Shown piece after piece: positions 1 through 64,000 of a stretch of 64,000 nt of DNA. Every line of letters starts with the position of its first letter. Position 1 is the stretch's first letter. Location of the stretch: assembly GCA_010093815.1 (NCBI GenBank), contig ML996572.1, one strand, 5' to 3'. The stretch is from Pseudovirgaria hyperparasitica. Its lineage: Eukaryota. The notes beneath the pieces are model-generated. The model saw nothing but the letters and a program-made list of their open reading frames with translations. It had not been told where the DNA came from and searched no databases. The translations under genes were made by a program, and so were the position numbers.

Positions 1-179
1 CGTTCCCCTATTCATATCATACACCCACAAACCCCCCAATCCATCCGTCCACAAATCCATACATACATGCATACACACACACACGCACGAACGCACGTCC
101 AAAGCAAGCAAGCCCTCCACTCCCCCCCAAAGAACACCCTAAACACCCCACTACAAGCCCACCCTACTTCAAGCCCACC

Positions 180-3100
180 CTACTTCATCCCCTTCAAAAA
201 CCCATCCAGGTTAAACTCCTCCTCATACTGCCTCTCATCCCACAACTCGCCAATCTCATCGAGAAAGCCCTTCTTGCCCTTCTCGCGCAGCTCGCCCGTG
301 GCGTCAACGGCGTCTTCGGCGTTGACGAGCGCACCATCACTGTCCTGCTGGTTCTGGTAGGCGGCCGGGCCGTCGGCGGAGGAGTCGGTGGAGATGTTGA
401 AGAGGTCGAGGATCTGGTCTGTTTCCATGGTGCCGAGGCCGGCGTTTTGCTGGTTGACGACGGTGGAGGCGACGTCGATCTTGAAGCGTTGGAGGCTGCA
501 TGGGTTGTTAGTGAATGGGGTACGTCATAGGGCAAGCAAGCAGAGGGGACCTACCTCAAAATCTTCTCCTCCAGCGTCCCGCGCGTCACGATCCGGTACA
601 CGTTCACGACCTTCTTCTGGCCGATGCGATGCGCCCGGTCCATGGCCTGCATGTCCTTCTGCGGATTCCAGTCGTGCTCCACAAAGATAACCGTGTCTGC
701 CCCCGTCAGGTTCAGCCCCAGCCCACCCACGCTCGTCGTCAGCAGCAACACATCATAGCTCGGGTCGCTGTTGAATTTATTCACAATGTCTTGCCGCTTC
801 GAGGACTCGACCGAGCCGTCCATGCGCAGGAATTGCACGGATGGCAGCAGTTTGGCGAGCACTTCGCTCTGCACCATGTCGAGCATTTCCTTCATCTGGC
901 AGAAGATGAGCGCGCGGTGCTGGGACACGGCGGAGCTGGCGGAAGGAATGTCGGTGACGCCGTGCGTGGGGTCGGACGAGGGCGCGCCGATGCCGCAGTC
1001 GACAAGCAAGTCTCGCAGTGCCATCAGCTTGGGTGCGTGCACGGGGTCTTTCAACGTGGTGCCTTGGGCGCGCAGGTATGCTTGTGTTTGGGCATAGTCT
1101 TTGTGGCCCTCCTTCATGACAAAGGCCGGCGAGTTGCAGAGCTTGCGCATGTATTGCAGGGCCTGGAAGATGTGTTTCTTGGCCTCTTTGTCCGACGCGC
1201 TGGCCTGTTCGGCAATAGCCTTGCCTTGTGTCTTGGTGAAGTTTTCGAAGAGGCGCTTTTGCAGGTCAGACAAGTCGCAGTAGTAGTTTTGGAGGATCTT
1301 GGGCGGCAGGTCGTTGAGGACTTCTTCTTTGAGGCGGCGGAGCAGGAACGGGAGGACTTGTTTGTGCAGGGCTTCAATCGCGAGCGCGCCGGCTTCTTGT
1401 TCTTTGGAGGACGACTTGCTGAATCTGCTGGCGGCGATGGGTTTGGCGAAGCGGTCTTGGAACACCTTTTCAGTTCCGAGAAAGCCGGGCATCAGGAAGT
1501 CGAATAGTGACCAGAGCTCCAGCACGTTGTTCTGGATAGGCGTGCCGGAGAGGATCAGCCGATGATTACTGGCGAGTTGCTTGACAGCAACGGTCGTCTT
1601 TGCTTTCGAATTCTTGATCAGATGGCCTTCGTCAAGCACGAGATAGTTCCATTGAAGCGGTCGCAGCACATCGCTATCATTGCGAGCAATCTCGTACGAC
1701 GTAATGACGATATCCACGGATTGCAGTCTTGACCGCACCTTGGCACGCTCAACCGGCGGTCCAACATAAGCAGCCGCAGTGAGGAAGGGCGCATACGTCT
1801 TGATTTCTTGTTGCCAATGCCCGGACAGGGTCGGTGGGCAGATGATGAGGGTGGGCAGACGCCTGGAATCGGGCGACTGTGTTTTGGCGTGCTCTTCCGC
1901 CCGCATGTGATGATCGCTGGCCACCATACAAAGTGTTTGTAGCGTTTTGCCAAGCCCCATGTCATCGCAAAGAATGCCATGTAGGTGATATCTGTTTAGG
2001 AAGGCCAGCCAATTGACACCTTCTTGCTGGTAAGAACGAAGCTCTGCCTTGATTGCGACAGGAACCTCAAAAGGCTCGACCTTCTTCGCGTCGAGCATCT
2101 GTGCAATGAACTTTCGCTCCTTCTCCCGACCCTTGAGCAGTTCTTCGGACAGTCCCGGTGGATCCGGGATTCCGGCTTCGAGCGGAACGAGCTTCACCAA
2201 TGTGGCGAACGTGGTTGTTGCAATAAGACGGACATCGTTGTCTGCATCACTCATGCGACCGAGGACAGGAACTATGAGGAATATGACGTATGGAAGTATG
2301 CCATCCTCCATGACATGGATTAAGTGGTACACGCATTCAATCGAGCCCTGCCGACAGTGAAGGTCAACTGGATTGCTGATGGAAGGCAACACCTTCTCCA
2401 CGAGCATCGTAATGGCGTCCACGGTCATGACGCTGCATATTGTGGCGAAGCATTTCGCTGCTGCATATCTCAGAACGGCCAGTCTCGATTGCAGAGCCTT
2501 TGTGATGAGCGGTAGGAGTTCTTTGACGAAGCCATAAAGGTCCGGATGGAATTTGCCAATCAGAGCTCGCAAGGTAGAGAGGCCATCGACAGTTTCCTGG
2601 CCGAGTGTTGAACCACTATCTGCAATGTCGGCTGGTAGATCGGCTCCAGAGAAGGTCTGGTGGATCGGGGACTCGATCAGCGTCCGCAATATAGGGATCT
2701 TATTGAACAAGTCACCGCCGTAGTTTCCGACGAGTTGCTCCAGAGCCTCTCTGGCACCTCTGCGTGTGATTCTAGCTTCCTTCGCGGCGAGTTCAAAGGC
2801 GACCTGGTCTGGGTGATCGCGAATGTCCTCTTCTTTCCTCAGGGATAGAATACCACCGCCGATGTCTGCATTGGGGTGGAACTCGGGCGTCTCGGCTGTC
2901 TCCATGCAATAGAACTTGACAAGGTTGCCCACAACCTTCTCCACAATGACACGTTTGCCGGTCTCAGCAACATGTTGGATCATCTTGGCAATGGCAGCAG
3001 CAGACCGCTTCTGCAATTCCACGTTTTCCTCTTTTTTGACACTGTCCATCATGCCCCTGATTGTTAGCGCGGGCTTCTTTGGAACAGCTTGAAGTGCGAC

Positions 3101-6100
3101 GACTGCAGAGGCTGCGGCTGCCCTAATCCTGGTATCACGAATTTCTTTGACCTTCCGTGCATCCTTCGAGGCGATCAGGACCTCCTCACGCGCGGTCTTG
3201 AGAGAGGCTTGGGCGGTCATACGAGCGCCAGGAGCCATACTCTTGAAAAGCCTATCCCAGTCTGGCCCGGCAAGCTTTTCGCCGTCGGCGACTCCAAAGG
3301 CAAATTTCGGATTAGCAGCTGGATCGCCTTGAACAACGGCAGCAATCATAGGTGGAGATTTAATCTTCCCTTGCTCCACAAAGGTGTTGAGGAGGGATTG
3401 GCATTGCGCACGCAGGACGTGGAGATAGCTGGTAAGATCCTCGTAGTAGACTGGACGCTCGTCCTCGATCATGGGCCGGAGTTCATCCGCAAACGCTCTC
3501 GAAAGGTCATCTGCTTGCGACATGGCTCTTCCGTATTCTTCTGTAATCATGGCGGCGATGAGTTGGGTGCTGGACTTTGACGACTTCAGATGCGGTATTA
3601 CGGCTTTGGAGAAGGCTTCAAAGCGCGATGCGGCAGGCCACACGGCCATGGCTTTACCCAAGGCTTGAGCGGACACGATCTTGGAGCGGATCAAGACATC
3701 TACACCAACAAGGTCAACGTCACCTTGGATCATCGGTCCATCAATGTTGTGGCGAGATTCTGGAGGTGATGGCTCGTCTTTTCCCTTGGACGACTTCTTC
3801 CGCCCTCTCTTCGCTGGGACTGGCTCAGGGGGAGGAGAAGTCTTTCGCGCAGAGGGATGGGAAGGTAGCGAGAATGTCTGACCGGATGGACGTATGAATA
3901 AAGCCGCTTCCATAGGTATCGGATGCCTTGAAACACCAATGGGATGGACGGTGAGCCGGATGAGAGGATCCATGATGGGCCCAAACTCTGCGGCAAATAC
4001 TTCAGGCCCTTGCGCAGACAGAGCATCAACAAGAGCTGTCCAGACCTGGAGCGATAGCTTGAGGACTGGCTCGTTCCGCTCTACCAGCAAGTTCTGGTAT
4101 ATCAGACGAAGTGCCTTTGCATTAATCCATCCAGTGGTGCCCTGACCTTCAATGTCCAAGAATGTAAGTAGAGCACGGAGCACTGCCGATCGTACGCTCG
4201 TGATGGTGTGGCGGAGAAAGGGATATAATCGTGGCACGAGTTCTGCAAAAGACTGTTCCTCGTCCTCGGCGGCGTTCTTCTTCATCGCGAGCAATACTTC
4301 TGGGAAACTACACAGCTTGGCGAGAAGATCCATGACCGAGCCAGTACTGGCGCTCAAGTCGTCGCTGAGATTCGAGAGGCATTCCCAGACAACGTGTATC
4401 AAGCTGTCGAGCTTATGAGGACGCAGTGTGACGAATTCCCTGGCGACAGGGATCAACGTCGCTGCACCCACGGCCCTCACATCATCGTCAAAGTCGCTCA
4501 GGCCTCTCATGACGGCCGCCAGGATACCATCGACAAGCTCAGCATCCTCGAGCAAGAGATCGGCACGCACGGCGACGAGATAACGCATCCCAATCATGCC
4601 GCCATGCGAGGCCTGCCAGATACGCATCGTGTCCTTGGTTTTCTCTTCCATGACAAGACTGTATAGAATCTTGTAGACTCCCTTGACCGATGCAAGCGAC
4701 AGATATTGAGCCAGGGAACCCAGAGTCTGACCGACAGTCTCTCGAATAGGGGCCACGACGTTGTCAGAAACATAGTCGCCAAACCGGTCCAACATGAAGA
4801 CGCAGCAGATGCGGCAGGCCAGATCGTCCAGCCATCTCTGGTTGAGGATGTCGTTCTGCGACCTTGACTTGGCCTGCCGACGTCCCGCGCCCGCACCATG
4901 AACACGAAGAACTTCTCTCAAGCCCATCGCTGCACCGTGCCGGATCTCCCAGTTCTGGTCAAAGAGGTCCACGGTCAGGATTTCGCACAAGCGTTCGTAT
5001 GGCCACTCGTCGCCTCGCTCTTCTGCTTCAGTCTGGATAGTCGACTTCTCTGGAGGAGGGAGACCCTTGAATTCGGCAACGAGTTTGGAGTCGTCATCAC
5101 CACCTTTCCTGTCTAGGGTAAAGTAGTCGCTGATATCTTTGGGATCATCCTCGCTGTCTTCGCGCTTAATCTCCTGTTTCACGGGATGAGGGGTGGCGGC
5201 GTGCGAGCTGGCCGGCGTTTGCGGCGTGTCCGACGCCATCTTGCGCGGCCCTAGATCCATGACCTGTACTTTGTTTGCTTGCTGGTGCAAGTCCTTTTTA
5301 GCCTTTCGCTTGAGCATGTTCAGTTGCCGCTTGCTTAGTGAGTTGCCATTTTCGTCTATTGGGGTAGCCAAGGCAGGGGTAGGAGAGCTCCCTCCGTCGG
5401 GTTTTGAGATGCTGTCTTGCCTTGAGATTGAGGTGTCGAGTCTGGGAATGGCAGGTGTCTGCATCGCAATATCGGTCTCTGTGATGAGCTCTTCCTCGTT
5501 GTACTCGCCACCAAGACCCAATCGCGAAGTCAGACTCTTCTTTTGATGGGCCAGGCGTTGTGCAGGGTCCATGGCGGCGAGCTTGATGTCATATTCCTTG
5601 CCAGCACTACCGAGCAGAGGCTTGCCAAACTTTAGAATGGACTGACAGTCGAGGGTACTGAGCTGGAGCTGATCGTCGGACAGGGGCAAGGATGCTTCGT
5701 CCTCGTCTTTTTTGATGGTTGATCCATTGGAGCCATTGCTCTCGTGCTTCGTCGTCGAGTCGCCATCGTCAGCATTGGGGTCGAACTTTTCGGCATTGTC
5801 AACGATGCCGCCGATTGCCTTGGCAGCAGCAGTCCGGGTGTCCCAGTTCTTGGACCGGAGATATGGGATGACTCTGGTCAGAAGATTGAACAGCTCATCT
5901 GGGTGCTGCTTCTGGACATCTGCAAGTTGCTGGGCCGCAGTGTTGCGAATGAGTGGAGTACTACCGGTCTCTAGAAGTCTGCAGAGTGGTTAGTAAGACA
6001 GCAAGGCATGGATTGGAGTCAAGGGTATGTCAGGCAGGGTATGTCAGGGTCAAGACAAAAGCCTGGGGTGGATAGACTCACGTGACAAGACGATCTAGTC

Positions 6101-6169
6101 TATATTAGGATTAGCGTAGAGCCAAGACGAAGCGGCAGAGCTAGCATGTAACACGCACCTTGAAGCCAT
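180..6169 (-). CDS. MOT1: TATA-binding-protein-associated Snf2 ATPase Mot1/BTAF1; exons 6169-6159, 6099-6082, 5978-555, 495-180
   Basis: Spliced N-terminus MASRLDRLVTLLETGSTPLIRNTAAQQLADVQK, HEAT-repeat region, Snf2 motifs GILCDDMGLGKT, LVLDEGH, SGTPIQNN and QAMDRAHRIGQ. GT..AG introns with CTAAC/CTAAT branch sites keep the frame through to C-terminal YEEEFNLDGFL. Confidence 0.97.
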
Positions 6170-6736
6170 CCTCTACCACGGAAGCCACACGCGTCGCGTA
6201 CGTAGCCTGGACTGGCGGCGATGGTTTTAAACAGTCACTTGCAAGCATGCAGCAGCGACATGTGTACGGCTGGAAAGTGTTGAGCAAGATGGGCGCGCGA
6301 CTTGGAGAAAGACGAACAGCGAACAGCGAACAGCAGAGATGAGTGTCGCAGCGTCACGAATGGTTGTGAGGAGGAGGGTGCAAAGAGAGAAGTTGGAAGC
6401 ACAATAGTCGTTAAACATGCATCAGAATCCCAACAAGAAACACCATGCGAAAGACACGACGACGCAAGGGAAACGAAAAAAAGAGGAGAGAAAAGGGAAG
6501 AAAAGAAAGGGGAGTATGTCTTGTCGCGTCGCGTCGCGTAGTCGAGTCGAGAGGGTAAATGGAGGAGGGTATTAGGAGCAGCTAGGTAGTAGGTAAGTGG
6601 TGATGCGCCGGGAGAAGTGCGGCAGAACTGGGGTGGGTGGAGGTGGAGGTGGAGGTGGTGGCAGTGGTAGTAGGGAGTAGTGGCAGTTGTTGGTAGGAGG
6701 AGTAGTAGCAGTAGTAGGAGGAGGAGTACCTAGTAG

Positions 6737-6830
6737 CGGTGGTAGTAGTAGTAGTAGTGCGAGTAGTGGTAGTAGTGGTAGTAGTGGTAGTAGTGGTAGT
6801 AGTGGTAGTAGTGGTAGTAGTGGTAGTAGT
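6737..6830. repeat. (GTA)n/(GTAGTGGTA)n microsatellite
   Basis: Visible tandem repeat; it generates spurious poly-T/V/YH ORFs. Confidence 0.95.
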
Positions 6831-7205
6831 GATGGTTGGTGGTGCAGGTCCGTCCGTCGGTCGGTCCAGGTGCAGCAGGTGCAGGAGTGGATGTGTGGGT
6901 GTGGGTGTGGGTGGATTGATGATTTCTCTCCTTCTTCTCTTGGTGTGCGGCGGGCGGCGCTTTCTCTTTCTCTTTATAAATCTCACCCGCAAAGCCCACT
7001 CGATACCACCCCTGTCCCGGTAGACCAATCAGCTGCGTCAGGATCAGATACACCAGTCTACTTTGGGCTTAGACTCCCGCTTCGCCGACATTTGCATTTT
7101 TTTCCTTCACCACCGACTGGTGAGATTCCACGTGCTGCAAATGGGCGTAAGAATGAGGGTGAGGGTGTGTGTGTGACATGTGTGAGTGAGTGAGTGAATG
7201 GCCAC

Positions 7206-7206
7206 G

Positions 7207-7283
<77 letters not shown>
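7206..7283. repeat. (TTG)n microsatellite, about 26 units
   Basis: Perfect trinucleotide run. Confidence 0.97.
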
Positions 7284-7791
7284 CATCAACTATTCCTCTC
7301 TCAAGACATGATTCTACTGCCAGGCAGCACTGCGACAACAACATGAGTTGCGAACAGCTGTCCTTTTAGTGATGGATATTGGGTGAACGACGTTAAGGGA
7401 CTAGAGTAATCCTGCATTAAGCTCTCGCGTGTGCCCTACTATTATTATTACTAGTGTCAATCAATTTAGTGTGTATGCGCATGTGCCTGACTTCCTGCCT
7501 GATCTCTCTGCCTGACACTGCAAATATGCTGCCTGATCCCCGTCACCCCGGACCGTCCAGCTGTCACTTTGTCTTTCCTCTCTCCTCCTTCACCGATGAT
7601 GCTGCTGCTGCATCCGCCACCAGATCTCGTGACACCCATACCATATATTCCCAATTTCATATTTCCACCCTCACATATTATTGGAGTGTCAGAGTCCGTT
7701 ACTATAACATTCCTATATTGATCACGCTCGAGATGTGAGCCTATCATTCATTCATTCGTCATTATCATTACCATCATCATGGACCCTGACT

Positions 7792-7831
7792 GAGACTCAC
7801 CATGCATCATCGAGACTCACCATGCATCATC
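7792..7831. repeat. 20-bp perfect tandem duplication GAGACTCACCATGCATCATC x2
   Basis: Direct repeat read from the sequence. Confidence 0.9.
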
Positions 7832-8551
7832 CCTGTGCCTTTCCGGGGTGGTGGCCTGACCCTTGACACCGCCTCACCTGCATTGGTATATCCCATCCTG
7901 CACGTGACTGTTACCCATTGACGCCTCAGGCACCCTTCCATATCAACCTCAACCTCTTGCCTCTTTTCCTACTACCTACATACCTACCTTCTACCTACCT
8001 CTACCTACCTCTACCTATCTGTTCACTCTGCATCGTGGCAATCGTTTGACTTGAAAACCACTGCACTTGTGACTGCGAAGTCACTGCAACCTAACATCGT
8101 ACTACGCTCTTGGCCACATAAGCCATGAGCAGTCAATCAGTAATCCACATCTCTATACATCCACCATGAAGAGACACACCATGCCCGAACGAGGATGAGA
8201 GTGTAGGCGACGACGGGGATACTCATCACGAAACTTTCCAGAAAGGACTGGCAGCCCAAAAAAGTACAGACAGCATCACGTCACATTCCGCAACCGAACA
8301 TGCCTACTTCCATGTCTGAACAATGGGAATATGCGCCACCCACCTTCGAAACAGGCTAACAGGAAATATGCAACTTCATTGTCCGACATATTCAAGGCAA
8401 TACATTTGCTTACTCGTTTTCATTTCTGGAAACCGGTTCGCAATGCCCTGTGTGGCACTGTAAACTGTACCTTAGCCTGGCCGAAGTCCGCTCCTCACTT
8501 TCACCTTCACCTTCAACAACCATCGACGAACAGTCATCCAGCCTGTCTACC

Positions 8552-9631
8552 ATGCCTCTCTCTATCGACTCCTCCAGCACTGACAACACCGATATAAGCC
8601 CCTCATCTCCATGCCAAAGAGGTCCGTCACCACCGCCAGAAACACCCTCGAAGCAGCCTCTTACCTTCGACTTCCTCGGCCTACCACCTGAGCTCCGCAA
8701 TCGCAGCTACTTCTACTACACCCAGTCTTGCCTATACCCACCCGAACATGAAGACGTGCCCATAGTAATAAATGAAGGTGACGAGCTCTGCCAGTACGCA
8801 TGCGACTTCCAGAACCGGCTCTTCAAAATGCTCGTCAATCGAGCATCCTTCCAGCCTCCACTAGGGAAAGTCTGCCGCCAAATCTCCACCGAATTCACTC
8901 CCCTTTTCCAGAACAACACCGTACTCTGTCTCGGGCTGGTGGCCAGTGGCTCCTACGCCGCGAACTACATGGACGTAACAAAATACAAACCTGAAACCCC
9001 CGTCTTGTTCCGCAGAATTCATGTACTCTTTATGAATACTATCACAGTCGATGAGGACTACCTTTGGTTGCTACGCCGTTTGGTCGTTTCCCATTATGTC
9101 CATTTTGCCATCGACCTAGGGCCCCTCCCACCACCCACACAACCCGAATCTAACCCCAAATCCACCAACATCACCCCCAACCCCACCAAACGCACCTTCA
9201 CCGTCCACGCCATATTCAAAACCGAACAAGCACCGCCGCTCGACCGATCCGCCGTAAACCTAACGCGCAACATAGCCCTCTACCTCTGCCGCTTCCTCGC
9301 CGACCGCCTGGCAGAGCAGCGCGCCCTCATCCCGCACCTGCCCGTCTTCACCGTATCGGCCCTGGGCCTCGCCCTGGCCGCACTCGGCGAGGCCTTTGTC
9401 TACGCAGAGGACTGGGTCTCGAACAGAGAGTCGTTCCTCAAGTATCGTGCCCGCGGTCTGTCCTCGTACGTACCCGCGTGGGAGCAGCCGGAATTTGTAC
9501 AGTCCGTCTCCTCCGGGCGCGGCGGTGGTCTGGTGGTGAAGGAAGTGCGGAGTTACAGGCCCGACTGCTACTACAACAAAAGTATCGGAATGAGCACAGA
9601 CTGGAGATCCGACTTTTTGTATTCTTCTTAG
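8552..9631 (+). CDS. Hypothetical protein with N-terminal F-box-like motif (FLGLPPELRNRSY)
   Basis: Long intronless ORF with an ATG at 8552; the FLxLPPELRNxIY-type motif is common in fungal F-box-like orphan proteins. Confidence 0.7.
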   Translation: MPLSIDSSSTDNTDISPSSPCQRGPSPPPETPSKQPLTFDFLGLPPELRNRSYFYYTQSCLYPPEHEDVPIVINEGDELCQYACDFQNRLFKMLVNRASFQPPLGKVCRQISTEFTPLFQNNTVLCLGLVASGSYAANYMDVTKYKPETPVLFRRIHVLFMNTITVDEDYLWLLRRLVVSHYVHFAIDLGPLPPPTQPESNPKSTNITPNPTKRTFTVHAIFKTEQAPPLDRSAVNLTRNIALYLCRFLADRLAEQRALIPHLPVFTVSALGLALAALGEAFVYAEDWVSNRESFLKYRARGLSSYVPAWEQPEFVQSVSSGRGGGLVVKEVRSYRPDCYYNKSIGMSTDWRSDFLYSS

Positions 9632-9916
9632 AACCCTTTGACTCTCTCTCTTGGCACTTTTGATTTTCTTAACTCTTTTTTTTTTTTCTTTTCTTTTACC
9701 CCTAATTGGGGGATTCTATCAAAATCTCTCATCTACTTACCTACCTACCTATCTACCTACCTATCTACCTCTATAGAGTATCTAAACACTATACTAGCTT
9801 ATATATATATAGACTATTTTTTCATATATATATAGACCGACATCTTCGTAGGAGATTTATAAGGACCTGTTATTACTTTTGTACTAAAAAAGGAATTTCT
9901 TCTTCTATTCTGTCTT

Positions 9917-9917
<1 letters not shown>

Positions 9918-9963
<46 letters not shown>

Positions 9964-9988
9964 GGGGAGAGAGAGGGAGAGAGAGAGG
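9918..9988. repeat. (GA)n microsatellite
   Basis: Visible dinucleotide run. Confidence 0.95.
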
Positions 9989-10085
9989 AGTAGGTTTAGA
10001 GCTGTACGTACTGCACTGGGACTGATTAAAGTATTTATTTACTATAGAGCGAGCGAGGGAGGGAGCATTATGCGGCAAGATAGAT

Positions 10086-10163
10086 ATACATACACACACA
10101 CAAACGCACACGCACACAAACACACACGCACACAAACGCACAAACACACACACACACACACAC
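10086..10163. repeat. Imperfect (CA)n microsatellite
   Basis: Visible run. Confidence 0.9.
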
Positions 10164-11070
10164 AGTGTCAATACAACACACAGTCTACATCACCACTCTC
10201 TCCATTTCTACATAGCTACTCTGAGATAATCCCTTCACCCTTTCCCCTTTCCCTTCCCCCTCTCCTTTCCCTCCACCATGGCCATCTACCATCCATCATC
10301 ATCCATACCCATATCCACACCCATCCTCCCACATCAAATCCCCCAGCACAGCACAGCAGCATGCAAACCCCACCCAAAACGCACGCCGAATGCACAAAAG
10401 ACAAAAAAAAAAACGAACAAAAAAAGAAAAAATAGACCATCAAATCCAAAGGAAAAGAAAGCGGCGCGCTTTGTTCAACACCCCACCAATATACCCTTGT
10501 CCTGCCCTGTCCTGTCCTGTCCTTTCTTTATTCCTTTCCTGAAACACACATCCACAGACACACACACACTAAGCCGTGACGCCCAAATTACAAAACTGAC
10601 AAAGATGGCGACAAAGAGGGAGGGGGGGAGGCAGTCGATTCGGAGGGCGGGGGGGATAGAACAATGCTAGTATGTATAATGACCAGTCTCCGCGGCGCCT
10701 GCTGCTTGTGTCAAAGAAGCAGCCAGCGAGGCAAAAGACGTCCCGTCTATATGCGAGTGACAACGTGTTGTTCCGAATACAAAGAAAAAAGCCTGCTTGG
10801 AGACAAGAAACGGCCAAACTAAGACAAAAAAAAAACTGGGAATGCGTGATTTGCGCCAAAGCCTATTACGGAAACAAGATATCTGCCGAGGTTTCGAAAG
10901 AAGAAAAAAAAAGTGTCCGAGGATTACACACTGATGTAATGAGATGGTAAGTCGGTCGTGGCGAGGCATGATATTTGCCCTCTTGAACAATTCAGCTGCG
11001 CTTCACAGCATCAGGCATAGTGAAGCCGCTTGCCTCTGTGTATACGGTGCGGTGCGTTGCGTTGCGTGGT

Positions 11071-14000
11071 CTATTTCTCAATCTGCATGTGGCACCACGG
11101 ATGTTCTAGCACCTGGCCAATGGTGATGCGATTGTCGACGTCGCGGTTCAGCATCTTGCGGATGAGGTCGATGCTCTCGTTGCTCATCACGTACGGAACG
11201 CGCAGATCGTGATCCATGATCTCGTCGATGCTATAGAATGGGTTTTCCTTGTAGACGATGGTGTATAAGAGAATGCCGAGGGCCCACACATCTTGCTCTT
11301 TGCCTCGGTAAGATTTACCGGCAAGGACTTCTGGCGCAGCGTAATCTGTAACTGTGTTAGTGCTGATTTGCTGTAAGACCCTTGGTAGATACTATGGAGT
11401 TATATGAGACAGGTCGTGCTTACCTATGGTCCCGACAAAGACGTCAAAGGGTCCATTCTTGATATATGCTGCGCTTCCAAAGTCGATGAGCTTGATGTTG
11501 CCTTCGCCATCGAGAATGACATTCTCGTCCTTGATGTCACGATGCACAACCTTTGCTCTGGTATGGAGATGATGTATGGCTTCGGCGACCTGGATGAAGA
11601 TGTTGCGGCATTCCAGTTCCTCCATATTCACTCTCAGCTCTATGTAGTCGAAGAGATCCATGCCGGGCAGCCCATGTGGCACCATTTCGATGTAATAGTT
11701 GACATCATCCTCAAAGAAGTCGGCCATCTCGACAATGTTTGGGTGCTTGAAGCCGTCTCGTCGTAGGTAGTCGAGGACGTGGATCTCCAGCGGAACCGTT
11801 CCCAGTCTGCGATCTCGGGTCCACGTATCGACAAGGATGCGTCGCTTAGTCACGTACTTGATGACGGCCTTCTTGGAGTTTCCCTTGTATCGACAAAGCT
11901 TGACTTGGCCATACGCGCCCTGTCCCATCTCTTCTATTATTGCGAAATCGTTGATACTCTTCTTCCTTGGCGGCGCAGCGGCCGCCAGTGTGGTTTTCTC
12001 TGATGCGGCGCCGAGTGCGGCAATGTCTGGCATGTTTGGTACAGAATCAGATTGGGCTTCTTTCAGTTGTTGTGACAAGATTGAGATTGGTAGTGGCAAG
12101 GCTTTTGTATCGGCGTCGTCGGAGTCATCGGCCTCTGGGGCTGGTGCAGGAATGACTGACTGGCCTGGTGATGGCTGACGGGGTGGTGTGCCTGGCCGAG
12201 ACATCGGCTGCGTGACGGGGCCGACCCCGTGATTTGTAGCGTGCAGGTGGCGCGAATATGTCACCCACAACGCATATACAATGTCCGAGGGCTTGCTTTG
12301 TACACTCTCTTCATCCTCTTCATGCCTTTCATCGAGCGTGTTTGAGCTAGACTTTGTCGGCGACTTGTCGCTTTTGACTACGCGCATCTGTACGTCCACC
12401 ATGATTTCCGAGCCATCACGGTGCAGCGCAGGCAACCCACTAGGCTTCAGAAATAAAGAGGCCGCCGCATCTGTTTTGCCTTCGCGCATCGCCAACAGCG
12501 CCCTTGCACGTCTGAAGCTGTGTTCCGGAATCACAATGCCGTCAACCAGGTCAACATTGTCCTCGTCAGTCATGACACCGAGGATGCGATCGAACGAGGG
12601 AATGAGCTGGTTAACGTGCAAGCCCTCTGGTTTCGCCTGACCGAAGAGTGCCGAAAGGAAAACAGTATTTGAGCTTGCGACTTCGAGAGACGCTGCACGG
12701 AGGACCACGATGCCTGCAATGTGCGGGAAGCTGGAGACGCGAAACGTCGGCTCGTTGAGCATCGGCTCCACGCAGATTGGGATGTTGATGCTGTTGGATG
12801 TATGTGCGGTGAAGTTGCGCAACTCGTTGATTTTATCGTAGTCAAGTGCGCCCGTATTCGTGCCTGCCCGTTTTGGAATTCCTGGTATTAACCTCTGGAC
12901 ATCCATGCCTCGTCGGATGCGATCACCACCCCATATTGCTCCTGTTGCACCAGAACTCTTCACCACGCAGCCAACCTCATCGACAGTCAGTTCGACGACA
13001 TCTTCTGCAATCTCTTCTAGAACCCAAATCAGTCCACCACGCTTCTCTTTGACCCACAAGCTGGCAGAGCCAACTGCCCCGTTGCGTTTCTGAATCGGTA
13101 CGACATCTCCACATAGGATGACGCCCCGACTTTTGTGAGCCGTGTGGTTTGGGTTGGCCTTGGTGGTGGTGGCACGGCTATATGAGGATCCAGCCCCATC
13201 GTCTGTCTGCGATCGGGCTTTCGAGATTCTGGACGGCGGTTTCTTCAAAAGGCGAGCAGTGACACCATTGCCCATCGCGAGACTGGCGACAGGAGGTGGG
13301 TGGTTTGGATGTACTGGTATGTCACGTTTCGTGGAGCCCAAGTCAGGGTCTTTAAGCTTCTCTTCTAGCCATTTCCGACGTTCTTCTCGTACCACTTCTA
13401 GTATACCGAGTTTCCGCACCTCTGCTCTTGTCACTCCAAATACCAAACATGCGAGATCGTTTGCCGAAGTAATGGTCCAAGGGTATTTTGCGTCTGTTGT
13501 GAAGATAGCTTGTGCCGCTGGCGACCACCGGTTGCCGTGACCATGTGGTGCTGGGTGTCCTGATGGTGGAGCTATAGCTGACATTGGCTGAGGAGATGTG
13601 ATGAGGGCGCTTGGTTGTATGATCTGGTCGAGTTTCGGGTCCTCCCCAACAATGTATGGTTGTGCGAGTGCGTCATTGAGTTTTGTTTGTAGAGTAAGGG
13701 GCCCAATATCAGTGTAGGTTCGCTTCAAGGAGGCTCGTGGACCACGACCCGAGGATCTATGTGATTCCGGTGACGCTGTAAACCTGAAAGTGTGAGGGTC
13801 TGCTGTAGGGCTGATGAGGTCTTGGTCCATAACGGTAGCACTACTTGGCTCTTGCATTTGTGAAGAGCTTCCACCGGACACTGTACGGGAAGTTTCGTCA
13901 GACGATTGCCCCTCTCTGATGTCAGTCGGACTTTCAGATCGGAAAAAACTCTTTTCGAATATGTTCTCTCCACTCGCAATGGCTGGACCAGTGATGGGAC

Positions 14001-15153
14001 CAAGAGCTCCGAGCGCAGCTGCATTTGACGCATCTTGACCTATGAGATTCGCTCTTTGCAACAATTCCATCATACTCTGAATTTCTGTGTCGCCCGTGAG
14101 CTTCGCCTGAGCTTGCAAGATGGCTGGATTGTTGGCGGCCCAACCCTTGTCTCGCATGAAATCTATGCTTCTCTTTAGCACGTTCTGTCGGCTATATATG
14201 GACTCTTCGGATTGGTGGGCGAAGGAGAAAGAATGGAGCGATTCGGAGGGAAAGCGTGTCAGGTCTTCGCTGAAATTGAATGCACCGGGTGAAGTAGGCC
14301 CAGAAGGCAACGTTGACGACGGTCGGCGAGAGGGAGGGAGTGATAGGTTCAAGGATGCTGCACGTGAATTGGATGCAGTGCCGGTGCCTGCATTTGGCTG
14401 TACTCGAAGCGAAGGTTGCTGTCTTATGCGGCGAAGACCTGAGAGACCCAGGCCATGTTCGTGCTCGGGAACTACAGGGGACCTGGAGACCCCAAGAATG
14501 ATTAGAAGGAGAGAAAGAGAGGGGGCACTGGAGAGAGAGAGTCTTGTGCTTTGTTTGCCTTGTCAAGAGCTACGTCGAGTGTTGTGGGCGGGAGCCAAAG
14601 TTCCAGGTAGAAGTGATTGTTGAATGGGAAAGTGGTTGGAGGAAACAACAGCACGTTTAGCACGGGAGGACCCACCTTGTCATACGGTCCATGCTTCCAG
14701 CATCAAAAGACATGCGCTGCCTCTGCGTGTCAACAGACAATTTAGCAGATGAGGCGTGTGCAGGCAGATTGCCTGCGCTTTTTGTCTTTTGCAGAGGGAG
14801 TTCGGCTGCGAGGAGGCCCGGCGAGGGCTGGGATGCGGGTGCGAACGAGGGGCTACTTGAAAATGAGAAGTCTAAATCGCGCCGTGGCATTAGTTAGCAG
14901 ACATTCCGGCGGTACATCAATCAAGCTCTCGTCTCCTCCCGACGACTGAAAAAAAAGCCCTCAAGTTCAGTATCGACGCGTTTGTGTGGTTTTTTTTCGC
15001 GTTGTCGCCTATCAATGACGCCCACACGGCATTGGCGGTCTGATCGACAAGCTCATGGACGGCAAAGAGGCTTGCGCAGGACAGGTGGGAGGAGTAGGAT
15101 CCACGTTCATGGTAGTCAGAGCAGCACTCACCATCATGAGTTGGCAGGCTCAT
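11071..15153 (-). CDS. PAS-domain Ser/Thr kinase (Psk1/Psk2, S. pombe Ppk6 family); exons 15153-15132, 14871-14676, 14482-11424, 11345-11071
   Basis: PAS region (QAIFTTDAKYPWTITSANDLACLVFG); kinase motifs GQGAYG, HRDIKDEN, DFG, spliced GTIDYAAPE and DVWALG. All three introns are phase-compatible GT..AG with branch sites. Confidence 0.93.
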
Positions 15154-16953
15154 CACAATCGAGTCCGCAACTGCGGACGACGGCAGCGAGATCGTGACGG
15201 TGGGAGTCGTGGCAAGCGGTCGGTCTTCGTAGCGTTCGGGTTTGTGCTTGTGTCGCGTTGAAAGGATAGGCCAGCTACCGAGCAAGGGATAGAGGCCCGG
15301 AGAGGGACAGACAGATAGACAGACAGAGATCTATACAACGGCACCGCGAGCACGGAGTAGGGATATGGAAGAAAAAGCAGAGAAGAGGTCGGATGGGGAT
15401 GCCAATTGGGGTGGATTGACTGTGTTCAAGTCTAGATCAGAACAGAACAGCAGCAGTACAGAACAAAGGTATTACTGTATGAGGGTTCCCACGGTTCAGA
15501 CGTCCACTATTCTCACTGGGCTGGTGTTGGGGGGTCTTTTGAGAGGGGGGGAGGGGGGTGTGTCTTGGGGGAGGGGCAAGTAGTAGGCAAATCGGACCCT
15601 GAGGCCTGAGGTAAAACTGGAGACTGGCTGGCTGGGAGTTTTGCACAGTCGACAGCTGGGGAGGACAGGCGACCGAGGGAGAGACCCACAAGAGTCAGCA
15701 ATGCTCGAATCGCGTGGCGGAGAAAATCCCGAGATCTACTAGGAGCACGAGCACTGTCAGAAACGGTGCTGACAGTAGAGTAAGCGTAGGAGTAGGTACC
15801 TCCTATGCAGTAGAAAGTCTTGAAGTACTCTGTCTGCCCTTGGTTACTTAGTTACTACAGATGGTAGACGGATGAAAGGAAGCCCAAACAGGAACCCGGG
15901 AGAAGAAAAGCAGCAATGGATGGCAGAGTGGGAAGGATTCGACACATATGTCTGACTACTGCACGAGGTACGGATCGAGATGGTAATAATACTGGCTGTT
16001 AATTGCTGCTGCTCCTAATAGATGAAGAAAGCTAGCAATGACTTTCGGAGGTTGCTATGACTATATTCCATGTACTTGATTATCGTAGAGTATGCTAGAT
16101 TATCACCATGCATCACTAATGCTCACTCACTGGTAATCTGGTACCTCTACTCACCACTCACAGTGCCCGTCCGCCACGGAGCAGTCTCCTGTTGCTGCAG
16201 GCCGTCAACCACCTCCGCCCTTATAATTTATTATACAGCTCTCGCCATCTTTTGACTTGTCAGTGGCACAAACTTCTCATCCCTTGATTCAAATGTTATG
16301 CCGGTCCGATCGGATTGAGTACCAACCTGTCTGGAGCTGCGTGCGGCGTGTGGCGTGCTGCAGTGCTTGCTGTTCGACTACCGGTGTGCCACGACAGCCC
16401 TCGTGTATTACAAAATGCAGCTCTCAGGCGTCTTACAACAACGACGGCGTCGCCAACAACACCTATTCTGTCACATAACTTCGACTTTGGTTCATCCCTA
16501 TACAAAGCAATGTGCACGTGAGGTTTATGTGAGGAGGCTGTGGCGATGCGGACAATTGCTGCTCCCTCGACTCGTGATGCAGAGAGGCCCGCGTATAGAT
16601 CGTGTAGTCAGTATACTAGAATAGATGGTACGCATGTGACATGTGCTCATCTGATCAATAGTTGGCTGAGCTGAGATGGATGATGGATGATGGGATCCTG
16701 GTTGTGGTTTTGCTTTGTGCTTGTGCTCTATGATCACGGGAGCCCCCCGCTGCACTTTCTCGGCCCGTGCCCGCGAGGCGCCGAGCTGTTACACGAAGCC
16801 TCCGCCAATTGGCTGCATATATACCTCTGTCAGCATTGTTGGGACGCGATCATTATCTATCCACAAACGTCCTTTGACTTTGGTGGTTGGAAGAGCACAT
16901 TCTCGGATCGCTTCGTACTGGACTACCTACTTTCTCTGGCTCGACCAAAGAAT

Positions 16954-18746
16954 TCAGCGTTGTCGAAGCGATCCGTGATGTTCCTCCCAAAAGTTGCGGC
17001 ATGCTATCCAGATCAGCCCCATCCTATCAGTCAAGTGAGTATATACTGTCTAGATTGCTTACCTCGATGCATGCTGGTCTTTTCAATCCACCATTCGCCA
17101 AAGCTGTCGTCCACATCAACGTCGACTTTTGAAACCCTCTCGTTCCGCTTGAGCCCACAGAGTGCGCACTGATGTGGCGCCGTTATGCCGCCCTCACCAT
17201 CTTTGATAATTCTGACTGGCATGGCTTCCTGGATCTCGGGGACGCTACTCAGGTACACAGAGGGGTTGACTGAGTTGACACCTGCAACAACGGATCGCAG
17301 TCTGCCAAGCTGCTCGCGCCATGCTCGGACAACATCGAGCGTCTCTCGGTCTTCTCTAGCTGTTTCACTCTTGTCAACCCCGGTGAGTTTCATTCCGGAA
17401 GTGCCACGTGAAGACGCAGGTCCGATTCGCATGCCTTGGGATAGGTGAGTGTCTCTTTTCCAGCGAGACTTCCTGCCAGCAATGACACGCGCGGCAACGA
17501 TCGCAAGTAGCAAGTAGCCCCGGAGAAACTCGCCTACAGCCGGGTCTGATAATATGCGTTTCTTGAGATTGTGTGATTGAGCAGCCAAGGGTTTGAAAAG
17601 TTTATCTTGGGCAGTGGCGAAGAGTGGTGGGAATACAGACAGGAGAACGGCAGGTGGAGGTACATTTGTTGGTGGCAAGCTTTCTATCGAGGGCTCATAA
17701 CCTAGAGGTGGCTTGATCGAGGATGTTATGCGGGACACACATGTATCTTGCTCAGTATTTGCTGGTTTGGGAGGAGCAGTAGTCGGCTCCCAGTCTGCAA
17801 AATCATCCCATTCTTCGTCCTTGTGTAGAACCTTGGCCTGTGGCGGCCTCGATGCCATAGATGGGTCATCTTGAACACTTCTCTTGGGAGTTGAAATCAG
17901 CCGTTTCGCTAGTGGATGAGATACCGACGCGCTTCCCTTCTGGTGGTCACCTTTACTGCTCTGCTTTCCCGTGACAGGAATCAGAGTATCTGTCGCAGTA
18001 ACAGTAGGTGGTGGGCCAGTGTTCTTCGAATGCAGGCCAAAGCTCAGCACGTTCATGCCGCTGTTGAGGCCCAAGAGATCACTGCCAGTTGCTGTTGGAG
18101 TGACTGACTGCTCCAACGGTGAAGTCACTCCGTCTTCGAAATCTCCAAAGTCATCATCATCCTCATCATTCTCTTGAACTGCGTCAAAGAGGACATCAGG
18201 ATCAGGTGCTATCTTGTCGACCTTAGCCTGCAAAACAGGAGCTGATCTGTCAATACCACTTAGTCTCGTAGGCGACGATGACGAGATATTGCTCCAGTGC
18301 AATGACGATGCTTGGCCTGAGTCGTAGTCCCGCTGTGGAACAGTGGTTTGGTTTTGCTGGATAGTCGATGCGGCAGGTGCAATGTCTAGCAAATCAGGCA
18401 TATACTGATTCAGCGAAGCAAGCGATCTAACCTCACTGGGTGAGTTAGAGTCTTTTGGCTGCTGAGGTGCATCCTCAAAGTCCCCAAAGTCTTCTTCTTC
18501 GTCGTATTCCTCGACGTCTTCCTCAAAGGGTGCTTCAGCTTCATACGCTGAAAGAGCTTCTAGGATCTTTTTCCCAGGCTCAAAAGTCGGACCATGTGGA
18601 CCGCGAGGCTTTGCAGCCTCAGATGCTTGGAATGCCTCGAAAGAAAAGGCGTTCTTGTTGTTCGACGCAGGCTTCTTCTGCTGTGGCGGGGCAGCTGGAC
18701 GCTGTTCGGAAGGATTTCCAAACGCCTCTAGTAGGTCGGACGACAT
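16954..18746 (-). CDS. Hypothetical protein with acidic DDFGDF motifs and a C-terminal Cys/His motif; intron 17062-17004
   Basis: 571-aa ORF plus spliced last exon (SMHR|ACRNFWEEHHGSLRQR*); C-terminal CALCGLKR...H..C suggests Zn binding. Confidence 0.85.
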
Positions 18747-19801
18747 GCAGCTACCTTATCACTGGCGCTGGATAGATGGTATCCAGGGAAATGCTTGTGG
18801 TTTCAAAACAATAAACCAGGGCTTGGATGGATGGCATCCGCAACATCTCTCTCGCGTTTGATGACAAGGACGTGCCTAATAAGCGGGACTAGGCTGTTCC
18901 AAGACTAGCGTCAGACCAGAGGCAGATTAACGACGTTTCATACAACAACAGTCAGTAGGACTCACTAAAACTCAAGAAACTTTGACCAATCATGTAGCCT
19001 TATGAAGTACTATGATTCGTCTTATGTTCGAAAAGTAGAGACTTCTTCTGCATCTTTGCTCACCCTGCGCTGCAAACTAAAACTGATAACAATATGATTT
19101 AGGTATGGAAGTTATAGGTACACGTCGTGAGAACTTGACTGAAAAGAGGAATTAGTAGCTTTTCGCGACCTATGACCACTATTTCCCGGTCCAGCTTTCA
19201 GATTTCTTGTTTCTCCCTACTCCCATTTCACATATAGCTTCCTTAACATCTGTAACAGAATGGCAGAAGCCAGCTACGATATTGCATCTGGCAGATACTG
19301 GTTTCTTACAGTGGGTCATACATTACAGAGTTGTCTGCCCGTAAGATTCTCTCTGTGACGGCATGAAACCCTAATGCAATATCGTTAGCCTCAAACACTA
19401 AGGGATCGGCTTACATCTTGAGGGCGACTCGGCATCTACGCATGCAGTCCAGAACATGTTTGTCACTATAATAGCATGGAAATAACTTAACGAGTCAGAG
19501 CAAGTGGGTTTATGAAACAATCTGCCCTTTTGAGCCACTCAGAACCGTCGGTCACCACCTAACCTCTGTAATGGTAGGATCACAGCTATAGCATGGCCTT
19601 CAATTCTTTGCGGGGTACCGCTCCGGAGTAGTCCGGACTCAATCTAGTACTGACAACCGCTGGGTTTCAAACGTGGAGTGTAATGCCCGTCATCGGACGA
19701 GATATAAGGCTGTAACACTTGGCAATGCCATGACTAGGTCATATACTCATAACTAGAGGAGATAGCCTTCACAAACCGAGCGGGACTCTTCACTGATCAC
19801 C

Positions 19802-21187
19802 ATGGGTATACTCAAGGTCCTCACAGCTCTCCTCTCGACTGCAGCAGTCGCCAGTGCTGGCGATGTACTTGCCCACGTCATCGTAAGCCGAATCCATTCA
19901 TGACAGTCCCCGATCACACCTTAACTTCCTCAGATTGGCAATGTCGACTCATACTCCGTCAATCAATGGTCCTCCGAGATCAAAATCGCCCAAGCCGCCC
20001 GCATCGACGGCTTCATCCTGAACACCGCCGCCGACAAGGCAACCCACGAGTCCACCATCGCAAACGCCTTCACCGCTGCAGAATATCTCAACTTCAAGCT
20101 CGCCTTCAGCTTCGACTACCTCGCCCAAGGCCCCTGGGCTCCCCACGACGTCACCGACCTCCTGAACCGCTACGGCCAGCGTAAAGCCCACTTCAAAGTC
20201 AACGGCGCCCCGCTCGTCAGCACCTTCGAAGGCCCCGGCAAATCCGGCGACTGGCCATCCATCCGCGCCTCCGTAAAAGGCGGCATACACTTCGTCCCAG
20301 CCTGGACATCTCTCGGCCCCTCCGGCTTCGCCGCCGACGACAAGATCGGCGTCACAGACGGCGCCTTCAGCTGGGACATGTGGCCGCGCGGCGCACACGA
20401 CGTCTCCGCCGCCCAGGACCACAGCTGGAAGAAGACCGTCGCAGACAAGACCTTCATGATGGGCGTCTCGCCCTGGTTCTACACCCGGCTGCCGAGCTTC
20501 GGCAAGGCCTGGCTGTGGCGCGGCGACGACATGTGGCACCAGCGCTGGCAGCAGGTCCTGGACGTCCAGCCGGACATTGTCCAGATCGTCACCTGGAACG
20601 ACTATGGCGAGAGCCACTATATTGGCCCGCGGACGGGCGCCGTGCCGCCCGGTGCGGACGCATACGTCAACGACATGCCGCACGACGGCTTCCGCGACTT
20701 GCTCCCTTACTACATTGCGCGCTACAAGGGCGAGTATCCGCGTGTCGCTGAGGACAAGATCAATATGTGGTATCGTCTGACTGCCGGCGAGGCCGGTGAC
20801 GTGGGCGGCGTGACGGGCAATAACTGCCCGTCATCGATCAACAAATTCCCCGATGGCAGCACTTGCGTGGACCCCAAGCTTGTTGCGCAGGACAAGGTGT
20901 TTGTTACCGCGCTGCTGAAGGCGCCGGGCTCCGTCACGGTTCAGATCGGTGATAATCCTGCCGTCACGCATACGTTCTCGGCGGCGGGTGCGCAACATAC
21001 TAGTCAGAGCATGAATGGGCAGACTGGCGCGGTGAAGGTGCACGTTGTGAGGGACGGCGCCACGGCGGCGAGTGCTACGGGTACGCCCATCTTGGCGAGG
21101 CCGAAGGGGCAGGTTGTGAATTTCAATGTGTGGAATGGTGGGAGTAAGAGTAAGGCTGGGAAGAGAGCGGAGACTTTCCAGGCGTAG
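19802..21187 (+). CDS. Secreted glycoside hydrolase family 71 alpha-1,3-glucanase (mutanase); intron 19883-19933
   Basis: Signal peptide MGILKVLTALLSTAAVASA; GH71 motifs VLAHVIIGN, IDGFILN, FSFDY, PLVSTFEG, MMGVSPWFYT, VQIVTWNDYGESHYIG and MPHDG. Confidence 0.95.
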
Positions 21188-23126
21188 GCAGGCCTATGTG
21201 AAGGGAGTGCTCGGGCAGTGCTCCTAAGGCGTCCAGCCAACCACCCAGTATCAGTTCGTATGTACATATTTGAACTCATAAATAGATCGCCCTGTGCCAT
21301 GGTCTGTTCTGCACGATATCCACAACGCTCTTTTGCTCAGCCCCTATCCCCACTTTCTCGATCAAGCACACCTAAGGTTTGCCTATACACTATTCTACCA
21401 TCGACATTTTCATGTTTACAACATGCAAAGAGCGTGGAATTCGACACATCTGTTAGTCTATCTAACCACACAGCAGAAACAGAGGCACACAAATCTTATG
21501 AAGCTCTATCAAACAAACATCCCAAACGCTGGTTATTTGGGGGGATTTGAATAGTCTGGAGAGTGAAACGAATATGAAATCGCTGGGCTTGGCTTGATTG
21601 ACGTCTCAGGTAGGATGTATGCATACATGTACATATAACCAACACTAACGGCGCAAACGTCTCGAAAGAATGTCGTATACTCCACATTGGCTGCTTAACA
21701 GCATTCAGTAGATGACTATGTATCACACGAATAAGTCGCTAGCTCAATGAGAGGAGTGCGGAAAGCGGTATTATAGGGCTCTCAGATATCCGTATATTTA
21801 GAGGAAGCATATGGCTATGCGTTTTCCAATGGACGATGCGAGGTCGCAAGCTTGAAGGACCAGTATTCATGCACAGGGCACCGCGCTATGATACAGCACA
21901 TAACAAGGAACACGCAACACACAACTGACGTCGAGCGAATGGATGTCTACATATATCCCAAGAGGTACAAGTAACAAGTTCTGATAAGACCAGCAGAAGA
22001 GTCCCTAGTCAACGCTGGAAGTAGGGAGCGAGGGTAGGGAGAGTGAGCGTGTTAGTAGCAGAGGTAGATTCGATAGAACACCATCACAAAAGATATTCTT
22101 CGTCTCCAAGCAGCGAGAACGTGTATTGAAATACCACGGATCGCGCGTCTTCACGCCCGGACATTGATATTCTTGGATTATATCCTGAGATCCGTGAGCT
22201 GAAATTCTGAGCGGAGGATATATCACTGGAAACCGGCTATAGCATCCTGACGACAGCAGCCTTATACGTCAATTCTCAGTACCGACGCCGGATTTCACCG
22301 CTCTGATCTTCATGGCAGGTGGGATGATAGCTAATGATATACGCTAGCAGAAGCATATAGATAATGACATCTTCGCAGCTCACTTTTATTCGTCACAAAC
22401 CATCACATGCAAGTTGCCCGCACAGCCGGCAGCAGCAGCGCCATAGGCTCGAATGTAAATGTCTTTGTCGTCCCTGGTATATCAAGATGCATCTGACAGC
22501 ATGCACGATCCGATCGCCACTGCGGAAGGATCCGGGTTCAACGTCGTCGTACGAATTGCTTAAAACCGACTATGAAAGGCCCAGCATCTCGAGGCTATAA
22601 TGCTATGTACGTATGGATGGATGGGTGGTCAGCATCCGCAGAATCAATGCGTAAAATCTCCACACCACACTCATCTGCTGATCACATCGCACTGGATCTC
22701 ACGATAGACGCTTAGTAGGGGGCGGTCAAACGGGACGCATTGATGCAGCTGATGCCCTCGGCGATGCAAGTTGACAAAACAAGAGCAAGTGAAAAGACCA
22801 CGCAATGACGTTCTGTGCGTCGTGGGAAACGTAAGATATATTGGTGTCCTGGCGGTGCTAAGCACAGATGGGGTAGCATCTGACCGTCAGATTTCCCATC
22901 TCACTCACACATTACCTTCCATAAGAAGCGGATACGTATGCGCTGGCCGTCGCACAACTCCCCCCTCTCCCCCAAAGCTCGCATGATGTTGCCGCGCGCC
23001 TCTGCCGATCCGGGGTATTGCGAGTTTTAGGTGCTTACCCACGTACACAGTTTTTGGTGCCACTACATTCTGCAGGCCCTGCAACCACGCCCTTACATGC
23101 CGCATGCACATCTTGTTCTACATGTT

Positions 23127-24395
23127 CTACTTCCAGAATACCCTGCCCTCCATGATTCGCCGTGCCGTGCGGTATACCGTCGCACAGGCCAAGCGGCCAT
23201 CACTTTCGAATTGCGCGCCAACGAGCAGTTTTCCACTGGCGTGGCCTACAGTGATGCCCGCGGGGTCCACGAGCTCCTGCTGAACACAGGCAGCGACAAC
23301 ACTGCCAGGCACGCGAGCAGCGGCCGCGATGGAGAGTGCAACGGTGATGGGCACGGCTTTATGCGGCTGCCCGACGGAGAGCGCACGTATGAGCAGATCG
23401 ACTGTTTCGGCGGTTTGGTTTTGTGAGATAGCTCGTGAGTTAGTTGCTGGAGGACCCACGAGGCCAATTTTAGGTACGCTTCCGGGGACAGCTGCGGGGG
23501 AGTCTGCAATTCCCATGGCGACACCTGCTTGACGACGGAGACTGTTGAGTTGGGAGAGAAGAACCGGGTGGGTATCAATCTCGTCGGGGGTGATGTTAGC
23601 TTCGACGTTGAGGTCTGCTGCTCTGACGAAGCAGCAGGGATTGCCGACATCGATACAGGTCACATTGATGCCATCGAAGACGTCGACAGGATTGCCAGTG
23701 GGAAGCAACTTCCCAGTTCGTGAGCCAGCAGGGTCAACAAAGTCCAGTTGTATTCTTGCAGCATGGCCAGATACGCCATCGATTGCGAACTCTCCAGATG
23801 ACGCAGCTTCAGAGCCGTCGTCTGAGATGAGGAACGTTGAGTGGATGATCTTTCCCGTGTTCGTGTTGTGAATCCGCACTGTTGTTGTGTTGTCTGACCC
23901 AGTAGTCTGAACATCTACCAGGCGCTCATCGACAGCAAAGGGCCCAACTGCACTGGTCATATTGCCACAATTGCTCGAATAGTCGACGTCATCATCCTTG
24001 ATCCCAAGGGCCACAAAGGTGTAGTCCACATCTGCATCCTCTCGAGATGATTTACCGACGACACAGATCTTGGAAAGACTCGAAATGCCACCACCAAGGC
24101 CATCCAGCTGACGACCATGCGGATCAGGGCTCCCAATCACACCGCGAAAGATGTCAGACCACTCTCCCCGGTTCTTGGGAAGATCATGTTGCTTGAAGAA
24201 GACAGCTCGTGAGGTTCCGCCACGGTAGTACGCTGCGGGTAAGCTGTTTTGGGGCCTGACAGCTTGATAAGACTGGGCCGTCGAGAACGATCGTGACATA
24301 AAAGAGTGAAAGTGAAAGGAGTGTGATCTGCTTCCAGCAAGGGGTAAAGCAAGGCGGCTGTGCAATCTCATTATCCGCATAGCGTAGTTTGCCAT
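23127..24395 (-). CDS. PrpF/DUF453-family isomerase (2-methylaconitate/aconitate-type), probable mitochondrial presequence
   Basis: Motifs YYRGGTSR, QLDGLGGGISSLSK, DYSSNCGN, IDVGNP, GHASG and YRTARRIMEG; Arg/Ser-rich N-terminus; the start ATG is uncertain. Confidence 0.92.
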   Translation of the reverse strand: MANYAMRIMRLHSRLALPLAGSRSHSFHFHSFMSRSFSTAQSYQAVRPQNSLPAAYYRGGTSRAVFFKQHDLPKNRGEWSDIFRGVIGSPDPHGRQLDGLGGGISSLSKICVVGKSSREDADVDYTFVALGIKDDDVDYSSNCGNMTSAVGPFAVDERLVDVQTTGSDNTTTVRIHNTNTGKIIHSTFLISDDGSEAASSGEFAIDGVSGHAARIQLDFVDPAGSRTGKLLPTGNPVDVFDGINVTCIDVGNPCCFVRAADLNVEANITPDEIDTHPVLLSQLNSLRRQAGVAMGIADSPAAVPGSVPKIGLVGPPATNSRAISQNQTAETVDLLIRALSVGQPHKAVPITVALSIAAAARVPGSVVAACVQQELVDPAGITVGHASGKLLVGAQFESDGRLACATVYRTARRIMEGRVFWK

Positions 24396-25117
24396 GAAAG
24401 AGAATCTTTTGCGCCGCACCCTGGACAGATGCTGTTCAACCTTTGATATCTAGATGAACCAAGGACAATTGAGGAGAAGGTTCACATGGTGTGTAGTCCA
24501 GCAGAAGGTGAAACGCAGCCAATCCGGCAGTGTCCTAGAAATAGTGCTGTTGGTCGACGTTGGGAGAATGTCCGGATGCGGTTTGGCTGCCGTTTTTGCT
24601 GCGTTTAGGATGGATCGGACCCGCCCCGCCCGTCAAGCTGCTGGCACGGGCGGAAAACACCCGCAAACGAAATAACAACAACGAGTCATCAGATGCTGCA
24701 ATGCTGCACTCCAATGTTCGTATTATTCCTGACACGCAATCACGCTCTCTATTGCGCCCATCCATGACTATCCATACAGTGAGTCGTCGTACAAATGCCA
24801 CATGAGCCTGTCATCTCGGAAGCATCTAATTGCTTGCCTGTCTGGGAATAGACGCAGACAGCCTCTTCTAAGCACCGATTGCGAAGCAAGGTATGGAGTG
24901 AGCAAGGTCGGGAAGTATGGCTGGGTTCCCTTCGCCGCCTGTGCCTGCTTTGAAACAGAAGTGTGAACGAAATTGACGTACGTTTTGTGCATCGTAAGGG
25001 CGTTGTATTGAAACATGTATAAGTAGCCCATGCTCATCAGAGAAATATGCTGTGCCGCAGCAACATTACTATCCAGTATTCCCACTTCACTTCTTATCCG
25101 CATCTTTCTTCTCAATC

Positions 25118-26002
25118 ATGCATTCGACCTATATTCTTTTGCTGGCTTGTTTGGGCTTTGCCATGGTGCAAGCTAGCCCCATATCAAAGCCACAAGACCT
25201 CTTTGGGCGTGGGAAGCAGCTCGCCGAGCTTTGTGGCGACGCCCAATACTACCGAACATCCAACGGATATGGTCTCAATAACAATGCTTGGGGTGCGGGC
25301 TCAGCGACGGGGGGCTCGCAGTGTACATGGTTCCAGGCCCTGACCAAGAAGGGTGTTGCCTGGCGCTCGACCTGGGAATGGCAAGGTGGTGAGGGCATGG
25401 TGAAGAGTTATCCATACGCTGGCAAGGTCTTTACTCCAAAAATTATCGACAAATTTACTACTATGGGCTCCTATCTCGCCTGGAGTTACGACAACGAAGA
25501 TATTGTCGCCGATGTTGCATACGATCTGTTTAGCAACTCAGACCCCAAGGGCGGTACCACCAACGGCGAGTTCGAAGTAATGATCTGGTAACACGTTCAA
25601 GTCTCTGCCATAACACCCGCTAACCGATATTTTAGGCTGGCGGCGTATGGTGGAGCAAGACCTATCTCGGAAAGCGGCTCCCCGGTAGCAAGTCCAAAAA
25701 TCGAAGGTTATACATGGGATCTGTATGATGGCTACAACGGGGATATGCACGTCTACTCCTTTGTCGTTAAGGATGGCCCGATAAGAAAATTTGGCGCCGA
25801 CGTCAAGAAGTTCTACACGTGGCTTGCCCAGAACAAGGCTTTCCCTATTGCCTCTCAATACCTCATGAGTAAGTGTTCGCCTATCTCTTGATTGCGTGTG
25901 ATCACTGACTCGGCCGTCCTAGCCTTTCAAGCGGGTACGGAGCCCTTTAAGGGCTACAGAACCACTTTCAGCGTCGGAGAATTTAACGCTATCCTGAGTT
26001 GA
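25118..26002 (+). CDS. Secreted glycoside hydrolase family 12 endoglucanase/xyloglucanase; introns 25588-25635 and 25869-25922
   Basis: Signal peptide; motifs NNNAWG, VKSYPY, ADVAYDLF, EVMIWL (nucleophile Glu) and FQAGTEPF (acid/base Glu) after splicing. Confidence 0.95.
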
Positions 26003-26088
26003 ACCGGCCGAGAGCGCCAATCCTTGCTGGCCACAAGTGATGCCATCACTATCTGTCTTTTTTATACCATGGCATTAAGCGATCTGGA

Positions 26089-27204
26089 TCATGGCGTTTT
26101 GTTTTGGCCTTCGAGAATGTCCTTGATACTAACCATCCCACTGCCTCGCTCGAGAGGTTCCTGTTGATTTGGGCCAGGTTTCCACCCGATCATGTAAATT
26201 AGTCTAAAGGTTGCAGGAATGCTTCCGTCCTCGTTGCCATGCATCTCTTTGTATATAGCTTCCGCCGCCATCAAAGTATCTCTTCGAATCGCTCCCATCT
26301 CTCGTGACACCACTGCATTAGACTCTCCCATGGCTTGCAAATCCTTCATTAGAGCAAAGCTAGATGGATAGTCCACAACAATGTCGTCCACGTCTACAGT
26401 CAAGAGCTTAAATCCTGCTCCTTGTAGAAGTCCGCCGATATCACGAACGTCTGCAAGAGGAGAGGTATGCGAGCCTACACCTCCTCGTGTGTCAAGCTCT
26501 GCGAGCTGCAGTGATGTGCGCAGCTCGAACAACGAATCGCCACCAAGCATGACCCCCATGAAAGGAGCGTCAGGTTTCAGAATAAGGTTGATCTGCCGGA
26601 GAAGGTTTGGGAGATCGTTGATCCAATGTAACGACAGACTGCTCAGCACAGCATCGAATGTTTCAGCACCATACGGCAGTGTTTCCTCAGTCTTCAACAC
26701 ATCTCTAATGATATCAATTTCGTTGTTGAAAGGCAGGTCCTCGTCTCGATAGAGCATAGATGGGGACGAATCCGCGGCTGTCAATTTACCAATACGAGTC
26801 TTAAGTGGCGCAGAAACTGGGGCTGTCGAGTCTATGTCGATACCCGGCAGCGTGAGAGTACGCGCGATGTTGCAAGCATTTGCACCAAAGTCGAGTACAT
26901 GTGGGAAGTTGCGATTGATGTCCTGCCAGAGAATCAGCTTTCAAGTTGGAATCACCGTCAGGGCCTTACTCACAAGTAGTCTCTCACATAAACGCGATGC
27001 CACTTCGTCTCTTATATAGTCAACACTTCGGCTTTCCTCAACATTAGATGCGCTTTTGTCCCGTTGTAACCACTTTGTATGTCGATTGAAGACTTCCAAG
27101 GTGGGAGCTCCCGGGGCCTGTATAGCATAGCTTCGAGCAGTAGTAAATGTCGCAGGACGCAGGCAATTGCGTCTCACCGAACGGGGCAACAACGAGGATC
27201 TCAT
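26089..27204 (-). CDS. NDUFAF5: NADH dehydrogenase complex I assembly factor NDUFAF5 (SAM-dependent methyltransferase fold); intron 26973-26923
   Basis: Mitochondrial presequence; motifs VFNRHTKWLQRD, DFGANAC, SSLSLHWINDLP, LMKDLQAMGESNA and PATFRLIYMIGWK. Confidence 0.93.
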
Positions 27205-27416
27205 ATTGGAATCTCACTAGACAAACAGGCACAAATAAAGGGAGCTTTACCATCCAGTATCGCAATCATGAGTCGCAGAACAGAGAAGACTGGAGGTTGA
27301 CGCGTGACGTCGACGATAAATGTTTCAAACGCACGGACCCGCCTACTCGCGTCCCCGGACTCCTTCCGCGTCTGAAAACATTCGACGCCGTCCGTTGTCG
27401 AGCGTCAGCGCTCAAC

Positions 27417-29338
27417 ATGGCGCAGTCGTTCCCTTATACGTACTATTCATGTCCATGTTATGATGCAAGCGGTGCGATTCCTACGTCTATAGCCGCAAAA
27501 CGAGCTTCACAGCTCTCCGCTGGCTCTGCACAAGACGATGACGAAGATGAGCAAACGTTCGACCCGCAGTCTTCGCGCGCCAACTACTCATTGTTCCCGA
27601 TAGAACACCTCCTCTATTGTGCCGATTGCAAACAAATACGATGCCCAAGATGCGTCACAGAGGAGGTACTATGTTGGTTTTGCCCGAGCTGCCAGCTTGA
27701 AGCAGGAAGCTCGGCTGTCAGGGGTGATGGGAATAGGTTAGTCCATAGCACCCAAAGTCGAAATAAATGAGCCTAAAGCTGTAACATAGGTGCCAGAGAA
27801 ATTGTCTCAATTGTCCTGTCTGCATTGCACCAATGCAAGTATCCTCACTCAAACCATCGGTCCCCAATTATCAGCTTTCCGATGAGGAGGCTAGAGGGTC
27901 CGACGGACCGTGGATTCTACAGTGTCTGTACTGTCAGTGGACTTCTCTTGATATTGGAGTCCATTTCGAAAAGATCAGTGGGATTGCAAAGCAGTTGCTG
28001 GACATCAAGAATGGCGGGGAATTAGTACCACCACAAAGAGAAAGAGACAAAGACCGCAAGCTGAAGATTGATCTCCTTGACAAAAGAAGGCATCCAGATG
28101 ACTATAGGCCGGAAGAACGACCGAAAGCAGACGAAGGAAAGCATCTCCAAGCGGACGATGCGGCCCCTACTGAACCTGTGGATTTCGACGAGCAATACGC
28201 AAACCTCCTTGCATTCTATCGTTCGCAGCTTTCTCGCGAGAAATCATCCAATGACCATAGTCGGCATTCGAAGTACTTGAGCCGATTGCTTTCGGCGACT
28301 GGTCGCGCCAGGTCAAATGACACAAAAGCACGGACTATGACTGAAGCTCGCAATGTGGACGAAGGTCTGACACTCGTCTCCTCTAAATTTGAAGCCCTCA
28401 AAATACAACGAATGAAAGAAGGAGGTTGGGAAAACACTGTCGATGCTACTCAACGCCTCCGTCAAATTAATCCCACTGTTCGGTTCTCCTCCGAACTACG
28501 TCCTTTGCCAACCCACTTACGGACGAAGCGAACCAAACGCTGCCGACAATGTCGACAAATCCTATCACGACCAGAGAACAAGGTCGTCTCACATCGCTAC
28601 AAGATCAAGTTGCTAGCGCTCAACCAAATCCCACGTCTCTCCATTCGAGCGCTCGCCGCGCCGCCTTTGCCCTTTCCTGGTGCAAGTCTTGCGCCTGGTA
28701 TCACACCATTCAAGTACGACAGTCTAAGTCCATTTTCGACAACTCAGTATCTCCTGACCCTCACAAATCCTCTCTTCGATCCCATAAAAGTGACGCTCGC
28801 CACGCCATCCATGACCTCAGGACGCATACAGTCGAAGATAACAGTCCTCTGCCCCCAATTTGACGTTGGCGCAAACACAGATGTCTGGGACGAAGCACTA
28901 GGTAGCGGCTCGGCGCGCCGCGGCGATGCTGTGGCACCAGGAGGCCCCGGTGCGCAAGCGCAGGCTGAAGCCGGCAAGGTGTGGGACAAAGGCCGCAATT
29001 GGACGAGTGTGATTCTGGAGGTCGTACCAGGGCGTTTTGTTCCGAAGGACGATAAGACTTCTGCGCCCGAACAGGATGGTGGAGTTGATGACGATGAGGA
29101 TTACTTGCGAAGCAAAGGCTTGCGAGAAGACGAGGATGTGCTTGAGATACCCATATTTGTGCGCATCGAGTATGAAACGGAGTCCACGGCGGTGGAAGAT
29201 CGAGAGAGGGGGACTGCCCTGAGTGCGTCACTAGGCAATGCGCGGGGAGATTCGCGTGGAGATGCAGGAAAGGGAAAGGAAAGGAGAGAGGAAGCGTTCT
29301 GGTGTGTGTTGGGTGTTGGAAGGATTGCTTTGGGTTGA
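27417..29338 (+). CDS. DCTN4: Dynactin p62 subunit (DCTN4 / Neurospora RO-2-like); intron 27737-27789
   Basis: Cys-rich N-terminus LLYCADCKQIRCPRC..CPSC..NRCQRNCLNCPVC, LRTKRTKRCRQC and LTLTNPLFDPIKVTLATP. Confidence 0.92.
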
Positions 29339-29719
29339 ACAAGTATATCAATGGCTAGAGCAAACGAGCTACCAATCGATATGAGAGAGCTCTAGTTTCT
29401 CCTCTGCCATTGAGCTATGTCTCATCTTCTTGTGACCCTGTCTAGAAGCTGCTCTGAAGCTGCAGAACGACCTATAGTTCTCAGCATGGGCCTAGATTCT
29501 CACCTTCTCGTCGCTAGGACTGGTCACCAACTGAACTACATGTGTTTGGCTGGTTTGGGCGACTTGTGAGAAGATCAAGTCGCCTGTGTGACTACCGAAG
29601 CGTCAGTCTGACCCATAGCCTTTGATGCAGCCAGGATTACCAATAGCATCACATACAAAGCACATTTAATATTGATTGATCTATCTCCATATAGCACCCT
29701 AGTCGCATCCGAAACTCCT

Positions 29720-31212
29720 CTGCACTAATTATGTGCAAGTCATCGTCTAATTAAGATACGCTGTTTGTAGACTCTTTGTCGACAGAGTGGCTCGGCCTTT
29801 GATTCAAATCTATGGAATGAAAAGCGTGGATTGCTGACAGTCAAGCTGCTAATCGAGGGTATTCGTGTACTGATAGGCTGAGCCCACGTTCTTCCTTGTG
29901 ACCGCCGTCATATGTTAGTAGCACTCCCGTACATAAACTTGTAGTTCTTGAATACCTTGGAGATTTCATTCTGGGCGTGGACTACCTCCAGAACAGATGT
30001 TGGTTTGGAAGTGACACTGGCTGCGAATGTACTGGAATTGGGCTAAGTTTCGTAGGGGTGACCAGTTCGTTAAAATAGGCGGCGAAGACGTATTCAGGGA
30101 CAGACTTTGAGAGCCGAAATATCTCAACAAAACTACAGCTGTAGTTCTTGCTATGTGTTAGTCAGATGTGAGTTATCCCTGGAGTATCGCAAAATGTGCC
30201 AAAGTTCACGAATCTGGGTCAGAATGTACGACAACACTATGCAAGGTAGGAAGTCATGACATAAAGATCAATGTTGGTGAAGAATTATCTCCAAAACCTA
30301 CCCTTTTGCGTAGCCTTACATAAAGAAAGTTTGACATCCTGAGGCTACTAAGAGATATATCTATACCATCTAGTCTCTCACGGCGGATCGATCGCCAGTA
30401 TAGGGACCGTAGGAAAGATGATTTCTGCTCGTCAGCCGTGATCTCAACAAATCCTCTGGCGATGAAAGGAGCGGTTATATCCGTTGTGGATTTATCAACA
30501 ACAGCTTGTGAGTTGTCTCATATGAAAAGTGTCCCTCCCATACAGAGCATTAAACAACGCCATGGTTGTATAGTGGTTCCCAGTAGTGGTAGATCCCAAA
30601 AAGACTTGCGATTTTGGTGACATCCATGTTATATATAAAATTAGGTAGGGTTCAGCTACAGCGCTGAATTCGGCTTGACTCACGGTTGATCGGAGTAGTA
30701 GCTTCAGCCTACGAGTTCGAACGGAGGCTATGATTCACTTATACGAAACCATCTGCGTATAATTCAGTTCAGAAAATATTGAGTCCACAGGAACGTTGAA
30801 AGACATATCTGTAATCCCAACGTCATCAGAAGAAACAACACTACCCTTCTCATGACTCCTCCTTCCATATACATTTTGGGTGAAAGAGAAATTGATTACC
30901 TTGTTAGATGATGGGTCTACACGAGAGTTATATTGTGCAAACACCTTGGTGATAACAAGAGAGGATCTTGTAGCCGTATAAATGCACTCGCGTTTCCATA
31001 GCTTCGGTCCTTTTGGTTCGTCACAAGAGACTATACCCTACTCACTCTGCTACCTGGCATCCACGCATCATGTTAAGTCATCGTAAACCCTGGCTTGCCG
31101 GGCTGCTCACAGGCTTCTTAGTTTCTTTGCAGACGATGAGAAAGGATATGGAACCATTATTCGAAACGAAGACTCCCCCATGTGTGCGCTTCCCTAATAT
31201 GGTAGTGTAGAT
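29720..31212 (-). pseudogene. Decayed intronless reading frame of unknown origin, truncated at its 5' side by the Copia LTR
   Basis: ORFs 30944-30735 and 30683-30495 are one frame broken by a single TGA; further open stretches of 40-90 codons continue across frameshifts on both sides. Confidence 0.45.
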
Positions 31213-31899
31213 TGTTGAAGTTCTAAAGAAGTTATATTGTCTAAGTCCTTAAGTCTAAGAGAGACGACTTAAGTATTCTACGCTAATAGCTAGTGTAATA
31301 AATAAATGAGAGAGTAGTTCCTTCTATACTCCCCTATACTTAAACCATTCATTATAGACTAATATTAGTTCTTAACTTCTCTAATATTAGTATAGGGAGA
31401 GACTTTATATATATATCCGCTAAGTTCTTAGTAGAAGAGACATAACGAACCTCGAAAACCCTATATATATATTTCTTACGGACGAAATAAAAGTGTATAG
31501 TAATATACTTAGAACGAGTATTAATCTATATATTCTTAATTAAAGATATAGCTATCTAATTATTAGTAAGTAGCTAGGGTAGATAAGGAAGAGTAGATCT
31601 AGTAAGTTCTATAATTAAATTAATAGACTATATAAGATAACTTATAGTATTTAAGTAAGCTATATATTCGCTCTTATATATAGACTTCGTAACTATATTT
31701 TATCTTTTAGTGCTCTAGATAAGTATATTTCTATACTACTAAAAAATATATCCTAAGAAAGACCTTAACAAGCTAGGGTTAGATCCCTAGAATATATCTA
31801 AAAATATATATATAGTAGGAGGTTCTAGAGAGCGTTAGAGTACTAGGGATAAGCCGCTTATATACTTTATATATTGGAGAAGCTAGTATATATAATTAA
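31213..31899 (-). mobile_element. 3' end of a RIP-mutated Ty1/Copia LTR retrotransposon: RNase H (~31830-31355), PPT 31334-31329, 116-bp 3' LTR 31328-31213
   Basis: Minus-strand translation de-RIPs to WSTKRQ..VAKST.ESEYMA, DNQAAI, RSKHIAVHFHFVRE and ENLADM.TKSLP; GGGGAG PPT precedes an LTR ending ...TTCAACA. Confidence 0.88.
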
Positions 31900-32077
31900 T
31901 GTTAGGACTTAGCCTTAGATAGAACCTAACCTATATGTACCTTAGCTAATAGGGTTAGGAGGTAATGTAAAGGGTAGTAAATAGTTATATACTAGATAGA
32001 TTAGCGTCCCTTTATATATATACTCTTAGATTTCTACTAAAAGAGTTTAATAGTAATTTATTCTATAATAGAATATA

Positions 32078-32218
32078 TGTTAGGCACGTGGCCTGCCAGT
32101 TGATTCTACATGTGTATAGTAGTCGTATATAAGTAGTGTGCTCCACCCTTGAAGTAGTAGCTTTAAGATTCGGTCCTTTTAGTGTAGTTGGTTGGTACGT
32201 GGAGCCCGCCTCCTTATA
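32078..32218. mobile_element. 141-bp solo LTR of a different family inserted in the family-A LTR
   Basis: Starts TGTTAGG and ends CCTTATA(CA); flanked by the 5-bp duplication ATATA (32073-32077 / 32219-32223); absent from the other family-A LTR at 63244-63471. Confidence 0.85.
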
Positions 32219-32785
32219 ATATACCCTATTATTCTATCTAACTATACTACTATCTAATAACCCTATTCTTATATTCGAATTACTCTCTATATAGTACTAT
32301 AGTTAAGATAGTCTAACTAGAACCAAGAAGGTCGATATAATCTACTATAGAGATAAGTAATACTATATTAAATAATAGGGATCCTCTATAATTAGTATTA
32401 ATTCTAGCTATTTCTAACTAAGAAGTAGAAATATTAGACTAAATCACGGAGCTTTTAGATGAAGAAATAGTAGATATACTAAGTAACTTCTAATAATATA
32501 AAGCCGGATAATAAGTCGTAGCGGAGCCATATAAGATATTATAATAAACTATTACTAAACTTTAGAAATATATCGCGAATTAGGCTCGAGAGATTTAAAC
32601 TCTTAAAGAATAGATAGAACGCGCGAAACTTCTTATAAAGAGATAAGAACTTAAGGAGTCTCTTAAAGAACTACGCCGAATAATAGTAGGTAGATAACTT
32701 TCTATACTAATTTAGGCGGAATTAGTTTACCTACTATTAGAGTTATAATAATCTACTATATTTCTAGCCGCTTTATTACTAATTT

Positions 32786-35700
32786 TATAAAGAGTAAAGA
32801 CGTGGGATAGTAGTCTAATAGTTCATAGAGAGACATAGAAATGTATTTATAGAGTAATCTTACTCTTATACAAGGTTGATTCCTAAGAAGTAGGAATTAG
32901 TTTATACGGTCTACTTATATAGTAACCTCGCTTAACTTAGCTAACTTAACCTAGCTCTGGCCACTACGTGGCTATATAGATTAGAATAGTCTATATAGAT
33001 CTATTATAGTTCCCGTCCTAATAATATCCTTCTTCTTTTTATACTTCGCCCCGAAGCACTTAAGTATATATAATCCTAAGTCTCTATAATCTATCGTGTA
33101 CCTATATATCCGTAACTAAGTTCCTATAATGTTATAACTATCCTTAATATAGGTAAACTCGAGATTCTAGTTTACTTTTACTAGTTTATACACGCGCTTA
33201 TCCCTTACTTTATAGCTACTACCTAGAATATATAATCGCCACTTTAGTCGAGTATATATTTAGCTTCGCTCGCCTTTAATTTTATTCTCTAGTATATCTA
33301 CCTCGCTCTTAAGGTAAGTCGTTAATTTATATACTATCTTCCCTAGTTTAGGTTTAGAAGGGTCTATAGTAGTCTATTCTTATTAGAACCGGTCTAATAT
33401 AATCTATTCGCGTTATTATAGTTACTGATTTAGCTTCGTTAATCGCCGTTAAGGGTAGACGAATATTCCTTTCTTAGATCTCTAGCTAACGTATATATAT
33501 AGATATCTAATACTAGTTCTATCTCTAAGCCTGCCTCCTCCTCTTATAAGACTCGCTCTAAAGGTATCGCCTCCTCCCCGGCTACGCCGGCTAAGAAGCC
33601 TATCTATTACGGTAGTATAAAGGCGCGCTCTAAGTTAGAGAAGAGAGTAGTTAGGGCTACTACTACTACTACCTCTACTACTAATATAGCTACTAGTCGC
33701 TCTAATCTAGGTAATCCTAGTACTAAACTTATAGATAAAGTGGTCGTAGATTCCCCTCTCGCTCTAAAGCGTATACTATCTACTCTACCTTCTCTAGAGG
33801 ATAAAGAAGATCTTATTATAGATAATAATCGCGAGCCCTCGCGTTTACCTACGCCGCCGCCTTACCGCTCTTTCTTCTAGTCTAATATAGACTAATTTAG
33901 TCGCTCTAGGTTCTTTTAGGACCTTAATATTTACTCTAAACCCTAGCCTACTAATAATAAGGTCTAGGTCGCCGAGGATACTAAACATGGTCATGGTTTA
34001 CGCTATAGGAAAACGGCGAACTATAGTTCGATATACTATAAGTATATTAAGGGCTATACGGCCGGCTCTAAATATCTCTTTCGCTCTAACTCTAGTATTA
34101 GCTACTACTCTACTAACCGCGATAGGCCTATACGCCTTATCTTTACTCTACCTACCCGCTACTACCGCTATACCGTGACTAGTAAGACTTATCTATAGAT
34201 AAGTATAATAGGCTATCTTAATCTAGTATAATCTAAAGTAGTCCGCGCTAATATATTCTTAGGTTCCTATATATATATAAGATATATATAACGACCTTCG
34301 CGTCCGTGAGACCCTNNNNNNNNNNNNNNNNNNNNNNNNNNNNNNNNNNNNNNNNNNNNNNNNNNNNNNNNNNNNNNNNNNNNNNNNNNNNNNNNNNNNN
34401 NNNNNNNNNNNNNNNNNNNNNNNNNNNNNNNNNNNNNNNNNNNNNNNNNNNNNNNNNNNNNNNNNNNNNNNNNNNNNNNNNNNNNNNNAGAGGGTATATA
34501 TTCCCTTCTAGATTATTCTAGATTATATTAGCTAACTTTAGACCTAGTCGCTACGCTCCGGCGCTTAAGGCTCTTCCCTCTAGGCTCTAACGGATTAGGT
34601 TATTACTCTAGAGACTAAGGTCGTCGTCCTCCGCCACTATATTATATAGTTAGAGAGGACTACGCTAGAGGTTAGGATAGATAATAAGATAGAGGAGTAG
34701 CTCTATGGTTCTAGCTCTATGGGTTTGGCTCTATATATTAGCTCTATGGTCTAGCTCTATATATTAGCTCTATATCTAGCTCTATATATTCTAGATCTAC
34801 TATAGGTGGTGCGCGCCGGCTCTATTTACCTGGCTTTTATCCGTTTTAGTCCTTTTTAGACCGTTTAGATATCTATCGGCTAGTTTCTAGTAATTTAATT
34901 CTTAACTTAACGATATTATATGTGCGCTCGCTTAGCTTATAACTATTGGTTTCTATATTCTAATTTTCCTTAAGTTACCTAAGTATAGACACCATATATA
35001 AATTAGTTTATCTCTATAAATTCTATTAGAGTACCTAAACTAGTAGCCTAGTAGTTATTAGTTCGGGTACTCTAATCTTTTATATTTTATATTAAGAGTT
35101 TAATTCTATGGTAGGGTACCTTTTTTTAGGTTCTTAGTCCTATGTTTTTCTCGTGTATAATGGTCCATGTTAGTCTATTCTAGACTCTTCTATATTATTC
35201 TATTATAGTATGTTACGTCGCGTTTCTAAAATGGTTATTTACGCTTTCTTCGTGTCTAGTAACCATATAACACTTAAATTATAGGGCTACTATATAGAGT
35301 TTTCCTAGTGCGCGTCTAGATTTCCTAGTTTAGTACTTCGTTCTCTACGGTATCCTTCTTCTTTTTATAATAACCGCGACGTTACTATACTTATATTAAT
35401 AATACGCTATTCTATATCTTTTACTTATACGCAGCTATTATAGAACTTAAGATATATACTACTAGTTCCTAGGTGTTCTCGTCCTTAGTGTAGTCCGTCT
35501 AATAGATTCTATATTTCTAAACACCGTCTTTATTAATCCTATGTTCGATAATATAGTCTACTTCGAATATATCTAGTCTATCTTAGGGTATAATAGAGTG
35601 TAACTACACGTTTATGCGGCCATATACGTTAGGTTAAAATCTTTTAAGTAGTAAGACGTGGAACACGTTATAGATTCTTATATTACTTTCTAAGTCGAGC

Positions 35701-38700
35701 TTATAGACTCTTATACTAATACGACATTTAATTCGGAAGGGACCAGCCATTTTATAATTAAGCTTCTTATTTACTCGCGATATTTATATGTTACGGACGT
35801 TAAGAAGGACCTCGTCGCCCTCCTTATATGTCTAATCCTTGGCTAACCTATTATAGTACTTCGTATACGAGTTATTTACTTATTAGATTATAGCGTGATA
35901 GTTACGTATGGTTTCGAAGATTTTAATTACTAATTTCTAAGCGTGGACGTTCACGTCTATTATTCGATTAAATTAGACCGTCTAAGGCTTAAAACCTATC
36001 CTTAGACTACGTCCGAGGTTCGCCTAGAAAGGTATAANNNNNNNNNNNNNNNNNNNNNNNNNNNNNNNNNNNNNNNNNNNNNNNNNNNNNNNNNNNNNNN
36101 NNNNNNNNNNNNNNNNNNNNNNNNNNNNNNNNNNNNNNNNNNNNNNNNNNNNNNNNNNNNNNNNNNNNNNNNNNNNNNNNNNNNNNNNNNNNNNNNNNNN
36201 NNNNNNNNNNNNNNNNNNNNNNNNNNNNNNNNNNNNNNNNNNNNNNNNNNNNNNNNNNNNNNNNNNNNNNNNNNNNNNNNNNNNNNNNNNNNNNNNNNNN
36301 NNNNNNNNNNNNNNNNNNNNNNNNNNNNNNNNNNNNNNNNNNNNNNNNNNNNNNNNNNNNNNNNNNNNNNNNNNNNNNNNNNNNNNNNNNNNNNNNNNNN
36401 NNNNNNNNNNNNNNNNNNNNNNNNNNNNNNNNNNNNNNNNNNNNNNNNNNNNNNNNNNNNNNNNNNNNNNNNNNNNNNNNNNNNNNNNNNNNNNNNNNNN
36501 NNNNNNNNNNNNNNNNNNNNNNNNNNNNNNNNNNNNNNNNNNNNNNNNNNNNNNNNNNNNNNNNNNNNNNNNNNNNNNNNNNNNNNNNNNNNNNNNNNNN
36601 NNNNNNNNNNNNNNNNNNNNNNNNNNNNNNNNNNNNNNNNNNNNNNNNNNNNNNNNNNNNNNNNNNNNNNNNNNNNNNNNNNNNNNNNNNNNNNNNNGTA
36701 TATAGTACTTTCTATTATAGTAAAGTAAGCCGTCCACGAAGGTCTACTTATAGTCTACTTTAGTCCGTAATAACCTATCTTACTATATTTTATATAACTT
36801 TAAAACTATCGGGTCTATCTTCTATAGATCTATAATTAACTAGGCGAGGTTAATTAGATATTCACGCTAGGTATTATCGCCCTTCCCGATAGCGCTAATA
36901 AACGGCCTACTAGGGACTTTAGTACCGCGTCTTTGGTTACCGGCTTTAGTCTTAGAGATTCGATTACTAGCATCGATATTAGTATCTCGCTAATTACCTA
37001 ATAACTTAAAATCTAACCTCGTCCTTAAGAGTTAGGCCTATAGCTACTCTAGGACCCTATAGCTACTATAATTCTAGGCGCCTTCTTTATAGTTAGGTCT
37101 TCTTAATATTCTATTAGCTAGGTTTATACTTCTAGGTTAATAGTAGATTATAAAATAAAAATTCATAAGCTACTTAGCCTATTAAACCTATCAACAATTT
37201 AAAACCATCATACTTATAAACCCCTTTAAGTTATAGTAATTAGTTAGTAACTCGACGTTATATATGGCACCTTTAAGATAATATTACTACTATTTAAATA
37301 ACTCTACTATTACTAGTAGCTCTTAGTTATAGATAGTATATCTAGTCTTAACATCGACTATTTTGCGTAAGAAGAACGTAACTAGATACTATTAGACCTT
37401 TTTAGACTTAGTTAGTCTAGGCTAGAAGAGAATACCTAAGATTATAAATTCTAACACGTTAGTTTTAACGCGGATAGATTTAGTCGGGTTAAAGTATACT
37501 AGTAATAGAGTAGTTATAAATACCTCTTTAATTTTCTTGAAGGAGGCCCTTTCGCCTTCCGATAATTCTATAGACTATGATTTAATATTATACTATTTCT
37601 ATCTACCGCGGACCGTAATAGATAAATCTATAGTAGTAGTATACGCGTTAAGCGGTGCTACTAGCCGGGAGAAATACTTAACGAATTTTCGGTAGTAATT
37701 AGCGAATCTAATAAAGATACGTATATCTCGAACTAATTTTAGTTTAGACTAGTCTACGATAGTAGCGACTCTATCCCTTTCTATAGTTATATCTTAATTA
37801 GTAATAATAAAGCTAAGGAAGTTAATATGGTCCTAGTGGAACTCGCATTTAGATAGCTTAATATATAGCTTATATTTTTCTAGCCTATCTAGGACTACGC
37901 GTACGTGCTAGATGTATTCTTCTTTATTATTAGAGAAGATAAGGATGTTATTAAGGTATATAATGCACGTCGTGTCGAGTAGGCCTACTAGCGTGTTATT
38001 AATATACGCTTAGAAGGTTCCTAGCGCGTTAGTTAGTCTAAAAGGGACCACTATATACTTGAAGTATCTATAACGGGTTCTAAACGCCGTTTTCTACTTA
38101 TCGCCCTTCTTAATACGTAGGCGGTAGTAGACGTCACGTAGATCGAGCTTAGTAAAGATCTTCGCGCGCCCTAGTCTATTAATAGACTTAGAGATAAGAG
38201 GTAGTAGGTAACGATTCTTTTATATAATATTATTTAGGCTATAGTAGTCGATATATAGACGGAGACTCCTATCCTTCTTCTTTATAAAGAGGATTAGAGC
38301 TCCGGCTAGAGATATACTAGGTCTAATCTATCCTCGCGTAAGGTTCTTTTCGATATATTCTTAGAGGACCTATAGCTCGGGTTCTAATAGAGGGTATATA
38401 GGTCCGTATAGGGGTTATTAACCGTCTTTAAGATTAATAGTAAGGTCGGTAGGTTAGTATTAAGGTAATTCGGACGAGTCGATCGCTAACGCGATATATT
38501 AGTATATTTTATACTAATATAGTAGGTTTTCGTCTACTTTAATACTAAGCTCTCTATTTTAAGTAAGTAAGAGGACATAGATAGCGGAGATTACCTTTTC
38601 GTAGTCCTTCTAGAATTATTCGTCGTTAACTAGCTATACTAGGTTCTATTATAGTAGGTACATGCGCCAGCCAGCTATTTTCTAGATAAAGTCTAGTTTC

Positions 38701-40738
38701 GGGTTATATTTTTTAAGCTATAGTATACTAAGGATTATATCGAAGGGACTATCTACCATAATAAAGGTTAAGTAGCAGGGTTTCTACTTCCCCCCGCTAT
38801 CCTAGATGCTATATTTAATAGTATAGGTACCCTACGATTTAATAGAACTATCGATACCATAGAAGGTAGCACCTATTAGTACTTAAATATCGACGTTAAG
38901 TTCTTATGCTCGTTAAGTCGATATAACGTTAGTAGCTAAACTACTATCGAGTATTATAGTCTAATATTATCTATAAGAGACCTCGATAGGCCTAGCCTAT
39001 AGTTTAATATACTAGTTAGCTAGTTATCCCTCTATTTTAGTTACGCCTACGAGTCGTGAGGGTTCCTTATAGATAGTTAGTTTTTTATATCGTATACCGG
39101 GTAGTTAGACGCGATGTATCCTAGCTACTAGTACTTATAGTATATAACTAACTTAGTATCTATATTAGTATTTAGTAGTTTCCCTAAGCGGTACTCGGGT
39201 GCTATATAGCCTATTCTACCATAGGTATAGTAGGTGACTTTAGGTCGTTTATATAAGTCGTTTCTCGCGTCTCGATATATTAACTAGTAGAAAGATCCAC
39301 GGTATAGGCCTCGTCTTCTCGAGTTCGTGGAGTAGTAGCGCCTATAAGATATTCCGCGCGATCTATTACTAAACCGGTCCTCTTTAGACGATTTCGTATT
39401 AGATTAGATTAATAGGGATAGTCGTACGCCTATACGATGTTAGTTATTTATTATACGCTAATATCGTTCTACGAGATTCGCGAGTACCTAAAGGTTAGTA
39501 GAGATAGACGTTATAAGGTTAATATATTCCTTTACGCTCGGGTTAAGGGACCTTTTAAAGTTATCGCATTATTAAACTATATAATCTTCCTTAGCTTCTC
39601 TCTAAAGAGGTCGGAGGTATTTAAGGAGTTATAACAGGGATTATCTCTCTCGCTATTAAGTCTTAAAGATATAGCTCTAAGTCTATTCGTGTCGCTTAGC
39701 TCTATCGCCGAAGCATTAAAGAAGGAATTTAGTAAACGTATCCTAGTTATACGTATCCTTAGGGTGTTTAATTCGATGTACCATCTAACGTTTAGATAGT
39801 ATTAGGTCTAGGTAGTTCTATACGAACCTAATCTTATTACTATCGTTTATGAATAGGTGGAAGAATCGGCTATACTAGTAAGCCTATTTATAAAAGCTCC
39901 TCCTGGTTTTACCGTCGAAGTAAGGTGGTTTCTTAGGCTAAGGTAACTAGGATAGTAATAGACTTAGTTAGACTGTTTCGGCTTAAGTTAGTCTATATTA
40001 GTGTAGGTTAGTTATTACTAGTACTAAAGCGCGTAGTATAGCTTTAAGTCTAGCGGTTCGTCCTTACGCTTTATTAAGTTCACGAAGTTACTACTCGAGC
40101 TAAGTCTAACGCTACCTCTCTATGTATAGCTTAGTATATATATCATTATAAGGGGTGGTTAATATTAGTCGGTTCTAACGAATTAATTCATTAACGTTAA
40201 TAGGGTCTAGTCTTATAGTAAGGATAGGTCTAGTATAGTATAAACTAGACCGCGATAGAGTATAATGGACTCCTTCCTTATTATCTAGGTAATCTTCCAC
40301 GGTTATATAGAATGCCGTACTAGTTATTAGTACGATAGTCTATAGAGTATACTTATTAGTAGAGGTGGTCGTAGAGAGACTATTCTCTTCGTTTAGATTT
40401 AGAGAGAGTCTCTCGTATAAGGTAGTACTACGGGTATTATAGCGCGTAGTAGGAGCTATCTCTATAAGCTACTATCGTACTATATAGAGAGAAATTAAAA
40501 TATAAAGAGTAAAGACGTAGGATAGTAGTCTAATAGTTCATAGAGAGATATAGGAATGTATTTATAGAGTAATCTTACTCTTATACGAGGTTGATTCCTA
40601 ACGAGTAGGAATCGGTTTATACGGTCTACTTATATAGTAACCTCGCTTAACTTAGCTGACTTAACCTAGCTCTGGCCACTACGTGGCTATATGGATTAGA
40701 ATGGTCCATACAGGTCTATTATAGTTCCCGTCCTGATA
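32786..40738 (-). mobile_element. Chromoviral Gypsy element family B, copy 1 (heavily RIPed, two assembly gaps); LTRs 32786-33023 and 40501-40738
   Basis: Two 238-bp LTRs, TSD AATTT (32781-32785 / 40739-40743), minus-strand PPT AAAAAGAAGAAGGATAT; colinear with copy 3. Confidence 0.95.
33503..34511 (+). pseudogene. Antisense accessory gene in family-B copy 1 (N gap inside the gene)
   Basis: Colinear with copies 2 and 3. Confidence 0.65.
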
Positions 40739-41692
40739 AATTTACTCTACTTCTTCTCTAGATATACTAAAATCTAAAGATCTAACTATATTTATAGAGA
40801 AGAACTAAAAGGAGTAGAAAGACTAGAAGAGAGACTACGAAAAGTACTTCCTTAATAACCCTCTACTCTTTTCTACTAAAGTATAATATATTTTATTTAG
40901 AGAATAATACCTAGACTTATAATTCTATAATTAATAGAATAGATAGAAGGAAGTATAGCTACTATCTACGATAACTATAAAGAGTAAAGACGTAGGATAG
41001 TAGTCTAATAGTTTATAGAGAGACATAGGAATGTATTTTTAGAGTAGTCTTACTCTTATACGAGGTTGATTCCTAACGAGTAGGAATCGGTTTATATAGT
41101 CTACTTATATAGTGACCTTACTTAACTTAGCTAACTTAACCTAGCTCTAGCCACTACGTGGCTATATGGATTAGAATAGTCTATATAGATCTATTATGGT
41201 TCCCGTCCTAATAATATCCTTCTTCTTTTTATGCTTCGCCCCGAAGCACTTAAGTATATATAATTCTAAGTCTCTATAATCTATTATATATCTATATATC
41301 CGTAACTAAGTTCCTATAACGTTATAACTATTCTTAATATAGATAAACTCGAGATTCTAGTTTACTTTTACTAGTTCATGCACGCGCTTATCCCTTGCTT
41401 TATAGCTACTACCTAGGACACGTGATCGCCACTTTAGTCGAGTATATATTTGGCTTCGCTCGCCTTTAATTTTATTCTCTAGTATATCTATCTCGCTCTT
41501 AAGGTAAGTCGTTAATTCATATACTATCTTCCCTAGTTTAGGTTTAGAAGGGTCTATAGTAGTCTATTCTTATTAGAACCGGTCCTATATAACCTATTCG
41601 CGTTATTACGGTTACTAATTTAGCTTTGTTAATCGCCGTTAAGGGTAGACGAATATTCCTTTCTTAGATCTCTAGCTAATATATATATATAG

Positions 41693-42766
41693 ATATCTAA
41701 TACTAGTCCTATCTCTAAGCCTACCTCCTCCTCTCGTAAGACTCGCTCTAAAGGTATCGTCTGCTCTCTAGCCACGCCGGCTAAGAAGCCTATCTATCAC
41801 GGTAGTATAAAGGCGCGCTCTAAGTTAGAGAAGAGAGTAGCTAGGGCTACTACTATTACTACCTCTACTACTAATATAGCTACTAGTCGCTCTAATCTAG
41901 GTAATCCTAGTACTAAACTTATAGATGAAGTAGTCGTAGGTTCTCCTCTCGCTCTAAAGCGTATACTATCTACTCTACCTTCTCTAGAGGATAAAGAAGA
42001 TCTCGTTATAGATAATAATCGTAAGCCCTCGCGCTTACCTACGCCGCCGTCTTACCGCTCTTTCTTCTAGTCTAATATAGACTAATTTAGTCGCTCTAGA
42101 TCCTTTTAGGACCTTAATATTTACTCTAAACCCTAGCCTACTAATAATAAGGCCTAGGTCGCCGAGGATACTAAACGTAGTTATGGTTTATACTATAGGA
42201 AAACGGTGAACTATAGTTTAATATACTATAAGTATATTAAGGGCTATACGGCCGGCTCTAAATATCTCTTTTACTCTAACTCTAGTATTAGCTACTACTC
42301 TACTAACCACGACGGGCCTATACGCCCTATCTTTACTCTACCTACCCGCTACCGCCGCTATACTATAACTAGTAAGACTTATCTATAGGTGAGTATAATA
42401 GGCTATCTTAATCTAGTGTAATCTAAAGTAGTCCGCGCTAATATATTCTTAGATTCCTATATATATATAAGATATATATAACGATCTTCGCGTCCGTGAG
42501 ACCCTCAGGGGTTCTTATAGCCGCCTACCTACTATATAGAGGGAGTTTAGGGAGCGCTATAAGCTCTTCCTAGAGGTTATTAAAGTATAAGTTATAAGTA
42601 CGTTAATTNNNNNNNNNNNNNNNNNNNNNNNNNNNNNNNNNNNNNNNNNNNNNNNNNNNNNNNNNNNNNNNNNNNNNNNNNNNNNNNNNNNNNNNNNNNN
42701 NNNNNNNNNNNNNNNNNNNNNNNNNNNNNNNNNNNNNNNNNNNAGAGGGTATATATTCCCTTCTAG
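41693..42766 (+). pseudogene. Antisense accessory gene in family-B copy 2 (undeleted first coding exon 41693-42388; N gap inside the gene)
   Basis: 232-codon frame with RIP-type stops, ending at a GTGAGT donor (42389). Confidence 0.7.
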
Positions 42767-44575
42767 ATTATTCTAGATTATATTAGCTAACTTTAGACCT
42801 AGTCGCTACGCTCCGGCGCTTAAGGCTCTTCCCTCTAGACTCTAATAGATCGGGTTATTACTCTAGAGGCTAAGGTTATTATCCTCCGCTACTATGTCGT
42901 GCGGTTAGAGAGGACTATACTAGAGGTTAGGACGGATAATAAGATAGAGGAGTAGCTCTATAGTTCTAGCTCTATGGGTTTGGCTCTGTGTATTGGCTCT
43001 ATGCCTAGCTCTTATCCGTTTTGGTCCTTTTTAGACCGTTTAGATACCCGTCGGCTAGTTTCTAGTAATTTAATTCTTAACTTAACGATATTATGTATGC
43101 GCTCGCTTAGCTTATGACTATCGGTTTCTATATTCTAATTTTCCTTGAGTCACCTAAGTGTGGGCACCGTATATAAATTAGTTTATCTCTATAAATTCTA
43201 TTAGAGCACCCGAACTAGTAGCCTAGTAGTTATTAGTTCGGGTACTCTAACCTTTTATATTTCGTGTTAAGAGTTTAATTCTATAGTAGGGTACCTTTTT
43301 TTTAGGTTCTTAGTCCTATGTTTTTCTCGTGTATAATAGTCTATGTTAGTCTATTCTAGACTCTTCTATATTATTCTATTATGGTATATCGCGTCGCGTT
43401 TCTAAAATGGTTATTTACGCTTTCTTCGCGTCTAGTAACTATGCGACGCTTGAATTATAGGGCTGCTATATAGAGTTTTCCTAGTGCGCGTCTAGATTTC
43501 CTAGTTTAGTACTTCGTTCTCTACGGTATCCTTCTTCTTTTTATAACGACCACGACGTTACTATACTTATATTAATAATACGCTATTCTATATCTTTTAC
43601 TTATACGTAGCTATTATAGAACTTAAGATATATACCGCTGGTTTCTAGGTATCCTTATCCTTAGTATAGTCCTTCTAACGGATTCTATATTTCTAAACAC
43701 CGTCTTTATTAATTCTATATTTAATAATATAGTCTACTTCGAACATGTCTAGTCTATCTTAGGGTATAATAGAGTGTAACTATACGTTCGTACGGCTCTA
43801 TACGTTAGGTTAAAATCTTTCGAGTAGTAAGACGTGGAATATATTATAGATTCTTATATGTAATGAGTGAAGACGTGGGATAGTAGTCTAACAGTTCATA
43901 GAGAGACATAGGAATGTATTTGTAGAGTAGTCTCACTCTCATACGAGGTTGATTCCTAACGAGCAGGAATTGGTTTGTACGGTCCACTTATATAGTGACC
44001 TCGCTTAACCTAGCTGACTTATCCTAGCTCTGGCCGCTACGTGGCTGCATGGATTAGAATAGTCTATATAGGTCCGTTAGGGTTCCCGTCCTAATAATAT
44101 CCTTCTTCTTTTTATGCTTCGCCCCGAAGTACTTAAGTATATATAATCCTAAGTCTCCATGATCCACCGTATATCTATATATCTATAACTAAGTTCCTAT
44201 AACGTTATAACCATCCTTAATATAGGTGAACTCGAGATTCTAGTTCACTTTTACTAGTTCATGCACGCGCTCATCCCTTGCTTCGTGGCTACTGCCTAGG
44301 ACACATAATTACTACTTTGGTCGAGCATATATTTAGCTTCGCTCGCCTTTAATTTTATTCTCTAGTACATCCACCTCGCTCTCAAGGTAAGTCATTAATT
44401 CATATACTATCTTCCCTAGTTTAGGTTCAGAAGGGTCTATTATGGTCTATTCTTATTAGAACCGGTCCTATATAACCTATTCGCGTTATTACGGTTACTA
44501 ATTCAGCTTCGTTAACTACCGTTAAGGGTAGACGAATATTCCTTCCTTAGATCTCTAGCTAACGTGTATATATAG

Positions 44576-45391
44576 ATATCTAATACTAGTCCTATCTCTA
44601 AGCCTACCTCCTCCTCTCGTAAGACTCGCTCTAAAGGTATTACCTCCTCCCCGGCCACGCCGGCTAAGAAGCCTACCTATCGCGGTGGTACGAAGGCGCG
44701 CTCTAAGTCGGAGAAGAGGGTAGCCAGGGCTACTACTACTACTGCCTCTACCACTAATATAGCCACTAGTCGCTCTAATCTAGGTGATTCTAGTACTAAA
44801 CTTATGGATGAAGTGGTCGTAGGTTCTCCTCTCGCTCTAAAGCGCACGCCGCCTACTCTGCCTCCTCTAGAGAATGAAGAAGATCTCGTCATGGATGATG
44901 ATCGCGAGCCCTCGCGCTTATCCACGCCGCCGCTGTGCCGTGACTAGCAAGACTTGTCTATAGGTGAGTATAATGGGCCGTCTTAATCTAGTGTGATCCA
45001 AAGTAGTCCACGCTAATACATTCTCAGGTTCCTATGCGTATGTAAGATACATATAACGACCTTCGCGTCCGCGAGACCCTCGGGGGTCCTTATGGCCACC
45101 TACCTACTATATAGAGGGAGTTTAGGGAGCGCTATAAGCTCTTCCTAGAGGTTATTAAAGTATAAGTTGCGAACACGTTAATTATTTTTAACACCTATTG
45201 ATATTTCTAGCCGCCGCGAGATCCCTAGCGCCTAGGCTGCCTATTCTAGGGAGTCTGTCCTGGCCATAGAGGCCGCAGAGAGGATTCGCTCTATCCCCCC
45301 TCGTCCGTCTCGCGCTACTAACGGATCTCGTAAGAGGTCTGCTATTTCTCCCTCTAAGTCGCCTCGCAAGAGGGTATATATTCCCTTCTAG
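44576..45391 (+). pseudogene. Antisense intron-containing accessory gene inside family-B copy 3 (carries a 308-bp internal deletion)
   Basis: 5'UTR intron 44387-44575; introns 44964-45027 and 45162-45210 are phase-compatible; basic S/P-rich protein. Confidence 0.7.
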
Positions 45392-46199
45392 ATTATTCTA
45401 GATCGTGTTAGCTAACTTTAGACCCAGTCGCTGCGCTCCGGCGCTTAAGGCTCTTCCCTCTAGGCTCTAACGGATCGGGTTATTACTCTAGAGGCTGAGG
45501 TCGTCACCCTCCGCCGCCATATCGTGCGGTTAGAGAGGACTATACTAGAGGTTATAACGGATGATGAGATGGAGGAGTAGCTCTATGGTTCTGGCTCTAT
45601 GTGTTGGCTCTATATATTCTAGATCTACTATGGGTGGTGCGCGCCGGCTCTGTTTACCTGGCTTTTATCCGTTTTAGTCCTTTCTAGACCGTTTAGATAC
45701 CCGTCGGCCGGTTTCTAGTAATTTAATTCTTAACTTAACGATATTATGTATGCGCTCGCTTCGCTTATGACTATCGGTTTCTACATTCTAATTTTCCTTA
45801 AGTTATCTAAGTGTGGGCACCGTATATAAATTAGTTTATCTCTATGAATTCCATTAGAGCACCCGAACTAGTGGCCTAGTAGTTATTAGTTCGGGTACTC
45901 TAACCTTTTATATTTCGTGTCAAGAGTTCAATTCTATGGTAGGGTACCTTTTTTAGGTTCTTAGTTCTATATTTTTCTCGTGTACAATGGTCCATGTTAG
46001 TCCATTCTAGACTCTTCTATTATGGTGTGTCGCGTCGCGTTCCTAAAATGGTTGTTTACGCTTTCTTCGCGTCTGGTAACCGTGCGACACTTAAATTATA
46101 GGGCTGCCTTATAGAGTTTTCCTAGTGCGCGTCTGGATTTCCTAATTAAGCACTTCGTTCTCTGCGGCATCCTTCTTCTTTTTATAACGACCGCGACGT

Positions 46200-49100
46200 C
46201 GCTATGTTTACATTGATAATACGCTATTCTATATCTTTTACTTATACGCAGCCATTATAGAACTTAAGATATACACCGCTAGTTCCTAGGTATCCTCGTC
46301 CTTAGTGCAGTCCTTCCAACGGATTCTATATTTCTAAACACCGTCTTCATCGATCCTATGTTCGATAATATGGTCTACTTCAAACACGTCTAGTCCATCT
46401 TAGAGCATAATAGAGTATAACTACACGTTCGTACGGTCATACACGTTAGGTCGAAATCTTTCGAGTAGTGAGACGTGGAACACGTTATAAATTCTTATAT
46501 TGCTTCCTAAGTCGAGCTCGTAGGCTCTTATACCGATACGACGTTTGATTCGGAAGGGACCAGCCATTTTATAATCGAGCTTCTTGTTTGCTCGCGACGT
46601 TCGTATGTTACGGACGTTAAGAAGGACCTCGTCGCCCTCCTCGTACGTCTAATCCTTGGCTAACCTATTATAGTACTTCGTATACGAGTCGTTTACTTAT
46701 TGGATTATAGCGTGATAGTTGCGTGCGGTTTCGAAGATTTTAATCGCCAATTCCTAAGCGTGGACGTTCACGTCTATTATTCGATTAAATTAGACCGTAT
46801 AAGGCTTAAAACCTATCCTTAGACTACGTCCAAGGTTCGCCTAGAAAGGTATAATACTAGTCGTGCTATAACGACTATTATTATATATGAACTCTACTAT
46901 ACTTAGTAGGGAGGCCTAGTCGTCCTACTCGAAATTATAGAATGCGCGTAGGTAGGCTTCGAGCGTCTGGTTCTGTCGCTCTGTCTAGCCATCCGTCTAA
47001 GGATAAAATGCTATAGATATATTCCTATTCATGCTTACCATTTCGCAGAATAACGTCTAGAATTTAGACGTGAAGGTACTTTCTCGGTCCGTAACGATCC
47101 TTTTTAGTACACCATAGACCTTAATAATCTCGTTCTGGAACACCTACGCCAGTTCTTTGGATGTAATCGTCTTCCACACCGGGATATACCTAGATATCTT
47201 TATAAGTCTATCCACGATAATAAGAATAGAATTATAACTTATTCTAAGTATCTCGCTTAGAGATAAGTTAACTATAAAGTCTATAATAATATCTTCCTAT
47301 ATAAAGAGGGGGACTAAAAGAGGCTGTAAATTCCCATATAGCTTATGCCTAGGGGCCTTCGTTCTTTAACAAATCGGATAAGTAGCTATCCATTCTTCGA
47401 CGTACTTGGGCATATCTTCCTAAAAATAGTACTAACGAATTAAGCTCAGGGTACGTATATACCCAAAGTATCCTACTAGGTTAGCGTCATGGTATCGGCT
47501 AACTATGTTAAATCGCGCGTTGCCCGTCGGCACATAGCACTTTCTATCATAGTAAAGTAAGCCGTCCACGAAGGTCCACTTATAGTCCACTTTAGTCCGT
47601 AATGACCTATCTTACTACATTTTACGCAACTTTAAAACTATCGGGTCTGTCTTCTATAGATCCACGATTAACTAGGCAAGGTTAATTAGACATTCACGCC
47701 GGGCATTATCGCCCTTCCCGACAGCGCTAATAAACGGCCTACTAGGGACTTCGGTACCGCGTCTTTAGTTACCGGCTTTAGTCTTAGAGATTCGATTACC
47801 GGCATTAACGTTAGCATCTCGCTAATCGCCTAATAACTTAAAATCTAACCTCGTCCTCGAGAGTTGGGCCTATAGCTACTCTAGGACCCTATGGCTACTA
47901 TGATTCTAGGCGCCTTCTTTATAGTTAGGTCTTCTTAACATCCTATTAGCTAGGTTTATACTTCTAGGTTAATGGTAGATTACAAAGTAAAAGTTCGTAA
48001 GCTACTTAGCCTATCGAACCTATCGACGGTTTAAAACCGTCGTGCTCATGAACCCCTTTAAGTTATGGTAATTAGTTAGTAACTCGACGTCATGCATAGT
48101 ACCTTTAAGATAATGTCGCCACTATTTAAACGACTCTACTATTACTAGTAGCTCTTGGTCATGGATAGTATATCTAGTCTTAACATCAACTATTTTGCGC
48201 GAGAAGAACGTAACTAGATACCATTGAACCTTTTTGGACTTAGTTAGTCTAGGCTAGGAGAGAATGCCTAAGATTATAAATCCTAACGCGTCGGTTTCGA
48301 CGCGGATAGGTTTAGTTAGGTCGAAGTGCACCAGCAATAGGGTAGTAGTGAATGCCTCTTTGATTTTCTCGAAGGAGGCCCTTTCGTCTTCTAATAATTC
48401 TATAGGCTATAATTTAATATTACGCTATTTCTATCCACCGCGGACCGTAATAGACGAATCTATGGTGGTAGTACGCGCGTTAAGCGGTGCTACTAGCCGG
48501 GAGAAGTACTTAACGAATTTTCGGTAGTAATTAGCGAATCCGATAAAGACACGTATGTCTCAAACCGATTTTGGTTTAGGCCAGTCCACGATAGTAGCGA
48601 CCCTATCCCTTTCCATGGTTATACCTTGATTAGTAATGACGAAGCCAAGGAAGTTAACGTGGTCCTAGTGGAACTCGCATTTAGATAGCTTAATGTATAG
48701 CTTGTGTTTTTCTAGCCTACCTAGGACTGCGCGTACATGCTAGATGTGTTCTTCTTCGTTATTAGAGAAGATAAGGATGTCGTCGAGGTATACGATGCAC
48801 GTCGTGTTAAGTAGGCCTGCTAGCGCGTTATTAATATACGCTTAGAAGGTCCCTAGCGCGTTAGTTAGTCCAAAAGGGACCACTATGTACTCAAAGTGTC
48901 CATAACGGGTCCTAAACGCCGTTTTCCACTCATCGCCCTTCTTAATACATAGGCGGTAGTAGGCATCGCGTAGATCGAGCTTAGTAAAGATCTTCGCGCG
49001 CCCTAGTCTATCGATAGACTCGGAGATAAGAGGTAGTAGGTAACGATTCTTTCGCGTGATGTTATTTAGGCCACGGTAGTCGACATACAGACGGAGACTC

Positions 49101-49912
49101 CTATCCTTCTTCTTTATAAAGAGGATTAGAGCTCCGGCTAGGGACATACTAGGCCTAATCTATCCTCGCGTAAGGTTCTTTTCGATGTATTCTCGGAGGA
49201 CCTATAGCTCAGGTTCTAATAGAGGGTAGATGGGTCCGTATAGGGGTTATTAACCGTCCTCGAGGTTAATAGTAAGATCGGTAGGTTGGTATTAAGGTAA
49301 TTCGGACGAGTCGATCGCTGACGCGATATATTAGTATATTTTATACTAATGTAGTAGGTTTTCGTCCACTTTGATGCTAAGTTCTCTATTTTAAGTGAGT
49401 AAGAGGACGTAGATAGCAGAGATTGCCTTTTCGCAGTCCTTCTGGAATTATTCGTCGTCGACTAGCTATACTAGGTTCCATTATGGTGGGTGCATGCGCT
49501 AGCCAGCTGTTTTCTAGATGAAGTCTAGTTTCGGGTTATATTTTTCGAGCCACGGTATACCGAGAATCATGTCGAAGGGGCTATCTACCACGATAAAGGT
49601 TAAGTAGCAGGGTTTCCACTTCCCCCCGCTGTCCTAGATGCTATATTTAATAGTATAGGTACCCTACAATTTGATGGGACCATCAATGCCATGGAAGGTG
49701 GCACCTATTAGTGCTTAAATGTCGACGTTAAGTTCTCGTGCTCGTTAAGTTAATATAATGTTAGTGGCTGAACCGCTATCGAGCATTACGGTCCAATGTT
49801 ATCCACGGGGGACCTTGATAGGCCTAGCCTACAGTTCGATATACTGGTTAGCTGGTTATCCCTCTATTTTAGTTACGCCTATAAGTCGCGAGGGTTTCTC
49901 GTAGGTAGTTAG
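46200..49912 (-). pseudogene. pol: pol of family-B copy 3: protease, RT, RNase H, integrase, chromodomain (3' end approximate)
   Basis: VMLDSGSA (~49780), [33 protein letters not shown] (~48785), VETDA.GF, integrase core, and chromodomain FEVDHIIEH..KYRIRWKD..EDTWEP (~46385-46270). Confidence 0.92.
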
Positions 49913-51291
49913 TTTTTTATATTATGTACCGGGTAGTTAGGCGCGATGTGTCCTAGCTGCTAGCACTTATAGTATATAACTAACTTAGTATCTATGTTAG
50001 TATTCGGTGGTTTCCTAGAGCGGTACTCGGGTGCTATATGGCCTATCCTACCATAAGTATAGTAGGTGACTTTAGGTCGTTTATGCGAGTCGTTTCTCGT
50101 ATCTTAATATGTCGACCGGTGGGAAGATCCGCGGTACGGGCCTCGTCCTCTCGAGTTCGTGGAGTGGTAGTGCCCACGAGGTATTCCGCGCGATCTATTA
50201 CTAAACCGGTCCTCTTTAGACGATTTCGCATCGGATTAGATTAGTAGGGATAGTCGTGCGCCTGTACGGCGTTGGTTATTCATTATACGCCAGTGTCGTT
50301 CTGCGAGATTCGCGAGTGCCTAAAGGTCGGTAGAGATGGACGTTGTAAGGTCGATACGTTCTTTTACACTCGGATTAAGGGACCTTTTAAAGTCGTCGCA
50401 TTATCGAACCATGCGATCTTCCTTAGCTTCTCTCTAGAGAGGTCGGAGGTATTTAAGGAGTTGTAACGGGGATTGTCTTTCTCGCTATTAAGTCTTAAAG
50501 ATATGGCTCTAAGCCTATTCGCGTCGCTCGGCTCTATCGCCAAAGCATTAAAGAAGGAATTCGGTGAACGTGTCCTAGTTATACGCATCCTTAGGGTGTT
50601 CGATCCGATATACCATCCAATATTCAGATAGCGTTAGGTCTAGGTAGTTCTATGCGAACCTAATCTTATTACTATCGTTCGTGAATAGGTGGAAGAATCG
50701 GCTACACTAGTAAGCCCATTCGTGAAAGCTCTTCCTGGTTTTACCATCAAAGTAAGGTAGTTTCTTAGGCCGAGGCAACTAGAATAGTAATAGACTTGGT
50801 TAGACTGTTTCGGCTTGAGTTGGTCCATATTAGTATAGGTTGGTTGCTACTAGCACTAAAGCGCGTAGTGCGGCTTCGAGTCTAGTAGTTCGTTCTTACG
50901 TTTCGTTAAGTTCGCGAAGTTACTATTTAAGCTAAACCTAACGCTACCTCTCCGCGTGTAGCCTAGTATACACGTCGTCGTGAGGCGTGGTTAATGTTAG
51001 TCGGTTCTAACGAATTAGTTCGTTAACGTTAATAGGGTCTAGTCTTATAGTAAGGATGGGTCTAGTATAGTGTGAACTAGACCGCGATAGAGTATGATAG
51101 ACTCCTTCCTTATTATCTAGGTAGTCTTCCACGGTTACACGGAATGCCGTACTAGTTATTAGTACGATAGCTTATAGGGTATACTTATCGGTAGAGGTGG
51201 TCGTAGGGAGACTATTCTCCTCATTTAGATTTGGGGAGAGTCTCTCGTAGGAGGTCGTGCCACGGGTATTATGGCGTGTAGTAGGAGCCAT
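49909..51291 (-). pseudogene. gag: gag of family-B copy 3 (461 codons, RIP stops) with two CCHC zinc knuckles
   Basis: ATG at 51291 in frame with TAA at 49911-49909; de-RIP VTCYTCGRIGHIAPEC and CYKCQQLGHIAPNC. Confidence 0.85.
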
Positions 51292-54200
51292 CTCTATAAG
51301 CTACCGTCGTACTATATAGAGAGGAATTAAAATGTAATGAGTGAAGACGTGGGATAGTAGTCTAACAGTTCATAGAGAGACATAGGAATGTATTTATAGA
51401 GTAGTCTCACTCTTATACGAGGTTAATTCCTAACGAGTAGGAATCGGTTTATGCGGTCCACTTATATAGTAACCTCGCTTAACCTAGCTGACTCATCCTA
51501 GCTCTAGCCGCTACGTGGCTGCATGGATTAGAATGGTCCATACAGGTCCGTTAGGGTTCCCGTCCTAACATTATATTACTTCCTAAGTCGAGCTCGTAGG
51601 CTCTTATACTAATATAACGTTTGATTCGGAAGGGACTAGCCATTTTATAATTAAGCTTCTTATTTACTCGTGATGTTCGTATATTACGGACATTAAGAAG
51701 GACCTTATTGCCCTCCTCGTACGTCTAATCCTTGGCTAACCTATTATAGTACTTCGTATATAAGTCGTTTACTTATTAGATTATAGCGCGATAGTTATAT
51801 ACGGTTTTAAAGATTTTAATCGCTAATTTCTAAGCGTGGACGTTTACGTCTATTATTTAATTAAATTAGACCGTCTAAGGCTTAAAACCTATCCTTAGAC
51901 TACGTCCGAGGTTCGCCTAGAAAGGTATAATATCTATTATGCTATAACGGCTATTATTATATATGAACTCTACTATACTTAGTAGGGAGGCCTAGTCATT
52001 CTACTCGAAATTATAGAATACGTGTAGGTAGGCCTCGAGTATCTAGTTCTATCGCTCTATCTAGCTATCCGTCTAAGGATAAAATACTATAGACATATTT
52101 CTATTTATACTTACTATTTCGTAGAATAACGTCTAGAATTTAGATGTGAAGGTACTTCCTCAGTCTATAATAATCCTTTTTAGTATACTATGGACCTTAA
52201 TAATCTCGTTCTAGAATACCTACGCTAGTTCTTTAGATGTAATCGTCTTCTATACTAGGATATACCTAGATATCTTTATAAGTCTATCTATAATAATAAG
52301 AATAGAATTATAACTTATTCTAAGCATCTCGCTTAGAGGTAAGTTAACTATAAAGTCTATAGTAATATCTTCCTATATAAAGAGGGGGACTAAAAGAGGC
52401 TATAAATTCCTATATAGCTTGTGCCTAGGGGCCTTCGTTCTTTGATAAATCGGATAAGTAGCTATCTATTCTTCGATGTACTTAGGTATATCTTCCTAAA
52501 AATAGTACTAACGAATTAAGCTTAGGGTACGTATATATCTAAAGTATCCTACTAGATTAGCGTTATAGTATCGGCTAACTACGTTAAATCGCGCCTTACC
52601 CGTTAGTATATAGTACTTTCTATTATAGTAAAGTAAGCCGTCCACGAAGGTCTACTTATAGTCTACTTTAGTCCGTAATAACCTATCTTACTATATTTTA
52701 CGTAACTTTAAAACTATTAGGTCTATCTTCTATAGATCCACGATTAACTAGGCGAGGTTAATTAGATATTCACGCCGGGTATTATCGCCCTTCCCGATAG
52801 CGCTAATAAACGGCCTACTAGGGACTTCGGTACCGCGTCTTTAGTTACCGGCTTCGGTCTTAGAGATTTAATTACCGGCATCGACGTTAGTATCTTACTA
52901 ATCGCCTAATAACTTAAAATCTAACCTCGTCCTTAAGAGTTGGGCCTATAGCTACTCTAGGACCCTATAGCCACTATAATTCTAGGCGCCTTCTTTATAG
53001 TTAGGTCTTCTTAATATTCTATTAGCTAGGTTTATATTTCTAGGTTAATAGTAGATTATAAAGTGAAAGTTTATAAGCTACTTAGTCTATTAAACCTATT
53101 AATGGTTTAAAACCGTCGTGCTTATAAACCCCTTTAAGTTATAGTAATTAGTTAGTAACTCGACGTTATATATAGTACCTTTAAGATAATATCGCTACTA
53201 TTTAAATGACTCTACTATTACTAGTAGCTCTTAGTTATAGATAGTATATCTAGTCTTAATATTAACTATTTTACGCGAGAAGAACGCAACTAAATACTAT
53301 TAGACCTTTTTAGACTTAGTTAGTCTAGGCTAGAAGAGAATGCCTAAGATTATAAATCCTAACGCGTCGGTTTTAATATAGATAGATTTAGTTAGGTCGA
53401 AGTGCACTAGTAATAGGATAGTTATAAATACCTCTTTGATTTTCTCGAAGGAGGCTCTTTCGCCTTCTAATAATTCTATAGGCTATAATTTAATATTACG
53501 CTATTTCTATCTACCGCGGACCGTAATAGACGAATCTATAGTAGTAGTACATGCGTTAAGCGGTGCTACTAGCTAGGAGAAGTGCTTAACGAATTTTTAG
53601 TAGTAATTAGTAAATCCGATAAAGACACGTATATCTTAAACCGATTTTAGTTTAGGCTAGTCTACGATAGTAGCGACTCTATCCCTTTCTATGGTTATAC
53701 CTTAATTAGTAATAATAAAGCTAAGGAAGTTAATATGGTCCTAGTGGAACTCGCATTTAGATAGCTTAATATATAGCTTATGTTTTTCTAGCCTATCTAG
53801 GACTACGCGTACGTACTAGATGTATTCTTCTTTATTATCCGAGAAGATAAGGATGTCGTTAAGGTATATAATATACGTCGTGTTAAGTAGGCCTACTAGC
53901 GCGTTATTAATATACGCTTAGAAGGTCCCTAGCGCGTTAGTTAGTCTAAAAGGGACTACTATATACTTAAAGTATCTATAACGGGTCCTGAACGCCGTTT
54001 TCCACTTATCGCCCTTCTTAATATATAGGCGGTAGTAGGTGTCGCGTAGATTGAGCTTAGTAAAGATCTTCACGCGCCCTAGTCTATTAATAGACTTAGA
54101 GATAAGAGGTAGTAGGTAATAATTCTTTTATATAATGTTATTTAGGCTACGGTAGTCGATATATAGACGGAGACTCCTATCCTTCTTCTTTATAAAGAGG

Positions 54201-57200
54201 ATTAGAGCTCCGGCTAGGGATATACTAGGCCTAATCTATCCTCGCGTAAGGTTCTTTTCGATATATTCTTAGAGGACCTATAGCTTAGGTTCTAATAGAG
54301 GGTAGATGGGTCCGTGTAGGGGTTATTAACCGTCCTTAAGGTTAATAGTAAGATTAGTAGATTGGTATTAAGGTAATTTGGACGAGTCGATTGCTAACGC
54401 GATATATTAGTATATTTTATACTAATATAGTAGGTTTTCGTCCACTTTAATACTAAGCTCTCTATTTTAAGTAAGTAAGAGGATATAGATAGTAGAGATT
54501 ACCTTTTTATAGTTCTTCTGGAATTATTCGTCGTCGACTAGCTATACTAGGTTCTATTATAGTAGGTGTATGCGCCAGCTAGTTGTTTTCTAGATGAAGT
54601 CTAGTTTCGGGTTATATTTTTCGAGCTATAGTATACCGAGAATCATATTAAAGGGGCTATCTACTATGATAAAGGTTAAGTAGTAGGGTTTCCACTTCCC
54701 CCTGCTATCCTAGATACTATATTTAATAGTATAGGTACCCTATGATTTAATAGGACCATTAATACTATAGAAGGTAGTATCTATTAGTACTTAAATGTCG
54801 ACGTTAAGTTCTCGTGCTCGTTAAGTCGATATAACGTTAGTAGCTAAACCGCTATCGAGTATTACGGTCTAATGTTATCCATAGGGGACCTTAATAGGCC
54901 TAGCCTATAGTTTAATATACTAGTTAGCTGGTTATCCCTCTATTTTAGTTGCGCCTACAAGTCGCGAGGGTTTCTTATAGGTAGTTAGTTTTTTATATTA
55001 TATACCGGGCAGTTAGGCGCGATATATCCTAGCTACTAGCACTTATAGTATATAACTAACTTAGTATCTATATTAGTATTCGGTGGTTTCCTAGAGCGGC
55101 ACTCGGGTACTATGTGGCCTATCCTACTATAAGTATAGTAGGTGACTTTAGGTCGTTTATACGAGTCGTTTCTCGCGTCTTAAAGTATTAACTAGTAGAA
55201 AGATCCGCGGTCCGGGTCTCGTCTTCTTAAGTTTATAGAGTAGTAGTATCTATAAGGTATTCCGCGCGATCTATTACTAAACCGGTCCTCTTTAGATGAT
55301 TTCGTATTAGATTAGATTAATAGGGATAGTTGTGCGCCTATATAACGTTAGTTATTTATTATATACTAATGTTATTCTATAAGATTCGCGAGTGCCTAAA
55401 GGTCGGTAGAGATAGATATTATAAGGTCGATACGTTCCTTTACGCTCGGGTTAAGGGATCTTTTAAAGTCGTCGTATTATCGAACTATATAATCTTCCTT
55501 AGCTTCTCTCTAGAGAGGTCGGAGGTATTTAAGAAGTTATAACGGGGATTATCTTTCTCGCTATTAAGTCTTAAAGATATGGCTCTAAGTCTATTCGCGT
55601 CGCTCGGCTCTATCGCTAAAGTATTAAAGGAGGAATTCGGTATACGTGTCCTAGTTATACGTATTCTTAGGGTGTTCGATTCGATATACTATCTAACGTT
55701 TAGATGGCGTTAGGTCTAGGTAGTTCTATATAAACCTAATCTTATTACTATCGTTCGTGAATAGGTAGAAGAATCGGCTATACTAGTAAGCCTATTCGTA
55801 GAAGCTCCTCCTAGTTTTACCGTTAAAGTAAGGTGGTTTCTTAGGCTAAGGTAACTAGAATAGTAATAGACTTAGTTAGACTATTTCGGCTTAAGTTAGT
55901 CTATATTAGTATAGGTTAGTTACTACTAGTACTAAAGCGCGTAGTACGGCTTTAAGTCTAGCGGTTTATCCTCGCGCTTCGTCGAGTTCGCGAAGTTACT
56001 ATTCGAGCTACGCCTAACGCTACCTTTCTATATATAGTCTAGTATATACGTCGTCGTAAGGCGTAGTTAACGTTAGTCGGTTCTAATAAATTAGTTTGTT
56101 AACGTTAATAGGGTCTAGTCTTATAGTAAGGATAGGTCTAGTATAGTATAAACTAGACCGCGATGGAGTATAATGGACTCCTTCCTTATTATCTAGGTAG
56201 TCTTCCACGGTTATATAGAATACCGTACTAGTTATTAGTATAATAGCTTATAGAGTATACTTATTGGTGGAGGTGGTCGTAGGGAGACTATTCTCCTCGT
56301 TTAGATTTAGGGAGAGTCTCTTATAGGAGGTCGTGCCACGGGTATTATAGCGTGTAGTAGGAGCTATCTCTATAAGCTACCGTTATACTATATAGAGAGG
56401 AATTAAAATATAAAGAGTAAAGACGTAGGATAGTAGTCTAATAGTTCATAGAGAGATATAGGAATATATTTTTAGAGTAGTCTTACTCTTATACGAGGTT
56501 GATTCCTAACGAGTAGGAATCGGTTTATACGGTCTACTTATATAGTGACCTCGCTTAACTTAGCTAACTTAATCTAGCTCTAGCCACTACGTGGCTGCAT
56601 GGATTAGAATAGTCTATATAGGTCTATTATGGTTCCCGTCCTAACAATAACCTAGAAATAGTTAGCTATATTTATACTAAATACTCTCGGAATAGATAGA
56701 GAACGTAAAAGAAAGGCACTATCTAAGTTAAGAAGTATAGTATAATAACCGAACTAGATATCTACTTAACTACTATAATACCTCTAAAACCTATAGAATA
56801 ATATTCCTATACTATAGAAAAATATTTATATATTCTAGTTTCGCGAAGTACTACTTCCGTTAATCTATAAAAGACTAGAAATAGTATTATTAAGTTTTAA
56901 CTATCTATATAAATTAGAGAAGAAAGCTAATAAATACTACTATATCCTTAAGAAATATAGCTCTCTAGATAAAACTAATAAACCCTATACGGGTTAGAAA
57001 CGAGGTCGATTAAATACGTTTAATTAAGAGTAACCTTACCGCGATTAGTACTAGAAGAGCGTAAATCGGGGTAGAAATATATTAAGAGAATACTAAAATA
57101 ATTAAGGTAGTACTTCTTAATATAGAAAAGAATAAGATATAGGCTTAAATATAACGCCTATTATAAAATAGTAGAATTATAGTGTACTTCGTTACTATAA

Positions 57201-57514
57201 GTATAGAGAAATAGAATATATTTTACCTAACTATAAGAATCCGAAAAAAGAATAGACTAGTACACGAGACCTAACTATATTCTTAGCTAAATTATATATA
57301 CTTAGAAGAAGCTATAGCGTCTTCCGGCGAGTAAAGACCTAATATTACTAAAAGTATCGTTATCTATAGTAAATAGTAATAAAACTATATAGGCCCTCGT
57401 AAATACTAGTATAGAAGATAACTATATTTTATCGATTCTTATAAAGAAGTATAGATTATTATATAATCTCGGTAAAGTTAGCCGAACTATTATAGTTAAT
57501 AGATAATAATTCTT

Positions 57515-60500
57515 AGGAAAAACTTCTTTTACATCCCCAAGAGGCTAACTTGGTCCATTCGGGGTAATATAGTAAGATATATACCTTAATCGATAGAGCA
57601 CACCGAGTACACTAACTACTACTATATATACGTATGTATAGCGTCGAAACCAAGACGTTATCGCTGTATAAAGATATATATATACCCTCTTAAAATCCTC
57701 ACGGAGATAGAGGCACGGACTATACTACTAGAACGCCGATACGCTAACCCTCTTTTATTAGTTAAGGGTAGCCCTTAACTAATAAATATGGCGGCCTTAG
57801 ATACCGATATACCCCGGTATATACCGGATATACCCCTACTAGTACGATAGAAAAGGCTATATAGTAATATTACTAAGGGTAACTATATACCTATCTAAAA
57901 CGTAGAACACATCTAAAGGCGTACGCTACTATAGATAGACGGAATAAAGGGGACCCCGAGAGGGGAAACCCTTCTAGATTATATTAACTACTAGGTAGCA
58001 CGTATAGAGAAGGAAGCTAGAGAGGGCTAGAAGACCCTTCTATATATATTCTAGGACCTTATCCGGAATCTAAAGGGAATTATAGAGGAGAAGAAGAAGA
58101 TATAACTAGGAGGACCGGAGGGTAGGCTCGACTAAATAGAGGCTAGCCTACGTAGAATCTAGGAGGAACTTACTTAAGGTAAGCGCCCTAGTATATAGAT
58201 ATAAATAGTAGTAATACCGGAGGCTATACCATGGGCCCCCCGGACCGGTGACGCGGCGTATAGTATATACGTTATAATCTAGAATAAGGACACCCTAGTA
58301 TAGGTCTAGTAAGTATCCCTAAAGAATATAGTAAGTAAGATTAACGAATAAAAGGGAATATAGTTAAATATTATCGTCGCTAAACTTACGCTAGGAGGAG
58401 TAGTACTTACCACGATAACGAATATCGCGTAGTAGACTATCTTACACGATCTAAACGCGATTAGTAGTATCTTTCTAGGCGCCTCTATTAGGGCGGCTAT
58501 ATACCCGATATAGATATACTCTATACCCGTAAGCGGATAGGTTATTAGAGAAGAGGATATTACGTAGATAGAATAGTTAAATAAGCGAAAATACCTAGGG
58601 ATTAAGATTATAAGAGTATAGTAGAAGAATATATAAGGGATTAAAACTAGATCGAAGGTATACTCTACTATAATAGTAGAGCTTAAGGACCCCGCCCTCG
58701 CGTATTAAATTATATAAGAGGGATTTCTAGCGGAAGGGGAGCTTCTTATAGCGGAACTATAGGATAGAGTATAGGCGATAATATAGTGCTTTAACTATTA
58801 GGGATACGGGTATACGGTATAGCGGTACTTCTAAAAGACTAGGTATAGGTAGTATTAATAAGAATATAGTACCTAGGAGTGCCCCTACGGGATATAAGGA
58901 GAGGGCTAGAGGGATAGGGACACGGCGAAGTACTCTAACTATAATGGTAAGCACCCATCGTAGTCGGCTACGTACGCGAAACGTAAATAGGTTACTAAAT
59001 ATATCTACTTAATCCGGATAAAGGGAGTAAGGTAGCTATAAACGATACGACCTACTACTATTCCTCTCTTTACTATAATACTACTATTATAGACTACCTC
59101 CTTATAAGGAAGCGGTTAGAAATAGTAAACTATCCCGAGAAAGCTAATAATAGGACGGCCCTAAGGAATTACTAAGGCCGCCGCCGTATAAGGATAGTCG
59201 CGTCTTAGAGGAACGAATATATAGGCCTATATATTCCCTAGCACCTAATAAGAGACTAAGATATACTTCTAATTATATAGGTAAACGTATAGTATAAACG
59301 TGAGAACTAGGCGATACTCCTTAAGGAGACCGGAGCTATAATACTCGCTATATAGAAGCTATATAAATACTACTAGACGAATAAACTAATAACACACCTA
59401 GGATATTATATAATATACCCCCTAGGACCGGAGAGGAGAGTCCTCTTCTATATCTATAAGTCTATTCTACTCTTATTATAGTCGTATACTAAACGGGATA
59501 ACCTCTAGATAATACTATACCTCTAGACGAATATTAGACTCCTCTATATATATAATATATATAATTAGAACCAATCGCTTTAGGCGGATAATATACTTAA
59601 GGGCACTACCAAGCTAGGATAATATATCCTCCTAGGAGACTTTAACCTCTATTATAGCTAGTAGGGTAGACTAACCGTTACCCGCGAAGAGCTTCGAGCT
59701 AGAGAACTACGTACCTAATACTACGGCTTTCTATACCTTCTTATACTAGTAGGATAGATTACCTAGCGAAAATATAAATAAGATAAGGGCGGATCTATAC
59801 TCGACCTTACCCTAGCCACTAGATATATTTATAATAGAACTTAATACTACCGCCTAAGCCTTATATAGATAGACTCTAACTATAAATATATAGAGACCGT
59901 AATAGATATATCTACCCCTTAAGACTAACGAGGGCGATAGCTATAGAAGGATACTAACTAGGAAAAGTACCTAAAGGACCTAGAATCGATGATCCTAGAC
60001 CCGTCTATAGTCGACGTATCTAATGGCCCGGCTATTAACCAGGCCGTGAATATACTCCTATAGGCGTACTAGGGAGTAAGAGATAAACACGTGCCGTACT
60101 AAATATATAGACCCCTAGACCCGAAAAGTATACCTTAAGTATAAGAGTATAGGCGAGAAGTCCGGAGATTATATATACGCGTATACTATAACCGTATACC
60201 TAAAGCGTAGAATAAATAGAGAGAGGCGAGAAGATAATAAGATAAGGTCCTCTATAACGAGCGATATAAATAGTAGTGTATAGTCACGGATAGATATATA
60301 CGTAATACTACTAGACTATAGTATATAGTAAAATGGGCTAAAAGTACCGCCTCCCCGACACCTATACTACTTATACCCCCCCTTATATATTAAGAAAAGA
60401 CGTACTCTACGAGCCTCGAGAAAATAGAGATTCTATAAGAGGTTATATTCTCTCTTCTAGAACCCGTAGACCTATTAGATATTAACGGTACGGAATACCC

Positions 60501-62813
60501 GGAAGCTATAAGTATCTCTAGGGAAATTACGGACGATAATATACTTAGCGCTATTAAGATACTCCTAAACGATAAAGCGCCCGGGCTAGACGGAATTCTA
60601 AATTAATATCTTAAGAGGACTATATAGGCGACCTTACTAATTATAGGCCATATATTCCGAGTGTACGCCTATATAGGATACTATCTATAGAGCTTCCGAA
60701 CTATATACACGGTTATACTTCTAAAACTAGAGAAGAGCCTAAACACGCCGAAGGGATAGAGGCCGATCACCCTCCTCTTCTACCTTAGTAAGGTACTAGA
60801 AGCCACGATTACTAAGAAGATAAGTATAGTAGTATAGGTATACGGCCTTCTCCTAGTAAACTAGAAGGCGAAGGTAGAAAGCTCCCTAATTATAGCTATT
60901 TAATATATCCTCGAGGTTATCTAGACTATATAGAAATAAGGACGAGTCATTACACTACTCTCCCTAGACATAGTAGGGGCGTTTAATAAGGTAAACTATA
61001 TAAGACTTATCTATAACCTCCGGATAAGGCGAATACCTAAGTAGATTATATAATTTATATAGTCCTTCCTCGCGTAAAGGACTACTTAAATATATATCCC
61101 TAGATACCGAAGTAAATATAAGGAGATAGTATACGGCATCCCGTAAGGGAGTACTATCTCCCCGATCCTCTTCCTCTTCTTTATAGTAGACCTCCTTTAG
61201 GGAATAGAATATATAGAGATAGTTAGATACGTGGACGATATATACCTCCTTATGGTCGATAGTAGTACTAGTAGAATATATACACGACTCGAACGAGACC
61301 ACGAGAAATACGTCTAGTAGATAAAGCGCTATAGAGTAAAATTCGCACCTAAAAAATACTAGCTTATGTACTTTATTAACCGCTATAGAGAATAGGCTAC
61401 TAGGGAGGGGGCACGTCGCCCCTAAATCGACGCCTTTATAGAACTACTAGCATAGAGTATATAAGTACTCGGCGTTATAATCGATAATAAGCTAAAATAG
61501 GGACTATAGGTGGTACACGCTATCTCTAGAGCCCTCTAGGTAGAAACCGCTATACGCCGGATTACGGCATCTACGTAGGGAATAGCCTAGGATAAGGCGA
61601 GATAGCTATACGTCTCCCTAGTACGCCTAGCCTTTATATATAGATACGAGTACTAGTATACGGCCCTTATATAAGCTTAGTAAGTAAAGCTTAAGTCTAT
61701 ATAAAACTATATACTCCGCCTTATCTCTAGTATATATAAAGCTACTAACACGACGCTTCTCTAACGCGAGATAAACGTAATAAGTATATAGAACTTCTAC
61801 TAGATATAGAGACTTATATACTTTACTAAATAATAAGTATAAGAACGTAGAGGAGATAGGGTATATACCTTCGCCGTAATACGCACACGTATCCACGCGT
61901 ATTACTAGACCCTCCCTACTATAGGATAAACTCAAGTATAATATAAATACTATATAGAGGCGGACTTAAGCTAGACCGCGTAGGAGGTTTAAAATAACCC
62001 GGATACTATCCTAAGCTAATAGAGCCCTAAGGAGCTTAGCCGCGTTATACGGTCGTGGATCTAGAATAAATAGAGAGAGGTACTTAAAGCCTAGTAGGTC
62101 TCCTAATAGAATAGGTATCTAGAATAGATCTAAGGGCCTTAGAAGGAACTAAGTAAATAGATATATAAAGGGCTAACGAAGGCCTAAGCATCTATACTCC
62201 TCTAAGCCCGAATAGGCGCTATAGGTCTTCTATATTACCTCTACTAGAGAGGCGTCCTAGATATATCTCCCTAGTGCGAGGACTACGGCCGGAGAGATAT
62301 AATACGCCACTACCTCGCGACGTGCTCTAGCCTCTATACCCTAAGATAAGCCCTCGTCCGTATAACGAGGACCTCCGATATTATATAATAGCTTAATAAG
62401 TACCTTAAGGATATTACCCGATAGATGCTCGTATACCTTCCTCTCCTCTAGTTCTAGTAGACCCGCGTATATATACCGGAAGAAGCCTAATATATACTAG
62501 AAGAACCCCGGTATACGTTAGAAGAACCCCGGGAGAACCGCGATTATTAGTTAAGGGTAGCCCTTAACTAATAATCTCCGTACCTACACGTGCTACCTAA
62601 GGGTAAACTATTATAATATAGGCTATAGGCCTATAGGTAGCCCCTAGGGCTATATATATATAAAGAACGAGAGGATAGATAGAGCGTAGTTATGGATATA
62701 AGGGAGTTTTTCCTATTTATAGGTTTCTTCTTATATAGTAGCTTAGACTAGAGAAGGCATGCGCCTATAGAGTGGTACTCTACCTAGTTTACTAATATTA
62801 TTATTATTATTAT
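57515..62813 (+). mobile_element. RIP-mutated Tad1-clade LINE: ORF1 ~57788-59260, ORF2 ~59263-62480, (TAT)n tail 62796-62813; 5' end approximate
   Basis: ORF1 knuckle QCFNCQGYGH...C (~58785); APE motifs AIQEP and LGDFN.HH; RT motifs KAPG.DGI, RPITLL, LDI.GAFD.V, GIPQGS.ISPILF and YVDD; C-terminal CCHC; no RNase H seen. Confidence 0.93.
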
Positions 62814-63243
62814 AGATATACTACTCCGTAACGTAGTCCGGCTCTATAGTATACTAAATAGTATAGTTTTAGATAGAGGTCTATAGATAACATCTAAATT
62901 TTAGAAGGATTTCTACTATATACTAGAAATTAAGCGGAAACTTAGTACTACGTTCTATCTATAAATAGATAGATAGATAGAGTAGTAGAATTAGATAGTC
63001 GAGGCGTATTTACGCGTATATTATAACTATAAGTAGAATAACTAGGTAAGGTTAGTCTATATTATAGAATTTATATATAATAATAGCCGATATATGTTAA
63101 CCTACGTAAGTCTATTTAAAGTAAACTTCGGTTAGAACTATAATATATAGTTCTTAGAGACTTAGTTTAAAGTAGAATAACCTAACGTTAAAGTAATAGA
63201 AATTACTATAGAACTATTCTAAATATAAAGAAGCGTTATAAAG

Positions 63244-64000
63244 TGTAAGAATAGGGTAGTTAGATAGTAGTGTAGCCAGATAGAATAATAGGGTGTATTC
63301 TATTATAGAACGAATTACTACCGAACCCTTTCGGTAGGAATCCGAGAGTATATATATAAAGGGACGCCGATCTATCTAGCACGTAACTATTTACCACCCT
63401 TCACGTTACCTCCTAACCCTATTAGCTAAGGTACGTATAGGTCGAGTCCTACCTAAGGCTAAGTCCTAATAATTATCCCTTCCCTCTAGGAAGCTACCCT
63501 TAGCGACCTAGATCATTATCTATCCCTATATCCCTATCCTAAGTCTTATAAGACCTTAGTCGTTCTCCATGCTTCGTCTTAGATACTTACCGATATTCGC
63601 CGATCTAAGATTCACACAAGCGTTTTCCTAACAAACTAGATTTTAGTCTATCTTAACTTCTCCCCTAGGTGAGATTACCTAATTAGGCCTAGCGTATTAT
63701 GTAATGTGATTAGGTAAGCCCGGGTGCTACCTATATCAAAATCTTTTCTTAGAAATATTCCTTTCTTTAAAAAACCTCTTAACTCTTTATAGAGTTTTTT
63801 AGATTATTAGGTATATCACCCGATCCTTATAGACATAGATTTATATAGATTTACTATAATTTAGTACGATTTACGTAATTTACTGATTTTCGTGCCGTCC
63901 TTAGCTAGTAATAATATAATTCGTAATAATCCGCATAAATTAATAATAATTATAATATGGTTTCCCGAAATCTCGACACTCTAAAGCAATCGGCGCGGAA
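63244..64000 (-). mobile_element. 3' LTR (63471-63244) and PPT of a second, inverted family-A Gypsy copy that extends beyond the window
   Basis: 228-bp reverse complement of the LTR at 31900-32273 (minus the solo LTR); minus-strand purine tract GAGGGAAGGGATAAT immediately precedes it; no TSD on both sides, so not a solo LTR. Confidence 0.85.

Follow-up and report, generated by a model that had tools for sequence, protein, structure and literature searches.

The window, a stretch of 64,000 nucleotides from Pseudovirgaria hyperparasitica, contains a unit that looks like a former spliced protein gene, located between pol and the polypurine tract/3′ LTR of a chromoviral Ty3/Gypsy element and read on the plus strand, opposite to gag-pol. 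The unit is present in all three complete copies of the element (33503-34511, 41693-42766, and 44576-45391), and the evidence laid out below suggests that it is probably the RIP-inactivated remnant of an accessory gene belonging to the chromovirus family.

Host Element

Three complete copies of a single chromoviral Ty3/Gypsy element, all degraded by RIP, occupy the minus strand between 32.8 and 56.7 kb of the window, and one of them is nested inside another. Self-BLAST and reading of the junctions show that element copies, the three complete ones, are flanked by 5-bp target duplications. The least RIP-mutated copy is copy C (43859-51570, minus strand), which was delimited by self-BLAST, by its junctions and TG..CA termini, and by Pfam. 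It is inserted within copy B/D, with the target duplication TTATA, and carries RVT_1, RNase H, Integrase_H2C2, SH3_Tf2-1, and Chromo domains on its minus strand. Its 238-bp 3′ LTR (43859-44096, minus strand), the ends of which were read from the sequence, is paired in the self-comparison with the 5′ LTR at 51333-51570 (minus strand). The polypurine tract, visible as a pyrimidine run on the plus strand, lies directly inside the 3′ LTR (44100-44113, minus strand). The Pfam chromodomain (46268-46384, minus strand) marks the end of pol, which is reached at about 46.2 kb, leaving some 2.1 kb up to the 3′ LTR.

Proposed Exons and Introns of the Antisense Unit

In order, the unit comprises an intron of 189 nt, an exon of 232 codons, an intron of 64 nt, and two short exons. 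The self-comparison and the Pfam domains on the minus strand of copy C confirm the location and strand that an earlier note on this DNA had given for the three unit copies, and the borders of its three introns and their joining in frame are likewise borne out by the details that follow.

In copy C, the region next to the polypurine tract (44114-44386, plus strand) is a putative promoter plus a putative untranslated first exon (exon 0), which ends at the donor of intron 1 and carries no coding signal in any frame, by either codon usage or periodicity. Intron 1 (44387-44575, plus strand; 189 nt) has the donor GTAAGT at 44387, the motif GCTAAC, and the acceptor TAG ending at 44575, directly before the presumed start codon, which reads ATA at 44576. 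The copy alignment places the same intron at 33314-33502 in copy A and at 41504-41692 in copy B, both on the plus strand. Exon 1 has its full length of 232 codons, with 6 in-frame stops, in copy B (41693-42388, plus strand), where a basic N-terminal part, an acidic patch, a Tyr-rich middle, and a C-x2-C-x6-C-like end follow each other, and also in copy A (33503-34198, plus strand), according to the copy alignment and the frame count. In copy C (44576-44963, plus strand), the middle of the exon has been taken out by a private, frame-shifting 308-bp deletion after 44929, found in one contig per DNA run of the same organism.

Intron 2 (44964-45027, plus strand; 64 nt, GTGAGT..CTAAT..CAG) is in phase 0 and stands two codons past the last Cys codon. 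It recurs on the plus strand at 42389-42452 in copy B and at 34199-34262 in copy A, where the donor is mutated to ATAAGT. The following exon 2 (45028-45161, plus strand) comprises 44 codons and 2 nt with 2 in-frame stops, and its host codon usage is the best of the six frames. The second of these stops (45112-14) is also a possible acceptor of a longer, 151-nt intron, which would likewise be in frame. Intron 3, as read from the sequence (45162-45210, plus strand; 49 nt), has the acceptor TAG and the donor ATAAGT, non-canonical as it stands; an alternative donor two bases upstream yields 5 stops in exon 3. Exon 3 (45211-45391, plus strand) is interrupted by 1 internal stop, ends with TAG at 45389-91, and encodes a basic Ser/Arg/Lys/Pro tail. 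It can be read in copy C only, because the homologous stretch is masked as N in copy A (34316-34488) and copy B (42609-42743). Introns 2 and 3 each shift the frame by 1, from plus frame 0 to 1 to 2, so that the reading frame is restored and a single frame of about 336 codons is carried through the three exons.

On 41230-42608 of copy B, the contig pieces from two DNA runs of the same organism number 4109 (X1) and 1554 (X2), with depth in 30 of 30 bins. This full coverage, together with the presence in three of three copies here, supports the conclusion that the antisense unit is part of the retrotransposon family.

RIP Damage and the Predicted Protein

All three copies of the antisense unit in the window are dead: the ATG at the presumed start is absent from every one of them, and each readable copy has premature stops. 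A de-RIPed protein of about 335 aa had been proposed before. The single frame of that length is present, but without an ATG, with its last exon from one copy, and with nine in-frame stops in need of reversal (6 in exon 1, 2 in exon 2, and 1 in exon 3). RIP here acts on CpG besides CpA, turning CG into TA, and can thus account for any TAA, TAG, or TGA, so that an open frame after such reversal is no test. For the same reason, the rule by which Tyr codons are taken back to Cys is unsafe here. Comparison of the copies and the DNA contigs resolves four exon-1 Tyr codons to Arg rather than Cys, and the Tyr codons at 42053-55 and 42122-24 of copy B read CGC in other copies.

Three features described in the earlier note, the basic N-terminal region, the acidic patch, and the basic tail, can be read directly in copy C. 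The Cys cluster that it placed beside them is mostly conjecture, with two residues verified only, namely the TGT codons at 44934-36 and 44955-57 of copy C; the remaining positions are mostly Tyr codons in both readable copies. With Gal4-type Zn2Cys6 domains (PF00172; Hap1, Put3, Leu3, and Gal4), the unit has in common the basic context and, where exon 1 ends, the C-x2-C-x6-C spacing. It differs from them in having only these two Cys read, no Pfam match, and no second C-x2-C triad within 5-12 residues, and the cluster does not fit the Zn2Cys6 definition. No homologue of the unit protein was found in word-based searches, in a profile search of 1.84 billion representatives, in Pfam, or in the metagenome scan, and tblastn against 0.76 Mb of related elements gave none either.

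The antisense gene would have had its own promoter beside the 3′ LTR, with transcription convergent to that of gag-pol. Introns antisense to the genomic RNA survive retrotransposition, and those of the unit, not being spliced from the genomic RNA, would have been copied with the element. The product would be basic and largely disordered, with an acidic patch, a half zinc-cluster C-x2-C-x6-C, and a basic NLS-like tail, and it would most likely have been nuclear and nucleic-acid-binding, serving, for example, in the regulation of LTR transcription or as a help in integration. The DNA or chromatin binding, the nuclear location, and the transactivator or anti-silencing role proposed in the earlier note are inferred rather than supported. 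The analogy drawn there is with VANC of the VANDAL elements, an accessory protein encoded by a transposon that acts on the element's own chromatin. VANDAL differs from the window element in being a plant DNA transposon, with VANC on the sense strand and with an anti-silencing function to which no observation on the unit points.

Antisense Genes in Related Elements

Loci with a related pol were taken from metagenomes, 80 in all, and L001, the closest of them with 54% identity to the mutated pol, is an intact chromovirus, its LTR limits being inferred from a circularly permuted contig. An antisense gene without internal stops lies between its pol and the likely polypurine tract (3382 to 2590, minus strand); its 4 exons, separated by three introns in phase 0, encode 216 aa. 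As in the window unit, a C-x2-C-x6-C motif is followed by exactly two codons and then by a phase-0 GTGAGT intron (the first one of L001), right after which comes a hydrophobic-P-x-R-hydrophobic sequence. Unlike the roughly 336-codon window unit, the L001 gene is without the long basic N-terminal region, and its C-terminus is acidic and Ser-rich instead of basic. No 5′-UTR intron is seen in L001. An uninterrupted antisense gene in this position, with an intron at the same point after the Cys motif, argues for retention across the divergence of the elements.

The overall similarity between these proteins is not significant. In a plain alignment of the window unit with L001, the observed score is equalled or exceeded by 201 of 500 shuffles (by 21 of 500 only under an assumed Tyr-to-Cys change). 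RIP-aware Smith-Waterman comparison of the unit with the proteins of L001 and of a second relative, L003, gives 67 to 198 of 200 shuffles at or above the observed score, and the HMM scores against both are negative.

In L003 (44% pol identity), an ORF of 173 aa lies antisense at the 3′ end, beside the LTR side, and encodes a protein with six invariant Cys and a long helix. The family of this protein has 39 members, one of them an NCBI record named as a hypothetical protein of Sporormia fimetaria. The family pattern is C-x2-C-x6-C-x8-C-x2-C-x6/7-C, followed by the long helix and a PFTWS motif; the invariant Cys and Trp across the 39 sequences indicate a protein under constraint. The end of exon 1 in the window is matched best, when RIP is allowed for, by the first block of this protein, P-x-x-C-R-x-C-x3-G-x2-C; in a RIP-aware scan with the family profile, the exon end tops all 57,320 control positions for this first Cys block. 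The L003-type protein differs from the unit in being intronless and about 175 aa long; its second Cys triad and helix are without a counterpart in the window, and the L003 profile does not match the window unit. In the Foldseek table of L003, the listed rows 1 to 24 are all Gal4-type Zn2Cys6 domains, with E 0.47 or worse. Zn_clus, with E values of up to 1, matches 13 of the 39 family members, all with scores below threshold (lowest E 0.0032); for L003 itself the score is 10.6 bits, the curated cut-off being 21. On these sub-threshold scores, the L003 antisense protein may be described as a Gal4-like zinc-cluster protein. The other relatives have unrelated extra ORFs, sense or antisense, or none, those of L058 and L059 being sense ORFs after pol.

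These relatives bear on the strongest of the alternatives, which we nevertheless consider improbable, namely that the unit is a fragment of a once-real host gene, which a family ancestor captured in antisense and which has since been a neutral passenger without a part in the life cycle of the element. The codon usage of the unit is host-like, better than that of pol, and the introns are of the host type. The heterogeneity of the extra ORFs, with no significant mutual similarity among L001, L003, and the window unit, points the same way, and cellular capture is one origin discussed, in a passage of PMC11963269, for the plant POL-3′LTR region and its antisense ORFs. However, the unit is found in all three copies here and is covered over its whole length by the DNA contigs, and word-based and profile searches returned no host homologue. 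The four-exon gene kept at the corresponding place by L001 and the constraint on the L003-type protein also argue for an accessory gene rather than a neutral passenger.

Coding Signal

It is slightly less probable still that no gene was ever present, and that a pyrimidine-rich, low-complexity spacer acquired its open frames, intron-like motifs, and in-frame joins by chance. Exon 1 is in fact compositionally simple, four of the six frames being fairly open across its N-terminal part. The middle part is ambiguous among three frames: plus frame 1 carries fewer stops than the proposed frame (2-4 vs 6), and the in-phase minus frame is ahead in codon usage (-4.41 vs -4.45). The missing ATG, the RIP-reversible stops of any frame, and the searches that returned no homologue would fit as well. 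Against this, just one frame remains open in both halves of exon 1. Its first 118 codons are free of stops (counted in copies B and C), and stops make up 2.6% of its codons, less than in the true pol frame of the same copies (42/976 in C and 63/906 in D), the other five frames having 10-48 stops across the exon. In addition, the stop at 42068-70 is a sense codon in most other copies, reading CGG in 81% (X1) and 72% (X2) of the depth of the DNA contigs.

The host-codon log-likelihood over exon 1 is -4.27 for the proposed frame, the first of the six, and -4.40 for the next one (a difference of 0.13 nats per codon). Over the N-terminal part, the corresponding values are -4.09 and -4.34, compared to -4.38 for pol, while the flanks of the unit score from -4.5 to -5.1, with no frame preferred. 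In exon 3, host codon usage does not set the proposed frame apart. The third-position pyrimidine fraction is 0.61-0.74 and that of A 0.07-0.19 in all three exons, and a 3-base periodicity of this type, looked for in intron 1, exon 0, and the spacer, is absent there, being seen in the proposed exons only. The 1.3-kb unit has two full donor/branch/acceptor motifs on the plus strand, compared to four elsewhere in the repeats at 30-64 kb, both strands together (about 60 kb of strand). This is a density of about 0.07 per kb, from which the Poisson probability of two in 1.3 kb is about 0.004. The intact analogue in L001 speaks for a gene as well.

We regard as still a little less probable that the product was a spliced antisense lncRNA over the 3′ part of the element, with a regulatory function such as feeding RNA silencing, the ORF being incidental. 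The canonical introns and the unpreserved start codon would suit such an RNA, its convergence with gag-pol transcription would yield double-stranded RNA, and antisense lncRNAs derived from TEs are on record for a fungal pathogen (PMC10648671). However, all three exons show a codon usage and a third-position periodicity that would be unexpected for a non-coding RNA, the antisense ORFs of L001 and L003 are uninterrupted, and the L003 family is conserved as a protein. Very improbable, finally, is a third sense ORF (env-like or a pol extension) encoded by the minus strand past the chromodomain, since, although one minus frame is nearly open over the N-terminal part (117 codons with 1-2 stops, among them an 82-aa ORF at 44677-44925), the in-phase minus frame is slightly ahead on codon usage in the middle part, and sense ORFs follow pol in L058 and L059, no minus frame is open across exon 1 (10-12, 20-21, and 48 stops in 231-232 codons), the plus frame leads over the exon as a whole, the intron signals sit on the plus strand, two of the three minus frames have no Pfam match over the N-terminal part, and open antisense frames are expected opposite a series of pyrimidine-ending codons.

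Comparison with Known Antisense Genes

An antisense accessory gene in a fungal chromovirus is of a known kind, and the unit is less new than the earlier note assumed. The published example is brtn, located in antisense, as an additional gene, in the pol-3′ LTR interval of the fungal chromovirus Boty (Zhao et al. 2011, Virology 417:248, as cited in PMC7264820 and PMC8365987). Statements in PMC7264820, PMC8365987, PMC4227169, and PMC5987419 assign it to Boty-like Ty3/Gypsy elements of Botrytis cinerea and Sclerotinia, and a BRTN-like transcript is described in Monilinia. Set beside brtn by published description, not by sequence, the window unit likewise belongs to an ascomycete Gypsy element with a chromodomain and is an extra gene antisense to gag-pol in the pol-3′ LTR position; the window element has 238-bp LTRs, and every copy is RIP-dead. 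None of the search matches for the unit or L003 proteins bore the name BRTN.

According to statements in PMC7264820 and PMC11963269, the plant Ty3/Gypsy elements RIRE2, Grande, and Retand (TRP28) also have antisense ORFs in the interval from pol to the 3′ LTR; these are found in most copies of a family, and their products are proposed to be DNA-binding regulators. The Retand elements are plant non-chromoviruses (PMC11963269), the TRP28 protein family is unrelated to the window unit, and Pfam shows no similarity of the unit to these plant proteins. What the plant antisense ORFs share with the window unit is the position, the orientation, and the presence in most copies of the family.

Genomic Setting and Identity of the Element

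The window derives from a filamentous ascomycete. Its first 30 kb have a GC content of ~0.5 and carry ordinary host genes (a Mot1-like SNF2 ATPase, a kinase, GH71, PrpF, and dynactin p62), and from ~30 kb onward the GC content drops to 0.31–0.45. In the repeats of the window, 97–98% of the differences between copies are transitions, the signature of RIP. Self-comparison and the junction sequences reveal one LTR retrotransposon in three complete minus-strand copies, each with TG..CA ends, LTRs of 238 bp, and a 5-bp target duplication. Copy A spans 32786–40739 (AATTT at 32781–32785 and 40740–40744), and copy B/D is split into ~40976–43858 and 51576–56650 (ATAAC at 40971–40975 and 56651–56655) by copy C, which lies nested in its integrase/chromodomain region at 43859–51570 (TTATA at 43854–43858 and 51571–51575).

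A single minus frame of copy C matches the Pfam models RVT_1 (1.2e-31), RT_RNaseH_2 (4.3e-19, one of two RNase H models matching this frame), Integrase_H2C2 (4.5e-10), SH3_Tf2-1 (1.3e-16), and Chromo (6.4e-06), in the order reverse transcriptase, RNase H, integrase, with the chromodomain (46268–46384, minus strand) C-terminal. With these pol domains and the chromodomain, the element is a chromovirus, in agreement with the earlier note; the LTR pair and the target duplications fit the same assignment. The pol of copy C ends near 46.2 kb, which leaves ~2.1 kb to the 3′ LTR.

Unclassified RIP-degraded repeats flank the Gypsy copies at 30–32.8 kb and 56.7–64 kb, and a short inverted match joins 31892–32075 to 63296–63476.

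Anatomy of the Antisense Unit

The spacer between pol and the 3′ LTR can be aligned over its full length among copies A, B, and C. In copy C it holds, on the plus strand, a spliced gene-like unit at 44114–45391, between the chromodomain and the polypurine tract (44100–44113). The unit opens with a stretch without coding signal (exon 0, 44114–44386), followed by intron 1 (44387–44575, GTAAGT..GCTAAC..TAG) and by the presumed start of exon 1, an ATA at 44576 with an open frame after it; no ATG is seen at this position in copies A, B, or C. Intron 2 (44964–45027, 64 nt, GTGAGT..CTAAT..CAG) and intron 3 (45162–45210, 49 nt, ATAAGT..TAG, the donor being noncanonical as it stands) enclose exon 2 of 134 nt, and the last exon ends with a TAG at 45389–91. 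The exon and intron coordinates proposed in the earlier note are thus all matched by the copy C sequence, and the introns of 64 and 49 nt, each shifting the frame by one base, do connect the frames it had chosen. The summed coding frame across the three exons is ~336 codons.

Exon 1 is full-length in copy A (33503–34198, plus strand) and copy B (41693–42388, plus strand), with 232 codons, the last one abutting the donor. In copy C, 308 bp of it are missing through a frame-shifting deletion, which is private to that copy, the deletion form being found in one contig in each of two DNA sequencing runs of the same organism (X1 and X2). Copy C alone gives a readable exon 3, since runs of N cover the homologous last intron and exon 3 in copies A (34316–34488) and B (42609–42743); a third N run (36038–36697) falls in the pol of copy A. 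Read directly in copy C, the first 118 codons are stop-free and rich in Lys, Arg, Ser, Thr, and Pro, there is an acidic run, two TGT codons are present (44934–36 and 44955–57), and the C-terminal tail is basic, with Ser, Pro, Lys, and Arg.

We have also considered alternative boundaries. An upstream ATG at ~44262, in exon 0, was rejected: its frame has three stops, including a TGA in the less mutated reading, and carries no coding signal. A donor of intron 3 placed two bases upstream was likewise rejected, since it would give 5 stops in exon 3. A 151-nt intron 2 ending at 45114 would keep the frame and remove both stops of exon 2; it was not adopted, because its branch site is poor, and it is the residues after the 64-nt intron that resemble those of L001, a related metagenome locus discussed below.

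Coding Signal

The frame read in exon 1 contains 6 in-frame stops in 232 codons in copy A and the same in copy B, compared with 10–48 in the other five frames. The resulting density of 2.6% is to be set against 4.3% and 7.0% for the true pol frame in copies C and D, respectively. Stop counts are nevertheless a weak test here, because the frames antisense to pol are nearly as open as the pol frame, and every stop is reversible, given that RIP acts on CpA and CpG. Codon usage was scored with a table of 4819 codons from the window's own host genes. The proposed frame ranks first of six in exon 1 (−4.27 per codon vs −4.40 for the next), is clearly ahead in the N-terminal part of this exon (−4.09 vs −4.34), and ranks first of six in exon 2 as well; pol, taken as a control, behaves likewise (−4.38 vs −4.48). 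No frame is preferred by this score in the flanks, intron 1, or the spacer. All three exons have a pyrimidine at 61–74% of third codon positions and A at only 7–19%, a periodicity absent from exon 0, intron 1, and the spacer. Canonical introns and the lack of a preserved start codon would suit an antisense RNA without coding function, but this periodicity is not to be expected of one.

Some parts of the unit are less clear. The frame of exon 3 is left undistinguished by the codon score, and neither stops nor codon scores settle the frame in the middle of exon 1, where plus frame 1 has fewer stops (2–4). The latter was rejected: copies A and C have a TGA that closes it 7 codons ahead of the donor, and frame 0 is the one that fits the periodicity. 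In the same middle region an in-phase minus frame scores slightly better than the proposed one (−4.41 vs −4.45), which would favor an open reading frame on the sense strand; yet no minus frame is open through both halves of exon 1. The only frame that is so, a plus frame, is also the best by codon usage, and all intron signals of the unit are on the plus strand, which bears out the antisense orientation claimed for it.

A scan requiring donor, branch, and acceptor motifs together recovers both canonical introns of the unit wherever a copy has them unmutated, and yields 4 more cases in the remaining ~60 kb of strand, both strands counted. The Poisson probability of two such motifs within 1.3 kb is ~0.004. 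Chance, for which the permissiveness of RIP-mutated DNA toward open frames might speak, is an unlikely explanation of the unit, and the observation stands as real and above chance level. The further motifs, which represent the background rate, lie in RIP-mutated repeats (52339–52525, 61680–61791, and 63106–63199, plus strand, and 63590–63413, minus strand), one of them in the pol of copy D.

RIP, Other Genomic Copies, and the Cysteine Codons

The unit is present in 3 of 3 copies in the window, and the family is represented by 4109 contig pieces in X1 and 1554 in X2, with depth in 30 of 30 bins over 41230–42608, so that the family-wide presence claimed for the unit extends to the organism's DNA contigs. 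Two other runs with the same species label, X3 and X4, come from a different sample; their 0 family contigs have no bearing on expression or absence.

Over the three full elements (32786–56650), polymorphic C/T and G/A sites are as frequent in CpG (436) as in CpA/TpG (429), and where one copy has TA, another has TG (262), CG (197), or CA (178). CG is therefore the ancestor of many TA dinucleotides, and the original of a Tyr codon may have been Cys, Arg, or His. Such CpG-directed RIP alters the proper de-RIP of Tyr and stop codons in the Pseudovirgaria hyperparasitica genome. Codon states in other copies were taken from 40 of 95 variable places. The first in-frame stop of exon 1 (42068–70) is CGG at 81% of the depth in X1 and 72% in X2, the Tyr codons at 42053–55 and 42122–24 are CGC at 38–53% of the depth in these runs, and two further Tyr codons of copy B exon 1 are CGC in copy A. 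Of the cases resolved in exon 1, four are Arg and two are Cys.

These results qualify the cysteine cluster of the earlier note, most of which had been obtained by reverting Tyr to Cys. As a general rule this reversion is unsafe, since RIP also turns CG into TA and four Tyr codons of exon 1 resolve to Arg, and the cluster is for that reason secure only for the pair read in copy C (C-x6-C, also given as C-x7-C). A C-x2-C-x6-C motif, with two of its three Cys read directly, is plausible, and the remainder of the cluster is conjectural, the upstream candidates being Tyr codons spaced x9 and x28. The match to Zn2Cys6 spacing likewise holds for one half: PF00172 is defined by C-x2-C-x6-C-x5-12-C-x2-C-x6-8-C, and the unit has only C-x2-C-x6-C, the second triad being missing and exon 2 containing no C-x2-C downstream of the motif. 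In Pfam, the translations of copies A, B, and C do not match Zn_clus at E ≤ 10, a weak negative with RIP-damaged queries.

Homology Searches and Interpretation of the Unit

The searches for homologues of the unit protein were all negative. Word-based searches gave 247 candidates for exon 1 of copy B, none at E ≤ 0.01, and 1366 for a read-through of copy C, none at E ≤ 1; a three-copy profile gave 0 matches at E ≤ 0.001 among 1.84 billion representatives; eight translations gave nothing in Pfam beyond two chance-level rows; a metagenome scan with the profile gave 169 pattern matches, 0 of them confirmed; and against 80 related metagenome loci the translations, whether raw or de-RIPed from three copies, reached a best tblastn E of 0.47. 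We consider these to be weak negatives, because the queries are RIP-damaged and of low complexity. Atlas look-ups returned Ascomycota clusters only, which are leads and not evidence.

LTR retrotransposons have few accessory genes, and these are poorly understood. In the literature searched, with subscription journals and supplements lying outside it, the only accessory gene of a fungal LTR element was brtn, and a zinc-cluster gene in such an element was not reported. In Boty, a fungal chromovirus, brtn is described as a gene antisense to gag-pol that lies between pol and the 3′ LTR (PMC7264820, PMC8365987, PMC4227169, PMC5987419), and plant Gypsy elements show the same arrangement, with products proposed to bind DNA (PMC7264820, PMC11963269). 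The unit shares the traits of the aORF-3R type (Boty brtn, RIRE2, Grande, Retand), namely the place, the opposite strand, and the presence in most copies. Its likeness to brtn lies in the described position and strand, and no match of the unit searches, or of those with the L003 protein described below, carries the name BRTN. As the kind is already known, the unit would be a further variant of these antisense accessory genes, dead here.

The place, strand, exon–intron anatomy, coding-like statistics, and family-wide presence of the unit are established by the present analysis. The gene reading is probably right, and we moderately favor the view that the unit is the dead remnant of an accessory gene borne by the element. 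A neutral captured fragment of a host gene could bring introns and host-like codon usage; like chance, a noncoding antisense RNA, and a sense-strand reading frame, it fits fewer of the observations than an element-borne gene does. It is an established principle that introns antisense to the genomic RNA survive retrotransposition, and those of the unit would have been kept in this way. Expression would start from a putative promoter of its own adjoining the 3′ LTR, and the predicted product would be basic, nucleus-directed, and nucleic-acid-binding, with a possible role in the transcription or targeting of the element. The claims for a cysteine cluster and for such a function are only partly supported. 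Units of this kind in RIP-mutated AT-rich blocks are best annotated as pseudogenes of element genes, not as host genes.

Antisense Genes in Related Chromoviruses

A pol profile retrieved the 80 metagenome loci, with 29–54% identity to the window's pol. None of them encodes a protein similar to the unit, and in most of those with a recognizable LTR pair the gap between pol and LTR is only 200–700 bp. The closest (L001, 54% identity) is a chromovirus that is intact, its contig being circularly permuted. About 260 bp past its pol stop, on the opposite strand, it carries an intact antisense gene (2590–3382, minus strand) of four exons (62, 65, 26, and 63 codons, 216 aa, 0 internal stops) separated by three phase-0 introns (45, 47, and 53 nt) whose donor, branch, and acceptor motifs are canonical. 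Its exons gave no match in Pfam, nor among the other 79 loci and the window. Its ATG is preceded, at a distance of ~160 nt, by a TATAAATA box.

The end of exon 1 of the L001 gene reads C-x2-C-x11-C-x7-C-x2-C-x6-C, two codons, GTGAGT, and that of the window reads [Tyr]-x2-C-x6-C, two codons, GTGAGT (..TGT CTA TAG/GTGAGT at 44955–44969, compared with ..TGC CAC CGA/GTGAGT). A phase-0 intron two codons after C-x2-C-x6-C is thus common to both, and the residues following it are alike (V-P-M-R-M in the window, I-P-R-R-F in L001). The two genes agree in position, strand, splicing, motif, and intron site, but their overall similarity is not significant. With tblastn the L001 gene gave no convincing match to the unit in the proposed frame, its one match in the window (E 0.004) being in another plus frame. 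In plain alignment 201 of 500 shuffles reach the score, and 21 of 500 only when Tyr is read as Cys. In RIP-aware Smith–Waterman alignment 67–164 of 200 shuffles do so, and alignment of the unit to L003 is not above shuffles either; this procedure lacks power, being too permissive in taking for each codon whichever ancestral residue fits best.

The second locus, L003 (pol 44% identical to the window's), has an intronless antisense ORF at 5635–6159 (minus strand, 173 aa), which shares an overlap with the final 100 bp of the chromovirus pol. The protein has 38 homologues at E ≤ 1e-3 (P0001–P0038), of ~175 aa and seen in metagenomes, several on contigs of 6.4–7.4 kb; one comes from NCBI, where it is labeled a hypothetical protein from Sporormia fimetaria (Pleosporales). 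Six Cys in Zn2Cys6-like spacing are conserved in at least 90% of the 39 sequences, together with an E-W pair, a long helix, and a PFTWS motif. Pfam assigns no family, giving sub-threshold rows only (DUF5651 in 25 and Zn_clus in 13 of 39). With the AlphaFold model (mean pLDDT 72.6), Foldseek gave no match at E ≤ 0.001; among the matches listed, rows 1–24, all sub-significant, are Zn2Cys6 DNA-binding domains, including Hap1, Leu3, Pho7, Put3, Gal4, Lac9, Ppr1, and AlcR.

An HMM of this family, run with filters off against six-frame, spliced, and three-copy de-RIP translations of the unit, scores −1.6 or below. In a RIP-aware scan, the first Cys block of the family (P-x2-C-R-x-C-x3-G-x2-C) scores 22.4 in copy B and 22.1 in copy A at the end of exon 1, with a top score of 22.1 among 57,320 control positions. 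The two longer blocks are unexceptional, 52–245 control positions scoring as high as the exon-1 end.

The zinc-cluster reading of the unit leans on its relatives and not on the window. It is conceivable, albeit doubtful, that there is a clade of ascomycete chromoviruses with antisense zinc-cluster genes between pol and the 3′ LTR, and that the unit, the four-exon L001 gene, and the intronless L003 family are fast-diverging members of one lineage. The proteins would then be related to the fungal Gal4-type transcription factors but encoded by transposons, and through them the element would drive or target its own expression, and spliceosomal introns would be retained where the genes are antisense to the genomic RNA. 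This Gypsy family and its relatives may use a spliced antisense gene to make zinc-cluster, nucleus-directed proteins of their own. In that case fungal retrotransposons would carry the type of regulator that the host uses for most pathway-specific transcription control, and the proteins would become candidates for self-activation, integration targeting, or escape from silencing. The intact relatives (L001 and the 39 sequences of the L003 family) make the question testable in spite of the dead copies of the window.

Two of the other loci have a different, mutually similar extra ORF after pol, at 4040–4939 (plus strand) in L054 and 7761–8297 (minus strand) in L026, on opposite strands relative to pol in the loci as fetched.
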